64,000 nt of DNA from Bacteroidales bacterium (lineage in GTDB: Bacteria; Bacteroidota; Bacteroidia; Bacteroidales; TTA-H9): the NCBI GenBank assembly GCA_049969475.1, contig JBMFOU010000019.1:187-64186 (forward strand), in the 5' to 3' direction. Shown piece after piece: positions 1 to 64,000 of the stretch; position 1 is the first letter of the stretch, and the number at the start of each line of letters is the position of its first letter. The notes beneath the pieces are model-generated. The model was not told the DNA's origin. It saw only the letters and a list, made by a program, of their open reading frames with translations, and did not search any database. The translations under genes were made by a program, and so were the position numbers.

Positions 1-174
1 TCTACAATAGAACGGATTTCAATAGCTTTTCCTAAAACCTCGAAAGAACAAGAGAAAATTGCTAATACACTTTCCTCCGTTGATGATTTGATAAAAGCCC
101 AACACCAAAAAATAGAACTATTGCAACAACACAAAAAAGGATTATTGCAGGGATTGTTTCCTAACCTTAATTGA
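1..174 (+). CDS. hsdS: Type I restriction-modification specificity subunit HsdS, 3' end (partial; not in ORF track)
   Basis: Frame 1 reads ...IAFPKTSKEQEKIANTLSSVDDLIKAQHQKIELLQQHKKGLLQGLFPNLN*. This is the conserved P..EQ.KIA..L...D..I......K...L...KK.L.Q.LF helical C-terminal region of HsdS, and hsdM lies downstream. Confidence 0.9.
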   Translation, partial: STIERISIAFPKTSKEQEKIANTLSSVDDLIKAQHQKIELLQQHKKGLLQGLFPNLN

Positions 175-478
175 AATATGACCGAAAAATTTCAAAACAA
201 ATACCGCATACCTTCTGCCCGTGCCCCATGGTGGGATTACCGCAATGCCGCTGCCTATTTTATTACCATTTGCACCCAACACCGCCAACATTTTTTCGGG
301 GAAATTGTCCATGGGAAAATGGTATTATCCGAAATTGGAAAAATTGTTGAATCCGAATGGTTAAAAACATTTGAAATGCGTCCGGATATGAATATAACGA
401 TGGGCGAATTTGTGGTGATGCCCAATCATTTTCACGCCATTATTGGCATTGGCGAAAATGAATACAATACGCCAACAC

Positions 479-506
479 GTAGAGACGCAATGCATTGCGT
501 CTCTAC
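479..506. repeat. Perfect 28-bp REP-like palindrome GTAGAGACGCAATGCATTGCGTCTCTAC inside the RAYT ORF
   Basis: The first 14 nt are the exact reverse complement of the last 14. It begins with the GTAG tetranucleotide typical of REPs. Confidence 0.85.
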
Positions 507-507
507 T

Positions 508-543
508 GATGAAACCGATGAAACCCATGAAACCCAAAACCAA
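508..543 (+). repeat. Degenerate 9-bp tandem repeat (GATGAAACC GATGAAACC CATGAAACC CAAAACCAA) next to the palindrome
   Basis: Seen directly; encodes DET-DET-HET-QNQ. Confidence 0.7.
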
Positions 544-761
544 TTTGGACCGCAATCCAAAAACCTGGCATCTATTATTCGTGGATTTAAATCATCCGTG
601 ACGATTGCCGCCCGTAAAATCAACCCTGCATTTGCATGGCAATCCCGTTTTCACGACCACATCATTCGCAATGATGAATCCCATCAAAAAATAAGGCAAT
701 ATATTTTGAATAACCCTGCCCATTGGCAGGACGACCAATTAAAAAAATAGACATTATACCT

Positions 762-2372
762 ATGACAACAAACAACCATACCGAATTAGGCAAAACCCTC
801 TGGAAAATAGCCGACGACCTGCGAGGTTCCATGAACGCCGACGATTTCCGCGATTACATGCTTTCGTTCTTATTTCTACGCTACCTGAGCGACAACTACG
901 AAGAAGCAGCCCGGAAAGAACTCGGTAAAGATTATCCATCGCTCAGCGGAAACGGGGGCAAAACCCCACTATTCATTTGGTACGAACAAAACCCCGGCGA
1001 TGTGGCCGAATTTGAAAAGCAGATGCGAAGAAAGATACACTATGTCATAGAACCGCAATATTTGTGGAAGCATATCGCCTACCTGGCCAAAACCCAGAGC
1101 AAAGACTTGCTTAAGACTTTACAGGATGGCTTCAAATACATCGAAAACCAATCGTTCGAAAGAGCCTTTCAGGGTTTGTTCTCCGAAATCAACCTGGATT
1201 CCGATAAACTCGGAAAAAGTTATGAGGAGCGCAACAAAAAACTTTGCACCATTATTCAGAAAATTGCCGAGGGCATTAACCAGTTTTCCCCCGATAAGGA
1301 TATTTTAGGCGATGCCTACGAATACCTTATTGGTCAGTTTGCGGCAGGTTCGGGCAAAAAAGCGGGCGAATTTTACACCCCGCAACGCATTTCCGATATT
1401 CTCTCCGAAATTGTAATTCTCGACAGCCAAAACCCGGCCCAGGGCAAAAAGAAAAAAATCGAGCGGGTTTTAGACTTTGCCTGCGGTTCGGGGTCATTGC
1501 TACTAAACGTTCGCAGAAAAATAATGGAAGCAAATGGAACCATCGGCAAACTCTACGGACAGGAAAAAAACATCACCACCTACAACCTTGCCCGGATGAA
1601 CATGCTGTTGCATGGGGTGAAAGACACCGAATTCGAAATCCATCACGGAGATACCCTGCTCAACGATTGGGAGATCTTAAAAGAAATCAATCCGGCCAAG
1701 AAATTAGAATTTGATGCGGTAGTAGCCAATCCTCCCTTTAGCTACCGCTGGGAGCCCACCGAAGAAATGTCGCAGGACTTTCGTTTTAAAGATTACGGCC
1801 TGGCCCCTAAGTCGGCAGCAGATTTTGCCTTCCTGCTGCATGGCTTCCATTTCCTTGGCAAAGAGGGAACCATGGCTATCATTTTGCCTCACGGTGTATT
1901 GTTCAGAGGCGGAGCCGAGGAAAAAATCCGAAGAAAGCTCTTAGAAGACGGTAACATCGACACGGTTATAGGGCTACCGGGCAACCTGTTCTTCTCTACG
2001 GGGATTCCGGTTTGTATTTTGGTGCTGAAAAAGTGCAAAAAATTCGACGATGTGTTGTTTATCAATGCGGCCGAGCATTATGCGAAAGGCAAACGGCAAA
2101 ATGCGCTACTGCCCGAACACATAAGCAAGATTGTAGAAACCTACCAATACCGCAAAGAAGAAGACCGCTACTCCCGAAGGGTATCGATGGCAGAAATTGA
2201 AAAAAACGACTTCAACCTCAATATTTCACGCTATGTAAGCACAGCAGTTGAAGAAGAAATCATTGACCTGAAAGAAGTAAACCAAAAACTCGTTGACATT
2301 GAGAAAGAAATAGCAAAAGCAAGGGAAACCCATAATAACTTCTTAAGAGAATTGGGTCTTCCCCCCATATAA
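762..2372 (+). CDS. hsdM: Type I R-M N6-adenine methyltransferase subunit HsdM
   Basis: LW.IADDLRG, GEFYTP, DFACGSGSLL (SAM binding), NPPF (motif IV), FNLNISRY. ATG 762 is preferred over the upstream TTG, which overlaps the RAYT. Confidence 0.95.
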   Translation: MTTNNHTELGKTLWKIADDLRGSMNADDFRDYMLSFLFLRYLSDNYEEAARKELGKDYPSLSGNGGKTPLFIWYEQNPGDVAEFEKQMRRKIHYVIEPQYLWKHIAYLAKTQSKDLLKTLQDGFKYIENQSFERAFQGLFSEINLDSDKLGKSYEERNKKLCTIIQKIAEGINQFSPDKDILGDAYEYLIGQFAAGSGKKAGEFYTPQRISDILSEIVILDSQNPAQGKKKKIERVLDFACGSGSLLLNVRRKIMEANGTIGKLYGQEKNITTYNLARMNMLLHGVKDTEFEIHHGDTLLNDWEILKEINPAKKLEFDAVVANPPFSYRWEPTEEMSQDFRFKDYGLAPKSAADFAFLLHGFHFLGKEGTMAIILPHGVLFRGGAEEKIRRKLLEDGNIDTVIGLPGNLFFSTGIPVCILVLKKCKKFDDVLFINAAEHYAKGKRQNALLPEHISKIVETYQYRKEEDRYSRRVSMAEIEKNDFNLNISRYVSTAVEEEIIDLKEVNQKLVDIEKEIAKARETHNNFLRELGLPPI

Positions 2373-2590
2373 CGAACGGATGCATTGGGCCATGCAAGGT
2401 AAGCATCTTACAAGCCGGCATGTACACCGGTGAAGCGATGGCCCCCGGCATGGCTTCCTAAAAGACTTTAGTTCAAAACAGCCAAAGAGGGTAATTGAGA
2501 ATAAGACCTTTTGTCGAAAGCTTTATGAGGCTTTTTCCCGGATAAAAGTCGATAACTACAACAACCTCAGGATGTCTTAAGGATAAAAAA

Positions 2591-3694
2591 TCAGCGTTCG
2601 GGCATTTCGAAGTTGTATTGCATATCAGTAATTTCCAATTTCAACCAGGTCCAATCCTGCGCTTCAAGTTTCCAGGTGGCTGTCATCCGCGAAGGAATTT
2701 TAATGCCATCAAAAGTTTTGTATTCCTCCACCGCAATAATCCATTCATACTTTCGGGCATCCGGCTTATTATCCTTATATCTTTGGGCAGTAAACCGTAC
2801 AAAATCTCCCGACGAGTTAAAATAGAAGGTACCTGTTCCGGATTTTCCACGATACGTCATCGTTGCCATTACGGTGGTGTCATTTATCTGTTTCCATGCA
2901 ATATAATCGCTCAGAGCCAGGGAAGGGAACCACACTATCTCCCCCAAATACCTCTGAATCGTACCTTCATCGAGTTTATCACCCTGTTCGTTCACAATAG
3001 GCCAGAGTGCGTTAAGTTTAATTAGCATGTGGCCGGACCCATTGATGTACTTATCTCTTCCGACAAAGAAAAGCAAGTTGTTCATTTTTACTTCCACAAC
3101 CCAGATAAAGGCGGGAGGTTCGCCTGAGGTATATTGTAGGGCGGAAGCAGGCAGCCAGTCTTTCTGTTGGGGATTTAACTTCAGGTAGGCTTTTTGGGTT
3201 ATTTTACCCGAATAAATCAGGGGTTTGCCTACGGCTCCGGATGTGCGCAGCCATTTTCTTACAGGTTCAGGCAATTTACCCATATCATCTTCGCTCAGCA
3301 CCTTGTCGAATCTTATCTCACGTTGACGCATCCATTCCCCGATTTCTTTATGTACAAGGGTATGGAAATAAAAATTGCCACACATAATTAAAGACACCGC
3401 AGCCACAATCATATTGGGAAGAGTGCCAAACCTGGCATCCTTCCAATATATAACAATGAGCGCCTGCGAAATAATTACAGCGGCAAAACCCAGTAACCAA
3501 ACATACTTAAAATCAACAAAATATAATATTATAAATAAAACAAAAAGAATTGCAGCTAATAGCCATAGCAGGCCCCTGGCAGAGGAAATGGGAGATTTCA
3601 GTGGTGGAACCTCGACCAATTGAAAACCTTTTACAAAGCCCAGTAAATGAATGGCTGCATGTAAAACAACTATTACTGCGAAAACAGTTTTCAT
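2591..3694 (-). CDS. DUF6544-like membrane-anchored protein of unknown function
   Basis: Four N-terminal TM segments (LHAAIHLLG), then LPEPVRKWLRTSG..GKP and QRYLGEIVWFP motifs. Likely start MKTVF at 3694. Confidence 0.65.
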   Translation of the reverse strand: MKTVFAVIVVLHAAIHLLGFVKGFQLVEVPPLKSPISSARGLLWLLAAILFVLFIILYFVDFKYVWLLGFAAVIISQALIVIYWKDARFGTLPNMIVAAVSLIMCGNFYFHTLVHKEIGEWMRQREIRFDKVLSEDDMGKLPEPVRKWLRTSGAVGKPLIYSGKITQKAYLKLNPQQKDWLPASALQYTSGEPPAFIWVVEVKMNNLLFFVGRDKYINGSGHMLIKLNALWPIVNEQGDKLDEGTIQRYLGEIVWFPSLALSDYIAWKQINDTTVMATMTYRGKSGTGTFYFNSSGDFVRFTAQRYKDNKPDARKYEWIIAVEEYKTFDGIKIPSRMTATWKLEAQDWTWLKLEITDMQYNFEMPER

Positions 3695-3786
3695 ATTATA
3701 TTTTGAAGAATTTATATGTAGATGGTTTTCGTGAGCTGAAGAATACACAAAGCGGCAAAAAACACATGAGCCAGGACATTAATTTT

Positions 3787-6700
3787 TCAATTACCTCCCG
3801 GCTTAAATCCAATGGAAGGCCGGTCTTCAGGTCGGTTAGGTTTTGCCGTTTTGATAACTGCCTCTACGTCTACGAAGGTGATGATTTGCAGGGCATCGTG
3901 AGGTATATCGGGCATTTTGGACAATCGTTCGCTTTGAGCTCTCATTATATTTTCGAGCAGATTACGCACGAAGCGGGCATTGCCAAAATGCTTGTCTTTC
4001 GCTTCAAAGGCATCTATAAAGAAACCTAACAGGGCAGTTTCTGCTTCAGGTTCCAGTTGCATTTTGCGCTTGCGGCACATGGCTTCGAATATTTCGAAAA
4101 GCTCATCGGGCTGATAATCTGCGAAAGTAAAATACCGATTGAAACGATGCTTAAGGCCGGGATTGGTTTCAATAAGGGCTTTCATTTCATCGGTATAACC
4201 AGCCAAAATGACCACAAACTTATCGCGGTCGTTTTCCATACGAATAAGTAAGGTTTCGAGGGCCTCGCGTCCAAAATCGTTGCCTGAGTTTCCGGGAGGA
4301 TTAAGTGCATAGGCTTCATCGATGAATAGAACGCCATGCATAGCGGAGTCGATTACCTGCTGAGTCTTGGGTCCGGTCTGACCAATATATTCACCCACCA
4401 GGTCGTTGCGCGAGACCTCCACTACGTGTCCTTTGGGCAAAAGGCCCAGTGATTTATAGATACGGCCGATAAGGCGGGCCACCGTGGTTTTGCCGGTACC
4501 CGGAGGGCCCATAAAGACTGCATGCAACGACAGAGGTTGGGTGGCCAGTCCTTCCTCGCGACGCATCTTTTCAACCTTTAGAAAATTAAGCAGATTAAGT
4601 ATATCCTGCTTTATCTGAGTCAATCCGGTAAGTTCATTCAGCTCTTTGAGTATTTCATCGATCGACTCGGTAACCTCTTCTACAAACTCCTTACCTATGG
4701 CTTGTTCCACATCTGCAAGGGTAATGGTGGCCAGGTCGGCATCGGTGATGGTATCCATTTCGGCCAGCCGCGATGATTGGAGTCTGACAATTTCTTCAAA
4801 GAGGTTGCGCACCAAGCGGGCATTACCAAAATTTTTCGTACGCGATTGAAATTTCCAGGTAAAATACTTCAGCAATTTCTCGCGGGCCGCATCTTGCACA
4901 TTAAACTTGTTGGAAGCGGCCATGCGCATAAAAATTTCGAGGAGTTCATCGGCCGTATAATCCATAAAGGTAAAATAACGGTTAAACCTTGACTGTAGGC
5001 CAGGGTTGGAACCAATAAAGCAGGCCATTTCGTCGGTATATCCGGCCACAATCACCACCAGCCGGTCGCGGTAATCTTCCATGCGTTTGAGAAGCGTATC
5101 CACAGCCTCTTTACCAAAATCTTTGCCCCCGTCGGGAGGGATAAGGGTGTAGGCTTCATCAATAAACAGGATACCATCGAGAGCCGATCCAATGGCGGTG
5201 CTGGTTTTTATGGCAGTCTGTCCAATATATTCGGCTACCAAGGCTGAACGGTCCACCTCGATGAGATGGCCTTTTGACAGCAGACCCAGCGATTTATAAA
5301 TCTTACCCAGCAGTCGGGCCACGGTGGTTTTACCGGTTCCCGGAGGGCCCTGGAAGACAGAGTGCAAGGATATGGGATTGGCAGCCATTCCCCGTTCACG
5401 CCTGAGCTTTTCTACTTTAATGAATTTCATCAGACCGCTGATGTCAGCCTTGATGTTGGAAAGGCCTACCAACCGATCGACTTCGGCCAGCAATTCCTCG
5501 AGGGTAGGCTCCGGGCCTTCGTCTTTCCGGGCAGGAGCTACCGAACCTCCCGAGGGAGCCGTTTTGCACTCCTCCAGCGCATCCTTTAGATCTTCATTAT
5601 CAGGATCCACTTTCAGCCCCTGCTCAAAATATTTCTGGGCCAATTGGGTATCGCCGGCGTCTATCAGCGCTCGGCCAGCATATAAAAAGGCATTGGGGGT
5701 ATCTATCTTCGAGACTACCTTCCAATTACACGAGCGGGCCAGCGATGCAAGTTCTTCTATCTCGCCTTTGTTTTCCAACACTATGATGTAATTACAAAGA
5801 ATAATAGGATCGGTGCTTTCGAGCTTATAGGCCTTACGGTGATATTCCAGAGACTTGTCCATTTTGTCGAGCCACGACCAGGCAGCCCCCAGAGAATTGA
5901 GGGCGCTGGGAAAATCGGGCGAGTCTTCAATCGCTTTTTCGTAGTATTCGATAGCCTTCTGGTAATTTTCCTTTCTGAAATACTGTTCTCCGGTCTGAAA
6001 CAAGCGTTGCGCCTTGGGGCTTATCTTATATTCAGGAGCCGGCTCATCCGCAGTATCGTTCTTAATATCCGACGGAGTGTCCTCTTCCTCTTCTGATCCA
6101 ATGGTTTGATCCTCCTCCTCATCCACCAGCATCGACATTACAACCACCCACACGCCGTTGCCATACACCAGGTTTGTAATTTCGTATCCTTCATTCCACT
6201 TGGCAAGTATTTCATCCTTGGGAAATTCTTTGTTAAAAACATAGTACTGATCTCTGAAAGGGGCCCCTTGGGTCATTACCAGGCCCCATTTACCCTTGGC
6301 GGCTGGAGTAAGAGCAGTTATGTAGTAGTCTTTGGCCCAATAGTCTTTGATGGTATTTGAGGGAATATCGCTATAGAGTCCACTGATTTGTTCGGCATAG
6401 TCAGGCAAAATACCAAAGAGCACCACCCAACGGTTATCCCCATAAGCTAAATGAGTGATAAACTCACCTCCTTTAAGCGCTTCCTTGATTTCCTTGGAAG
6501 GAAACTCACCTGAGGTCATCCAGCGCTGATTAGCTATGAACGTATTATTGGAAAAAATCGCCCACCAACGGTCGTAACCGTAGCCGATGTCCGAAATATC
6601 AAGCCCATCGCTCCAGGCTTTCGAAATAGCATCCTTGGGAAATTCCTTGCGGGTACTCCAGCGCTGCTGTTGGTATTTGCTTTGGTTATCTGCCACCAGC

Positions 6701-6813
6701 ACCCACTTTTCTCCCGTATTGGCCAAAAGGTGAACACGCCCCCCTTCTTCCCAGATTTTATCTATCGACTCTTCCGGAAAACCTTCAGAAAAAATAATTC
6801 TGTTGCCAGCCAT
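3787..6813 (-). CDS. Multidomain AAA+ ATPase: five 46-aa repeats + acidic linker + TPR + two CbbX/SpoVK-type AAA+ domains
   Basis: Two copies each of GPPGTGKTT (Walker A), LFIDEAY (Walker B), NPGL.(S/H)RF (Arg finger) and FGNAR.VRN (sensor 2). TPR-like segment with AIEYYEKAIE..PDF and YFEQGLKVDPDN. N-terminal repeats (E/D)FP...I...W..G..I....YG...W. Confidence 0.85.
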   Translation of the reverse strand: MAGNRIIFSEGFPEESIDKIWEEGGRVHLLANTGEKWVLVADNQSKYQQQRWSTRKEFPKDAISKAWSDGLDISDIGYGYDRWWAIFSNNTFIANQRWMTSGEFPSKEIKEALKGGEFITHLAYGDNRWVVLFGILPDYAEQISGLYSDIPSNTIKDYWAKDYYITALTPAAKGKWGLVMTQGAPFRDQYYVFNKEFPKDEILAKWNEGYEITNLVYGNGVWVVVMSMLVDEEEDQTIGSEEEEDTPSDIKNDTADEPAPEYKISPKAQRLFQTGEQYFRKENYQKAIEYYEKAIEDSPDFPSALNSLGAAWSWLDKMDKSLEYHRKAYKLESTDPIILCNYIIVLENKGEIEELASLARSCNWKVVSKIDTPNAFLYAGRALIDAGDTQLAQKYFEQGLKVDPDNEDLKDALEECKTAPSGGSVAPARKDEGPEPTLEELLAEVDRLVGLSNIKADISGLMKFIKVEKLRRERGMAANPISLHSVFQGPPGTGKTTVARLLGKIYKSLGLLSKGHLIEVDRSALVAEYIGQTAIKTSTAIGSALDGILFIDEAYTLIPPDGGKDFGKEAVDTLLKRMEDYRDRLVVIVAGYTDEMACFIGSNPGLQSRFNRYFTFMDYTADELLEIFMRMAASNKFNVQDAAREKLLKYFTWKFQSRTKNFGNARLVRNLFEEIVRLQSSRLAEMDTITDADLATITLADVEQAIGKEFVEEVTESIDEILKELNELTGLTQIKQDILNLLNFLKVEKMRREEGLATQPLSLHAVFMGPPGTGKTTVARLIGRIYKSLGLLPKGHVVEVSRNDLVGEYIGQTGPKTQQVIDSAMHGVLFIDEAYALNPPGNSGNDFGREALETLLIRMENDRDKFVVILAGYTDEMKALIETNPGLKHRFNRYFTFADYQPDELFEIFEAMCRKRKMQLEPEAETALLGFFIDAFEAKDKHFGNARFVRNLLENIMRAQSERLSKMPDIPHDALQIITFVDVEAVIKTAKPNRPEDRPSIGFKPGGN

Positions 6814-6845
6814 AAAGTTTTGTTTATAAGTTGTTTATTTTCAAT

Positions 6846-7376
6846 TTAAGAACAATAAGGACAATGGTCGCCGGTGAAAGTATTTCCGCATCGGCTGCAA
6901 CGATAGGTTCCCGAGCTCGATTTAAATCCGGCTGAAAGCAGAGAACCTCCGAAAAATACGAGGAAAATGCCCACCACAATGATTATCACCAGGATAAACG
7001 CAAAGAATGTCAATACCAGGAGAAAGAAATTAATTATCAACCAGAAAACCAGTCGAGGAAAACCTCCCAGCAAGCCACCGGCCGCGAAACTTTCCATAAT
7101 AAGCAGAAGTAGCATCAAGAAAATCAGAAGGGTACCTGCCCACAGGAACCAGGTAAATCCATGGTATTCGGCACCCGGAATGAGAGTAAAGCCTCCATTG
7201 AAAAACCATTCCAACTCATCGCTATCGATGAGAGCACCCGTAAAAAGCAAAACGGCGCTGAAGAGACCAATCAACAAAGGCCATTTTCTGAATCGCCGGA
7301 TAGGAAAATATCTTTTCAATGAGAAGTTTTGTAAGGCATTCTTACTTTCTTCTCCTTTGCGGGCCGTTTCTTTCAT
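6846..7376 (-). CDS. Membrane protein (3-4 TM) with C-terminal zinc ribbon (CSRC...CPYC); start uncertain
   Basis: Long hydrophobic stretches and terminal YRCSRCGNTFTGDHCPYCS. Ends 32 nt before the AAA+ gene on the same strand. Confidence 0.7.
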   Translation of the reverse strand: MKETARKGEESKNALQNFSLKRYFPIRRFRKWPLLIGLFSAVLLFTGALIDSDELEWFFNGGFTLIPGAEYHGFTWFLWAGTLLIFLMLLLLIMESFAAGGLLGGFPRLVFWLIINFFLLVLTFFAFILVIIIVVGIFLVFFGGSLLSAGFKSSSGTYRCSRCGNTFTGDHCPYCS

Positions 7377-7576
7377 CTCATCCCGACGACTCAGGCCCAG
7401 CAGCCACTCGTCGATGGGTTCGAAATATTTGTAGATAAAGAAAACAGGTTTTATGGAATTTGGGGGGATTCGACGCTAAGGGATGGGCATCAGAAAGCTT
7501 GTTCAACAAACCTTTAGTCCCCCAAAACCTTAATTATTTCTACCCAAGGTGAGGAATGCCATTGTTAATTGACTAA

Positions 7577-7584
7577 CAAAAATA
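7577..7584 (-). promoter_or_regulatory. Bacteroidota -7 promoter box (TATTTTTG) upstream of the Zn-ribbon/AAA+ unit
   Basis: Matches TAnnTTTG on the minus strand, in an AT-rich divergent intergenic region. Confidence 0.45.
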
Positions 7585-7709
7585 ATATTTTTCTATATAA
7601 AACATAGTTTTATAAAATATAATGGTAATAAAATCAATAATTTAAAATCAATCTAAGTTAAGAGCAGGGAAGACGGTACAGAAGAAATTCCTTTTCAGCC
7701 AGGGTTTGC

Positions 7710-7717
7710 TACCTTTG
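7710..7717 (+). promoter_or_regulatory. -7 promoter box (TACCTTTG) for purF
   Basis: TAnnTTTG match about 20 nt upstream of the purF ATG. Confidence 0.65.
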
Positions 7718-7736
7718 CAGCCTAATTCGACGGCCC

Positions 7737-9638
7737 ATGAGCGAAGTTGTGAAGCACGAATGCGGCATTGCATTTATCAGGCTATTAAAACCGCTGGAGT
7801 ATTATCTGTCGAAATACGGAACCACCACCTGGGCGCTAAACAAACTCCAGCTTCTCATGGAAAAGCAACACAACAGGGGCCAGGATGGTGCGGGCATTGC
7901 CTGCATTAAATTCGATCTCGAGCCTGGGAAAAAATACATCAACCGCATACGAAGCAATTCATCTACACCCATTAAGGATGTTTTTGATCAAGTTTTTGCT
8001 CCTTATAAAAAACTCAAGGAACAACATCCGCAACGTTTGTTCGATGTACAGTACCTGAAGGAGAATGTAGATTTCAGTGGAGAACTGTTCCTGGGGCATT
8101 TGCGTTATGGTACCTTCGGGAAAAACACTCTTCTGAACATTCATCCTTTTGTTCGCGAAAACAATTGGAAAACCCGTAATCTGGTGCTGGCCGGCAATTT
8201 TAACCTCACCAATGTGGATGAACTATTTGCCCGCCTGGTAGCATTGGGTCAGTTTCCGGTAGAAACCTCCGATACGGTAACCATACTCGAAAAAATCGGT
8301 CATTTTGTAGATGAAGAAAACGAGCGAATTTTCAAACATTACAGAGCTCAGGGATACTCCAAGAAAGAAATTACTCAATTTATCATCCGCGATTTCGATT
8401 TGCTCAATGTTCTCAGGGAAGCGTCGGCCCACTGGGATGGTGGATATGTGATGGCAGGCTTGCTGGGACACGGCGATGGGTTTGTGATGCGCGACCCCTC
8501 AGGCATACGGCCCGCCTTCTGGTATGCTGACGACGAGGTAGTAGTGGCAGCCAGCGAAAGACCGGTTATTCAGACCACATTTAACCTGAAAGCGGAGCAA
8601 GTTCAGGAAATACCGCCTGCTCATGCCCTGATGGTCAAAAGCGACGGCACTTACCGAATAGCAGCCTTCACCGAACCTCGACGCAAAGCAGCCTGTTCCT
8701 TCGAGCGTATTTATTTTTCGCGGGGCACCGATAAAGACATCTATCTGGAGCGTAAACGCCTGGGGCGCTACCTTCTCCCTTCCATTCTGAAAGCCATTGA
8801 CTACGACCTGGAGCATACCGTATTTTCTTACATCCCAAATACCGCAGCCGTGGCTTTTCAGGGTTTGATGGAAGCACTGATTGAGTTTTGCGATGGGCTG
8901 AGAAAAGAAAAACTTTTGGCCTTGGGACACTCCCCCACGCCTGAAGAACTTGAGGAAATCTTTAGTATCAGGCCTCGTTTCGAGAAAATTGCGGTTAAAG
9001 ATATCAAGCTGCGCACTTTCATCACCCAGGACGAACAGCGCGACGATTTGGTGGCGCATGTCTACGATATAACCTATGGTGCAGTAAGGCCGGGTATTGA
9101 CAACTTGGTGGTTATCGACGACTCTATTGTGAGAGGCACCACTTTACAGCAAAGCATTATACGTATCCTCGACCGGCTTGAACCTAAAAAAATCATCATA
9201 GCCTCCTCGGCCCCCCAAATACGCTACCCCGACTGTTATGGCATCGACATGGCCAAACTCGGCGATTTCATTGCATTTAAGGCCGCTATCGAACTATTGC
9301 ATGAAACCCATCAGGAAGCCATCATCAACCTAGTATATAAAAAGGCCAAAGAACAATTGACATTGCCCAAAGAACAGATGTCAAATCCTGTGAAAGATAT
9401 TTATTCCCCATTTACACAGGAACAAATAGCTGCTAAAATCGCTCAACTGGTTACCCACCCCAGGGTGAAGTCGAAGGTAGAAATCGTTTTCCAGACCGTC
9501 GACGACCTTCACAGAGCCATTCCCGAACATACGGGTGATTGGTACTTCACGGGCGATTATCCTACGCCAGGAGGCAACAAAGTCGTAAATAGAGCTTTTG
9601 TCAATTACATCGAAGGACGCAACGAGAGAGCATATTGA
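7737..9638 (+). CDS. purF: Amidophosphoribosyltransferase (Bacteroidota type)
   Basis: N-terminal HE|CG Ntn nucleophile, QHNRGQDGAG, GHLRYGT, CSFERIYFSR, VVIDDSIVRGTT (PRPP loop), YGIDM. Confidence 0.9.
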   Translation: MSEVVKHECGIAFIRLLKPLEYYLSKYGTTTWALNKLQLLMEKQHNRGQDGAGIACIKFDLEPGKKYINRIRSNSSTPIKDVFDQVFAPYKKLKEQHPQRLFDVQYLKENVDFSGELFLGHLRYGTFGKNTLLNIHPFVRENNWKTRNLVLAGNFNLTNVDELFARLVALGQFPVETSDTVTILEKIGHFVDEENERIFKHYRAQGYSKKEITQFIIRDFDLLNVLREASAHWDGGYVMAGLLGHGDGFVMRDPSGIRPAFWYADDEVVVAASERPVIQTTFNLKAEQVQEIPPAHALMVKSDGTYRIAAFTEPRRKAACSFERIYFSRGTDKDIYLERKRLGRYLLPSILKAIDYDLEHTVFSYIPNTAAVAFQGLMEALIEFCDGLRKEKLLALGHSPTPEELEEIFSIRPRFEKIAVKDIKLRTFITQDEQRDDLVAHVYDITYGAVRPGIDNLVVIDDSIVRGTTLQQSIIRILDRLEPKKIIIASSAPQIRYPDCYGIDMAKLGDFIAFKAAIELLHETHQEAIINLVYKKAKEQLTLPKEQMSNPVKDIYSPFTQEQIAAKIAQLVTHPRVKSKVEIVFQTVDDLHRAIPEHTGDWYFTGDYPTPGGNKVVNRAFVNYIEGRNERAY

Positions 9639-9675
9639 TGGGTCCTGGTGAGAGGGTGCCTAAACTTACGGACAG

Positions 9676-9724
9676 AAAAAAACAAAAAGCTGATTACCAG
9701 AATGGAATTTAACTGATAACCAGC
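9676..9724 (-). terminator. Putative intrinsic terminator of the greA-HIT transcript
   Basis: Minus strand: GCTGGTTATCAG / CTGGTAATCAGC stem (with G-U pairs), followed by TTTTTGTTTTTTT. Confidence 0.55.
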
Positions 9725-9788
9725 CTATATAACGATTAATAAATGCATTTAGTCCGTTTGGGGTGCTAAAGCCCGAGCAAAGGCCTAT

Positions 9789-10190
9789 CTATAAATTCTC
9801 ATACGCTTTACGGATAGATGAGGCAATGGATTCAAACTCCTCAGGAGTAAGTTTGAGTTTGGGTTTGCTAAAATCGATATCATAAACTCCCTGCAGGGGT
9901 ACCAGATGAATGTGGGCGTGAGGCACTTCCAACCCAATAACAGCCACACCAATGCGCTTGCATGAAATCACCTTTTCAATGGCTTTGGCCACCTTTTTGG
10001 CAAAGACCATCAATCCCTGAAGCTCGGCATCTTCCAGATCGAAGAGGTAGTCTACCTCACGTTTGGGAATGACAAGCGTATGTCCCCGGTGCAAAGGGTT
10101 AATATCGAGAAATGCTAGATAATGGTCGGTTTCGGCCACTTTCCAGGCTGGAATTTCTCCATTCACAATACGCGTGAAAATACTGGCCAT
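9789..10190 (-). CDS. HIT family hydrolase
   Basis: SIFTRIVNGEIP start, AFLDINP, GHTLVIPK and the HAHIH histidine triad. Confidence 0.93.
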   Translation of the reverse strand: MASIFTRIVNGEIPAWKVAETDHYLAFLDINPLHRGHTLVIPKREVDYLFDLEDAELQGLMVFAKKVAKAIEKVISCKRIGVAVIGLEVPHAHIHLVPLQGVYDIDFSKPKLKLTPEEFESIASSIRKAYENL

Positions 10191-10202
10191 GGCTAGAATA
10201 TT

Positions 10203-10676
10203 TTAACGGGTTATTTCGAGTATTTCAAACATCATTTTGCCAGCGGGCACAACGATTTCGGCCTTGTCGCCCGGTTTTTTTCCCATAAGCCCTTTTGCGA
10301 TAGGTGAGGTGATGGAAATCTTGCTGCTTTTAAGATTAGCCTCGGTTTCCGGTACAATGGAATACGACATGACAGCCCCATTCTGCAGGTTTTTAATTTT
10401 TACAGTAGTAAACAAACCCACTTTGCTGATATCGATATCCGATTCATCTAACACACGGGCATTGAGAATAAGGTTTTGGAGCTTGGAAATTTTAAGCTCC
10501 AACAGACCCTGTTGCTCTTTGGCAGCGTCGTATTCGGCGTTTTCCGATAAATCACCCTTGTCGCGGGCTTCAGCAATCATTTGTGAGATGCGGGGACGCT
10601 CTACATTAGTCAGATAATCGAGCTGATCCTGCAGGGCCTTGAGACCTTCTCTGGTGTAGTAATGAATTTCACTCAT
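10203..10676 (-). CDS. greA: Transcription elongation factor GreA
   Basis: AR.KGDLSENAEYDAAK and ISITSPIAKGLMGKK motifs. Confidence 0.96.
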   Translation of the reverse strand: MSEIHYYTREGLKALQDQLDYLTNVERPRISQMIAEARDKGDLSENAEYDAAKEQQGLLELKISKLQNLILNARVLDESDIDISKVGLFTTVKIKNLQNGAVMSYSIVPETEANLKSSKISITSPIAKGLMGKKPGDKAEIVVPAGKMMFEILEITR

Positions 10677-10704
10677 CCCTGAAACATTTTTTCTTTTAAA
10701 GTAT

Positions 10705-10741
10705 AAAGAAAAGAAGACCCTTTGCGGGAAAGGGCCCTCTT
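10705..10741 (-). terminator. Terminator-like hairpin between the PorV-family gene and greA
   Basis: Minus strand: AAGAGGGCCCTTT-CCCGC-AAAGGGTCTTCTT (13-bp stem with 2 G-U pairs), followed by TTCTTT. Confidence 0.65.
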
Positions 10742-10752
10742 ATTTTTCGGTG

Positions 10753-10760
10753 CAAAGATA
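10753..10760 (-). promoter_or_regulatory. -7 promoter box (TATCTTTG) for greA
   Basis: TAnnTTTG(CA) match on the minus strand upstream of greA. Confidence 0.65.
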
Positions 10761-10771
10761 ATATAAATTTT

Positions 10772-11836
10772 CTACAAGGCGATTCTTACACCAATAGAAT
10801 GGGTGCCATCGAAATGTTCTGTAGAACGGTAAGAATAATCGATAGAGAAAACAGAACCTTTGTCTTTGTTAAGGGGAACCTGCACAGTAAAGCCTCCGCT
10901 AAATCCTTTCCCAACAGTGATTTTATTACCGCTTTCGATGTCTTCAAACATTCCATCCTCAAAGGTGTATCCTGCCCTAAGCATAACATAATCCCGGAAT
11001 GAAAACTCGGCACCACCCATGAAAAGGTCATTGGAGAAGGCATTCGACTGGAAGTTTCCGGCCAAAGTAAACCTTGACCTATCGAACAAGAAATCGTAGG
11101 CAGCACCGATACACATGGTGGTAGGCAACTCAAATTTGGCCTGACGTTGTGTAAGGGTAAACTGGGTCTCTTGTCCGGGGATGAAGACGCGGGTGGCAAA
11201 ACCATCACCCGAGAAGGACATGGTGGGACCCACATTCTTTAGGGTAATGCCGAACTTGATATTTTCTTCCTCGCCTGTAACATACTGAATACCTGCATCG
11301 AGGGCGACACCACCGGCCGAGGCATCGGAGATGCTCTCGTTGATGATGCGCAGAAGCAAACCTCCATAAATACTATTGGAGAAGGCCTTCGAGTAACTGA
11401 TACCTACATTGAGGTAGCTGGGCGAGAAGGTGCCGATACCACCTTCAGGAAGGTCGGTTCGGGTAATCATAATGTCGCCTATCGACATGGATGTGATGCT
11501 CATTCCCAACACGCCCGACTCGCTCACTCTTTGCGTAAAACCAAAGGCAGATATTTTAATGTCAGTGCCTTTGAGCCATTGGGTCTGGGAGAAAATAAGC
11601 TCAGTGGAGTTAGTGTGAGCCACACCGGCCACATTGGTAAACATAGATTCGAGGCCGCGCACGGTGGCAACGTTTACCCCACCCCAACCGCTGCTACGCG
11701 CCCAGGGATTAATAAGTAGTTCGGAACCACCGGCTTGCCCGGAACGGTCTTTGTTGCCCGCCTGAGCCATTTGAACGGGGAGAATAAACAATCCGGTGAG
11801 GGCTATTGCGATCAAATATTGAGAAATCTGTTTCAT
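10772..11836 (-). CDS. PorV/PorQ-family outer-membrane beta-barrel
   Basis: Signal peptide, then L.INP.ARS.G.G...A (PorV/FadL-like N-terminus), A.DAGIQY, FG.TLKNVG and amphipathic strands. Likely start MKQIS at 11836. Confidence 0.75.
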   Translation of the reverse strand: MKQISQYLIAIALTGLFILPVQMAQAGNKDRSGQAGGSELLINPWARSSGWGGVNVATVRGLESMFTNVAGVAHTNSTELIFSQTQWLKGTDIKISAFGFTQRVSESGVLGMSITSMSIGDIMITRTDLPEGGIGTFSPSYLNVGISYSKAFSNSIYGGLLLRIINESISDASAGGVALDAGIQYVTGEEENIKFGITLKNVGPTMSFSGDGFATRVFIPGQETQFTLTQRQAKFELPTTMCIGAAYDFLFDRSRFTLAGNFQSNAFSNDLFMGGAEFSFRDYVMLRAGYTFEDGMFEDIESGNKITVGKGFSGGFTVQVPLNKDKGSVFSIDYSYRSTEHFDGTHSIGVRIAL

Positions 11837-11889
11837 ACCATTCATTTTTTTGATGTTTAAACAATTGGCATTCATCATAGTACCCATCG

Positions 11890-14800
11890 TTAGAAGGTAT
11901 TAAGATCGATAGGCCGCAGAGCACCGAACCATTTCAGTATACGCTCCCCTCCTTCGCTCTTGATATGGAAGATATACACCCCGCCTGCAATGGGAATGCC
12001 GGCGAAGTTCTTCAAATCCCAGTCAAGGTAGGTGCTTGGATCATCTTTAGTAAACTGACGTATGAGCGTTCCATTCATGTTATAGATGGTAACCACGCAT
12101 TTCTTCGGAAGATTGGTAATCTTGACTCTGTTGTCAAGAGCATTAGATTCATACGAAGAATAAGCGTAGTAGGGGTTGGGTACAATATTAATCAGATCTA
12201 AGTCGGTCTGCGTTTTTACAGCATCATTGTAAAGAGGTTCAAGGCCTTCTGTTGTAAAGGCGTAAACCGGATAGTTATGGTTAAGGGTGTCATCAGTGCC
12301 TGGGGGTAAGGGGCGAGAGTAATAACGACCATAAGGCTTGCTCACTCTGATGCGGAACCTGGCATCATTAGAAAGCCACCACTCCGGATGATCTGATGCA
12401 GGCAGAGGCATACCCACCCACATGGTGCTGGCGAAAACAGCGGTCTTGGTGACAATTTCAGGGGTGCGTTGTAGAACATTATACAAGTAGCGGCAGCCAT
12501 CATAAGCCGGGAATTCATAAACTGAGTCTTGAATTCTCACACGGGTGTGCTGCATCACATACACATAATGCTTACCGCCAAACACCGGTTTTCCATTTTC
12601 ATAAAGAGTGGGAGAAGGATTGAATATCATGTCGCGACCATTATGCCCGCTCAACCAGCTATCCTCACCAAACATGATATTGAGGCGTTCGCCCGTTTCG
12701 AGATTGATGGCATAGCCGGGGAACCAACCAAATCCCACCGGACCAATGAATGCCGGGTCGTTGGGGTCGGTGCTGGGCTGAGCATCGGCCGTGGCCTTCA
12801 CACCATCCTTGTTCACTGAGAAACCTGCCCGCGGGCTGAAACGTTTTACACCGCCTTCAGCAAGTTTTGGATCGGGGCACATCTCAATGACCAGCGCACG
12901 GGTCCATTTCGATTTATCGCTTGTCAGTACGATATCGACGCTGGCCGCAGTAGATAGCGGGCAGTTATTTTTGGAAACTACGTTATAGGCAGGGCCTTCG
13001 GGGCTCTGGTCATTGTAGGCAGTCAATCCGTATGGAGCCCACATACCGCCTATAACTTTTTCGAAGTACTCATTGGGGTCCCAAGGATTGGCAGGCGAAC
13101 CAGCCATCTGCCAGTCGTTATAGTTGGGATTCTCGTCATCCTTATATGTACCTGCACGTATCCAGTTCTGGGCACTCGAAGGAACGTTGTTATCGAAAAC
13201 TCCGCTCAGCCAACGTTTAGAGCTATCGGCATACAAAAGGTTGGACTCAATGAAACCATTTTTGATTGCCGAACTGCTACCCGGGTTTGCGACCTGGTAG
13301 ATATGAATAGCCAGGCCAAGATCAATGAAGAGCTGCTGATAATCGTAATTGATGGTCGAATCGCTTTTGTACACCTTGCCGGTTTCATCTATCATTCTCC
13401 ACGCTGCATTGGTGAGCTCACCCTGAGTATTTACAACATTTCGGATAAATTCGATAGTGAAGTTGCCCTTTTTCACATTTAAGGGGTCGATGACCTTAAT
13501 GTTAAGGGGTCCGTAACCGCCTTGGTATACGGGATGGTATGCAATGGGATAATTGGGGCTACCATAAGGATTGTCAACAGGATGAGCCACAGGCTTACTT
13601 AAGATCTCATCGATAGTGGCTTGAGAGAGTTCGAGAGACATGCCTCCATTACCTTGTCCCTGAATACGGGTGATAACAGGTCCATCACCAAAGTTCGATT
13701 TTACAACCAAGCCATTGATTGTTTTATGTGGAATGGCAGTATATACCTTGATATTTTTACGACCTGCGAGATAAGGTTTTTTCTGTCCGTCAAGCCCAGT
13801 AGGATCGATCGTGTACTTCTTGTATTCATTATAGGCATACGCAATAGCCAGATAATAATACTGCTTGTGGTTAACCAGCCTGCGGTCGCCAGTGGCAAAA
13901 GCATCTTCGGTAATTTTGAATACATGCTGAATTCCATTATCGCCTCCTTCTACTTCAACCACAGGAACACTGTAACCAATGGCCTGATCAGGATAGTGGT
14001 TAACCAATTTGGTAACTCCGTTGCGAATATCGCATTGGAATACCAGGCGGGCTTTGGCCGGGTCGTGCAGACTTTCAACCGACACCGAAGCATCTTTCAA
14101 CTGAAATATCTGATATCCTTCGAAGCGATAGAGAGAGTCGCCGCCTTTGATAGTAATATCGCGTTCGGCATATCCTTCCCTAAAGTTGTTAGAAGTTTTT
14201 TTATTGGTGAGATAAATCAAAAGTTCGCGATCGAGTTCCTGAATAGTCAGATCTGGAGCGTCAGGACCATCCAGTACTTTGAAACAGTTATCGAACAGAG
14301 CCTGGCACTTATCGTCTACTACACGAAGGAGTTTAACCGAAGCTTCAGGTCCACCCGAAATAGCCCGGGCCCAGGGTACACCGAAGGTAATGTAGTTAAC
14401 AGCACCAGGAAGAAGGGTGAAAGGACCGGCCGACTGCATGAAACGGCGGTCGTAAGGTTGATTACCGGCGGTAACTTCAGTCCAATAAAGACCATTCTGG
14501 TTGTAACCACCGTTAGGCGGAATACCCCTTGTGCCCCAGTTGCAGGGGTCAGAGTCGCCGGGGAACATGAAGTCGCATTCGGGCCCAACTGCACCGGGAT
14601 TCGAGGGGTGTGCATTTCCACCATAAATCATTTTGGTGTTGTCGCGCCAAATACCTCTCAGGTAGTTATAATATTCTGGAGCAATTCTAGGGTCGCCCTG
14701 CACAGAGTTGTCGTTGTTATGATAAACAAAACGACGCATGCCGTAACGTTCATCGTCCACAATACCATTACCAAAGTTCACTCCATTGATAGCGGCACTG

Positions 14801-16074
14801 TTTACCAGGAAGTTTCCTGTTTTCTGTTCTCCAGGTTTGCCATAAGTCATCACAATGACAGTGGAGTCGAAGTTTACGATGGAGCAGTCGCCATTGAATG
14901 AGGGCCCAAGAATGCCATCTCCATTAAAGGAGGGATTATCGTATCCATCGGGGTCGAGGTAAGGACCCTGGAAGAAGTCGATACCCACAGCCGGTGGTTG
15001 ATCTCCATAAGCTTCTACCTGTCCTGTTCCATCCACGGCTTTACCATTGTATGCATAGCCCATACCGCGCAAAACGTCGCAACCTACGTAGTCATCGTAG
15101 GCATATCCAAGGTCGGCATCGGTCCACGGAGAAAAATAGGTATTGGTGAGGGTAAAAGTGGAACGGTTAATAATTTCGTAGGAGTAGAAGGTCATGTTGT
15201 TGATTTCGTCGTTGGTGGCGAAGCCAAAGGCCTGGGCTCTAATTTCCAGACCGATAGCCTGACCCTGGGATTCGGAGTGGAAGTTTCCTTTATCATTGAA
15301 AACCCACCAGAACGTTTTATCTCCTTTAAGTACCTGGTCGGCTAGGATGCCGCCTTTTACAATGCCCTGTACACCTTCCAAAGTCTGGATAGGGCTGTGA
15401 CAGAGTTCGTTGGGAATATCATAGTAAGGATAGTCGCCCTGATTGGGATCGTATTCACCATTGCCATCCATATCGTAGAAGGGAGCCAGGTAGTAGCTCT
15501 GGAATTTGGAGGGATCGCCATGGGCTGGCCAATCGAGGATGCTTTTGGGGATGGAGTATCCGGGATATTCTTCAGCCCGGTTTTCGCTGAACCACCAGCC
15601 CAGGAATTCATCCACTTCGGCCCTGGAAATAATGAAGAACTTATCGTATTCAGCACAGGTTTCGGGGTCAACAGCTGCTGTACCATCTATGGTGAGGGGT
15701 CCGGTCCAGTAGTCGTTACCTACCTGACGGAAACGCAGAGCAGCCATTTTCAGCTGGTCGTTTACGTCAAGGCCTCCAATCCACAAGGAGCCGGCAAAAA
15801 GAGAAGTCTTGGTAGTATTGGCAGGGATGTAATACTGCGAACCGGCACCGGCTCCCAGGTCCCACCACATATCGCCACCCGTATTAATACGGCAACGAAC
15901 ATTATTAATATCCAAAAACTGATAGGCCGAAGCAGCCGAGCAACCAGCTGTACTGGCCTTGACGGCTTTTGATTGTTTTTGCTTGTCGCCCACAAATACA
16001 TCCCCGTAAACATTGACGTTTAGCAGGGCGAGAAGGCCGACAATCACCCAAATTCGCTGTAACATCTTGGTCAT
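11890..16074 (-). CDS. Large secreted protein with a T9SS C-terminal sorting-like domain
   Basis: Signal peptide; LDINNV N-terminal motif; DMDGNGEYD Ca-binding-like loop; FEGYQIFQ FN3-like segment; C-terminal I.IVPNPY...TIYNMNGTLIR...WDLKN..G..IAGGVY...ILKW. Start 16074 or 16065 preferred. Confidence 0.8.
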   Translation of the reverse strand: MTKMLQRIWVIVGLLALLNVNVYGDVFVGDKQKQSKAVKASTAGCSAASAYQFLDINNVRCRINTGGDMWWDLGAGAGSQYYIPANTTKTSLFAGSLWIGGLDVNDQLKMAALRFRQVGNDYWTGPLTIDGTAAVDPETCAEYDKFFIISRAEVDEFLGWWFSENRAEEYPGYSIPKSILDWPAHGDPSKFQSYYLAPFYDMDGNGEYDPNQGDYPYYDIPNELCHSPIQTLEGVQGIVKGGILADQVLKGDKTFWWVFNDKGNFHSESQGQAIGLEIRAQAFGFATNDEINNMTFYSYEIINRSTFTLTNTYFSPWTDADLGYAYDDYVGCDVLRGMGYAYNGKAVDGTGQVEAYGDQPPAVGIDFFQGPYLDPDGYDNPSFNGDGILGPSFNGDCSIVNFDSTVIVMTYGKPGEQKTGNFLVNSAAINGVNFGNGIVDDERYGMRRFVYHNNDNSVQGDPRIAPEYYNYLRGIWRDNTKMIYGGNAHPSNPGAVGPECDFMFPGDSDPCNWGTRGIPPNGGYNQNGLYWTEVTAGNQPYDRRFMQSAGPFTLLPGAVNYITFGVPWARAISGGPEASVKLLRVVDDKCQALFDNCFKVLDGPDAPDLTIQELDRELLIYLTNKKTSNNFREGYAERDITIKGGDSLYRFEGYQIFQLKDASVSVESLHDPAKARLVFQCDIRNGVTKLVNHYPDQAIGYSVPVVEVEGGDNGIQHVFKITEDAFATGDRRLVNHKQYYYLAIAYAYNEYKKYTIDPTGLDGQKKPYLAGRKNIKVYTAIPHKTINGLVVKSNFGDGPVITRIQGQGNGGMSLELSQATIDEILSKPVAHPVDNPYGSPNYPIAYHPVYQGGYGPLNIKVIDPLNVKKGNFTIEFIRNVVNTQGELTNAAWRMIDETGKVYKSDSTINYDYQQLFIDLGLAIHIYQVANPGSSSAIKNGFIESNLLYADSSKRWLSGVFDNNVPSSAQNWIRAGTYKDDENPNYNDWQMAGSPANPWDPNEYFEKVIGGMWAPYGLTAYNDQSPEGPAYNVVSKNNCPLSTAASVDIVLTSDKSKWTRALVIEMCPDPKLAEGGVKRFSPRAGFSVNKDGVKATADAQPSTDPNDPAFIGPVGFGWFPGYAINLETGERLNIMFGEDSWLSGHNGRDMIFNPSPTLYENGKPVFGGKHYVYVMQHTRVRIQDSVYEFPAYDGCRYLYNVLQRTPEIVTKTAVFASTMWVGMPLPASDHPEWWLSNDARFRIRVSKPYGRYYSRPLPPGTDDTLNHNYPVYAFTTEGLEPLYNDAVKTQTDLDLINIVPNPYYAYSSYESNALDNRVKITNLPKKCVVTIYNMNGTLIRQFTKDDPSTYLDWDLKNFAGIPIAGGVYIFHIKSEGGERILKWFGALRPIDLNTF

Positions 16075-16130
16075 ATGCTCTGTTTTTATTTTATTATCTT
16101 TAGTCATTTTGATTACAATAACCCAACCCA

Positions 16131-19100
16131 TTAGAAGTTAAAAATAAGTCCCAGTCGCATCATTCTCGGGCTGGAATAGTTACCTGGGTTGTTGATGTAA
16201 ATCTTATACATCATGCGATAAGTGTCGGGGTTGAGCTGCTGGTTGATTTCGCGCTGCCATTCTGCAGCTGCCAGATAACCATCGTCATCGGGGTTACCGG
16301 TGGCCGGGTATACGGCCATGACATTCTTGAAGTTAAATACATTGAGCACCTGGAAGTAAAGGTTAAGGGTGGAAACTTTGGGTTTTTCGCCCTCTTTTTT
16401 GCTCCAAACGATATCGATGTCTTTATCGAGCTTAGCATCTACGCGGAACTGCCAGGGCAGGCGCGAACCGTAGTAGGATCCTTTTAGCAGGCGGGATCCC
16501 CCACTGAGGGCAGAGGTAATATTGGCCGAACGCGTATAGGGGGTACCCGAACCACCAATAACAGTAAAGTTGACCCCAGTGTTGCGCAAGAGCTCAATAG
16601 GCGCTTTATCTTTCCTATTAATACGAGGTCCGTCGTAATCTTTACCGGCCCCATAACGATAATCTACACTCAGGTTGATAGCATGGCGACGGTCCCAGGC
16701 CAGGGGATTGGGTGTACGCAGGTTTGGCAGACGTGCAGCAATCAAGGCAGCTGCCGTAGTGGGGCTTGAACCCGTTCCATCAGCAAACTGCAGGGTATAA
16801 GCTGCGCGCATAGTTACATTACGTGTGCGGCGCAAATCGTATGTAATAGTGAAGCCTTTAACTGTACCAAAGTCAATATTGTTGTACGAAACATAATCTC
16901 TGGGGTAAGCACCCGAATAACGGTATATCTGGATTTCGTTACGAACTTCTTTGTAATAAGCAGAAAGCGTTAGTGCGGAAGAATTATTCAGTTTCTGCTT
17001 AAAGCCCAATTCGTAGTCGATAGTCTTGGGCGATTTCAAATTGGGATTGTCGAGGGTTCCAGTACGTGTGTTGAAGTAATAGTAATCGGTAATGTCGAAT
17101 CTGTTTTCACCCTGAGGACGCTGAGTCAGAATATCGTAATGAGCAAAGAACAATGCCTCGTCGGAAATGGGGAAGGAGAAAGAGATACGGGGCATGATAG
17201 CCAGTTGCGGATCATAATCCTTGAAGGCAGCCCTTTGCAGAGTCTGGTTGGCAGGATCTACAAGATAAGGTGTTACACCTGAACCAGCATCCAGAGCCGA
17301 TGGGTCGGCGATTTCAATACCATCGGCATTGTACCAAACTGCACCGTTGCGATAGCCGGTGATACGGGTGGGGTTGGTGGCATTGTCTACATAAACCACA
17401 TAATCACTTCCCATATTAGCCGGATGCGAAACTGTCTGATCGCCCACTTTGGTTACTTCCCTCACAGTACGGGTGGGATAAAGTGAGAAGGGATCCTTCA
17501 AAACCAATTGGTTGGCGTCGAAACGGTCAACACGGACCCCTACGTTAAAGATAAGGTCTTTGAAGGCAAATTTATCCTGGATATAACCAGCCATATAAAT
17601 GGGCTGGAAGGCAGGTACTTCGCGCAGAAAATCACCATCCGCATTTTTCTTGGTCAGAAAGTCTTCGAAGGTAGGTTGCTTTTTCAGTTTTTTACCTGTA
17701 TAGTCGTAACCGAAATACGACACATAGGAATTTCCGTCGTTAAGCAACTCGTCGGCCGAGAACATGCTAACATCGAAAAGGTCTTCGCCCATGGTGATAG
17801 TCTTCAGGTTCCCATCTTTATCATAATAGTTGATGGTACGCGAAGCAAAATCATAGGAGTCGATATTTATAAAGTCAACGCCATCAACAGGCAAACCTAG
17901 CTTGCGGCGAAGGTTGCGGTCGAAAGTACGCTGGGACTTTGCATCATATTTGCGGTAGTAGTAGATGGTATCCTGGAAAACTCCATCACGGGTGACCAAA
18001 ACTGGATTATTCTGGTCAAGCTCAAGGATGTGGAAATTAGTCAAACCACGCATCAGCTGCCAGAAACCCACAGGTCCATAACCGTAGGAGCTTTCTTTGC
18101 GTTGTTCATATTGAATACCAAACTGAATTTCATGGTTTCCTATATCGGCCGAGAACATTCCATTGAATCCAATCTGGTCAGCATCGTATTCACTGTAACC
18201 GTTGTAAACGGCACCGGGTGCCTGCCATAATCCGTAAATATTGTCGAGACTCATACCATTGATTTTGGCTCCACCCAGCAGAAGCTGAGTGAAATTTTCC
18301 CAATTGCCGTTTACATCAGGATAAAAATCGTAGTAAGTTTGTGTATAACGGGCTGCTTCCCAATTGAAGTCGGCAGGTGTAAAGGTTACCATGGTATCGC
18401 GATAACCGTTGTGGACGTATACATTATTATATACATGGCCATTCACTGTATCGGAGCCTAACTCATAAGAACGGGTAGTATAAGTATCGAAGCGGCCCAG
18501 GTATCCGTATTTGAAGAGATTATCTTTATGCCGCTCGCTCTCGGTTTTTGAATGATACTTCGAGAAGTCAGCCTGAAGACTGTAATACACATTCTTAATG
18601 AAGGCCTTGCTATCCCCGGCACTCGGGAAACGCTGGGTAAACCTGGCGAAGGTACGGTATGTGTAATTTTGGTTCAAAGGATTATTATCCCAGTTCATCA
18701 GAGAACGTGAATAACTGAAGGAGTGGTTACGGTTATAGTTAGCCGAAGCACCTAAAGTAAAATTGGTAGTTTGAGATAAACGCAAATCAAGTTTTCCGGA
18801 AAGGTTAATACTGGTAGCACTGGCATTCTGGGAATTCTTTACTTGTTCAAAATCATTATTGCTAAGGAACGCAGCATTGGGATAAGTACCGTAACCCAGC
18901 CCCGTAGGACGCAAGGGGTTCTGCTTAAGATATTCTACTACATCATCTTTTACCTTCCAGCGTCCAATATTGCTGGGGGCAGCATCCCCTTGATAGAGGA
19001 AGTCGCCGGCCAGGAAAAAGCCCAAAATACTCTGGCTTGTTCCTTTTTCCTTGTCTTTTTTACGAATTACTGGACCTTGTAAATTGAGACCCAGACGATT

Positions 19101-19844
19101 ATAATTGAATTTATCCAGAAATTTTGAAGACTGAGCTTCCAAACCTCCGGCATACTGGTTAGATGGCCCCTTGGTGATTACGTTGATAACCCCTGAGGTA
19201 GCATCACCGTACTGGGCCGGAAGTCCTGAGATGATAACCGATACTTGTTCGATAGCCGATGGAGGCAAACTGGATGAACCTGTAACCTTTACTCCATCGA
19301 TATACATCACTGTGGCCTCGCTACGGGCTCCACGCACGCTACCCCGTTCACCATCGGCCGAGAACACACCACCTACCGTTGTGGCAACAGCATTGGCCGA
19401 GCGGTTGGGCATTTTTTCAATCTGTTCTGAGGTTACCGTGGCACCTACTGTAGTTTGGTCCTTCTCGATCAGAGGTACCTTGTAGCTGGTCACTTCCACT
19501 TCAGAAAGGGCTACAGAGGTAGGCTCCAGCTCGATATTGAAAAACTCTATCTTACCAGCGCCTATAACCAATCCCTTGGTAAGCAGGGTTTTATAACCCA
19601 CATACGAACAGCGTACATCGTAGCGGCCCGGATTGATGGGTTTAATGATGTAATTCCCCTCAAAGTCGGACGTGGCTCCACCCGATTGTACCCCATTCAT
19701 CTCGATTACCACGTTGGCAAACGGAATAGGTTCTTTAGTGCTCTTGTCAACAATCTTCCCTTTCAGGGTTCCCGTGGCCTGGGAAAACACCAGCACATGC
19801 GCTGCCAGTATCACCCCCAGCGTTAACAGTATATTTCTTATCAT
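16131..19844 (-). CDS. TonB-dependent receptor with N-terminal carboxypeptidase-regulatory-like domain
   Basis: GTLKGKIVD..TKEPIPFANV, SVRGAR, GLPAQYGDATSGVINVITK plug motif, NPNLK, C-terminal F. Confidence 0.88.
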   Translation of the reverse strand: MIRNILLTLGVILAAHVLVFSQATGTLKGKIVDKSTKEPIPFANVVIEMNGVQSGGATSDFEGNYIIKPINPGRYDVRCSYVGYKTLLTKGLVIGAGKIEFFNIELEPTSVALSEVEVTSYKVPLIEKDQTTVGATVTSEQIEKMPNRSANAVATTVGGVFSADGERGSVRGARSEATVMYIDGVKVTGSSSLPPSAIEQVSVIISGLPAQYGDATSGVINVITKGPSNQYAGGLEAQSSKFLDKFNYNRLGLNLQGPVIRKKDKEKGTSQSILGFFLAGDFLYQGDAAPSNIGRWKVKDDVVEYLKQNPLRPTGLGYGTYPNAAFLSNNDFEQVKNSQNASATSINLSGKLDLRLSQTTNFTLGASANYNRNHSFSYSRSLMNWDNNPLNQNYTYRTFARFTQRFPSAGDSKAFIKNVYYSLQADFSKYHSKTESERHKDNLFKYGYLGRFDTYTTRSYELGSDTVNGHVYNNVYVHNGYRDTMVTFTPADFNWEAARYTQTYYDFYPDVNGNWENFTQLLLGGAKINGMSLDNIYGLWQAPGAVYNGYSEYDADQIGFNGMFSADIGNHEIQFGIQYEQRKESSYGYGPVGFWQLMRGLTNFHILELDQNNPVLVTRDGVFQDTIYYYRKYDAKSQRTFDRNLRRKLGLPVDGVDFINIDSYDFASRTINYYDKDGNLKTITMGEDLFDVSMFSADELLNDGNSYVSYFGYDYTGKKLKKQPTFEDFLTKKNADGDFLREVPAFQPIYMAGYIQDKFAFKDLIFNVGVRVDRFDANQLVLKDPFSLYPTRTVREVTKVGDQTVSHPANMGSDYVVYVDNATNPTRITGYRNGAVWYNADGIEIADPSALDAGSGVTPYLVDPANQTLQRAAFKDYDPQLAIMPRISFSFPISDEALFFAHYDILTQRPQGENRFDITDYYYFNTRTGTLDNPNLKSPKTIDYELGFKQKLNNSSALTLSAYYKEVRNEIQIYRYSGAYPRDYVSYNNIDFGTVKGFTITYDLRRTRNVTMRAAYTLQFADGTGSSPTTAAALIAARLPNLRTPNPLAWDRRHAINLSVDYRYGAGKDYDGPRINRKDKAPIELLRNTGVNFTVIGGSGTPYTRSANITSALSGGSRLLKGSYYGSRLPWQFRVDAKLDKDIDIVWSKKEGEKPKVSTLNLYFQVLNVFNFKNVMAVYPATGNPDDDGYLAAAEWQREINQQLNPDTYRMMYKIYINNPGNYSSPRMMRLGLIFNF

Positions 19845-20047
19845 ACCAGATAGATTTATTAATGATTTGCGTTGTGCTTTTAAAGTCGGTAAAGTTAGAA
19901 AGTTTTAGAAATAATACACAAGAAAAATATCCTCAAGTTTACATTTCTGGGAGTTTTTCTGGGTTTTTAATATGCTGAAATACATAATTTTATGCTTTTT
20001 GATAAAATATGTTTACATTTTAAATTTTCAGATAAAGAGAAAATGAT

Positions 20048-20599
20048 TCAAGGATACGGTCTGTGGAGTATGGCTGAGTAAATGACAGCCTGCCTGGGGT
20101 CGAAACCCTGCAGAAGGGGATGGCTCCATGGTTCTGGCTCATGACTATCAATATGATATCCCGGCGTCATGTGTTCTTCACGAAATTCTATGCTTTCATA
20201 TTGAGGTTTGTTAATCTGTTCAATCAGTGGGGTGTAGGCCAAAGGAGAATAGGGTTCAGTTTTCATGGGACCGGCTGGGCCATTAACAGGGCTTTTTGCA
20301 GCGGGTTGAGGCCTGGGTAGAGGTTTCGGCTTAGAAGGCATTCCTAATAATTCACCCAAAACATCTTCTAAATCTGGTTCTTCCATCGTAATCTCTTTCA
20401 TTTCAGGTACTGGAGCAGGAACATGCTCTGGGGGCCTTTGCGGGCTTGTTTCCCAATCTCTTTTCGGAGATTTGTTCGCCTCTTCCCTCATGGTGGCCTG
20501 TCTTCTGGCCTCCTTTATCTTTTTCTGCTTACGGGAATTCTGGAAAATCCCCAGCACTATCCAGCCAACTACAAGGAGAATGGTTAAAAGATCATCCAT
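20048..20599 (-). CDS. Single-TM hypothetical protein with Pro-rich linker and C-terminal FD.RQAVIYS.IL.RPY motif
   Basis: N-terminal TM after MDDLL (likely start 20599). The C-terminal motif resembles a conserved Bacteroidota hypothetical family. Confidence 0.6.
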   Translation of the reverse strand: MDDLLTILLVVGWIVLGIFQNSRKQKKIKEARRQATMREEANKSPKRDWETSPQRPPEHVPAPVPEMKEITMEEPDLEDVLGELLGMPSKPKPLPRPQPAAKSPVNGPAGPMKTEPYSPLAYTPLIEQINKPQYESIEFREEHMTPGYHIDSHEPEPWSHPLLQGFDPRQAVIYSAILHRPYP

Positions 20600-20732
20600 A
20601 AATTTATTATTTGCGGTGTAAAAATAAGATGAAAAAGACAATAAACCTGCATTTTGTGAGCCATAAACTTGAAAACCCATTCAAAAAGCTGAAAAAAGGC
20701 TGTATGAAAACAACAATCGATTGCAATAAAGC

Positions 20733-21086
20733 TTAGGGATTGCAAGAGGGCTCGCTACGGCTCAAGCCCAACCATCTCCATAAGAAAAATTTCCTGGGGG
20801 TTGAGGCTTTATCGAGCTTCTGGCTATGTTTCTCCGCATTCTTCAAGAGTTTTTTCCCTTCGGGGCCCTGCATTTGCTCGTGCCTCCGTTTTTTGGCTTC
20901 ATACTTTGCAAGTTCCTGCTTGCGGCGTTCCTCCTTCCTCTTTTCTATGGCGCGCTGCTGTCGTTCGGCCTGACTGCTCCGCAACTGGCAACTACTATGG
21001 AGGATTAACCCCCCAATGAAAATGAATATGAGTAAAATGCCATAACTTAATCCTGTTGCCCGCCAAATCTTTCCAAAATTCTTCAT
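20733..21086 (-). CDS. Small basic coiled-coil protein, possible lipoprotein
   Basis: Hydrophobic N-terminus ending in HSSC, followed by a K/R/E-rich helix. Confidence 0.55.
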   Translation of the reverse strand: MKNFGKIWRATGLSYGILLIFIFIGGLILHSSCQLRSSQAERQQRAIEKRKEERRKQELAKYEAKKRRHEQMQGPEGKKLLKNAEKHSQKLDKASTPRKFFLWRWLGLSRSEPSCNP

Positions 21087-21103
21087 GTGAACCTTACCTC
21101 CAT

Positions 21104-21111
21104 TAATTTTG
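21104..21111 (+). promoter_or_regulatory. -7 promoter box (TAATTTTG)
   Basis: TAnnTTTG match. It overlaps the track's TTG start, which supports ATG 21145 as the real start. Confidence 0.55.
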
Positions 21112-21144
21112 CCCCTGCAAAGAAAACACTTACAACGAAATATT

Positions 21145-21600
21145 ATGAATCCAGTGCCCGAAAAGCGTTACTTCGTTCGTCTATTTTTATTCATTGCATT
21201 AATATGGCCCCTGGGCTGGGCTTGTACTGACACCCAGGAAACACCCATCCCCGACGTTTATGTGAACATTGTAATCAACCCCGCTTCCATCGAGTATAAT
21301 AATCTGAATATTCCTGGAAACTATGCACTTATCAAAGGCGGGTACCGGGGAATTATTGTTTATCATTTCCTGCAGGACGAGTATCTGGCCTACGAACGCA
21401 CCTGCACCTACGATTGGGACAAGCCCTGCTCCAAACTGGTGATGGACCCCTCAGGGCTCATTGCAAGGGATACTTGTTGTGGATCGGCATTTCTTTTAAC
21501 TGATGGAACTCCCCTGGAAGGCTCCAAAGCCACCATCCCCCTGAAACGATACAAGACTTTCTACGATGCCAATTATGGCAGGTTGTATATTACCAATTAA
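21145..21600 (+). CDS. Rieske-like (ferredoxin subunit-like) lipoprotein
   Basis: Lipobox GWAC; GGYRGIIV, AYERTCTY, DTCCGS.F...DG, PLKRY pattern. Confidence 0.65.
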   Translation: MNPVPEKRYFVRLFLFIALIWPLGWACTDTQETPIPDVYVNIVINPASIEYNNLNIPGNYALIKGGYRGIIVYHFLQDEYLAYERTCTYDWDKPCSKLVMDPSGLIARDTCCGSAFLLTDGTPLEGSKATIPLKRYKTFYDANYGRLYITN

Positions 21601-22808
21601 CTGCCCTTAACACTTGAGAGATAATCCAACTCTTCCACGGCCAGTAATGCCATGAGGCTGCTCCCGGTTATAAGTGCTTTTTCGTCGATATCGAAGGTGG
21701 CACTATGCAGAGGGGTAAAAGGGCGGTCGGGCAAGGCGGTGCCCAGACGATAAAAACACGCGGGAACATGCTGTCCGTAATAGGCAAAATCTTCGGCCGT
21801 CATGCGCAAATCGAGTTCCACTACATTATCCTTCCCAACCAGGCGCTGAGATACCTCTATGGCTCGTAAGGTAAGGGACTCGTGATTATAAACAAAAGGA
21901 TAGCCCTTGTCAACAAATACTTCAGCAGTAGCTCCATATGCATTGGCTATGCCTGTAACTATGCGGGTAATTAATTCGTGCGCTTCTTTACGCCAGTTTT
22001 CGTCGAAAGTTCGAAGGGTTCCCTCAATGCGGACTTCGTCGGGAATGATATTGGTGCGACCATTGGCTACAAACCGACCAAACGATAAAACAGTAGGCAT
22101 CGTGGGATTGGCCCTTCGACTGACCAACTGCTGCAAGGCCATTACCACTTCACTTCCAATTACTACAGAATCAATATTTTGATGAGGTGCTGCTGCATGA
22201 CCACCCCGCCCTTTTATGGTTATATATATTTCATCGGTACTGGCCATGTATTTCCCGGGCTTAAAACCCACCATACCTACAGGCAATTCAGGGTAAACAT
22301 GCTGGCCAAAAATGGCCTCAGGAGCAGGATTTTGCAAAACGCCCGCCTGTATCATGCGTATGGCCCCACCCGGATATTTTTCTTCCGACGGCTGAAAAAT
22401 ACATTTGACAATTCCCCTAAAACTATCCCGATTTTCCTGAAGAATCATCATCGCGCCAAGCAATGAGGTCATGTGGGCATCGTGGCCACATGCATGCATA
22501 ACTCCGAGTCGCTGAGAACTGTATTCTGTATTGTTCTTCTCCTCGATGGGTAAGGCATCCATGTCGGCCCTCAGAGCCACACACGATTTACCCGTTTGTT
22601 TTCCTTCGATGTAAGCCACCAGGCCCGTTCCGGCAATGCCCCGCTCATGCCTTATACCCAGGCGAGCCAGCCAGCCCGACAGATATTCCATAGTTTCATA
22701 TTCTTGCTCCGAAAGCTCAGGGTAACGGTGCAGATGCCTCCTTATTTCCACCAAGCGGGGAAAGAGCCGCTCAGCCGTGCTGAGAAACTGATGTTCCCTT
22801 GTATTCAT
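21597..22808 (-). CDS. M20D amidohydrolase
   Basis: RRHLH.YPEL, ALRADMDALP, MHACGHDAH, FQPSEE, GGHAA, AEDF, LHS. Confidence 0.93.
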   Translation of the reverse strand: MNTREHQFLSTAERLFPRLVEIRRHLHRYPELSEQEYETMEYLSGWLARLGIRHERGIAGTGLVAYIEGKQTGKSCVALRADMDALPIEEKNNTEYSSQRLGVMHACGHDAHMTSLLGAMMILQENRDSFRGIVKCIFQPSEEKYPGGAIRMIQAGVLQNPAPEAIFGQHVYPELPVGMVGFKPGKYMASTDEIYITIKGRGGHAAAPHQNIDSVVIGSEVVMALQQLVSRRANPTMPTVLSFGRFVANGRTNIIPDEVRIEGTLRTFDENWRKEAHELITRIVTGIANAYGATAEVFVDKGYPFVYNHESLTLRAIEVSQRLVGKDNVVELDLRMTAEDFAYYGQHVPACFYRLGTALPDRPFTPLHSATFDIDEKALITGSSLMALLAVEELDYLSSVKGS

Positions 22809-24655
22809 GATTGCATGCCATTTAGGGTTTGCATATCAAATAACTTGCGATACATTCCGTCGAGAGAATAGAGATATTCGTGGGTGCCTCTTTCCACTAT
22901 CGAACCCTGGTGCATCACGATAATTTCATCGGCCCTGTGAATAGTAGAGAGCCGGTGTGCTATCACAATAACTGTGCGGTTCTCCATAAGATGATCGAGG
23001 GCATCCTGCACCAGGCGTTCGCTCTCGGTATCCAGCGAAGAGGTAGCCTCGTCGAGGATGAGAATAGGAGGATTTTTCAACACAGCCCTGGCAATACTCA
23101 GCCTTTGCCGCTGCCCCCCCGAAAGTTTGAGTCCCCGATCGCCAATGACGGTTTGAAAACCTTCAGGCAATTGCATGATAAACTCGTAGGCATTGGCCAC
23201 CCGGGCGGCTTTTTCCACGGCTTCTTCAGTGACATCTTTCATGCCCAGGGCAATATTGTTAAAAACAGAATCGTTGAAAAGTATGGTATCCTGCGAAACG
23301 ATACCCATAAGCCCCCGCAAATGATCGATGCGGTAATCGCGCAAATCGTGTCCGTCGAGTAGAATATTTCCCTGGGTAGGATCATAAAACCGGGGCAGCA
23401 AATCCACCAGGGTTGATTTGCCACTCCCCGACGGGCCTACTATAGCCAGCGTCTGCCCACAACGAATATTCAGGTTGATATCTTTCAAAACATCGTCCTG
23501 ACCATAATTAAACCACACTCCTCTGTATTCGATGGAATGATCGAAGGTGTGCTTTTCAAGGGCCTGTGGCTTTTCAGTGATCACTTCTTCCGCATTTAGT
23601 ATCTCATTAATACGCTCGATGCTGGCCGTTCCTTTCTGTATATTATAAAAAGCCTGCACGATGGACTTGGCAGGCGGGATCAACTGACTAAAAATACCCA
23701 GATAAACAAGGAAGACCTCGGGCTTAAGGGATCCATAGGGATCTAAAACCAATCGTCCTCCAAACAGCAAAATAACCACTACCACCAGAACACCCAGAAA
23801 TTCACTCAGGGGAGAAGCCAGGTCGCGTTTGCGGTAAAGGCGAATCATCAAGCGGGTGTAGCGTCGGTTTTCTTTTTCGAAGTTACGCCGGGAGGTTTCT
23901 ATGGCATTGAAAGCCTTGATAATACGCAGCCCTGCTATCGACTCTTCTACCAGCGACATCAGATAACCCATCTTTTCCTGGCTCTTGCGCGAGGTTCTTT
24001 TTAGGCTCTTCCCTATCTGGGCAATCAGTAAGCCACTTATAGGTAGTAGGACCAGCACAAATCCGGTGAGCAAGGGATGAATAATAAAGAGTGTAACTAG
24101 ATAACTTATAATTGTTATGGGGTCGCGAAAGATCATTTCCATTGAGCTCATCACCGACCATTCTACTTCCTGCACATCGCCACCCAGGCGGGCCATCAAG
24201 TCGCCTTTGCGCTGCCCGGAATAAAACGACAAAGGAAGTATTAATGATTTATAATACAAGGCATTGCGAAGATCCATCACTACTCCGTTTCGCACCCGGG
24301 CAAGGAAAAACATGGCCAGATAACGAAATAGGTTTTTAAGTAAAAACAGCGTCACAATCACAAGCGCGATATACCACAAAGCCCTCATTTCACCATAGGT
24401 TTCAATAATGCTGCTGATACTTCCGTAGAACCAGCTTTTCAATTCCGCTACGCTATGGATGGCGTGCCAATCGGGGTGATAGTCAATGCCGGGAACCATA
24501 CGCCGGGTGCGATCAAAAAGAATTTCGAGTACCGGAATAAATAGGGCAAACGACACCAGAGAGAAGAGGGCTGACAAAACATTGAAAAAGATATTAAACA
24601 GAGCCGACCCCCAGTAAGGAAGCGCAAATCGTAATATTTTCAAACTTTTAATCAT
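22805..24655 (-). CDS. ABC exporter (TMD+NBD), MsbA-like
   Basis: N-terminal TM domain; [29 protein letters not shown]. Confidence 0.9.
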   Translation of the reverse strand: MIKSLKILRFALPYWGSALFNIFFNVLSALFSLVSFALFIPVLEILFDRTRRMVPGIDYHPDWHAIHSVAELKSWFYGSISSIIETYGEMRALWYIALVIVTLFLLKNLFRYLAMFFLARVRNGVVMDLRNALYYKSLILPLSFYSGQRKGDLMARLGGDVQEVEWSVMSSMEMIFRDPITIISYLVTLFIIHPLLTGFVLVLLPISGLLIAQIGKSLKRTSRKSQEKMGYLMSLVEESIAGLRIIKAFNAIETSRRNFEKENRRYTRLMIRLYRKRDLASPLSEFLGVLVVVVILLFGGRLVLDPYGSLKPEVFLVYLGIFSQLIPPAKSIVQAFYNIQKGTASIERINEILNAEEVITEKPQALEKHTFDHSIEYRGVWFNYGQDDVLKDINLNIRCGQTLAIVGPSGSGKSTLVDLLPRFYDPTQGNILLDGHDLRDYRIDHLRGLMGIVSQDTILFNDSVFNNIALGMKDVTEEAVEKAARVANAYEFIMQLPEGFQTVIGDRGLKLSGGQRQRLSIARAVLKNPPILILDEATSSLDTESERLVQDALDHLMENRTVIVIAHRLSTIHRADEIIVMHQGSIVERGTHEYLYSLDGMYRKLFDMQTLNGMQS

Positions 24656-24668
24656 TCCCGTAAAAGGC

Positions 24669-25313
24669 TTAAGATTGGGATATACCCATGATTTTTAGAA
24701 AAATCTCCCGGCAAATCCAGGCATCTGTAGCAGCATAGAGAATTTGGGCCGGCTTCAGGGGATCGTTTTCCCAATTAGAAGTCTGCTGCCCTTTGGAAAT
24801 ACGGATGCTAAGAAAGAGGGCGGCCAGCTTACGGGCACCAATACTTTGAAATCCGAGGCGGGTACAAAGCTGATTGAGGTCAACCAGAGCTGCCGGCGAA
24901 AATCGACCCATTTGTAAAAGTTCGGGCAGGTCGTTTTCGAGGGCTATACCCACCTTGAGAATGTCTTTATTGTTCATGAAGGAACGTAGGCCTGGAGCAA
25001 AACCCAATTTATTGAGCCGAAACAGGAAAACCATGCCGGGACCGGCCACCTGGAGCAAAGCAGGGGGATTTTTTTCGCCCTTGCGGAAAGCGGGTCGCGA
25101 CTCTGTGTCGATGCCCGTAATGTCCCAAGTACGCATCACTTCAAGGGCCGTATTAAGAGCAGACTGGCTATCAACCACTTCCACCGGTCCTTCGTAAGCT
25201 CCTAGCGGAAGCAACGATATCTCGTCATTACCAATGGACCGGGGCATGCCATCGAGCCGATGAGCCATCCGCCCTATTTCTTCCCTGCTGAATTCTATGA
25301 TTCCCCTGTTCAT
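24669..25313 (-). CDS. DEDDy 3'-5' exonuclease (RNase D/WRN-like)
   Basis: GIDTE, LLQVA, KVG....D, TSNWE, YAATDA. Confidence 0.88.
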   Translation of the reverse strand: MNRGIIEFSREEIGRMAHRLDGMPRSIGNDEISLLPLGAYEGPVEVVDSQSALNTALEVMRTWDITGIDTESRPAFRKGEKNPPALLQVAGPGMVFLFRLNKLGFAPGLRSFMNNKDILKVGIALENDLPELLQMGRFSPAALVDLNQLCTRLGFQSIGARKLAALFLSIRISKGQQTSNWENDPLKPAQILYAATDAWICREIFLKIMGISQS

Positions 25314-25322
25314 ACTTTAAAC

Positions 25323-27911
25323 TTAAAAGTTAACCATCATTTTCACATTGAGCATGCGTGGGGTTAGATAGTTGGGAATAGCATATCGCCTCCCGTTAAT
25401 ATCGGTTACCCATACATAAGACACTGTGTTGCTGAACTGAAGCAAATTAAACACTTCAGCCGTTATCCAGATAGAGGTAAAATGGCGCAGAAATCCGCGG
25501 GTACTCCCGGCTTCGCTCTGAATAAGCTTGGAAAAGCCGATATCAACCCGTCGGTAAGGAGGTGTGCGGAACACATGCTGATAGCGGGGAGAGGCGGGCG
25601 GGCCGAAGGGCAAACCCGTTCCGAAAACCATATTCAGATGCATCTTATAGGTAGGATTATTGGGTAGATAATCCTGAAAAAACAGATTGAAATTCACCCG
25701 CTGGTCGGAGGGACGGGGTAAATAACCAGGTTCTATTCTAACGCTATCCACAGCAACCACATCCGTTGTAAAACCCGGGATAATCTTCTGACCTTCAGCA
25801 TTGTAGTATTCCCAGTAAAAATCGTCTTCAATGTCTTCCATCGATTTCATAAGGGAAAGACCGGCCCAGGATTCCACTCCAGGCACAAATTCTCCGTTCA
25901 CTTTCAGGTCGAGACCGGCGGCGTATCCATGCGCATCGTTGGTGGCTGCATAACGAATCCGTACATTGTCTACATCGTAGGGAATGAGGCGACTTAGGTT
26001 TTTATAATACAACTCCGCCACCAATTTAAAAGGACGTTCCCAGGCTTTAAAGTTATAATCGGCGCCGGCAACCACCTGCACTGATTTTTGAGCTTTAACG
26101 GAAGCATGCACAATGCCGGAATAGTCGCGTAATTCGCGATAAAAGGGAGGCTGGTAATACCAGCCACCAGCCAATCTCAAGACCACGTCTCTTTTCCAGG
26201 CAGGTTTTACTGAGAGCATGGTCCTGGGACTTACAATAGCCTGAGAATTAAGACTCCAGTACTGAGCCCTTACACCCACGTTGAAGGTATAGTTTATGCT
26301 GTCAGATTTCCATGACCAACTTCGCTGAATATATCCCGAAATGCGTTCGGAGCGCGTATTGTTGGTCGCCTTGACCTTTGCAGTTACAGGGAGGGTGAGC
26401 GGGGGTTGTACCGAAGGAAGAATGTAGCCGGCAGAGTCGCGGGTTAGAGGCAAGGCATAACCTGCCGAGTCAATCAGGGACCACTCGCTTATTTTGTCGT
26501 CTATAGCTTCATGTTGAAACTTAAGACCCCAATTAAGGGTCTGGTCTCCTGGCAAAAGAAAAGTTCCTTTATGTTCCAGGGCAACTACCGTAGCATCGAG
26601 GCGGTTGCGCGCATGGTTGAGATAGCTTCCAACCCCCCGCTCTTCAACTACCCGTTGGTTGGCATTGACACTCTGGTCGTTTTCCAATTCGCCAATCCAG
26701 TACTGCCCCAGAATATCGTAGTTTTCGCTTTCGCGACTGCGAAAAGCAGAGGTAATGAATCTGAGCGACAACCGCTCGTGAGGCTTGTATGCCAGCGTAA
26801 GTGCACCCGTCCCGTTGTGAAACTTATCATCTTCTTGCCCTTCGAAATATACCCTGAGCCTATAGGCCTGCTGTAGGGTTCCAAACGATGTTTCGCGGTC
26901 GTGGGGAACCATACGAAACAGATTATGCGAGTAGTTGCCCAGAAAGGCCAGCTCGAGCCTAGGTGAAAGCTTTCGGGTGATATAAGTCTGTATATCAGTA
27001 AAACTGGGCTGATAGTCGGCTTTAGTTTGCAGGGAGCCGAGCAGGTATTGATTGGATTTTTGGCGAAGACCCAACAACCAGGTGGTTTTGCGATCTGAGG
27101 AAACCCCCTCAAGCTGCAGCGAGGCACCCAGAAGGCTCAATGAAGCAGAGCCTCCGAAGGAAGTGGGTCTGCGGTATTGAATATCGAGCACCGACGACAT
27201 CTTGTCTCCATAACGGGCCTCGAAACCACCGGCCGAAAAAAGAATAGAGGAAACCAGGTCGGGGTTGAGAAAACTCAGACCTTCCTGCTGCCCGCTCCGG
27301 ATAAGAAAAGGACGATAAATTTCTACATCATTGACATACACCAGGTTTTCGTCGAAATTACCGCCCCGCACCGAATACTGGCTGCTTAGCTCATTGTTGG
27401 ATGAGACCCCTGGCATAGTCTTGATAATCGATTCTATGCCTCCGCCTACGCCGGGCAAAACCGCCGCAATCTTGGGGTTTATACGGGTAAGGGTGGTGCC
27501 TCTTATCTGCTGGTCTTCAATCATTACGCCCTGCAGCTCGGAGGCCACATAGCTCATTTTCAGGTTAATCACCTTTATCTCTCCCGGCTTGAGCATCAGC
27601 TCCTCACGTTCAGTGCGATAGCCCACGAAGGTTATCACCAGCTCCAGCCGTTTATTGGCTGGCACCGTAAGCTGGAATTCGCCATCGGCATTGGTAACCG
27701 TCCCTCCCGGCATACCTTGAAGGGAAATATTGACCAACTCGAGTGGTTCCCCCCCTGGTCCGGTTATTTTTCCCTTGATGCGGGCATATTGCTTCTCCTG
27801 CGCTACCCCTGTAATCCATAAAAAAGATAACAGCAACAGAAAAAAGCAGCTTCTCAGCGAGCAAAAACCCGCTTCTAATGGATTTCGCTGTGTCAATGCA
27901 GTTGAATTCAT
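25323..27911 (-). CDS. TonB-dependent receptor with carboxypeptidase-regulatory-like N-terminus
   Basis: YSVRGGNFDEN, GGFEARYGDKMSSVLDI plug, C-terminal F. Confidence 0.88.
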   Translation of the reverse strand: MNSTALTQRNPLEAGFCSLRSCFFLLLLSFLWITGVAQEKQYARIKGKITGPGGEPLELVNISLQGMPGGTVTNADGEFQLTVPANKRLELVITFVGYRTEREELMLKPGEIKVINLKMSYVASELQGVMIEDQQIRGTTLTRINPKIAAVLPGVGGGIESIIKTMPGVSSNNELSSQYSVRGGNFDENLVYVNDVEIYRPFLIRSGQQEGLSFLNPDLVSSILFSAGGFEARYGDKMSSVLDIQYRRPTSFGGSASLSLLGASLQLEGVSSDRKTTWLLGLRQKSNQYLLGSLQTKADYQPSFTDIQTYITRKLSPRLELAFLGNYSHNLFRMVPHDRETSFGTLQQAYRLRVYFEGQEDDKFHNGTGALTLAYKPHERLSLRFITSAFRSRESENYDILGQYWIGELENDQSVNANQRVVEERGVGSYLNHARNRLDATVVALEHKGTFLLPGDQTLNWGLKFQHEAIDDKISEWSLIDSAGYALPLTRDSAGYILPSVQPPLTLPVTAKVKATNNTRSERISGYIQRSWSWKSDSINYTFNVGVRAQYWSLNSQAIVSPRTMLSVKPAWKRDVVLRLAGGWYYQPPFYRELRDYSGIVHASVKAQKSVQVVAGADYNFKAWERPFKLVAELYYKNLSRLIPYDVDNVRIRYAATNDAHGYAAGLDLKVNGEFVPGVESWAGLSLMKSMEDIEDDFYWEYYNAEGQKIIPGFTTDVVAVDSVRIEPGYLPRPSDQRVNFNLFFQDYLPNNPTYKMHLNMVFGTGLPFGPPASPRYQHVFRTPPYRRVDIGFSKLIQSEAGSTRGFLRHFTSIWITAEVFNLLQFSNTVSYVWVTDINGRRYAIPNYLTPRMLNVKMMVNF

Positions 27912-27925
27912 GAAATAATTGGCGC

Positions 27926-27933
27926 CAAAGTTA
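27926..27933 (-). promoter_or_regulatory. -7 promoter box (TAACTTTG) for the TBDR-exonuclease-ABC-M20 operon
   Basis: TAnnTTTG match about 15 nt upstream of the ATG. Confidence 0.55.
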
Positions 27934-28098
27934 AGGATTTACCTTTAGCCTATTTTTTTAACGGCATGCCTAAAGCTTTAGTGCAATGCTCAACGATTTT
28001 TTAAGGGTATGAAAGCTATAATTATTCAAATGAGCACATCTATGCACATCCGTTGATCTATTACTTTAGATAAAAACCCAACCCTTCATTCTGAATTT

Positions 28099-28136
28099 AA
28101 AAAAGAGAGAGGCTGCCGGAGATCCAACAGCCTCTC
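28099..28136 (-). terminator. Intrinsic terminator downstream of rpmB
   Basis: GAGAGGCTG/CAGCCTCTC stem followed on the minus strand by TCTTTTTT. Confidence 0.75.
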
Positions 28137-28170
28137 ACCGGGGCTATTCACCCCCAACAAGTGCACACAA

Positions 28171-28413
28171 TTACTCAATAACAATAATACCGTTGGAAGC
28201 AGCATCTTTCAGCGCTGCCAAAATACCTTTCTTATGGATGATGCGAAGGCCGGCGGCACTCACCTTGAGTTTAATCCATACACCCTCTTCAGGAATGTAA
28301 AAGCGCTTCACCTGCAGGTTGGGATAAAATCTGCGTTTGGTTTTGCGGTTGGAATGCGATACAGAGTGCCCAGTTAACGGCTGTTTTCCGGTGATATCAC
28401 AAATTCTGGCCAT
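28171..28413 (-). CDS. rpmB: 50S ribosomal protein L28
   Basis: MARICDITGK...GHSVSHSNRKTKRRFYPNLQ. Confidence 0.97.
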   Translation of the reverse strand: MARICDITGKQPLTGHSVSHSNRKTKRRFYPNLQVKRFYIPEEGVWIKLKVSAAGLRIIHKKGILAALKDAASNGIIVIE

Positions 28414-28597
28414 GATATTGACTGTTTTTAATGATTCAATAAAAAGAGTCCCTGAAAAGGGAGTGCAAAGTTCGGTATTTTTTCAACATAAACAAGGTTT
28501 TAACAAAAAATTTTGATTTATCTCTCCTAATCCCGCGATAAGAAAAATAATTTCAGCAAGCCCCCTGTTTCAAAAAAACGGCTGACCCGATTAAAAT

Positions 28598-28630
28598 TTT
28601 GGTAAAAGTCAAGCCTATATTTTATATTTG
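28598..28630 (+). promoter_or_regulatory. Full Bacteroidota sigma-A promoter (TTTG-N21-TATATTTG) for the TerB operon
   Basis: -33 TTTG at 28598-28601 and -7 TATATTTG at 28623-28630. Confidence 0.65.
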
Positions 28631-28745
28631 TATATCCTGCCGTTGGACAAAACTAAGCCGACCAAATCATACCACGAGTACCTTCATCCTCTGATGTCTG
28701 CAGCAGCGTAGTGTACTTGCTGTCTAATTATCAAAAATTTATTTC

Positions 28746-29180
28746 ATGGATGAGAAAATCACCTACCTGAAAAACCTGGTCCATCTGGCCCAGGCTAACA
28801 AAGAACTACACCCACGCGAAAAGGCTTGTATTCTGGAAGTAGCCCACAAATTGGGTGTCGAAGCTGCTCTGGCCGAGCAGATCATGAACGAGCCTTTGGA
28901 GCCTCCACCCCTTCCTTCCGACCCTCTGATAAAATATTCCCTGCTAAGCGACCTGCTCAACCTGGCAGCCTGCGATGGAGTAATCGGAGAAGAAGAACTG
29001 GACGATTGCAGAAGAGTTGCCACCTCGCTGGACTTCGACCCCAGCATCATCGATCACCTGGCCCAGGTGCTCCGGCATCATTTGGACCATGGATACCATA
29101 AAAATGCCTTCCAAGCGCTTATCAGCGAAAGTCTTCATGCTGAAACCATAAAAAACCACAGCCATGATAAATACGATTGA
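28746..29180 (+). CDS. TerB-like protein
   Basis: Two TerB half-repeats: LAQANKELHPRE...VA.KLG and LAACDGVIGEEE...VA.SL. Confidence 0.7.
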   Translation: MDEKITYLKNLVHLAQANKELHPREKACILEVAHKLGVEAALAEQIMNEPLEPPPLPSDPLIKYSLLSDLLNLAACDGVIGEEELDDCRRVATSLDFDPSIIDHLAQVLRHHLDHGYHKNAFQALISESLHAETIKNHSHDKYD

Positions 29181-29640
29181 AACAATACTTCAGGAAAAAG
29201 ACCTGAACTATAATGTAATCCATAATAGACCCCACCAGAGGGTGTTAAGAATGGGCTTCACGCTCGAAAATGGCCGTTGCGATACTATTATCGACATTAG
29301 AACGGGAACAAATACGGTACTTATTTACTGTCTATTACCCATTATGGTACCGGCAAATCACAGACAGCGAATCGCTGAATTCATTACACGTGCCAACTAC
29401 AGTATTATCCTGGGGAATTTTGAGATGGATTTTAATGACGGTGAGGTGCGTTACAAAAATGCATTCATCTACGACGAATATCAAGAGATCAGCGATGAGG
29501 CTTTTCTGCGTTATTTGTTTACCTCATTGCACACACTCGACATATACCTACCTGGTTTTATGGCTGTGATATACGGGGGAGTAATTCCTTTGCAGGCTAT
29601 ATCGACCATTGAAGGCAAAACCGATCCAACTAAGAATTAA
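29164..29640 (+). CDS. YbjN-domain (T3SS-chaperone-like fold) protein
   Basis: VP...R..IAEFITRANY....GNFEMDF.DGEVRYK signature. Confidence 0.85.
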   Translation: MINTIETILQEKDLNYNVIHNRPHQRVLRMGFTLENGRCDTIIDIRTGTNTVLIYCLLPIMVPANHRQRIAEFITRANYSIILGNFEMDFNDGEVRYKNAFIYDEYQEISDEAFLRYLFTSLHTLDIYLPGFMAVIYGGVIPLQAISTIEGKTDPTKN

Positions 29641-29651
29641 TACAATAAGTT

Positions 29652-30080
29652 ATGAGTCTATTAGATTATTTCGACAGCCGGGACAAAAGAGAACGCATGT
29701 CGTACGTACTCAACCTATGGGCGGTAGCAGCTGCCGACGGTCACCTTGAAGATGAAGAAAGAGACTTGATATTCCACATTGCCGCCAGACACGGGATAAC
29801 CTCAGAAGAGTTTAAGCGCATCCTTACCCGTCCTGAAAGCATTTCCTTTACACCGCCAGAGACTGTGATGGGGCAGATAGAACAATTGATGGACATGGTG
29901 ATGGTAATGTTGGTGGATGGGGAAATTGATGAGAGGGAGTACAGACTTTGCAAAACCATAGCCCGACGCCTGGGATTCAGGCAGGAAGTGATCGATGCAA
30001 TGATTCGTGCCATTGTCGATGCCATCACTCAAGAAATCCAAAAAGAAATTGCTATTGAACGCCTGATGCGGATTTTATAA
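29652..30080 (+). CDS. TerB-family protein
   Basis: VAAADGHLEDEE.DL...IA.RHG and MLVDGEIDERE..L...IA.RLGF. Confidence 0.85.
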   Translation: MSLLDYFDSRDKRERMSYVLNLWAVAAADGHLEDEERDLIFHIAARHGITSEEFKRILTRPESISFTPPETVMGQIEQLMDMVMVMLVDGEIDEREYRLCKTIARRLGFRQEVIDAMIRAIVDAITQEIQKEIAIERLMRIL

Positions 30081-30145
30081 TTGGTTTTGGCAATTAGCAT
30101 TTAAGGGCAGAGTAATACTGCCTACCTTTGCGCCAAAACCGCAAC

Positions 30146-30919
30146 ATGCGCCCCTGGTCATTGCTCAGATATCTGATTGAAGCCCGAACGCGGTATTCGG
30201 TACACTCACCTTTTGTTTATGAGTTTATTGAAAAAGTCCTCAGAGGGAGAGGCGACGCCACCTGGTATAGGGCAGCAGAAAACACCCGTCGGCGGATGCT
30301 CAGAGACCACCGGACCATTCCATTCGAGGACTTCGGCACGGGTGGTCTTCGGCAAAGGCACTACCCCATTCGTCTATCAACAATTGCGCGATATTCAGGA
30401 AGAAAGAAGAAGGAAGGACGCATGCTGGCCCGGCTGGTTGCATGGACACAGCCCAGGCACATGCTGGAATTGGGCACCTCGCTGGGAATTAGTAGTCTCT
30501 ATATGGCTTCTGCCTGCCCTGAAGCTCAATTCATAACCCTTGAAGGCTGTAAGGAGGTGCTGGAAATTGCCCGCAAGAACTTCCTCCAGGCAGGATTCTC
30601 TTCCATTCAGACGCTATCCGGCCCTTTTGAAACCACCCTTCCTACATTAATCGCAGGGGGATTGCGACCCGACCTGGTGCTCTTCGACGGAAACCATGCC
30701 CACCAACCCACGCTCTATTATTTTCACCAGCTACTACCTGTTATTCATGCAGATACTGTGTTTGTGTTCGACGACATCCATTGGTCGGCCGGGATGGAAA
30801 AAGCCTGGAAGGAAATAGCGGCCTGCCCTCAGGTAACCCTATCGGTGGACATTTTTAGTATGGGGCTGGTGTTTTTCAGATCGGGAATAAAAAAACAACA
30901 TTTCATACTGCGGTTCTAA
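30146..30919 (+). CDS. Class I SAM-dependent methyltransferase
   Basis: HSPFVY, LELGTSLGIS, TLEG, FDGNH, FDDIHW. The TACCTTTG box at 30123-30130 supports ATG 30146. Confidence 0.85.
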   Translation: MRPWSLLRYLIEARTRYSVHSPFVYEFIEKVLRGRGDATWYRAAENTRRRMLRDHRTIPFEDFGTGGLRQRHYPIRLSTIARYSGRKKKEGRMLARLVAWTQPRHMLELGTSLGISSLYMASACPEAQFITLEGCKEVLEIARKNFLQAGFSSIQTLSGPFETTLPTLIAGGLRPDLVLFDGNHAHQPTLYYFHQLLPVIHADTVFVFDDIHWSAGMEKAWKEIAACPQVTLSVDIFSMGLVFFRSGIKKQHFILRF

Positions 30920-30985
30920 ACCCCAACCTGTAACAATTATCAAAAACAGGCGTTTATCATATTAGAAAAATCCGAAAACAAACTT

Positions 30986-31717
30986 ATGCAAACACAGGAA
31001 CAACTGATACGGCTGGTAGATATCAAAAAACATTATAAAGTAGGGGCAGAGATTGTAAAGGCCCTGCAATCTATAACCCTGAATGTCAAACGGGGTGAAT
31101 TTGTAGCCCTGATGGGAGCCTCGGGCTCAGGGAAAAGCACGCTGATGAACATTCTGGGTTGCCTCGATACCCCTACAGCAGGCCAGTATTTTTTGGAGGG
31201 CAGCGATGTAAGCAAACTCGACGATAATCAGCTGGCCGAGATACGCAACAAAAAAATCGGCTTTGTATTCCAAACCTTCAACCTTTTGCCCCGCTCCACA
31301 GCGCTTGAAAATGTTGTACTACCTCTCATCTACGCAGGTATAGGGAAGGAAGATAGGCTGCGCAGAGGCAGGGAGGTACTCGAGCAGGTGCACCTGGCCG
31401 ACCGCATGAACCACAAGCCCAACGAACTTTCAGGCGGGCAAAGGCAAAGGGTAGCCATTGCCCGGGCACTGGTTAATCACCCTTCTATCATCCTGGCTGA
31501 CGAGCCCACAGGAAACCTCGATTCGAAAACCTCGCTCGAAATCATGGGCCTTTTTGAAGAAATACACGCAGCAGGTAATACCATCATTCTCGTTACGCAC
31601 GAAGAAGATATAGCCCGGCATGCCCATCGTATTGTTCGCCTACGCGACGGTCTTATAGAGGCCGACTACCTCAACCCCAACATTCAAACTGTAAATAAGG
31701 CGGTTGCAGTCGAATAA
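30986..31717 (+). CDS. ABC transporter ATP-binding protein (LolD/MacB-type)
   Basis: [44 protein letters not shown]. Confidence 0.92.
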
Positions 31718-31779
31718 AGTGCGGGACAACAAATTTCCCTGGTATGTGTTTAAGACCGAAATCCTTCGACATAGACTGA

Positions 31780-32340
31780 ATGAGTAAAGACTGGAAAATA
31801 TACACTAAAACCGGCGATAAAGGAGAAACCAGTCTCCTGGGCGGACAACGCGTACCTAAATGGCACGACAGAATAGAAGCATATGGCACGCTTGACGAAT
31901 TTAATGCCTTCCTGGGCGTCCTGCTCGATACCGTAGATGACCCGAAGCTCAAAGAATTTCTATTTAGAATACAGGACCGCATCTTCGTCATTGAATCGAT
32001 TTTTGCAGCCGCCTCACCTGACGACATGGCAGGCTTACCGGAAATACACGAAGAAGACATCGTGGCACTTGAAAAAGCTATAGACCAGATGAACGAAACA
32101 CTCCCCCCGCTCACATCCTTTATCTTGCCGGGAGGCCATCCACTGGTATCAGCAGCACATGTGGCCCGCACAGTATGTCGCAGAGCGGAGCGATGCATGG
32201 TTAAAGTGTCGCGTCAAACAGCTCAGGAAGAAATTGGCATCAAATACGTCAATCGTTTATCGGATTATCTCTTTGTTTTGGCACGCAAATTGGGTCAACA
32301 AGCTGGCGCAAAAGAACATCTGTGGAAACCTTCCAAATAA
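31780..32340 (+). CDS. ATP:cob(I)alamin adenosyltransferase (PduO type)
   Basis: KIYTKTGDKG.T, YGTLDE, FILPGG, RTVCRRAER, NRLSDYLF. Confidence 0.93.
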   Translation: MSKDWKIYTKTGDKGETSLLGGQRVPKWHDRIEAYGTLDEFNAFLGVLLDTVDDPKLKEFLFRIQDRIFVIESIFAAASPDDMAGLPEIHEEDIVALEKAIDQMNETLPPLTSFILPGGHPLVSAAHVARTVCRRAERCMVKVSRQTAQEEIGIKYVNRLSDYLFVLARKLGQQAGAKEHLWKPSK

Positions 32341-32421
32341 TTTTCAAGATAGATGTGCAATAAATCATTTTTGTTATATTTTTGCGCCCTTTTTTTGAAA
32401 AACCCTTAAAAACCTGAACCT

Positions 32422-32643
32422 ATGTACTGGACGCTTGAACTTGCTTCAAAACTTGAGGATGCTCCCTGGCCCGCCACCAAAGAGGAGCTTATTGACTATG
32501 CGATTCGTACAGGCGCCCCCCAGGAGGTGATTGAAAACCTCCAGGAAATTGAAGATGAAGGAGATGTTTACGAAAGCATTGAAGACATCTGGCCCGATTA
32601 TCCAACGAAAGAAGACTTCTTCTTTCATGAGGATGAATATTAA
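32422..32643 (+). CDS. DUF2795-family small acidic protein
   Basis: MYWTLELASKLEDAPWPATKEELIDYA, highly conserved in Bacteroidota. TATTTTTG box at 32377-32384. Confidence 0.88.
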   Translation: MYWTLELASKLEDAPWPATKEELIDYAIRTGAPQEVIENLQEIEDEGDVYESIEDIWPDYPTKEDFFFHEDEY

Positions 32644-32659
32644 TCCTCCCTCATATAGA

Positions 32660-32697
32660 AAAAAGAGGCTGTCTCACATACGGGGCAGCCTCTTTTT
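32660..32697 (+). terminator. Intrinsic terminator after DUF2795, possibly bidirectional
   Basis: AAAAAGAGGCTGTCTC / GGGGCAGCCTCTTTTT inverted repeat. Confidence 0.8.
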
Positions 32698-32973
32698 GTT
32701 TGTGACGATAATTACTACAGACTAACGAATACATGCCTCACACCTCATGCCTTGCAGACGATATTATGTGGGTTCAACTACTGTTAATTGTGTATAATTC
32801 ATAACGCGGATGACACCCAATTGTAATCTTCAAACAATCCGGGCACATGCATTCAATTCTTGTTGTCTTTAATTAAGCATAGGCGACCAACGACTTTCAA
32901 CCTCATAGATGAATTCTCATCTTTGTGGGCAGGCCCTTGAAACCTATTACCCAATAATCCCCATTTTTTTAGG

Positions 32974-32981
32974 TACCTTTG
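32974..32981 (+). promoter_or_regulatory. -7 promoter box (TACCTTTG) for secA
   Basis: TAnnTTTG match upstream of secA. Confidence 0.6.
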
Positions 32982-33037
32982 CGGTACAATTCTTGCGCGT
33001 GGCAGAAATCTGATAATAAATCAACTACATTATACCC

Positions 33038-36000
33038 ATGCTAAGCATTATTAAGAAATTTTTCGGTACCAAGTCAGAACGAGACATCAAAGAGATAATG
33101 CCCATCGTAGCCAAAATTCATAAGGCCTACGAAACCATAAGCCAGCTATCCAACGACGAACTGAGGGCCAAAACTCTCGAATTCAAGAAAAAAATTGCCG
33201 AATACATTGCTCCTGAGGAAAACCACATCCAGGAACTAAAAAACCGCATTGATACAGAGCTGGATATGGATGTGGAAGAAAAATCAGCCCTTTACAAGGA
33301 AATAGACCAGCTGAGCAAAACTTCCTATCAGAAGAGTCAGCAGATTTTGAATGAAATATTGCCTGAAGCCTTTGCCGTAGTAAAAGAAACGGCTCGTCGC
33401 TTCAAGGAAAATGAAAAGGTGTGGGTAACAGCCACCGAGAGAGACCGCGACCTGGCCGCTCGCAAAAACAATGTAATCATCGAGGGTGACAAAGCTTGCT
33501 ATCTTAACCAGTGGATGGCTGGCGGCAACATGATTACATGGGACATGGTTCACTACGACGTGCAATTGATAGGAGGCATTGTTTTGCACCAGGGCAAAAT
33601 AGCCGAAATGGCCACAGGTGAAGGGAAAACCCTGGTAGCCACGCTTCCGGTTTACCTGAATGCTTTGACAGGAAAAGGGGTACACGTGGTTACGGTAAAC
33701 GACTATTTGGCCAAGCGCGACTCGGAGTGGATGGGTGTGCTCTACGAGTTTCACGGACTTACCGTGGATTGTATCGACAAGCACGAGCCCAACAGTGAAG
33801 CCCGCCGCAAAGCTTATTTGGCCGATATAACCTACGGCACCAACAATGAATTTGGCTTCGACTACCTGCGCGACAATATGACGCAAAGCCCTGACGAACT
33901 GGTGCAGCGCGAACACATTTATGCCATCGTGGACGAGGTGGACTCGGTGCTTATCGACGATGCCCGTACCCCCCTTATCATCTCGGGCCCCACGCCAAAA
34001 GGTGAAGACCAGCTCTTCGACGAACTGAAGCCCATGGTGAGCAAGCTTTATAATCTGCAGCGCAACCTGGTTACTAAAATCCTGGCGGAGGCTAAGGAAC
34101 TACTCTCGGGCAATCCTACGCCTGAACAGGAGACCAAGGGAGGCGAACTCTTGCTGAGAGCCCATCGGGGTCTGCCCAAGCACAAACCTCTCATTAAATT
34201 CCTCAGCGAACCTGGGATGAAGGCCCTCCTGCTGAAAACCGAAAATTTCTATCTGCAGGAACAAGCCAAAAACATGCATATCATCGACGACGAACTTTAT
34301 TTCGTCATTGACGAGAAAAATAATACCATAGAGCTGACAGAAAAGGGCATCGACGCACTTACTGAATCCTATCAGGACCCCCATTTCTTTATTCTTCCGG
34401 ATGTGGGCAGCGAGATTTCGGAAATCGAAAGAATGAACATTCCGGAGTCGGAAAAAGAAGAGCGCAAAAGCCAGCTCATGAGCGAGTATGCAGTGAAATC
34501 GGAACGGGTTCATACGGTCAACCAGTTGCTTAGAGCTTACGCCTTGTTTGAGAAAGACGTGGAATACGTTATCATCGACAATAAAGTAAAAATTGTGGAT
34601 GAGCAGACCGGCCGTATCCTTGAGGGTCGTCGTTACTCCGATGGATTGCACCAGGCCATTGAGGCCAAGGAAAACGTAAAGGTGGAGGCTGCTACTCAAA
34701 CCTATGCCACCATCACCCTGCAAAACTATTTCAGGATGTATAAAAAACTGGCAGGGATGACAGGGACGGCAGAAACCGAAGCCGGTGAGTTCTGGAGCAT
34801 TTACAAGCTTGATGTGGTGGTGATTCCTACCAACAAGCCAGTCATCCGCAAAGACATGGAAGACCTGGTTTACAAGACCAAACGCGAAAAATACAATGCA
34901 GTCATTGAAGAGATAGAGCGGCTGATAAATGCCGGAAGGCCGGTGCTGGTGGGTACCACGTCGGTAGAAACCTCTGAGTTACTGAGTCGCATGCTTACTT
35001 TACGAAAAATTCCCCATAACGTACTCAATGCCAAGCAGCATGCCCGCGAAGCAGAAATTGTGGCTCATGCAGGTTTGGCCCGTACGGTTACCATTGCTAC
35101 CAACATGGCAGGTCGAGGTACGGACATCAAGCTGGGCCCCGGAGTTAAAGAAGCGGGAGGTTTAGCTATTATTGGTACAGAGCGACACGAGTCGCGGCGA
35201 GTAGACCGTCAGTTACGCGGACGTGCCGGACGTCAGGGTGACCCAGGTAGTTCCCAGTTTTTCGTCTCCCTTGAAGACGACCTGATGCGTCTGTTTGGTT
35301 CTGACCGCATAGCCAAAATCATGGACCGCCTGGGCCTGAAAGAAGGAGAGGTGATACAGCATTCCATGATCACCAAATCCATAGAAAGAGCTCAACGCAA
35401 GGTAGAAGAAAACAATTTCGGCATACGTAAGCGTTTGCTCGAATACGACGACGTAATGAATGCCCAACGTGAGGTGATTTACAGCCGCCGCCGCAATGCG
35501 CTTCACGGCGAACGTCTGGCCCTCGACATCCGCAATATGATCGAAGACCTGTGCCACACGCTGGTGGATGAATACTGGGAAGCCAAAGATTTCCCATCAT
35601 TCAGGATGGAATTGCTAAGAATTTTCGGCGTGGATAGTCCTTTCAGCGAAAATGAATTTTACAATCGCAGTCGCAAAGACTTGGCTCCTACACTTTTCGA
35701 AACCGTTTACCACCGCTACCGCGCTAAGTGCCAGGGTCTGGCCGAGAAAACCTTCCCTGTTATCAAGGATGTATACGAAAACCATTCTCAATACGAATAC
35801 ATAGCTGTTCCTATTACTGATGGACGTAAGCAGCTAAATCTGGTTGTTAACCTGAAAAAGGCCTACAACGACCAGGCCCGCGAAGTGGTGCTCACCATGG
35901 AAAAAACCATTACCCTTGTCGTTATCGACAATGCCTGGAAAGAGCACCTGCGCGAAATGGATGACCTTAAGCAATCGGTACAAAACGCTGTATATGAACA

Positions 36001-36328
36001 AAAAGACCCTCTGCTCATCTATAAATTCGAGTCGTTTGAGCTCTTTAGCAAAATGCTAATGCGCATCAACCGCGAGATTACTTCCTTCCTTATGCGAGCC
36101 AATCTGCCCGGCGCCGAGACCGAAGTCAAGCAGGCTCAGATGCCACGCCGTACTGATATGAGTCGCCTCAAGCAAGAACGTACGGATATGCTTTCGCAAG
36201 CCAACCCAACGCAGGCTCCCTCAAAATCTGCACCCATTAAGGTAGAGAAACGCATTGGCCGCAACGACCCCTGCCCTTGCGGTAGTGGTAAGAAATACAA
36301 AAACTGCCACGGAAAAAACCAAGTTTAA
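33038..36328 (+). CDS. secA: Preprotein translocase subunit SecA
   Basis: [42 protein letters not shown], and the SEC-C motif [13 protein letters not shown]. Confidence 0.98.
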
Positions 36329-36349
36329 CCCTCAGCAAATAGATTTGTT

Positions 36350-37066
36350 ATGTTAAAGTATAAAAGAATTTTGCTCAAGCTCAGCGGTGAATCGCTGATG
36401 GGCAATCAGCATTACGGAATTGATCCCAACCGGCTTGCGGAATATGCCGAACAGATAGCTGACGTTAACCGGCTGGGAGTAGAAATTGCCATAGTAATCG
36501 GTGGGGGTAATATTTTCAGAGGGCTTCAGGGAGCTGCCAAGGGCATGGACCGTGTTCAGGGCGATTATATGGGCATGCTGGCCACCCTCATCAACAGCAT
36601 GGCCCTGCAGGCCGAACTCGAAAAACAGGGTATTCCCACCGCATTGCTGGGAGGGCTGGAAGTAAAACCCATTGCCCGACCCATGAGCCGCCGCGAGGCT
36701 ATTGCAGAGCTCGAAACGGGCAAAGTGGTCATCATCAGTGGTGGAACCGGCAATCCTTATTTCACTACCGATACAGCTTCAGCCCTTCGGGGAGTAGAAA
36801 TAAAAGCCGATGTTTTACTCAAAGGCACCCGGGTGGATGGAGTTTACACGGCCGATCCCGAAAAAGACCCCTCGGCTACTAAATACAGCACCCTCTCCTT
36901 TAAAGAAGCTTACAGCAAAGGGCTGAAGGTAATGGATCTCACGGCTTTTAGCCTTTGCATGGAAAACGACCTACCCATTTATGTCTTTGATATGGATACC
37001 CAAGGAAACCTTCGCAAGGTAGTAGAAGGTGAACACATAGGTACCCTGGTGTCGAATCATGTCTGA
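36350..37066 (+). CDS. pyrH: UMP kinase
   Basis: KRILLKLSGE, GGGNIFRG, GNPYFTTD, DGVYTADP. Confidence 0.97.
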   Translation: MLKYKRILLKLSGESLMGNQHYGIDPNRLAEYAEQIADVNRLGVEIAIVIGGGNIFRGLQGAAKGMDRVQGDYMGMLATLINSMALQAELEKQGIPTALLGGLEVKPIARPMSRREAIAELETGKVVIISGGTGNPYFTTDTASALRGVEIKADVLLKGTRVDGVYTADPEKDPSATKYSTLSFKEAYSKGLKVMDLTAFSLCMENDLPIYVFDMDTQGNLRKVVEGEHIGTLVSNHV

Positions 37067-37081
37067 TTTTTAACTTTTAAC

Positions 37082-38446
37082 ATGCAAAAACCTAGTATTC
37101 CTAAAGGAACCCGCGACTTCGGCCCGGCAGAGATGCAGCGCCGAAACTATATTTTTGATACCATACGCTCAGTTTTCCGAAGCTATGGTTATCAGCCCAT
37201 CGAGACCCCTGCTATGGAAAATCTGAGCACCCTGTTGGGAAAATATGGTGAGGAGGGTGACAAACTCCTTTTCCGAATACTCAATTCGGGCGATTTTCTG
37301 AGGGAGGTTCCCGCCGATATCTTACAACATCCACAAAGTCAACGCATTTCATCTTACATTGCAGAGAAAGGCTTGCGCTACGACCTTACAGTACCTTTTG
37401 CGCGCTTCGTGGTGCAATATCGTGATAAGATTACCCTCCCTTTCCGCCGCTATCAGATACAGCCCGTATGGCGGGCTGATAAGCCGCAGCGGGGTCGGTA
37501 CCGCGAATTTTACCAATGCGACGCCGACATCATCGGAAGCTCATCACTATTCAACGAGGCCGAACTCATCAGTTTGATTGACGAAGTGTTTACCCAACTG
37601 CGCCTCAACATTCGCATTTTACTTAACAACCGAAAAATACTGGCCGGCATCGCCGAAACGATTGGCCACCCCGATAAGCTCACCGACATCACCACTGCCA
37701 TTGACAAGCTCGACAAAGTGGGTCTGGAAAAAGTAAACGAAGAGCTGGCCGGAAGGGGGCTTCCTTCAGAAGCCATTGAAAAGCTACAGCCCATACTGTT
37801 CTTACAGGGAAGTGCCGAAGAAAAAATCGCCAGGCTCACCCATCTCCTCCACGCCTCTCCTACGGGTATGAAAGGCCTTGATGAACTGCAGACCGTACTG
37901 AATTATCTGCCCCACTTCGGCATCCGTTCAGCTGTTGTCTTCGATCTGACATTGGCCCGGGGTCTCAATTACTACACTGGAGCCATCATCGAAGTAAAAA
38001 GTACAGATGTGAGCATTGGGAGTATATGCGGGGGGGGTCGCTACGACGACCTCACCGGAATCTTTGGCCTTCCGGGTATTTCAGGCGTGGGAATCTCGTT
38101 CGGCGCCGACCGTATCTATGATGTATTGGAACAAACAGGCCGTTTCCCTGCCGAGGCAACAAGCGGCACCCGTGTGCTGATTATCAACTTTGGAGATAAG
38201 GAAGAAAAGTATTGCATACCGCTTTTACTCAAGCTTCGCGCCCAGGGCACCAGCGCTGAACTCTACCCGGAACCTGCCAAAATCAAAAAACAGATGAGCT
38301 ATGCCGATGCCCATGCAATTCCTTTTGTAGTACTTGCAGGTGAGAATGAAATTCAAACCGGCTCGTTTACCCTGAAAAACATGCAAACCGGAACCCAGCA
38401 AAAACTCTCAGCTGAAGAACTACTTAAAACCGTTAAAGAACAGTAA
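37082..38446 (+). CDS. hisS: Histidine--tRNA ligase
   Basis: [47 protein letters not shown]. Confidence 0.97.
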
Positions 38447-38495
38447 TTGAATCTCTTAAGAGGTTATTCAGCACGAGGATATTAGTAAATTATTT

Positions 38496-38532
38496 GACCG
38501 GACTTCACGAGAAAAGGAGTCCGGTTATTTAT
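38496..38532 (+). terminator. Intrinsic terminator after secA-pyrH-hisS
   Basis: ACCGGACTTC/GGAGTCCGGT stem followed by TATTTAT. Confidence 0.65.
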
Positions 38533-38603
38533 TCATATGCAACTATCTTCATAAGTTTGCCGGGTTTTTTGCGACCTCATCATCAATCACCCACCTTCTT
38601 TGC

Positions 38604-39757
38604 ATGAAATGGTTTTCAACTAAGATTCAAATCAATCGAAATGAGCTGTCAGGAGCGTTTGGCGATATCGGCACAGACCTGCCTTTAATTGTAGCTATGC
38701 TGGCTGCCAGCGATCTGAAAGCCGGAAATATTCTCATTCTTTTCGGTATTTTGCAAATAATCACCTCTTTCGTTTATGGCCTTCCCATGCCTGTGCAGCC
38801 CCTGAAGGCCGTAGCGATGATAGTAATTACTCAAAAAATCTCCAGCGAGGTCATCTTTGGGGGAGGTATGGCTATTGGAATACTTATGCTCCTCTTAACC
38901 CTGACAGGCCTCATCAGTTATCTTCATAAGATTATTCCCAAAACCGTTATAAGAGGTATACAATTCGGGCTTGGACTGCAGTTGAGTTTGCTGGCTTTAA
39001 AGAGTATGTTCCATCGGAGCATTTAAACGGATATTTATTGGCCATCCCGGCTTTTGGGTTAGGTTTGGTATTCATAGGTAATCGCAAATATCCTCCGGCC
39101 CTTTTCATTCTCTCGCTGGGTATTATTTATGCATTTTTGTTTCAACCTTCTATTCACAAGGACATCCATCTGCATCTACCAGTTCTGGAATGGCCCGCCA
39201 TTACCCCTGAACACATCTGGACCGGTTTTTTACTTCTGGCCCTTCCTCAGATACCTTTATCGCTCGGAAACTCCATCTTTGCCAAACATCAATTAATCAA
39301 GGATTATTTCCCAGAAAAGCAGATAAGGATCAAAAAAATCGGACTTACATACTCCTTGATGAACATTTTCGCTGCACTGACAGGAGGTATTCCGGTATGC
39401 CACGGATCGGGAGGCGTAGCGGGGATTTATACTTTTGGGGGCCGAACCGGAGGGTCAACCTTTATTTATGGATTGTTTTACATTCTGCTCGGCCTTTTTA
39501 TGGGGATGAGCCCTTCTCACATTTTCGGAATATTTCCCAAGCCCATCCTCGGAGTTATCCTACTGTTTGAAGGAATAGCGCTCATCCTCCTCGTGAAAGA
39601 TATCATTACCAACCGAAGAAACTTCTTCCTGGCCATACTGGTGGGGCTCATGGCCAATGGCATTCTCTATGGGTACTTAACTGGAATGATAGTGGGAGCG
39701 CTTTTATTTTACCTGCCCCAAAACTGGATTCTGAAAGACTTTTCAAGGACTCATTAA
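38604..39757 (+). pseudogene. MOT1-type molybdate/sulfate transporter split by a 1-nt frameshift near 39000
   Basis: ELSGAFGDIGT, PMPVQPLKA, QIPLSLGNS and PVCHGSGG motifs are spread over two ORFs. Adding one A to TTAAAGAG restores ...LALKEYVPSEHLNGYLLAIP... Confidence 0.8.
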
Positions 39758-40059
39758 ACTTTCTATTCCCCAAATATTTCATCCTGCTAATTCATCTCTT
39801 GTTATCAATAAACACCAACTATCTTTGGCGGAGATAGAAGCTTTCCGCACTCACGATGCCATAACTTTTTGACGCCTTGAATCTTAAATTCTATTTGAGG
39901 TCAGAGTATCTTTCCATTGCTTAAAACCCATCAACCGACCTCAGATATTATTATACTCGCCAAAGAATAGGCATTCACACTCAATTTATGAAAGGAATCT
40001 CTTCAATTTCCTAAAAATTGTAACTTTAAAGGTCTATTCTCATTTAATTATCTACAGTA

Positions 40060-40590
40060 ATGACTCAGCGAAAACTTTACTGGTTTTTACCTTTATTCTT
40101 GCTGGTTTTCTTTTCATGCAATACTTCTAAAAATATGACTGAAAAAACTGTAATACAAAACTTCGACATCAAGAGGTATCTCGGTACATGGTACGAAATT
40201 GCCCGATATGACCACCGCTTCGAAAAGGGGCTGGTAGGAGTTACAGCTACTTATTCCTTGAAAGAAGATGGCACCCTGAAAGTCGTAAACAGTGGTTATA
40301 AAAACAGCTTGAATGGCAAACGTTCTGAAGTAGTTGGAAAAGCCAAAATACCAGACCCGACAGTACCTGCGCGTCTAAAGGTTTCCTTCTTCTGGTTTTT
40401 CTACGGTGATTATTTTGTGCTGGAGCTGGATAACGAGTACCAGTGGGCAGCCGTAGGTAGCAAATCCGATAAATACCTCTGGATATTGAGCCGCATACCA
40501 CAGATGCAAGACTCTGTTTACGATAACCTATTGAAGCGGTTACAGAGAAGAGGGTATGATACTTCCCGACTTATCAAAGTACCCCAATAA
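40060..40590 (+). CDS. blc: Lipocalin lipoprotein (Blc family)
   Basis: Lipobox FFSC; FD..RYLGTWYEIAR.D..FE, LKVSFF, YLWILSR.P. Confidence 0.88.
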   Translation: MTQRKLYWFLPLFLLVFFSCNTSKNMTEKTVIQNFDIKRYLGTWYEIARYDHRFEKGLVGVTATYSLKEDGTLKVVNSGYKNSLNGKRSEVVGKAKIPDPTVPARLKVSFFWFFYGDYFVLELDNEYQWAAVGSKSDKYLWILSRIPQMQDSVYDNLLKRLQRRGYDTSRLIKVPQ

Positions 40591-40618
40591 TAACAGAACC
40601 CCCAAAACATTAAGAATT

Positions 40619-41032
40619 ATGAACATCAAAAACCTACTTTTAAGTTATTTGCTGACTTTCGTCGCTTTTCTGGCTATCGACATGCTATGGCTGGGTGTAA
40701 TTGCCAAAGGCCTCTATCAGAAATACCTGGGTGCATTTCTCACCGACAAAGTCATTTGGGCGGCAGCCTTGATATTTTATGCACTCTTTATCATTGGCAT
40801 TTTTATTTTCTCCATTTATCCGGCCATGCAAAAATCCTCGTTTACCCACGCCCTCCTTATGGGAGCGCTATTTGGATTTTTCACCTATGCCACTTACGAT
40901 CTTACCAATTTAGCCACCATGAAAGACTGGCCGCTGCCCATTGTTTTTATCGATATCCTCTGGGGCACCCTATTAACCGCGCTAGTGAGTACCATTGGCT
41001 TTTTCATAGCAAAATGGATCAACGGCTTATAA
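40619..41032 (+). CDS. DUF2177-family membrane protein
   Basis: ID.LWL, FY, GALFG...YATYDLTN.AT...WP.....DI.WG. Start MNIKN at 40619. Confidence 0.85.
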   Translation: MNIKNLLLSYLLTFVAFLAIDMLWLGVIAKGLYQKYLGAFLTDKVIWAAALIFYALFIIGIFIFSIYPAMQKSSFTHALLMGALFGFFTYATYDLTNLATMKDWPLPIVFIDILWGTLLTALVSTIGFFIAKWINGL

Positions 41033-42056
41033 AACCGCAACAGCAAAAGCATTGATAACAAACCTCCCCGGTAAGCACGCTCCTTATTGAACATTCATAA
41101 AATTGGCCTGAAAGCAATAATTGGCCAAAGGCAAATTTATTGGATGCAACCATTTAGAGTCTTAATTCAAAAAACTGGTAACAAAGCAACTAGTAAACAC
41201 GACTTATATTGTAATTACATTATGTTATTGAAATATTTTTTCCAGAATTCGTCGCGAATTTGGTTTAAATAATTGATAAACATAAGTATATAAAAAATGT
41301 AGGCACTAAACGATTTTCTTCCACTCTATTTATCAATGTGCTACTTAATTAAAAATGAAAACTTTGGGTTTTTAACCCTATGCCCTGAAATAACTCTTTG
41401 ATATATATTAGATAATACTGGTTTTTAGCTTCATTAGATACCAAAAAATCAACTAAATTATCCGTGCGCCTAATAGTGCCGAATTTTCGAACAAAAAGTT
41501 GCCATACATACTTTACATATCATTCTTTATCAACTATTTGTACTGACTATTTGGGAGACATATAAATAATAAATAATTCTAACAAACTTGAAGTAAAAGT
41601 AGATGTAAAACTCAAACCCATAAACTTTAAAAGAATCAGGTACAATAAAGACAGTTTTAAAATGAAAAACTAAAATTTGAATATCATGGATTTAAGGTTT
41701 CATTAAACCCAAACCTGGCAATAAATTGACTCAATCAGGACTTACCCGGTTTCTCAAGAATAATCCAAATGTAAAAACCATTAATGGCAAACCACTGAAA
41801 TTCAGTAAGAACGAGGTCGTAAATCTTAATTTATATGAATAAACCCAGGAGAAAATAAAATCAAATTAAAAATCAGGGCGATTTAACGAACAGCCCCATT
41901 GGCTTTAAGTAAACCAATAGGTCTACCAACAGTTATAAACCATCGCAAAAATTAATCACTTTATTAAGCATATATACTAAAAAGCTCCAGGGTATATATT
42001 GAATTCTTTAAGTGTAAAGAGAATCTTCTCTGTTATGGAATGACTTATTCTCCACA

Positions 42057-45000
42057 CTAGAATCTGGTTGCTAAAACCACTGAGGTTTTTACCACTTCCC
42101 GCTGTCCGTTGGTATCATAGTATTCACAAATTATCAGGTAGCGACCCAAAGGTGCGAGTGTTCGGTCATCGCGGGTGCCATCCCACGAAAGAGAAGTTTG
42201 TGTACCCACCGATAAGGCCCGGGCCAGCTTTCGTACCTGCCGACCCATGGCATCGTATATACTTACATTGGCCAACCAGCCCTCACCCGGAGCCACCAAG
42301 ACCAGGGTTACCAGGTCTTCTATTCCATCTCCATCAGGGGAAAATATGGGGGGTGCAACCGTAACCTTCCCGGAAGGTGAAGGGACTTCGGTATACTGGG
42401 AATTTTTCCCTGTTGGGGTACCAAATCCAGCCGATTCGGCTGCCGAGGTCCAATTGGTAGGGTCGGAGGTGGGACGCTGGGGGTTAATTCTTTCTAACGC
42501 CACTCCATCCAGGTTTTTAAGCACCGGCAGGTGCATAGCCTTACGATACTCGAGCCTGTCTATAATGGAAAGTTCATTTTCCCTCAGGGCTATGATTACC
42601 TTGCCGCCCGGGTCGGAGGCAAAGTCGGGCATTTGGGAAGTTTCAATGAGATGAGCAGGAGCTGGAACCGAATATTGACTTGCTACGGCATCGGGCAAAC
42701 GGGTGAGACAGTAATACTGTCCGGGGACCATCAGCCAGGCAGGCAGGAAAATAGTTTTCGGTTTAGATGTATCGGAAAGGCTTAGGTACGTGAGCGAGAA
42801 AGCCGAAAGGTCAAGAAGTTTGTCAGAAACATTAAGCAACTCAAGGTAATCAGCTCCGCCTGTGCGGGGATTGGTCAGTATTTCGTTGATAATAACTTCT
42901 CCTGGCCCCGGAACCCCGGGAAGCCCAAATGCCACATCTTCTGAATCGGCAAGCAGGTTGCCAGCACAGTCATACATTTCGCCCTGAGGACGAAGCAGAT
43001 AAGTTTTCCCCACTTCCATGGGGGAACTTAACGTAAGGATGAACACTTGATTCCGGTAATCGATAGGAGTAATTGAGATAAGAGTACCCGGACCATTCGG
43101 CAGCGACCAGTTCAAAAGCTCAACCACCGAAGTTTCATTCATGGGCTCAGAGAAATAAACGCTTACATGGATATCATCTGCAGGGTAAGCACGCAGGAGT
43201 TTGGGAGGTACAAGATCGGGGTTAGCGGCTCTCACGGAGTTATCGCGGCCGGGGGTTCCTCCCATGGCATCTACCGAAGGCTTCCAATTCCCTTGCTGGG
43301 TGCAGGCATTGGAATAGTCCACCATTTCGAGCGACCAACCTCCCTCTTTTTTGGGAGAGCTTCCATACCAAGCATCCGTGTAATCGACCCAGGAAATCAC
43401 CTGGCCTATGGGATTAATGAGAGCTACACTCTGGCCTGCATTAGTCAGCTGAAACGAACTAAACCCATAAAAAGCGCCATAGGCTCCCAGGGCCCCGGCG
43501 GCTGCATCCGGACCTACTATCAGATACGACTGGGGCTCCAGATAAGCCTGCTGAAAAACCCGGGTCGTAGTGCCAATCTGCAGGGCCCATCCCGAGAGGT
43601 CGATGGTGCCAGAGGTCTGGTTATAAAGTTCCACATATTCAAATTCGGGCAAACCCACCACAGGACTTGGATCGGCCATAATTTCTGTGATAAGAACGTC
43701 GAAGCGAGATGTGGGTGCCGGCACATTAAAATCACGAAAAGTATGGGCAGGTACCTCAACGCCCCGGCAGTTTTTCAGTCCCTCCTGTAAAACCAGCCGG
43801 TAAGAAACTCCTTGCTGGAATTCAGCCCCAAAATGCAACATGACAGTGGTAAAATCATCTCCAGCAATCCAGGCTGAGTCAGCAAAACCTATCGATGGAC
43901 TTACCTTATAAAGCTGAGGGTTGACCAACGAGAGGCTGTCCATGTTCTGGTTAAAAATCAGCTTAAGGGTTGAGTGGTCGATAACAATGAGAGCCTCAGG
44001 GAGAGGCAGGTTATTTAGGGTAGCGAGTACGGAATTGGGTCCGCCCGGGGTTCCTCCGCTGATGTTCTCCGAGGCCTTCCAGTTGGCTGCTCCCAAACAT
44101 ACCGCCATCGGATCTATCTGCTCAAGACTCCAGCCCCCATTGACCTTAGCCGGGTCGCGATACCATTTGTCTTTATAAACCACCCTCGAAATTAATCGGT
44201 TGTAATTATCCAGAATCTTCACATCCTGGCCCGTATTAGCCAGGCTTAGTGAAGTGATGGCCGCACAATTTCCATAGGCCGAAAGCTCAGGGATGGCCTC
44301 AGGCCGGCAAAGGATAAGAAAGCCACCGCCGGGGATCTCGCTGTCGGGGATGGTTTTCGAGGTACTCCCCGTTACGAGCTTCCAATTTTTAAGTTTTACA
44401 GGCCATTCCGTGGTATTAAACAGTTCTATATATTCCCAATTGGGGAGCCCTACCGGAGGATCGGGATCGACCATCAACTCATTGATCACAATATCAAATG
44501 GTTGGGCTTGATAAAGTGAGAAGTTTCGAACCCAGGGACCCGCCTTGTTGCCGGCCAGGTCTTTTACTGAATCGATGGTCAAGGTGTAAGTGAGGCTAGG
44601 CTGAAAAGTTGTGGGGAACACAAGATTGACCTCACCTGCTGTCTGAGAGGAAAATACAACGCGGGATGGATACAGACTTCCTGGTTCAAGCCTGTAATTC
44701 AAAACCGAACCTGCAGGCTGGGGTGCTAAAGCTTCAGAGAACTGCAAAGCCAAAGAGGTATCGCTTGTAACCTCCAGCGAGAGCAAATCAGGCGGGGTGA
44801 GATCTACCTGTATTTCACCGGCATAAAAGTCATCGAAATACATTTTGGTGGCATTGCTCGATGTGTATTTACAATACACGCCAAAATATTGCGAAGAATT
44901 CAATTGAAGGTCAGTACCCGTTGCCTGGAGCTGGAAGTTAGAGCCACCGGAGGGGTCGGCCCAAATTTCCCAGGTGCCATCATTCTTATGAATAATTTTC

Positions 45001-45476
45001 ACCCGAAGGGTAAAAGAAGAAGCCAGCAGTCCATCGGTTCCCCGGCAAATACTCACGGTTTGCGTCCCATTCTGACGGAAAAGTTCCAGGGCATCGTTCG
45101 AACCTGCTTCACCCATTTGAAGAAAGTAACCATTGAGTGGCCCGCTCAGGTCTGGCTGATCAGAAGCAAGATAAACCCGGGCAAAATTATTTGATGAAGG
45201 AGCAAAGGAAAGTTTAACCCAAAACCTCCATTCGGCTGGAACCACCAGGGCCGATGAAGTAGTAAGCCAGGCAGCTCCTTCGCCACTGCCATTCAACTGC
45301 AACTGCTTTGAAGAATTGATTTTAAACAAGGAGTTTGTTCCATTCCAGGTGGGATTTTGAGAAAAATCGCCATCATCGAAACCATCGGTAAATTGTGCCC
45401 GGGCTGACATCAGGCTGAGAAAAACACCCAACACAGCCATGAAAACCGGATTCTTGAGTGCACGACTCATGCGCAA
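42057..45476 (-). CDS. Secreted protein with three lamin-tail (LTD) domains, Ig-like domains and a type-B (gliding-motility/CHU_C) T9SS C-terminal domain
   Basis: Three (I/V)INE.M.DP...EY.EL.N and GW.LE...GGTPG..NS modules; C-terminal FSPDGDG..D...IYD..GR...WDG. Confidence 0.8.
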   Translation of the reverse strand: MRMSRALKNPVFMAVLGVFLSLMSARAQFTDGFDDGDFSQNPTWNGTNSLFKINSSKQLQLNGSGEGAAWLTTSSALVVPAEWRFWVKLSFAPSSNNFARVYLASDQPDLSGPLNGYFLQMGEAGSNDALELFRQNGTQTVSICRGTDGLLASSFTLRVKIIHKNDGTWEIWADPSGGSNFQLQATGTDLQLNSSQYFGVYCKYTSSNATKMYFDDFYAGEIQVDLTPPDLLSLEVTSDTSLALQFSEALAPQPAGSVLNYRLEPGSLYPSRVVFSSQTAGEVNLVFPTTFQPSLTYTLTIDSVKDLAGNKAGPWVRNFSLYQAQPFDIVINELMVDPDPPVGLPNWEYIELFNTTEWPVKLKNWKLVTGSTSKTIPDSEIPGGGFLILCRPEAIPELSAYGNCAAITSLSLANTGQDVKILDNYNRLISRVVYKDKWYRDPAKVNGGWSLEQIDPMAVCLGAANWKASENISGGTPGGPNSVLATLNNLPLPEALIVIDHSTLKLIFNQNMDSLSLVNPQLYKVSPSIGFADSAWIAGDDFTTVMLHFGAEFQQGVSYRLVLQEGLKNCRGVEVPAHTFRDFNVPAPTSRFDVLITEIMADPSPVVGLPEFEYVELYNQTSGTIDLSGWALQIGTTTRVFQQAYLEPQSYLIVGPDAAAGALGAYGAFYGFSSFQLTNAGQSVALINPIGQVISWVDYTDAWYGSSPKKEGGWSLEMVDYSNACTQQGNWKPSVDAMGGTPGRDNSVRAANPDLVPPKLLRAYPADDIHVSVYFSEPMNETSVVELLNWSLPNGPGTLISITPIDYRNQVFILTLSSPMEVGKTYLLRPQGEMYDCAGNLLADSEDVAFGLPGVPGPGEVIINEILTNPRTGGADYLELLNVSDKLLDLSAFSLTYLSLSDTSKPKTIFLPAWLMVPGQYYCLTRLPDAVASQYSVPAPAHLIETSQMPDFASDPGGKVIIALRENELSIIDRLEYRKAMHLPVLKNLDGVALERINPQRPTSDPTNWTSAAESAGFGTPTGKNSQYTEVPSPSGKVTVAPPIFSPDGDGIEDLVTLVLVAPGEGWLANVSIYDAMGRQVRKLARALSVGTQTSLSWDGTRDDRTLAPLGRYLIICEYYDTNGQREVVKTSVVLATRF

Positions 45477-45556
45477 GGATTTAAGGCATTGAAAGTGTAA
45501 ATATAGTATTTTTGCCGGCCTGTGTATTCAGGCAGTTAAAACAGAATTTCAAACCC

Positions 45557-46555
45557 ATGCCCAAAATTGCCGTAGTAGGAGCTACAGGCCTGGTAGGCCG
45601 TAAAATGATAGAAAAAGTTACCTCTTCTGAAATATTTAGGAACTGGGAGTTGCTGGCAGTAGCTTCCGAGAGATCAGCTGGTAATGAAATACTCATTGCT
45701 GGGAATAAGCAGAAAGTATTGACAGCCCGGGAAGCTTTGGGTCAAGAACCGGAACTTGCTTTGTTTTCGGCAGGTGCAGAAGCTTCGGGAGAGCTTGCCC
45801 CTCAGTTTGCCCAGTACGGATTTGTGGTTGACAACAGCTCATTTTGGCGTATGGACCCTCAGGTGCCGCTGGTGGTGCCTGAAATCAATTCACATACTAT
45901 CAGTCCCTCCACACGCATTATTGCCAATCCCAACTGCTCCACCATACAAATGGTACTCGCACTATCGCGTCTGCACACCAGATATGGCATACGGCGCATT
46001 GTTGTGGCCACTTATCAATCAGTAACAGGCTCAGGGCAAAAGGGGATAGCGCAGTTGGAAGCAGAAGAGCAACAACTTAGCGCAGAAAATCCGGCCTATC
46101 CCCACCCTATCCATCGCAACCTGATTCCTCACGGAGGTAGCTTTCTTGAGAATGGCTACACCACGGAAGAGATTAAACTGGTAAATGAAACCAGGAAAAT
46201 CCTGGGTGACTCATCCATCAATGTTACTGCCATGGTGGTGCGAGTTCCTGTTAGGGGCGGGCACAGCGAAGCGGTAAACGTTGAATTCAGGGAAGAGTTT
46301 AATTTGGAAGAAGTGAGACAGATACTCACAGCTACTCCGGGCGTAAAGGTGCTGGATAATCCCTCGGAGAATATATATCCTATGCCTCTGTATGCCGAAG
46401 GAAATGATGAAGTATTTGTGGGCCGTATTCGCAGGGATGAATCGCAGCCTCGTACGCTTAACATGTGGATTGTGTCGGACAACCTGTTGAAAGGAGCTGC
46501 CACCAATGCAGTGCAAATTGCTGAATTTTTGGTAAAAAAAGGTTTTATAGCTTGA
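45557..46555 (+). CDS. asd: Aspartate-semialdehyde dehydrogenase
   Basis: VVGATGLVG, DNSS, NPNCST, GHSE, DNLLKGAA.NAVQ. The TATTTTTG box at 45507-45514 supports ATG 45557. Confidence 0.96.
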   Translation: MPKIAVVGATGLVGRKMIEKVTSSEIFRNWELLAVASERSAGNEILIAGNKQKVLTAREALGQEPELALFSAGAEASGELAPQFAQYGFVVDNSSFWRMDPQVPLVVPEINSHTISPSTRIIANPNCSTIQMVLALSRLHTRYGIRRIVVATYQSVTGSGQKGIAQLEAEEQQLSAENPAYPHPIHRNLIPHGGSFLENGYTTEEIKLVNETRKILGDSSINVTAMVVRVPVRGGHSEAVNVEFREEFNLEEVRQILTATPGVKVLDNPSENIYPMPLYAEGNDEVFVGRIRRDESQPRTLNMWIVSDNLLKGAATNAVQIAEFLVKKGFIA

Positions 46556-46559
46556 CGCC

Positions 46560-47522
46560 GTGAAAATCCACAGGGAGCTTGAACACTTGCCGGAATTCAA
46601 AAATCCGGTGGTAACCGTAGGAACTTTCGATGGAGTTCACCGGGGACACCGGAAGATCCTGGAACGCATGCGCGAAATTGGCGCACAAAACGGAGGCGAG
46701 ACCCTTGTGGTTACCTTCGAACCTCATCCCCGAATGGTACTTGCTCCCTACGGAACCCCTGTAAGACTCATCAACATTCCCCGACGTAAATACCAGATAT
46801 TTGAATCGTTAGGCATCGACCATGTAGTGGTAATCCATTTCACACCTGAATTTGCTCGCACACCCTGGGAAGCGTTTATCCGCAACTTTCTGGTAGGCCG
46901 CCTTGGGGTGAAATGCCTGGTTGTTGGTTACGATCACCGCTTTGGGCAAGGCCGGGAGGGAGATCATGAAAAACTCCTGGCAATGGCCAAAGAGACGGGT
47001 TTCTGCGTAGAAGAAATTCCGCCTTTTTATCTCGATGGCCACGAAGTTAGTTCCACACGCATACGCAATGCCCTGCATGCAGGCAACATACGCCTGGCCA
47101 ACTTTCTGCTGGGCTATGAATATTCTATAACCGGTACTGTAGTGCATGGAAACAGGTTGGGACATCAGCTGGGCTTTCCCACTGCCAACATTGACACCGA
47201 CGACAAATACAAACTTATTGCTGCTCAAGGAGTTTACGTGGCCCGGGCTGAATATCAGGGAATCGTGTACGGCGGAATGTGTAACATTGGAAATCGTCCC
47301 ACAGTGGAAGCGGGAAGCTTTGCAGTAGAAGTACACATCTTTGATTTTGACCGGGACATTTACGGTGAAACCCTTACTATTTACTTTGTGGACCGGCTAC
47401 GCAACGAAACCCGCTTCGAATCGCTCGATGCCCTGAGGGCTCAACTGGAATTAGACCGAAAAATGGCACTTGAAATCCTTGAGCGAATTCCCGATGGAAA
47501 CGCCTGGCTTAATCAGCGGTAA
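46560..47522 (+). CDS. ribF: Bifunctional riboflavin kinase/FAD synthetase
   Basis: GTFDGVHRGH, GYDHRFG, VSSTRIR, GFPTAN, EVHIFDF. Confidence 0.96.
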   Translation: MKIHRELEHLPEFKNPVVTVGTFDGVHRGHRKILERMREIGAQNGGETLVVTFEPHPRMVLAPYGTPVRLINIPRRKYQIFESLGIDHVVVIHFTPEFARTPWEAFIRNFLVGRLGVKCLVVGYDHRFGQGREGDHEKLLAMAKETGFCVEEIPPFYLDGHEVSSTRIRNALHAGNIRLANFLLGYEYSITGTVVHGNRLGHQLGFPTANIDTDDKYKLIAAQGVYVARAEYQGIVYGGMCNIGNRPTVEAGSFAVEVHIFDFDRDIYGETLTIYFVDRLRNETRFESLDALRAQLELDRKMALEILERIPDGNAWLNQR

Positions 47523-48061
47523 GAGTTATATCGACGGAATTCATCCATCGGTTTGCGCTTCTTTTCTTTTACAGCCTCGTCTTCAACCGGGTATCCTACT
47601 GCAATAAGAAGCCCTATGTTTTTGGAAGAAGGAATCTTGAGTAAATCCTTTATAGGAGCCTCATTAAACCAGCCCAACATACATGTGCCCAGGCCTTCTT
47701 CCTGGGCCTGCAAACAAAAATGTTCGGCTGCAATGCCAATGTCGATGAGTGGCCATTCTTTCTTCTTGATGAGTTCCCCCACTTGAGTAATCAGCTTGGG
47801 CTTTTCCATCACAATCACCACCACGGCACCAGCCTTAAGCACGAATTTATTGAAGGATACCAGCCGGCTATAGGTTTCATGAGCAATTTTATCTTTCAGT
47901 GCCTGATCATCCACCACAATGAAAGTCCAGGGTTGGCTGTTGCTGGCCGAAGGAGCCAAACGGGCAGCCTCGAGGCAGCGTTCCAGTTTTTCCCGTTCCA
48001 CTGGACGGCCGTCGTATTGCCGGGTACTATGTCTTAATCTGACAAGGTCAAGAAAACTCAT
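47513..48061 (-). CDS. Nitroreductase family protein
   Basis: RHSTRQY, APSASNSQPW, GLGTCMLG, AVGYP. Confidence 0.92.
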   Translation of the reverse strand: MSFLDLVRLRHSTRQYDGRPVEREKLERCLEAARLAPSASNSQPWTFIVVDDQALKDKIAHETYSRLVSFNKFVLKAGAVVVIVMEKPKLITQVGELIKKKEWPLIDIGIAAEHFCLQAQEEGLGTCMLGWFNEAPIKDLLKIPSSKNIGLLIAVGYPVEDEAVKEKKRKPMDEFRRYNSYR

Positions 48062-48312
48062 GACTTTTGGTTTTTTTAGTGCTTACGAAATTACAACAAA
48101 ACTCCATAGAACATGAGATGGTAATCCACCCTGGCACGGGCATTCAAAAAATCCCAATAAATACCATCAATGCAAATCCTTTTATTTCATAAACTTATGA
48201 AACATTATAGGCCTGTCTGAGCGAGTGTTTGGAACAACCCCTCAAGGGAAGCCTCTCCCAATAATTTCTTTAATTTTGCGGTTTACATTTCTGAAAAAAC
48301 ACGCTGTGACTC

Positions 48313-49758
48313 ATGATCACCCTGCATAAATCCCTTTTACGTGAAGATTTTAATACTACCACTCTTTTTGTGGTTCGCAGTCTGCAAAGCCTGCCAGAAG
48401 GATGGCTAAGCCAGGAAGAGCTTGAATATGTACATCGAATAAGCCAGGACCAGGAACAAATCCAGGCTATCTTACCCCGGGGGACCTACAGCTGGGTCAT
48501 TACCCTACCTAAAACGGATGAAGATGAAAGCGTTCGTGCCGAATTTCAGCGTAGGGCCGGAGCCGCCTCAAGGAAAATTTTTGTTAAGGAGAAAACCCGG
48601 GCGATAAAAATCGTTTCTTTTGACCTGCCAGCCAAAGACCTGTATCACTTCACCGAAGGATTTGTGTTGGACAACTACACCTTTAGCAAATATATTACCG
48701 ACCCGGCCAAGATTCCCCATACAATTCAAGAAATACAGTTGCATTCAGAGGATTTGGGCGAGGCCGATGTGGACCGTTTGCGGATACTATCAGAGGCTGT
48801 ATTTTTCTGCCGCGACCTGGTCAATGAACCGGCTTCGGCGCTTAATGCAGAGGTACTGGCCCAGGTGCTTTTCGAAGAAGCCTCGAAAGTGGGCGTCAAG
48901 GCCGAGGTATTCAATATCAAAAAAATAGAAGCCTTAAAGATGGGAGGCCTGCTTTCGGTGAATAAGGGAAGTAGCATACCGCCCACTTTTACGGTGCTGG
49001 AATGGAAGCCTCAACAGCCTGTGAACGATAAGCCATTGGTGCTCATCGGCAAAGGGGTAACCTTCGATACCGGAGGGATGAATCTGAAAACGGGCACATT
49101 TATGGACGGTATGAAGATGGATATGGCCGGAGCTGCGACGGTATCGGCCGCCTTGCTCTCCATCGCCCGTATGGGGCTGCCTTTGCATGTGATAGCCCTG
49201 ATACCGGCCACCGACAACCGGATTAACTCCGATGCCATGGTACCTGGCGATGTAATAACCATACACAACGGGAAAACCGTAGAAGTACTCAATACCGATG
49301 CCGAAGGAAGACTGATACTGGCCGATGCCTTAAGCTATGCCGCAAGGCTCGACCCCGTGCTGGTAATCACCGTAGCCACCCTCACAGGTGCCGCTGCCCG
49401 GGCCGTTGGTCCTTTCGGAATGGTAATGATGCAGGTAAAAGCCGCCACCTGGACCGAAAAACTTAAAAAAAGCGGACAGGCTACCTACGAACGCATGGTG
49501 GAATTCCCCATGTGGGATGAGTATGCCGGCCTCTTGAAATCGAATATTGCCGATATTAAGAACGTTGGGCCAGCTGAGGCAGGCGCTATCACAGCCGCCA
49601 AATTCCTGGAATTCTTTACCTCCTACCCCTTTATCCACCTCGACATTGCCGGGACGTCGTTTGCCGAGAAACCCGAACATTATATCACTCAGGGAGCCAC
49701 GGGTACCGGCGTCAGACTGCTGGTGCATTTTGCTGAGAGCCTCATTGATTTGGCCTGA
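48313..49758 (+). CDS. pepA: M17 leucyl aminopeptidase
   Basis: IGKGVTFDTGG..LK, MKMDMAG, NTDAEGRL. TAATTTTG box at 48271-48278. Confidence 0.92.
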   Translation: MITLHKSLLREDFNTTTLFVVRSLQSLPEGWLSQEELEYVHRISQDQEQIQAILPRGTYSWVITLPKTDEDESVRAEFQRRAGAASRKIFVKEKTRAIKIVSFDLPAKDLYHFTEGFVLDNYTFSKYITDPAKIPHTIQEIQLHSEDLGEADVDRLRILSEAVFFCRDLVNEPASALNAEVLAQVLFEEASKVGVKAEVFNIKKIEALKMGGLLSVNKGSSIPPTFTVLEWKPQQPVNDKPLVLIGKGVTFDTGGMNLKTGTFMDGMKMDMAGAATVSAALLSIARMGLPLHVIALIPATDNRINSDAMVPGDVITIHNGKTVEVLNTDAEGRLILADALSYAARLDPVLVITVATLTGAAARAVGPFGMVMMQVKAATWTEKLKKSGQATYERMVEFPMWDEYAGLLKSNIADIKNVGPAEAGAITAAKFLEFFTSYPFIHLDIAGTSFAEKPEHYITQGATGTGVRLLVHFAESLIDLA

Positions 49759-49784
49759 AACCTTACGAAAAAAACTACTGAACC

Positions 49785-50894
49785 ATGTATAATCACCTTT
49801 TCTTTTCCAAACCCAGAGAAGTAATTGCTGAGGGAGAAATTCGCGTGGGAATTACCCATGGTGATATCAATGGCATTGGTTACGAAGTAATTATGAAAAC
49901 CCTCGCAGAAGAAGGCATCTTCAATCACTTTGTACCCATTCTTTACGGAACTTCCAAAATCACCTCCTATCATCGTAAAACCATTAATATTCCCGATTTA
50001 CCTTTCAATCATATTCGTAAAGCGTCACAAGCTCAAAAACATAAGCTAAACATTGTGAACATTACGGACAAAGAAGTAAAGGTAAACCTGGGACAGTCCA
50101 CCACCGAGGCAGGCGAACTGGCAGCGCTTGCTTTGCAAATGGCTTGCCGCGACCTTGAGGAAGGGCACATTGATGTATTGGTAACTGCCCCTATCAACAA
50201 ACACAACATTCAATCCGAACAGTTTCAATTTCCCGGGCATACGGAGTATCTTGCCCATCGCTTTGGTGCATGTTGTCCTTTAATGCTCATGATAGCCGAC
50301 AATCTCCGCATCGGTACCATTACGGGACATTTGCCTTTGCGCAAAGTGGCCGATACTATAACCGAAGAATTAATTATCAACAAAATAAAAATCACTGAAC
50401 AGTCGCTCATTCAGGATTTTGGCATTACCAAGCCCCGAATAGCAGTGCTTAGCCTCAATCCGCATGCTGGAGATCAAGGATTATTAGGCGATGAAGATGA
50501 AAAAATAGTAGCTCCCGCACTGAAGAAAGCACTGGAAGAAGGTTACCTGGTTTTCGGGCCTTATCCGGCCGATGGCTTCTTTGGTTCAGGCGAGTTTCGG
50601 AAGTTTGATGCTATTCTGGCCATGTACCATGACCAGGGCTTAACTCCTTTCAAGTTATTGGCTGAAGGACGAGGAGTAAACTTTACTGCAGGACTGCCTG
50701 TGGTCAGAACCTCGCCAGCCCACGGCACGGCTTACGAAATTGCCGGCAAAGACCAAGCCTCCAGCCTGTCGATGCGCGAAGCCATTTTTTGGGCCATCGA
50801 TATTTACGCAAACCGCTTACGATATGCCGATATGACGGCCAACCCTCTGCGCAGGAGCAAGGAGGGAGAAGCAGCTACTCAGCTGGAAGATTGA
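49785..50894 (+). CDS. pdxA: 4-hydroxythreonine-4-phosphate dehydrogenase
   Basis: GD.NGIG.E, TAPINK, GHTEYL, NPHAG, MYHDQG, RTSPAHGTA. Confidence 0.94.
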   Translation: MYNHLFFSKPREVIAEGEIRVGITHGDINGIGYEVIMKTLAEEGIFNHFVPILYGTSKITSYHRKTINIPDLPFNHIRKASQAQKHKLNIVNITDKEVKVNLGQSTTEAGELAALALQMACRDLEEGHIDVLVTAPINKHNIQSEQFQFPGHTEYLAHRFGACCPLMLMIADNLRIGTITGHLPLRKVADTITEELIINKIKITEQSLIQDFGITKPRIAVLSLNPHAGDQGLLGDEDEKIVAPALKKALEEGYLVFGPYPADGFFGSGEFRKFDAILAMYHDQGLTPFKLLAEGRGVNFTAGLPVVRTSPAHGTAYEIAGKDQASSLSMREAIFWAIDIYANRLRYADMTANPLRRSKEGEAATQLED

Positions 50895-50901
50895 CCCTGG
50901 A

Positions 50902-53382
50902 ATGAGCTACTTCTTTGCCGATATAGCTCGCATGTACGATTGGCCCGGAGTTACCCTGCTCAACGGGAAAGCTCTGGTAGATCATCTGCTTATCGATAGC
51001 CGACGCTTGCAAATCCCTGAAAGCACGCTTTTTTTTGCTATAAAGACTCCCAAAAACGATGGTCATCGTTACATTTCAGAGCTCTTGGAAAAAGGAGTCC
51101 GGCAGTTTGTAGTGACCGAACCCGAAGTCTTTAGCCATTTGCAGGGTCAGGCCAATGCATTACTTGTAGAAAACAGCATTGAAACTCTGCAGGTGATAGC
51201 CGCAGCGCACAGAGCCAGATTTAATATACCGGTAATCGGCATCACCGGGAGCAATGGAAAAACCGTGGTAAAGGAATGGTTGCGCGAAATTCTTAGCACA
51301 CAATTCAGCGTATGTGCCAGTCCAAACAGCTACAATTCTCAAATCGGTGTCCCTTTATCCGTTTGGAATCTGGAATCCGGTCACCGATTGGCCATTTTTG
51401 AAGCAGGTATATCGCAGCCGAGCGAAATGGAAAAGCTGGAGAGAATTATCAGGCCCACCCTGGGAATTTTTACCAATATTGGCGAGGCACACGGGGAGAA
51501 CTTTAAGTCTGTTCAACACAAAGTCAAAGAAAAACTCCGTCTTTTTGAGCAGTGTCAAACCCTGATTTATTGCCGCGACCACAAGCTAATCCATGAAGGC
51601 ATTGAAGAAGCTGAATTTCACAAACGGCTTCGACTTTTTACCTGGGGTTGGCATCCTGAGGCCAACCTGCAAATTACCGCAATGGAGCGCAACGGTAACC
51701 ACAGCGAAGTAACATTTACTTACCAGGGAGAAAATTTAAAACTAACCATTCAACTTACCGATGATGCCTCGGTAGAAAATGCCCTGCATTGCCTGACCAC
51801 GCTAATGGTTTTGGGCTGGAATTCCCGTCAGGCCGTCCACTCTATCGCAAGGCTCCATCCTCTTCCCATGCGCCTGGAGATGATTGAAGGCGTCAACGGC
51901 TGCACACTAATTAACGATAGCTACAGCAACGATATCAACTCGCTCGAAGTCGGTCTCTCATATCTGACACGCCAGGCCGGGCAGAAGACAAAAACCCTCA
52001 TCCTGTCCGACATCCTGCAGAGTGGTAAACCTGCGGAAGATCTCTACCGAAGAGTCAACGAATTACTTATCCACGCGGGTGTGAATAAAATCATTGGAAT
52101 TGGAAGTGATTTGAAGAATCACGGCTCTCTGTTTTCGATGGAAAAACATTTTTTCAACGATACGGAGACATTCCTTTCTACATATCCTCTGAATAAGTTC
52201 AGAGATGAATACATTTTGCTGAAAGGAGCCCGCCGGTTCGAGTTTGAACGAATAGCCCGTGCTTTGCGTCGAAGGTCGCACGAGACCAAGCTGGAAATCA
52301 GTCTTCCGGCCATAGCCCATAACCTGGCTTACTACCGAAGCCATCTAAAACCAGGCACAAGGGTTATGGCCATGGTAAAAGCTTTCGCTTACGGAAGCGG
52401 TAGTCACGAAATAGCCGCCCTGTTGCAGCATCACCACATAGATTATCTGGCCGTGGCCTATCCCGATGAAGGAGCGGCCTTGCGACAGGCCGGAATCACA
52501 GCTCCCATTGCCGTGATGAATCCGGAAAACGACCATTTCGATATCATTGTCGAACATCGCCTCGAGCCTGAAATATACAGTATGTCAATCCTCCGGCGTC
52601 TGGCGGCTTTTTTGGCACAACAGGGATACAGCGTAGAAGCGTATCCTGTTCACTTAAAGCTGGATACCGGAATGCATCGGTTGGGTTTTTTACCCGAAGA
52701 ATGGGATGAAGTAATCAGCTTTTTAAAGCAACAGGCCCATATCAGGGTGGTGTCTGTATTTTCACATTTGGCCGCAAGCGAAGACCCATCTGAGGATGCA
52801 TTTACCCGTCAACAGGCTAACCAGCTTCAGCACATGGCTGAGAAACTTTCCAGAGAGCTGGGCTATCCTGTGATGCGACACTTGCTAAACTCAGCTGGCA
52901 TTATTCGATTTCCGGAATACCAATTTGAAATGGTAAGATTGGGATTGGGCTTATATGGAATAGCGCACAGTCCCGAAATTCAGGAAAAACTTATGCCAGT
53001 TAGTCGGCTCTCTTCCCTCATCTCTCAGATAAAAACCATACCTGCAGGCGAGAGCGTGGGGTACAACCGACAATGGATAGCGACCCAAAATACACCTATA
53101 GGGATAGTACCTATCGGCTATGCCGACGGATTACGCCGTGAATTGGCCTTTAAAGGTTTTTCATTAAAAGTAAACGGATATGCGGCTCCCCTCATTGGTG
53201 CAGTCTCGATGGATATGTGCGCCATAGATCTAACGGGAATACCGGCTTCGGAAGGCGACCGCGTAGTAATTTTTGAAAGTGCAGACGAAATTAAACAACT
53301 GGCCCGTTTACTCAATACCATTCCCTACGAAATCATCACGAACATTTCTGCCCGGGTAAAAAGGATTTATTTGATGGACTAA
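50902..53382 (+). CDS. alr: Bifunctional MurF-like/alanine racemase fusion
   Basis: GITGSNGKT and INDSY (Mur ligase); MVKAFAYG (PLP Lys), KLDTGMHRLG, VGY and IGYADG (Alr). Confidence 0.93.
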   Translation: MSYFFADIARMYDWPGVTLLNGKALVDHLLIDSRRLQIPESTLFFAIKTPKNDGHRYISELLEKGVRQFVVTEPEVFSHLQGQANALLVENSIETLQVIAAAHRARFNIPVIGITGSNGKTVVKEWLREILSTQFSVCASPNSYNSQIGVPLSVWNLESGHRLAIFEAGISQPSEMEKLERIIRPTLGIFTNIGEAHGENFKSVQHKVKEKLRLFEQCQTLIYCRDHKLIHEGIEEAEFHKRLRLFTWGWHPEANLQITAMERNGNHSEVTFTYQGENLKLTIQLTDDASVENALHCLTTLMVLGWNSRQAVHSIARLHPLPMRLEMIEGVNGCTLINDSYSNDINSLEVGLSYLTRQAGQKTKTLILSDILQSGKPAEDLYRRVNELLIHAGVNKIIGIGSDLKNHGSLFSMEKHFFNDTETFLSTYPLNKFRDEYILLKGARRFEFERIARALRRRSHETKLEISLPAIAHNLAYYRSHLKPGTRVMAMVKAFAYGSGSHEIAALLQHHHIDYLAVAYPDEGAALRQAGITAPIAVMNPENDHFDIIVEHRLEPEIYSMSILRRLAAFLAQQGYSVEAYPVHLKLDTGMHRLGFLPEEWDEVISFLKQQAHIRVVSVFSHLAASEDPSEDAFTRQQANQLQHMAEKLSRELGYPVMRHLLNSAGIIRFPEYQFEMVRLGLGLYGIAHSPEIQEKLMPVSRLSSLISQIKTIPAGESVGYNRQWIATQNTPIGIVPIGYADGLRRELAFKGFSLKVNGYAAPLIGAVSMDMCAIDLTGIPASEGDRVVIFESADEIKQLARLLNTIPYEIITNISARVKRIYLMD

Positions 53383-53397
53383 TTGTAAGCCTATTGT

Positions 53398-55725
53398 ATG
53401 GACCATTCAACACTGCTGAGCATTATCATACCAGTCTACAACGAGGAAAATACCATCGCAGAGGTTATTCAACGCGTGTGGGAGACCCCACTGCAGAGAG
53501 CGGTAGCCAAAGAAATTATTGTTGTGGATGACAAATCGTCGGATGGAACGGCCGCTTGCATAGAGTCATTTATTAACCATCATCCTGAATACAACCTCAT
53601 ATTTATCCGCCGACCCAAAAACGGGGGCAAAGGAGCTGCCATCCGCGATGGCATTGCCCGAGCCACAGGACAGTGGATTATCATCCAGGACGCTGACCGG
53701 GAATACAACCCAGCCGATTATAACCTACTGCTGCAGCCCGCTCTGGATGGATATGCCGATGTGGTTTATGGATCCCGGTTTGTCGGAGGTAATCCGCATC
53801 GTATCCTTTTCTTCTGGCATTCCATTGGCAATAAATTTCTTACGTTCGTCTCCAACGCCTTTACCGACCTCAACCTGACCGACATGGAGACAGGTTACAA
53901 ACTCTTCAGAGCCGATATTCTGAAAAACATTGAATTAGAGGAAGATCGTTTTGGCTTCGAACCAGAGATAACAGCCAAGATAGCCAGAATCCCGGGCATT
54001 AGGATTTACGAGGTAGGAATCAGCTATTACGGTCGCACTTATGCTGAAGGGAAAAAAATTAAAGCAGCCGATGGATTCAGGGCACTTTACACCATTTTCA
54101 AATACAACTTACAGCACATGGGGCCCCGACGTCCCTTTGCCGGCTTTCTCACACTGCTCCTTCTGTTTATTGTGGCCTACAAAACTTTTTTTACCTACGA
54201 AGATAAAAAGCCCGATTTTCTTCGCAACGATGCGGCTGAATATTACCAATATCTCCCAGCAGTTTTCATTTATAACGACCCCGGTTTTAAATTTTACGAT
54301 ACATTATCTCAGGAGGTGAAAGACCGTATGGGTGTTTTCAAGTTTCCCAACGGACTTGGCACAGGCCGAATGAGCATTGGGCTTGCAATCATAAACCTAC
54401 CAGGCTTTTGGGTGGCTCATCTGATAGCTCAAACCCAGGGCACAGCCGACGGATACTCCCTACCCTATCATTGGGCAATCCTAGTTACTTCCTTTATTTT
54501 CCTGGGATTGGGTATTTATTACACCCAAAAACTCCTTTTACGATATTTCAGCCCGCTCATTACAGGTATTACAGTTATATTATTGGTGTTGGCTACTAAC
54601 ATATTAGCATACATAACCTTACATCCCGGCATGTCCCACATTGTAAGCTTTGGGCTGATGGCCATGTTGTTATTTTTCACAGATGCTTTCTACAGAAAGC
54701 CAAATCATACACTTGTGGTCAAAGTGGCCCTGCTCATGGGAATCATCAGCCTCATCAGGCCCAGCAACGCTTTGGTTGGCCTGCTCTTTCTGCTCTGGGG
54801 TTGCCTCTCGCTTCAGGCCTGCAAGGAAAGAGCTGTCTTTTTTGTGCGTAATTTTTCTTACATCCTCATTCTGGCTGCCGGCATACTGCTAGTTTGGATG
54901 CCTCAATTAATTTACTGGAAATGGGTTACAGGTCAGTTTTTCTTCTATACCTACGGACTGAAGGGAGAGCATTTCTTCTTTAACAATCCACAGATTCTTA
55001 ATGTTTTACTTAGCTATCGCAATGGATGGCTGGTATATACCCCCCTCATGTTTTTTGCTTTGGCAGGTTTTATTTTTTTATGGAGAGATAAAAATCGCCA
55101 TGCTCTTGCCATCACTGTATTTTTCGTCACTTTTCTTTATGTCATCTCCTCATGGTGGAGCTGGTGGTATGGGGGGTCATTCGGGGGCCGTAGCTTTATA
55201 GATATTTACCCGGTAATGGCCATCCCGCTGGCTGCTTTCATTCGCAAAACAGGCAAAACCCCTGGATGGGCGAGGATAATACTGCTGATCGTTGCAGGCC
55301 TGCTTATCCATCTCAATTATTACCAAACCTGGCAATATTCCAAAGGCATTGTTCACTGGGCAGGCATGACCCGGGAAGCTTATTGGTATTCGCTGAAAAA
55401 CAAAATTCCCCAAAAAGACTATTATTATTTGATATGGGAAGCAGATATAAAGGATGCCATGCGGGGTATTTATTTCAGACATGATTTTCAACCCATAATG
55501 GAAAATCAAAAACAAATAAATAAAATGCTGAGGCCTGATAGGAAGGAATTCATAGAGCTCTTGCGCAACAACATCAAAGCCAGCCCTGGCTGGTGGAAGC
55601 AAATCAAAGAAAAAGCCCGACAAAGGGGTATTAGTGAAGATTCCATGCTTACACTCGATGCAAAGTACATTTTCGAAGTAAAATACCACAACGAAGTCCC
55701 CGACAGTGTTTATATAATGCGCTGA
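53398..55725 (+). CDS. Fusion of a polyprenol-phosphate glycosyltransferase (GT2, DPM1-like) and a GT-C multi-TM glycosyltransferase
   Basis: IIPVYNEE, VDDKSSD, QDAD, DMETGYK, FEPE (about aa 1-237). Then D...YY.YLP..FIY.D, RPSN, LLSYRNGWLVYTP and FGGR.F in the TM region. Confidence 0.8.
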   Translation: MDHSTLLSIIIPVYNEENTIAEVIQRVWETPLQRAVAKEIIVVDDKSSDGTAACIESFINHHPEYNLIFIRRPKNGGKGAAIRDGIARATGQWIIIQDADREYNPADYNLLLQPALDGYADVVYGSRFVGGNPHRILFFWHSIGNKFLTFVSNAFTDLNLTDMETGYKLFRADILKNIELEEDRFGFEPEITAKIARIPGIRIYEVGISYYGRTYAEGKKIKAADGFRALYTIFKYNLQHMGPRRPFAGFLTLLLLFIVAYKTFFTYEDKKPDFLRNDAAEYYQYLPAVFIYNDPGFKFYDTLSQEVKDRMGVFKFPNGLGTGRMSIGLAIINLPGFWVAHLIAQTQGTADGYSLPYHWAILVTSFIFLGLGIYYTQKLLLRYFSPLITGITVILLVLATNILAYITLHPGMSHIVSFGLMAMLLFFTDAFYRKPNHTLVVKVALLMGIISLIRPSNALVGLLFLLWGCLSLQACKERAVFFVRNFSYILILAAGILLVWMPQLIYWKWVTGQFFFYTYGLKGEHFFFNNPQILNVLLSYRNGWLVYTPLMFFALAGFIFLWRDKNRHALAITVFFVTFLYVISSWWSWWYGGSFGGRSFIDIYPVMAIPLAAFIRKTGKTPGWARIILLIVAGLLIHLNYYQTWQYSKGIVHWAGMTREAYWYSLKNKIPQKDYYYLIWEADIKDAMRGIYFRHDFQPIMENQKQINKMLRPDRKEFIELLRNNIKASPGWWKQIKEKARQRGISEDSMLTLDAKYIFEVKYHNEVPDSVYIMR

Positions 55726-55732
55726 CTATCGA

Positions 55733-57142
55733 ATGACATTCAATTCATTAGAATTTATAATTTTTCTTCCCCTTGTGGTGGGGCTTTATTACAGCCTGCA
55801 TCCCAGATACCGCTGGATGCTATTGTTGGCAGCCAGCTATTTCTTTTATATGTGGTGGAATCCGTTATATATCATCCTGATAATCGCCTCCACAGCTATC
55901 GATTTTTTTGCAGCTCGAGCCATAGAAAGAACCCCGGAGAAGAAAAACAAACGCAAATACTTACTTCTGAGCCTCTTCACTAACTTTGGGCTGCTTTTTA
56001 GCTTTAAGTATTACGGTTTTTTTACTCACAGCCTTCAGCGTCTGCTGGCCCTGGCAGGAGTAGAGATACAATTTCCTTATCTCGATGTACTACTGCCTGT
56101 GGGGATATCGTTTTACACTTTCCAAACCCTGAGCTACACCATTGATGTATATCTGGGCAAAACGAAAGCAGAGCAGCATCCGGGTTATTTTGCTCTTTAT
56201 GTTACCTACTTCCCCCAGCTTGTAGCCGGCCCCATCGAGCGATACGATCGCCTTGCCCCCCAGCTCAGGGCCACCTTCCATCCCAATTATCAGCAATTAG
56301 CCAATGGGTTTCGTCTCATACTTTTCGGTCTTTTTACCAAAATGGTGATAGCGGATAATCTGGCTCCGTATGTAGAAAAAATCTATAATTCATACCCCGA
56401 GTTATCCACAAGTTCTATTGCCCTTGGGCTATTCTTTTACTCTTTTCAGATTTATGCCGATTTTTATGGATACTCCACCATTGCCGTAGGATCGGCTTTG
56501 CTTATGGGAGTGCAGCTGATGGACAATTTCCGCACGCCTTACCTTTCGCGTAACATTTCGGAGTTCTGGAAACGATGGCACATCAGCCTAAGTACCTGGT
56601 TCCGCGACTACGTTTACATCCCTCTGGGAGGCAACCGGGTAAGCTGGCTGCGATGGGCACTCAATGTCTTCGTGGTTTTTACCCTCAGTGGACTCTGGCA
56701 TGGAGCTAACTGGACCTTTGTCGTCTGGGGTAGCATTTTCGGAATTATGTTCCTTGTCGAACGGTTTTTTCAGGAAAAACTGGGCTGGATTACTCCGGAA
56801 CGATGGAACTGGCTCAGAGCAGTGGGGGTTGTAAAAACTTTCATCATCGTAACGTTGGCATGGGTGTTTTTTAGAAGTCCTTCGCTGCATCAGGCATTAG
56901 ATTTAGTTAAGCACCTATTCCTTCAGCCCAATTTCTCCTCATTCTTGCGACCCGATACCTTTTTATTATTCTGGCTCAGTCTATTCATTATCAGCGACAT
57001 CTGGCTATTCAACTCACGTTTCGATCAGCGCATGGCAAAGCTACCGCTGGCAGCCCGCTGGATAATTTATTCTCTGCTCCTTTTCGCTATCACCGGCTTT
57101 GCCGGTACCGACAATCAGCCATTTATCTATTTTCAATTCTGA
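55733..57142 (+). CDS. MBOAT O-acyltransferase (AlgI/DltB/PatA family)
   Basis: LPVGISFYTFQ, FPQLVAGPIER, FWKRWHISLSTWFRDYVYIPLGG, GLWHGA, PFIYFQF. Confidence 0.94.
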   Translation: MTFNSLEFIIFLPLVVGLYYSLHPRYRWMLLLAASYFFYMWWNPLYIILIIASTAIDFFAARAIERTPEKKNKRKYLLLSLFTNFGLLFSFKYYGFFTHSLQRLLALAGVEIQFPYLDVLLPVGISFYTFQTLSYTIDVYLGKTKAEQHPGYFALYVTYFPQLVAGPIERYDRLAPQLRATFHPNYQQLANGFRLILFGLFTKMVIADNLAPYVEKIYNSYPELSTSSIALGLFFYSFQIYADFYGYSTIAVGSALLMGVQLMDNFRTPYLSRNISEFWKRWHISLSTWFRDYVYIPLGGNRVSWLRWALNVFVVFTLSGLWHGANWTFVVWGSIFGIMFLVERFFQEKLGWITPERWNWLRAVGVVKTFIIVTLAWVFFRSPSLHQALDLVKHLFLQPNFSSFLRPDTFLLFWLSLFIISDIWLFNSRFDQRMAKLPLAARWIIYSLLLFAITGFAGTDNQPFIYFQF

Positions 57143-57149
57143 AAGTGCC

Positions 57150-58682
57150 ATGATTAAAAAAGTCATCCCCCGGCTGGTAGCGGTTCTTATGATTCTGGTT
57201 TTGCTCAACCAGATTTACACCCGATATATTTATCCCCATGATTTAAAAAAGATAGACCTGGCTGATTCCTTGGCACGGATAAAGGATACCTGTCAGATAC
57301 TTTATTTAGGTGAATCGTCGAATTTCAGTTTTTCCTGGGGCGACCACGACCGTCGACGCATCAGCGACTTTGTGGCGGATTATTATCCCTCCCTGAGCCT
57401 GGGTACGCTCAACAAAGGAGCCCTGCATGCTGGCATTTACCTGCGTTTGCTCGAACAAATCCCGACTCAAAGCAAACTGGAAACCGTGATTGTAACCGTC
57501 AATCTTCGCAGCTTTGGCCCCGACTGGATTCATTCGAAACTCGAAAATGTGCTTCAACGAGATATTTTACTACTCAGCCCTGGGCCGAAGCTATGGAACC
57601 GTTTTCGCATGGGCCTCAAAGCCTATTATAATCCTAATGAGACCCAGCGAAAGGCCTTGCAGCAATGGCATTATGCGAAAGACCCTTTGGGCCCGGAGTG
57701 CCCTTATCCTACGGCTCAGGCGTGGATGAGTGCCATAAAAGAAAACAAGGCCCAACCTCCTCTTACCTTGGAATCGGAACGTAAACAGGCCCTGAATTTT
57801 ATACGGCTCTTTGCCTTTTCTATTGATACCTTATCCAATCCCCGCATTCACGACCTGGATCGCATCGCCCGGTTGGCCCGCCAGCGAGGGTGGCATCTGA
57901 TATTTAATCTACTTTCAGAAAACGTGGAAAAAGCACGGCAATTGACTGGCCAAGAGCTCCCCAATCTTATGCAGCGCAACCGCGATATTCTTGTCAAGCG
58001 ATATTCGGGCATGGGTGTGGTGGTGGTTGATAACCTTGCTACGGTAGATTCCGCCTTTTTTATCGATAAAGACTGGCCCACAGAACATTATACCGAACCT
58101 GGACGCAAGGCTGTAGCCCGCAAGGTAGCCCTGGCCCTGAAGGAATTTTACCCAGCAGCCTTCTTCGACGTAAAAAGAAGAACCTTGTTTTTGAATGACT
58201 TTGAACGACCGGCCGTGGGATTCTCTTCTTCAGGCACCAACCAGACGAAAGCCCGCAGCGGTAGGCATGCCTTTGCCCTTTATCCCGACCGTCCCTATTG
58301 TCCGTCTTTTTATCTCACTACCGAAAACACAGATTTTCAAGGACCCTTTACCCTCAAAATAGAAACCTGGTTTAACGGGAACCCAAAGCCCAAAGAGCTC
58401 AAGCTTGTTATTAGCCTGAAAAACAAGGATGACCCGAAGATCTACAAAGTGTTTTATGTGGATGATGCCACCCATGAAACCTGGAAACCTTTACGCTGTG
58501 AAACATTGATTGAACAAGGTTTGCGGGAAGGCGACCTGCTGACCGCCTATGTATGGCATTCAGGCCAGGATACTGTTTATGTTGATGATTTCAGCGTAAG
58601 GATTATTCCCGTCGATTCAACGGCCTTTGTTAACTTTGCCCGAACTGGAATGTCACAACCTCATCAACCTACCCGCCTATGA
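57150..58682 (+). CDS. SGNH/DltD-like periplasmic acyltransferase partner with C-terminal CBM-like beta-sandwich
   Basis: N-terminal anchor, LYLGESSN (nucleophile-like), D...EHY...G; C-terminal NDFE..A.SG...YVDDF. Lies directly after the MBOAT gene. Confidence 0.6.
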   Translation: MIKKVIPRLVAVLMILVLLNQIYTRYIYPHDLKKIDLADSLARIKDTCQILYLGESSNFSFSWGDHDRRRISDFVADYYPSLSLGTLNKGALHAGIYLRLLEQIPTQSKLETVIVTVNLRSFGPDWIHSKLENVLQRDILLLSPGPKLWNRFRMGLKAYYNPNETQRKALQQWHYAKDPLGPECPYPTAQAWMSAIKENKAQPPLTLESERKQALNFIRLFAFSIDTLSNPRIHDLDRIARLARQRGWHLIFNLLSENVEKARQLTGQELPNLMQRNRDILVKRYSGMGVVVVDNLATVDSAFFIDKDWPTEHYTEPGRKAVARKVALALKEFYPAAFFDVKRRTLFLNDFERPAVGFSSSGTNQTKARSGRHAFALYPDRPYCPSFYLTTENTDFQGPFTLKIETWFNGNPKPKELKLVISLKNKDDPKIYKVFYVDDATHETWKPLRCETLIEQGLREGDLLTAYVWHSGQDTVYVDDFSVRIIPVDSTAFVNFARTGMSQPHQPTRL

Positions 58683-60544
58683 TTCAAAAACTACGAAATA
58701 ACCCCTCGGGGGTCGCACTGGCTCTGATTTTTATAATCCTGGCAACCGTCCGGGTATTCAATCCACCCAACAATATCCTATCATACGATACTTTTGGCTA
58801 TTACATTCACCTGCCAGCCCGTTATATCTACCACGACCCGGGATTGAAGAACTTCCAGTGGGTAGAGGAAATCAACAAGACTTATAAATGCACGCCTACT
58901 TTATATCAATTTGCTGAGGGCCAGGATGGACAAAAGGTTATCAGATTTTATAGGGGGATGTCTTTTGTGTTAACGCCCGCCTTCTGGGCCGGAGATATTT
59001 GGGCCCGACTGAGCGGCGCCCCCCGCGACGGATTTTCCAGACCCTACACTACCGCTGTATGGCTCTGGAGTTTAATATTGAATTTCATAGGTCTGTGGTT
59101 TAGCCGAAAAATTCTGCTGCGCTATTTCGACGAAAAAACCACCACGCTCACCCTGATCCTTATGTTTTTGGTTTCCAATCTCTATTTTTTTATGGGCTAT
59201 GGAAACGAAATTCCGCATGTACATCTTTTCTCTTTAATCACCCTACTTATCTGGCTCACCATACGCTGGCACAATTCTCCTGATATAAAAATCGCACTGG
59301 CCGGGGGACTCACTGCAGGACTTATAGTTGTCTCAAGACCCAGTGAGGCACTGGTATTGCTTATTCCCCTGCTCTGGGGTGTTTACGACAAAGAAACAGC
59401 CAAGGCCAAGCTTATGCTATTTCTTAAAAATTGGCCTTCAGTTATCGCCATGGGTTTAGGCTTGATTCTTCCCATCATACCCCAGTTGCTCTATTGGAAA
59501 TCCGTCTCGGGTGAGTGGTTCTTTCAGGCTTACAACGACCCGGGCTCGCAACTCGACCTCCAAAATCCCCGTTTGCTGCATACTTTGTTGAGTTTCCGTA
59601 AAGGATGGTTAATTTACAGCCCTGTGATGGTTTTCGCCCTGTGGGGCTTATGGAAATCTATCAGAGATAAAAAAGTGTGGGGATGGGCGGCTGTCTCCTA
59701 TTTCATACTGAACCTGTATCTGATTGCCAGTTTCACGAGCCTGATAAGTTATGGCTGGAGGGCGTTTATACAAACCTATGCAGCTCTTTTACTTCCCATG
59801 GCCCTGTTTGCTCGGTATGTAATACAGCTTCGAAGGGTCAGGCAATACTTTTGGGGAATAATCCTGATTTTCCTTGGTATCTTGAATATCTTCCAGGCCA
59901 TGCAGATCCACTTAGGCACTATCAGTGGTTCACGCATGACCCGGGCTTATTATTTTGCCACCCTTTTTAAAAAATATCCTTCCGATAAAGACCGCGAGTT
60001 ACTCCTGCCTGACCGTCCGGCTACCGGAAAAGAATCGCTTAACAACACTGCGAAGTTTTTCAATCGTGTAGTTCGATTTTACGACTACGAAACCCCTAAT
60101 CCTGCTTACAATCCCTGGCTTGATTCAACCCTGGCCTATTCCGGCCATTTCTCCTTACGTCTTGACAGCACCCTGGAATTTCCGCGCGGGTTGGAGTGCA
60201 AATTCGGAGAGCTGACTAACCGTAGCTACGCTTATATTCGTATCAGTGTCCGCATTTTCCCCGATGCAAATGTAAACCCTCTCGAAAAATCCCCCGTTTT
60301 GCTTGTGACCCATTCCATTAGAGACAATCAGGTATTCAAATATGCTGCACGCTCTATTTCAGATACTTCTCTCTACATAAAACCAGGTCGATGGAACTAT
60401 TTCTGGATGGATTACATGACCCCAGAGGGTATTAAACCCGATGACGGAATTAAAAGCTACTTATGGTTTAGAGGTAAAAAAGGCTACCATATCGACGACC
60501 TTCGAATTGAAGTGTTTGAGCCTATGGAAGACTCTTATCAGTGA
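58679..60544 (+). CDS. GT-C multi-TM glycosyltransferase with C-terminal CBM-like domain
   Basis: SYD..GYY.HLP..YIY.D, RPSE, LLSFRKGWLIYSP; C-terminal YDYE..AYSG...IDDL. Internal TAACTTTG box at 58631-58638. Confidence 0.7.
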   Translation: MIQKLRNNPSGVALALIFIILATVRVFNPPNNILSYDTFGYYIHLPARYIYHDPGLKNFQWVEEINKTYKCTPTLYQFAEGQDGQKVIRFYRGMSFVLTPAFWAGDIWARLSGAPRDGFSRPYTTAVWLWSLILNFIGLWFSRKILLRYFDEKTTTLTLILMFLVSNLYFFMGYGNEIPHVHLFSLITLLIWLTIRWHNSPDIKIALAGGLTAGLIVVSRPSEALVLLIPLLWGVYDKETAKAKLMLFLKNWPSVIAMGLGLILPIIPQLLYWKSVSGEWFFQAYNDPGSQLDLQNPRLLHTLLSFRKGWLIYSPVMVFALWGLWKSIRDKKVWGWAAVSYFILNLYLIASFTSLISYGWRAFIQTYAALLLPMALFARYVIQLRRVRQYFWGIILIFLGILNIFQAMQIHLGTISGSRMTRAYYFATLFKKYPSDKDRELLLPDRPATGKESLNNTAKFFNRVVRFYDYETPNPAYNPWLDSTLAYSGHFSLRLDSTLEFPRGLECKFGELTNRSYAYIRISVRIFPDANVNPLEKSPVLLVTHSIRDNQVFKYAARSISDTSLYIKPGRWNYFWMDYMTPEGIKPDDGIKSYLWFRGKKGYHIDDLRIEVFEPMEDSYQ

Positions 60545-60634
60545 GGCATTGCTAAGCACAAAATATTTTAGCACCTATTTGGGTTTAAAAACGTAAGACG
60601 ATTTTCACCCACCAAGATAACATAGTAACCCGAA

Positions 60635-61498
60635 ATGGAACCCCCCGAAAAATCTGTCATCATTCCGGCCTACAACGAAGAAACTGGTCTGCAGGCCACA
60701 TTGAAGAAAATTGCCCAATTAGGTTTTTTTGAAAAATTCGAGTTTATCGTTGTGGATGACGGTTCAACGGATCGCACGGCAGAAGTGGCCTCGGATTTTC
60801 CCCTTCGGCTCATAAGGCATGAAACCAATAAGGGATATGGCGCTGCCCTGAAAACAGGAATACGTAAAGCCCGCGGCAGCAAGGTCATTTTTATGGACAG
60901 CGACGGCCAGCACGACCCCGCTTTCCTGCCCCAAATAGCCCAAATGCTCGACCACTACGACATGGTCATAGGCGAAAGAACTGCCGACTCTTATCAGGTG
61001 AAAGCCCGAACAGGGGGCAAGAAACTCATTCGTTGGGTAGGGGAATATCTTGTGGAACAAAAACTGCCGGATTTTAATTCGGGTTTCCGCGGTTTTCAGC
61101 GCGATTTAATTCTGTCTTTGCTGCACATCATGCCCAATGGCTTCTCTTTTTCTACCACCAGCACCCTGGCTTTCCTCAAAGAAGGATATACCATCGGGAA
61201 ATTTCCCATTAAAGTATCGGAACGAGTGGGTAGGGCCAGCACTGTAAAATTCCTGAAAGACGGACCCAAAACTTTTTTGCTCCTTTTCCGGCTCACCATG
61301 CTGTTCAATCCCCTTAAGGTCTTTTTCCCTGGCAGCGTAATGCTGTTTATTGCTGGCATGCTTTGGGGTATTCATGGATATACGGTTTTCGGTCGTTTTC
61401 CCAATACGGCTACCATCCTTATTATCAGTGGTATATTCCTTTTTTTTATTGGTTTATTAGCCGATCAGATTTCGGTGATGAACCGGCGTAAAATTTAA
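60635..61498 (+). CDS. GT2 glycosyltransferase with two C-terminal TM helices (polyprenol-P sugar synthase-like)
   Basis: IIPAYNEE, VDDGSTD, NKGYG, MDSDGQH, DFNSGFR. Confidence 0.88.
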   Translation: MEPPEKSVIIPAYNEETGLQATLKKIAQLGFFEKFEFIVVDDGSTDRTAEVASDFPLRLIRHETNKGYGAALKTGIRKARGSKVIFMDSDGQHDPAFLPQIAQMLDHYDMVIGERTADSYQVKARTGGKKLIRWVGEYLVEQKLPDFNSGFRGFQRDLILSLLHIMPNGFSFSTTSTLAFLKEGYTIGKFPIKVSERVGRASTVKFLKDGPKTFLLLFRLTMLFNPLKVFFPGSVMLFIAGMLWGIHGYTVFGRFPNTATILIISGIFLFFIGLLADQISVMNRRKI

Positions 61499-61501
61499 GG
61501 C

Positions 61502-62242
61502 ATGAAGAATCTTTTGAAGGCCAATCCCTGGACCGACCGCGAAGTAGAAGCCCACTGGGATCGGGTGGCTTCCATTTATATAACTGAAAATCAGCGAGTA
61601 AAAGACACACACGATCAACGGTTCCGGCGTATGCTGGAGCTACTGCCTGAGCTGCCTCAGGGAGCAGAAATATTGAATATTACCAGTCGTGATGGAGAAG
61701 CCTCCGTTTATATCGAAAAAGCCAGACCCGGGGTGAAGGTCATTAATGCAGAGATTTCAGCCGGCCTCATGCAGGAAGCTGCCCGTGTGTGGCCCGGCAT
61801 ACGGCAGGTAAAAATTGAAACCTACAGCCGGTTACCCTTTGCAAACAATTCCTTCGATGCGATTGTCAGCCTCGAGACCCTGGAACACGCTGCCGAACCC
61901 ATTAATTTTCTCAAAGAACTATACCGCGTAGCACGGCCCAGCGCAACCCTGGTGCTAAGTTGCCCGCCGGCCACCAGTGAATGGCCCTATCGGATTTATA
62001 CAGCCCTCGTTGGGGGACACGGTGAAGGGCCTCATCGCTTTCTCTCCTCGAAGCAGGTTAAAAAAATGATGGAAGTAAGTGGATGGAAATTGCTCCATCA
62101 CGAGGGCACCCTGCTTGTTCCTGTGGGGCCTCCGGCTCTAAAGCGCTGGGGCGAGAAATTTATTCAAAAATTTCAACATACCTTTATTAGCGAACTAGGA
62201 ATTCGTCAATTCTATGTGGCCCAAAAAGAAAATGCCGATTGA
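61502..62242 (+). CDS. Class I SAM-dependent methyltransferase-like protein
   Basis: LPFANNSFDAIVS.ETLEH...P..FLKEL.RV.RP. Motif I is atypical (ILNITSRDG). Confidence 0.75.
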   Translation: MKNLLKANPWTDREVEAHWDRVASIYITENQRVKDTHDQRFRRMLELLPELPQGAEILNITSRDGEASVYIEKARPGVKVINAEISAGLMQEAARVWPGIRQVKIETYSRLPFANNSFDAIVSLETLEHAAEPINFLKELYRVARPSATLVLSCPPATSEWPYRIYTALVGGHGEGPHRFLSSKQVKKMMEVSGWKLLHHEGTLLVPVGPPALKRWGEKFIQKFQHTFISELGIRQFYVAQKENAD

Positions 62243-63539
62243 ACGAGTAATGCGCAGTCAACTCTGCAACCGTTGCGGAACCTGTGTTGGGTTGGGCAAG
62301 GGCAAGGTAATTTTTCGCGATCGTGAGGGAGACTACCGGCCTTCCATTATCGAGCCCCTGAACGAGGAGGAAGCCCGTCTGCTCGGGGAGGCCTGTGCCG
62401 GACATTCCTTCCCTTTCCCCGAGTTTAACCAAAAGCTTTTCCCTGATACTCCCCATTTTCACCGTTTTATAGGCAGTTACCGCATGCTTTATATAGGCCA
62501 TGTGAACGACCCGGAAGTAAGAGCCCAGGCTGCCAGTGGTGGAATTTTAAGTGCTGTGTTGCTTTTCCTGCTCGAAAAAAAACGCATCGACGGGGTGGTT
62601 ACCACCCGCATGTCGCACACTCAACCCTGGCTGGCCGAATCGTTTATTGCAACTACTCGGGAAGAAATCCTGGAAGCAGCTCAAAGCAAATACATCATCA
62701 CCTCTGTTAACGAAATTTTGCCCCAAATAGCAGCATTTACCGGGCGGCTCGCTTATGTAGGCCTTCCAGGACAGGTGCAATCCATCCGCAAGTTGCAGGC
62801 CATGGGGCATCCTGCTGTTAAAAATATTGAATACGTTTTCGGGCCTTTTTATGGCAATACGCTCCATTTCTCATCCATTCGCAGCTTCTTGCGCGCTCAC
62901 AGGGAAAAAGACCCTCACCGCATCCATAAACTGTATTTCCGCTATGGGGAATGGCCAGGACGTATGCGCGTGGAACTCGACAATGGCCGGGTGATGGAAC
63001 TTCCGAAATTTCACGCAAATTATCTCATCCCCTTCCATATTCTTAAAAACAGTCTGCTTTGTACCGACCTCACCAACGAATTTACCGATTTGGCGGGAGG
63101 AGATGCCTGGGCACCTGTGTATGAAGAAAGAGGTAAAGGATTTTCGATGATCATTGTCCGTAGTGCAGTAGCCGAAGCTTTAATAAACGAGATGGTACAC
63201 GAGGGATGGCTCAATGTGTGGCCCCTAGAGGAAGAAGAGGCCATACGCATGCACAGCCATGGATACGACCTTAAAAAACGTGGCACTTTTATCCGCATGC
63301 GCTTCCGGCGATGGCTGGGCCTTCCCAATCCTGATTATGGCTATGAACTGAAAGGATTCCCCCTGGCCCGATATTTTATGGAAATTATCATCAGCAGTCT
63401 TTTTCTGGTGTTGGGAACTGCCCCAGCACGTTTTGTAGCCGACCGGATTCCCTTAACCTGGATGGGGGCACTTTTCGAAAACGCTCGCAAACGCTGGAAA
63501 AAAGCTACCCACGGAATCAAACGATCTCAACTCTCATGA
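62232..63539 (+). CDS. Coenzyme F420 hydrogenase/dehydrogenase beta-subunit (FrhB)-family protein
   Basis: N-terminal CNRCGTC, ASGG.LS, QSKY, VGLP.Q, D...GDAW. Confidence 0.8.
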   Translation: MPIERVMRSQLCNRCGTCVGLGKGKVIFRDREGDYRPSIIEPLNEEEARLLGEACAGHSFPFPEFNQKLFPDTPHFHRFIGSYRMLYIGHVNDPEVRAQAASGGILSAVLLFLLEKKRIDGVVTTRMSHTQPWLAESFIATTREEILEAAQSKYIITSVNEILPQIAAFTGRLAYVGLPGQVQSIRKLQAMGHPAVKNIEYVFGPFYGNTLHFSSIRSFLRAHREKDPHRIHKLYFRYGEWPGRMRVELDNGRVMELPKFHANYLIPFHILKNSLLCTDLTNEFTDLAGGDAWAPVYEERGKGFSMIIVRSAVAEALINEMVHEGWLNVWPLEEEEAIRMHSHGYDLKKRGTFIRMRFRRWLGLPNPDYGYELKGFPLARYFMEIIISSLFLVLGTAPARFVADRIPLTWMGALFENARKRWKKATHGIKRSQLS

Positions 63540-64000
63540 AATCCGCCCCCATTAAAAAAATAGCCACAAACCTGCTGAAAGCCCTGGTGGCACTTGGCTT
63601 ATTAGGATTAGTGGTTACCCGCACTGGATTTACCCTCGAGGCCTTTGTAAATACCCTCAAAAATTCCAGTTTTCCCTGGTTGGCCGCCAGCCTTCCTGGT
63701 GTGCTTATCATTCTTTACATTAAGGCCTATCGCTGGCATTTATTACTTCGACAAAAAGCCATTCACTTTTCCCCTCAGAAATCCTACATCGCTTACCTGA
63801 CCAGTTTTTTTATCGGATTGCTGACTCCCGGCCGCTTCGGCGAAATCGTGAAGGTTTACTACGTTCGGGCTCTACCCGAAGCCGGTCTCTTCAAGAGTTT
63901 TCAGACCGTCATCGCCGATCGGTTTTACGACCTTTATTTTCTTCTGAGTGCGGGACTCATCTCTTATCTACTGATTTTTAGAGAACAGCAACCCCATTGG
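63536..64000 (+). CDS. Lysylphosphatidylglycerol-synthase TM / UPF0104 flippase-like membrane protein (partial; not in ORF track)
   Basis: ATGA overlap with the upstream stop. Translates as MKSAPIKK...IKAYRWHLLL...TPGRFGEIVK...ADRFYD. Confidence 0.82.
   Translation, partial: MKSAPIKKIATNLLKALVALGLLGLVVTRTGFTLEAFVNTLKNSSFPWLAASLPGVLIILYIKAYRWHLLLRQKAIHFSPQKSYIAYLTSFFIGLLTPGRFGEIVKVYYVRALPEAGLFKSFQTVIADRFYDLYFLLSAGLISYLLIFREQQPHW

Follow-up and report, generated by a model that had tools for sequence, protein, structure and literature searches.

What does a gene for a large tandem AAA+ ATPase do when it is found directly downstream of a small membrane-protein gene and next to type I restriction-modification (R-M) genes in a Bacteroidales genome? 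We analyzed a 64,000-nucleotide stretch of one contig (the window) in which the ATPase gene (P0001) and the small upstream open reading frame (P0002) form such a pair. The sequence-only reading of the window had taken the pair for an undescribed two-gene system, in which a sensor or adaptor is coupled to a remodeling ATPase and a membrane zinc-ribbon partner, and had suggested that it serves conflict or defence. The two co-oriented open reading frames, of 1008 and 176 codons, lie where that reading placed them, and the pair and its Pfam families have no description that we could find in the literature. The explanation that we favor, with a probability of roughly 0.55, is that the ATPase is a vertically inherited chromosomal gene product, a chaperone of the cytoplasm whose usual working partner is a lectin-like protein spanning the membrane, that the operon has partly decayed in this strain, and that the system is not one of defence. 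The features on which the argument draws are collected in Table 1.

Table 1. Features of the ATPase locus and its surroundings, in window coordinates.
Feature	Position	Strand	Basis
hsdM, type I R-M methylase (context only)	723..2372	+	Pfam N6_Mtase, HsdM_N; PADLOC MTase_I, 530 bits
DUF6544/DUF6920 membrane protein, 38 nt downstream of ATPase gene	2591..3748	-	Pfam match
ATPase gene P0001 (1008 aa; DUF7477 + TPR + tandem AAA+)	3787..6813	-	ORF, translation, Pfam and NCBIfam matches
AAA+ module D2 + AAA_lid_6, residues 715-990	3844..4671	-	CbbX chains 3zuh, 3syl, E 1e-62 over 718-982
AAA+ module D1 + AAA_lid_6, residues 432-707	4693..5520	-	EccA1 chain 9lur_A, E 6e-52 over 432-707
TPR region, residues 263-415	5569..6027	-	Pfam TPR_2, TPR_1, TPR_14 stretches within 270-409
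Acidic linker, residues 230-262	6028..6126	-	33 residues: 15 D/E, 1 K/R; pLDDT <50 from residue 233
DUF7477 repeats, residues 1-231, five of ~46 aa	6121..6813	-	Pfam PF24289, 2.2e-27
Spacer between remnant ORF and ATPase gene, 32 nt	6814..6845	.	ORF coordinates
P0002, 176 aa, 3' remnant of LamG/SH3/TM/zinc-ribbon partner gene	6846..7376	-	Aligns to ~378-553 of relatives' proteins
Zinc ribbon YRC..CG-x7-CP.C, P0002 residues 158-176	6849..6905	-	CxxC-x8-CxxC, C-terminal
Homologous in-frame stretch 5' of ATG, without start codon	7377..7445	-	tblastn matches 6852 to 7445
Breakpoint; sequence above unrelated to partner gene	7444..7445	.	Contig comparisons
Spacer to divergent purF; only place for promoter of remnant and ATPase	7446..7736	.	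Sequence reading
purF-like amidophosphoribosyltransferase, conserved anchor of locus	7737..9638	+	Beside locus in G004, G008, G009, G012

Pfam matches and motif positions bore out the domain order proposed earlier for P0001, with five repeats of about 46 residues followed by an acidic linker, TPRs and two AAA+ modules (D1 and D2). No signal peptide had been visible in the protein, and a hydropathy scan likewise revealed no hydrophobic stretch typical of a signal peptide or a transmembrane segment. Pfam places two stretches each of the AAA core (PF00004, 1.5e-36) and of its lid (PF17866, 3.1e-34) in the ATPase. The motifs of both modules are intact, again in line with the sequence-only reading: Walker A lies at residues 489 and 769 and Walker B at 548 and 828 in D1 and D2, respectively. 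The pore loop (EYIGQT, at 528 and 808) retains its aromatic residue in both modules. The GY motif (AGY) occupies 590–592 in D1 and 871–873 in D2, with G591/Y592 and G872/Y873 invariant across 14 aligned sequences. Equally invariant are N603/R609 and N884/R890 of the Arg-finger motifs (NPGLQSRF at 603, NPGLKHRF at 884) and R666 and R947 of the sensor-2 motif (FGNAR, at 662–666 and 943–947). The two modules are 58% identical to one another and, judged by this similarity, are recent duplicates of one CbbX-type module. With two complete, duplicated ATPase modules in each chain, the protein therefore probably forms a two-tier hexamer of stacked rings, while a planar ring in which three tandem chains join is possible.

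These features place the protein within a known clade. The part of PMC11513918 drawn on here gives a GY motif, an Asn before the Arg finger and a sensor-2 Arg as signatures of the SpoVK-EccA clade, and both modules of P0001 carry all three together with the AAA_lid_6 lid. A bihelical hairpin that precedes Walker A and touches the adenine is a further mark of the clade. The NPGL..RF motif of D1 and D2 aligns with NPGFRSR of CbbX; the invariant Arg in D1 and D2 stands at +6 from the Asn and CbbX carries one Arg at +4 and another at +6, while PMC11513918, in the part used here, speaks of ‘4 residues upstream’. The members of the clade are described there as dedicated chaperones that use N-terminal domains of variable kind to recruit their substrates (PMC11513918, in part), and the earlier idea of a sensor or adaptor joined to a remodeler fits this description. 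P0001 is thus a cytoplasmic remodeling ATPase of the SpoVK/EccA/CbbX clade, with a new architecture within it.

None of the named members of the clade accounts for the protein itself. Scored per module against the NCBIfam models, D1 and D2 fall below the equivalog cut-off in every case: 294 and 281 bits for SpoVK (TIGR02881, cut-off 423), 266 and 265 for EccA (TIGR03922, cut-off 467) and 231 and 247 for CbbX (TIGR02880, cut-off 459). The whole protein does pass TIGR02880, with a score of 471, because its two module scores add up. In the genome of the window (G000, 98.4% complete), neither the large subunit of RuBisCO (PF00016), client of the red-type Rubisco activase CbbX, nor WXG100 (PF06013), the family of type VII secretion substrates, was matched at E ≤ 0.01, and the best match to SpoIVA_ATPase scored 17.6 bits, below its cut-off of 26.6. 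SpoVK nevertheless gives the best NCBIfam model for each module and shares the clade signatures. It is a sporulation chaperone that promotes MurG activity, and so offers a parallel for a chaperone that serves few clients and has a role related to the envelope, but it differs in having an N-terminal domain of about 40 residues and a single ATPase module (PMC11513918, in the part drawn on here). EccA, the AAA+ ATPase of type VII secretion (for example EccA1 of mycobacteria), likewise places a TPR array ahead of a CbbX-type AAA+ module with AAA_lid_6, and the TIGR03922 match is limited to profile positions ~270–553, the ATPase part. On the partial account available here, EccA probably serves a machine in the membrane as its dedicated chaperone; it has one AAA+ module, whereas P0001 combines two modules with a DUF7477 barrel and belongs to a member of Bacteroidota, neither an actinobacterium nor a firmicute. 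The alignment with CbbX begins about 70 residues ahead of Walker A in the modules, and Walker A and B, the pore-loop YIG, NPG..R and sensor-2 of CbbX all align with D2 over 265 residues; what sets P0001 apart from CbbX is its large N-terminal modules and tandem ATPase. ClpB/Hsp104, p97/Cdc48 and NSF also join an N-terminal adaptor domain to two ATPase modules per chain, and Cdc48 chains match weakly across both modules (E 3e-12). In those proteins, however, D1 and D2 belong to distinct lineages, unlike the duplicated CbbX-type module of P0001.

The N-terminal repeats have a structural parallel. They span residues 3–231 and match PF24289 in three stretches (96.3 bits against a gathering score of 27), and an alignment of the five repeats displays a recurring FP..I..W / G.W.LV / Q.W pattern. 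An AF2 model of the repeats (pLDDT 92.3) consists of five strand-helix-strand-strand units and aligns by VIA-align with 7tpu_A 14–276 at Z 21.4 (234 aligned residues, rmsd 3.6, 11% identity); the second-best fold match reached Z 6.2. 7tpu is the N-domain of the fungal polyglycine hydrolase Fvan-cmp. The part of PMC9912923 used here describes this domain as five such repeats of about 44 residues that form a barrel, closed like that predicted for the ~46-residue repeats of P0001, and suggests substrate or exosite binding, with protein-protein binding possible. On the model, then, the DUF7477 repeats would adopt the five-repeat barrel of the polyglycine-hydrolase N-domain. The fungal domain is secreted and stands ahead of a beta-lactamase-like protease, while DUF7477 here lies in the cytoplasm, ahead of TPRs and AAA+ modules. 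The TPR region also matches consensus-TPR chains in a PDB search.

We then considered P0002. The hydrophobic spans (residues 31–53 and 72–152) and the C-terminal zinc ribbon that led to its being called a membrane zinc-ribbon partner are present, and the zinc-ribbon cysteines (160, 163, 172 and 175) are invariant in all eight aligned sequences and in all nine full-length proteins (alignment A4 has 32 invariant columns, P0002 being included in all of them by construction). As a native protein, however, P0002 does not stand. The upstream proteins of relatives are 546–558 residues long (about 555). They begin with a signal peptide, continue through a LamG lectin-like domain and an SH3-like barrel into some five membrane helices and end in the C-terminal zinc ribbon; P0002 covers only their last third. 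It retains roughly four of the membrane helices in addition to the cytoplasmic loop and the zinc ribbon. Homology continues in frame beyond its ATG through the end of membrane helix 1 and the start of the loop, and an in-frame stop (TAG) follows upstream at 7476–7478. Among 5.8 billion proteins searched, the short form was represented by the copy in the window alone. We therefore rejected P0002 as a native zinc-ribbon membrane protein in favor of a cut-off 3' third of a larger gene. Since the partner is truncated, no intact two-gene system is present in the window.

The position of the break was located by comparison with other contigs. A contig (X1) that comes from a different sample and is 97% identical differs from the window at 14 of 486 nucleotides over the part that fits 6959–7444; past 7444 its remaining 60 letters are unlike those of the window, and a hand translation in the frame of the gene continues the hydrophobic helix. 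A 68,198-nt contig of about 89% identity (X3) has 1749 letters between the equivalents of 7322 and 7690, against 367 in the window. The join at 7444/7445 was absent from all three sequencing runs compared and was seen only in this assembly, so a mis-join that hides a full-length partner in the real genome is possible. The continuation of X1 into the partner gene, the longer interval in X3 and the draft state of the assembly (58 contigs) all speak for such an artefact. Yet the remnant and the ATPase gene on one side and purF on the other keep the order and orientation found in G004, G009 and G012, as a simple internal deletion predicts for both sides of the junction, and a shared repeat would have to underlie a mis-join. 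We consider an artefact unlikely, and even if there were one, 176 residues would still not be the native form of the partner. More probably, the partner gene has decayed in this strain, with everything upstream of codon ~355 lost and the ATPase gene left intact.

The relatives show what the intact locus looks like. Full-length orthologues of the ATPase occur in 10 of the 13 genomes of the family, that of the window included, and the gene immediately upstream, in the same orientation, encodes a full-length partner in seven of the nine others (G001, G004, G005, G007, G009, G011 and G012), which belong to four genera. A conserved, co-oriented membrane/zinc-ribbon partner, as first proposed from the window, thus exists in its longer form. 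The usual gene order is a DUF6232 small membrane protein, the ~555-residue partner and, last, the ATPase, all co-oriented, with a TPR/AraC regulator upstream; the DUF6232 gene was found upstream in six loci, the TPR/AraC gene in four and purF beside the locus in five. The partner family itself was found in one Bacteroidales family only: wider searches returned four clusters of full length, and a single weak match was all that 29 other families of the order yielded.

This distribution bears on whether the ATPase needs the partner at all. In genus g2 (G003 and G008) the ATPase is present but nothing of the partner is found next to it; because of this, and of the truncated partner in G000, the ATPase is not strictly dependent on the partner ectodomain. 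In G008 it has an upstream region of its own, in which a hairpin and then a T-run, identified by eye, follow the DUF6232 gene, and the neighbors are different ones for the related DUF7477-TPR-AAA genes of two further families (G020 and G038). The ATPase could accordingly be a stand-alone chaperone that takes cytosolic clients through DUF7477 and the TPRs, the membrane protein being a lineage-specific regulator or a neighbor by descent. We regard this as possible, though somewhat doubtful: in all seven genomes with both genes the two either overlap or are separated by no more than 50 nt (ORFs as called), and adjacency by descent alone usually leaves looser spacing.

The surroundings of the locus were next weighed for signs of defence. 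The proximity to R-M genes noted earlier is real, with the tail of an hsdS gene at the contig start and hsdM behind it. Weak PADLOC matches of the ATPase to IetA (50 bits) and TRIP13-type ATPases (47 bits), together with the fusions in which DUF7477 is joined to a caspase (18), a protein kinase (12) or a TIR domain (2) in a scan of 82 representatives, could likewise suggest a scheme in which DUF7477 and the TPRs detect an invader, with the AAA+ rings as the switch and the membrane protein as the effector. But the PADLOC matches, none above 50 bits, fall in the generic P-loop region, and PADLOC-DB 2.0 returned no match for P0002, the DUF6544 protein, the full-length partners or the DUF6232 proteins. 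The R-M/DUF6544 flank is genome- or strain-specific and lies outside the conserved cluster: no homologue of hsdM or of the DUF6544 protein was found in the nine relatives' loci, and X3 departs from the window below 3803 and lacks the flank. A functional unit with the type I R-M genes was rejected on these grounds. In 11 of the 12 kinase fusions a membrane span separates the kinase from DUF7477, and 17 of the 18 caspase fusions have a secreted-like start by eye (6 of 18 by a hydropathy threshold), so the fusions resemble proteins of the envelope or secreted ones more than immune sensors of the cytoplasm. The partner, for its part, carries a large signal-peptide/LamG ectodomain, which membrane-disrupting effectors are not known to have. 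A survey of gene neighborhoods, which the sequence-only reading had proposed, gave no enrichment in defence genes (2 of 70 neighboring proteins in the nine relatives' loci matched PADLOC, both through generic HIT or TPR models), and the place beside purF is kept across genera. Vertical descent without such enrichment is largely what these results show, and the sequence-only reading had itself named it among the outcomes that would refute its proposal. Vertical inheritance and the identity of P0002 as a cut-off tail mean that nothing points to phage defence, and we consider the conflict or defence role highly improbable. Elsewhere in the surroundings, T9SS genes lie near the locus, the host being a member of Bacteroidota. 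The spacer to purF contains one weak sigma-70-like site at 7562–7533(-) and is poorer in such sites than shuffled sequence, a comparison that is not informative for Bacteroidota.

The ATPase might also act on the partner itself, pulling its zinc-ribbon tail for extraction or quality control of the membrane protein in the manner of FtsH or Cdc48. The pore-loop aromatic in both modules and the exposed cytoplasmic tail with which the partner ends would suit this role. However, the clade is without reported peptidase association, and assembly or activation is argued for over unfolding for degradation, in the part of PMC11513918 drawn on here; no protease gene occurs in the cluster in the relatives' loci. 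Extraction is in our view very unlikely.

We return, therefore, to a dedicated chaperone that works with a membrane-spanning partner. By analogy with its characterized relatives, the ATPase would be of narrow specificity, with the DUF7477 barrel and TPR array serving as client- or adaptor-binding modules ahead of the ATPase modules. The LamG lectin-like domain of the partner is predicted to be periplasmic and its zinc ribbon cytoplasmic. This domain content suggests an envelope role, and two neighborhoods in other families give weak hints of the same theme: one tandem-AAA relative within the order follows PadR-PspC-PspC/toast-rack genes, and one TPR-DUF7477-AAA gene adjoins YceG/MltG and a phosphoglucosamine-mutase-like gene. 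We propose that the ATPase works on the inner side of the cytoplasmic membrane, where the partner, through its cytoplasmic loop and zinc ribbon, may dock or regulate it, so that in this Bacteroidales family an envelope-side event, perhaps glycan binding, would be coupled to ATP-driven remodeling of a client.

Pfam assigns to the 1008-aa ATPase (P0001) the family DUF7477 (PF24289; 96 bits, cut-off 27), TPRs of several families at residues 270–409, and AAA (PF00004) and AAA_lid_6 (PF17866) in two stretches apiece. Its linker at residues 230–262 holds 15 acidic residues and one basic residue among 33. Both AAA+ modules, D1 and D2, carry Walker A, Walker B, a GY motif, NPGL..RF, FGNAR and the pore-loop EYIGQT, and they share 58% identity; D2 aligns to CbbX (3zuh, 3syl) with an E-value of 1e-62 and D1 to EccA1 (9lur) with 6e-52. 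A hydropathy scan of the protein revealed neither a signal-peptide-like nor a membrane-type hydrophobic segment. The Pfam, motif, hydropathy and alignment results therefore confirm the sequence-only reading of this protein as repeats, an acidic linker, TPRs and two motif-complete AAA+ domains with no signal peptide.

Coordinates of the features discussed, in the window unless a locus or contig is named
Feature	Position	Strand	Remark
hsdS tail	1–120	plus	Methylase_S match C19:13–306 (contig numbering), in the window up to ~120
190-aa ORF	178–750	plus	Between hsdS tail and hsdM
DUF6544/DUF6920 protein gene	2591–3748	minus	385 aa
1008-aa ORF (ATPase)	3787–6813	minus	ORF call
176-aa ORF (remnant, P0002)	6846–7376	minus	ORF call; 32 nt from ATPase ORF
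purF-like gene	7737–9638	plus	633 aa
PorV/PorP-like gene and two very large ORFs	10772–19844	minus	ORFs of 1413 and 1237 aa
LamG-matching frame, genus g2	G008:C10:53219–53968		E 3e-21
LamG-matching frame, genus g2	G003:C70:4073–4801		E 1e-14
Trio downstream of ATPase, genera g3 and g6	L023 1238–5210; L024 10690–14662; L028 1245–5202; L029 5358–9361	opposite to ATPase
TPR-DUF7477-double-AAA locus, family f9	L114 (G020:C96) 2040–7926	plus	1110 aa
PspC/AAA+ cluster, family f9	L115 (G020:C97) 6776–12671	minus	Co-oriented
Protein kinase/AAA+ locus	L118 (G021:C520) 417–6233	plus	Cut by contig end

The second member of the proposed pair was described as a small membrane zinc-ribbon gene. Both open reading frames are indeed present, but the 176-aa ORF is a fragment of a larger gene. 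When it was searched against 41 related genomes, matches were found in nine; in seven family genomes other than that of the window (G000) it aligned with the C-terminus of a 433–567-aa open frame, and the ninth genome, from another family, gave a weak match (E 1.2e-4). The full-length partner of the relatives (546–558 aa) has a signal-peptide-like N-terminus and a Laminin_G_3 domain (E as low as 7e-13). Next come a helical stretch and a beta barrel of SH3 type (pLDDT around 85 in the AlphaFold2 model), then a membrane part in which hydropathy places one helix ahead of a basic loop, with some four more hydrophobic helices behind it. The protein also contains an invariant zinc ribbon, YRC..CG...CP.C. 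For the full-length copy of the relative G001 the AlphaFold2 model reached a mean pLDDT of 70.6, good in the LamG and SH3-like parts and poor in the membrane part. The remnant corresponds to partner residues ~378–553 and lies in an open frame of 209 aa; homology to the partner reaches 7445, upstream of the remnant's ATG, with no start codon, and a stop stands at 7476–7478. The rest of the gene is absent elsewhere in G000, where a 1279-aa frame with weak similarity to LamG is the sole other match, and the sole short form of the partner in a collection of 5.8 billion proteins is the window's own. An atlas search with the full-length partner returned LamG clusters only, at 0.81, which is chance level for the tool. 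Complex prediction for ATPase residues 1–430 and the 176-aa remnant, each supplied as an alignment, scored 0.00 and 0.01 against a mark of 0.32, values that speak neither in favor of binding nor against it. Sigma-70 and terminator scans gave fewer promoter-like sites than shuffled sequence, scans of this kind being uninformative for Bacteroidota promoters. The "two-gene system" of the window is a decayed copy.

The position of the break was compared with contigs of three public sequencing runs over 3000–9000 of the window. Record 7 of run X1 fits 6959–7444 with 14 differences in 486 nt and then continues into 60 letters unlike the window, which by hand translation in the gene's frame pass from a hydrophobic VIMLVIGIL into a conserved ...FFIYKYF, a stretch that is membrane helix 1 of the full-length partner. 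Record 18 of run X3, a 68,198-nt contig of the ~89% relative, fits 3803–5526, 5867–7322 and 7690–9000 at about 83–91% identity, departs from the window below 3803, and fills the interval 7322–7690, which takes up 367 letters in the window, with 1749 letters; P0006 is a 90%-identical ATPase. These 1749 letters are expected to hold the missing 5' two-thirds of the partner gene, perhaps together with DUF6232. No contig of the three runs bridges 7444/7445 in the window's way. On the X1 and X3 contigs, the truncation either sets strains apart or is a mis-join made in assembly. The remnant is 36–45% identical to outgroup C-termini and the intact G001 copy 30–32% identical to the same sequences, so by this comparison the remnant is neither decaying faster than intact copies nor more diverged. 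This is expected for a recent event, and for a break of strain-level age the divergence of the remnant says little on whether it still functions.

Of the 13 family genomes sampled, counting G000, 10 encode the ATPase at E <= 1e-100; searches of G002 (65% complete) and of the two genomes of genus g5 did not find it. The full-length partner lies directly upstream of the ATPase on the same strand in seven family genomes, one of them cut by a contig end. Further upstream come a 120-aa DUF6232 membrane protein in six loci and a ~660-aa TPR/AraC regulator in four, and purF adjoins the locus in five. The purF-like protein of the window is long and scores 116 bits against a purF equivalog cut-off of 350, and this divergent form is kept in the family at 66–75% identity. 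The two g2 genomes (G003 and G008) possess the ATPase with no trace of the partner beside it, and G008 retains DUF6232. Elsewhere in each of these two genomes, a ~530-aa frame matches the LamG part of the partner profile only, and the frame in G008 contains one TAA. The window lacks a trio that follows the ATPase on the opposite strand in genera g3 and g6: an ECF-type sigma factor, a ~466-aa OMP beta-barrel protein and a PKD-repeat protein of ~663 aa that bears a T9SS sorting domain. The 28 genomes searched outside the family yielded no partner, one weak match excepted, and only four clusters of full-length partners occur in a large protein collection. The full ATPase architecture forms about a dozen 90%-identity clusters, those named being Bacteroidales MAGs, and it occurs in two further families of the order (G020, G038) with other neighbors.

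Whole-protein scores of the ATPase pass the NCBIfam cut-offs for SpoVK, EccA and CbbX only because the scores of the two modules add up. Taken singly, D1 and D2 fall below all three cut-offs, with 294 and 281 bits for SpoVK (TIGR02881, cut-off 423), 266 and 265 bits for EccA (TIGR03922, cut-off 467), and 231 and 247 bits for CbbX (TIGR02880, cut-off 459). Searches of G000 (98.4% complete) gave no match to the RuBisCO large subunit or WXG100, and none above cut-off to SpoIVA. The ATPase carries the signatures given for the SpoVK/EccA/CbbX clade in PMC11513918, namely GY, an Asn before the Arg finger and the sensor-2 Arg. The protein belongs to this clade and to none of its three characterized families. 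That paper describes the members as chaperones of narrow client range that recruit substrate through variable N-terminal domains, are not associated with peptidases, and function in secretion, in the biosynthesis of the envelope and in the metabolism of carbohydrates (PMC11513918). Operons that include a 'ZnBd' partner appear in its Figure 3A and supplement and might bear on novelty. Among the matches listed by a Walker-A-pattern scan of genome contigs with the full-length alignment, the 80 loci retained were generic tandem CbbX-type ATPases (Streptomyces and others); custom HMMs found neither partner nor DUF7477 in any of these 80 loci, a result that does not measure the distribution of the architecture. 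Literature searches found no papers on DUF7477, DUF6232, PF24289 or PF19744, and nothing on this architecture among work on SpoVK, EccA or CbbX with tandem, TPR or Bacteroidetes; the term 'CbbX' occurs 0 times in the accessible part of Kaur et al., 2020 (PMC7159879). The predicted combination of a barrel of polyglycine-hydrolase type, TPRs and a duplicated ATPase is thus one that we found described nowhere.

The barrel assignment comes from the repeats. Ten aligned N-terminal domains show five units with a common FP..I..W / G.W.LV / Q.W pattern, and AlphaFold2 on this alignment gave five strand-helix-strand-strand units (pLDDT 92.3, pTM 0.88). Foldseek against the PDB yielded one borderline match only, 7tpu_A (E 1.1e-3), and VIA-align, run exhaustively over 48,161 chains, settled the assignment: 7tpu_A residues 14–276 aligned with Z 21.4 and rmsd 3.6 over 234 residues, and the second-best entry reached Z 6.2. 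The entry is the fungal polyglycine hydrolase Fvan-cmp, whose N-domain is described as a barrel of five quasi-identical 44-residue EHEE repeats, a novel fold of unknown function that perhaps serves in exosite or protein-protein binding (PMC9912923).

When 1.84 billion representatives were searched in full with HMMER, DUF7477 turned up in 712 at E <= 0.001, in 369 at <= 1e-10 and in 52 at <= 1e-30. A Pfam scan of the first 82 among 150 that were listed placed it with caspase (C14) domains (18), protein kinases (12), CbbX-type AAA (8; seven tandem, one single), TIR (2), trypsin-like (2) and other peptidases (3), PDZ only (1), Fib_succ_major (2), T9SS sorting domain (2), transglutaminase (1), FGE-sulfatase (1), VWA (1), TPR only (2) and no other domain (27). 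By hydropathy, one membrane span separates kinase from DUF7477 in 11 of the 12 kinase fusions, and an N-terminal hydrophobic span exceeds threshold in 6 of the 18 caspase fusions, 17 of which have signal-peptide-like starts by eye; no such start was seen in the eight AAA or the two TIR fusions. Among these proteins (P0066–P0141), DUF7477 resembles an ectodomain of membrane-anchored Ser/Thr kinases and a module of secreted-looking caspase-type peptidases, and two are cytoplasmic TIR-DUF7477 proteins. The hydropathy of the fusions points to DUF7477 as a mostly extracytoplasmic binding module, with cytoplasmic copies, that of the ATPase among them, a minority. The company of caspase, TIR and kinase domains is accordingly a weaker mark of a cytoplasmic immune sensor.

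The sequence-only reading had placed the pair in a conflict, defense or stress system at the edge of a restriction-modification island. In PADLOC, the ATPase has only weak matches at the P-loop level (IetA 50 bits, TRIP13 47 bits), and the remnant and the DUF6544 protein have none. The scan covered 79 neighboring proteins, 70 of them encoded in the loci of nine relatives; two of these 70 matched, a HIT domain (ThsC2, 27 bits) and a TPR protein (29.5 bits). In the window, hsdM matched MTase_I with 530 bits and a HIT-domain protein matched ThsC2 with a generic 30.8 bits. Neither the loci of the nine relatives nor the ~89% relative have anything corresponding to the restriction-modification and DUF6544 flank. 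A defense role is not supported by these weak generic matches, the 2/70 neighbors and the unshared flank. The PADLOC and flank results therefore largely go against the earlier proposal, in that no defense enrichment was found, the exception being that a conserved partner exists. The position of the window copy beside restriction-modification genes is incidental.

Several further features of these flanks were observed. The contig starts within the hsdS tail, and the 190-aa ORF that follows overlaps the hsdM start and has a weak IS200-like Y1_Tnp match (E 0.002, below cut-off). The DUF6544 gene follows the ATPase gene in the same orientation at a distance of 38 nt; its product (E 3e-78) has N-terminal membrane helices and is without a homologue in the loci of the nine relatives, and the gene falls in the part unshared with the 68-kb relative's contig. 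On the other side, the 1413-aa ORF has a weak T9SS sorting-domain match and, together with the PorV-like gene, is common to the window and G008 (L026), in which the large ORF runs past the end of the stretch retrieved.

Related ATPases were also seen in other settings. The f9 cluster L115 encodes, in this order, a 220-aa PspC-domain protein, PadR, a 556-aa protein with PspC, LiaI/LiaF-TM and toast-rack domains, and an 884-aa protein with tandem CbbX-type AAA+ behind an unassigned N-terminus of ~340 aa; the cluster resembles a module for envelope stress that includes a related ATPase. In f9 locus L114, the domain order is changed, with the TPRs first, and the gene is preceded by Fur and peroxiredoxin and followed by YceG/MltG and a phosphoglucomutase/phosphomannomutase-family (phosphoglucosamine-mutase-like) gene. 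Locus L118 holds a 1150-aa protein kinase, then two small ORFs and a tandem CbbX-type AAA+ gene that the contig end interrupts. The neighborhoods of the two f9 relatives hint faintly at an envelope theme.

In the working model, drawn by analogy with the clade, DUF7477 and the TPRs would bind a client or adaptor, which the two ATPase tiers would remodel. Where the cluster is intact, the partner might dock or gate the ATPase at the membrane through its zinc ribbon and cytoplasmic loop, and its LamG domain may read something in the periplasm. The persistence of the ATPase in g2, which has no partner beside it, and in G000, where the partner is truncated, argues against a strict partnership. We consider it unlikely, at a probability of roughly 0.15, that the relatives' cluster of DUF6232, partner and ATPase is an undescribed trans-envelope module, in which a periplasmic lectin-like receptor recruits or gates a two-ring EccA-like remodeler through its cytoplasmic zinc-ribbon tail, as a Bacteroidota counterpart of EccA/SpoVK logic (secretion, or cell-wall and surface-glycan assembly), with DUF7477 as a general ligand-binding barrel on both sides of the membrane. 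Such a barrel would be shared by the receptor-kinase ectodomain, secreted caspase-type and other peptidases, and cytoplasmic TIR and AAA+ proteins, and may recognize one common envelope-derived ligand.

For the window itself the practical lesson is negative, the pair being decayed and its proximity to restriction-modification genes a coincidence of position. The SpoVK/EccA/CbbX clade holds few well-studied narrow-client chaperones and many unstudied ones, and the ATPase, with its candidate membrane partner, adds to this known clade a variant whose architecture is undescribed. DUF7477 is a widespread orphan fold for which the contexts now gathered suggest a binding role. The candidate membrane partner, best studied in the relatives, could make the client of the ATPase findable.
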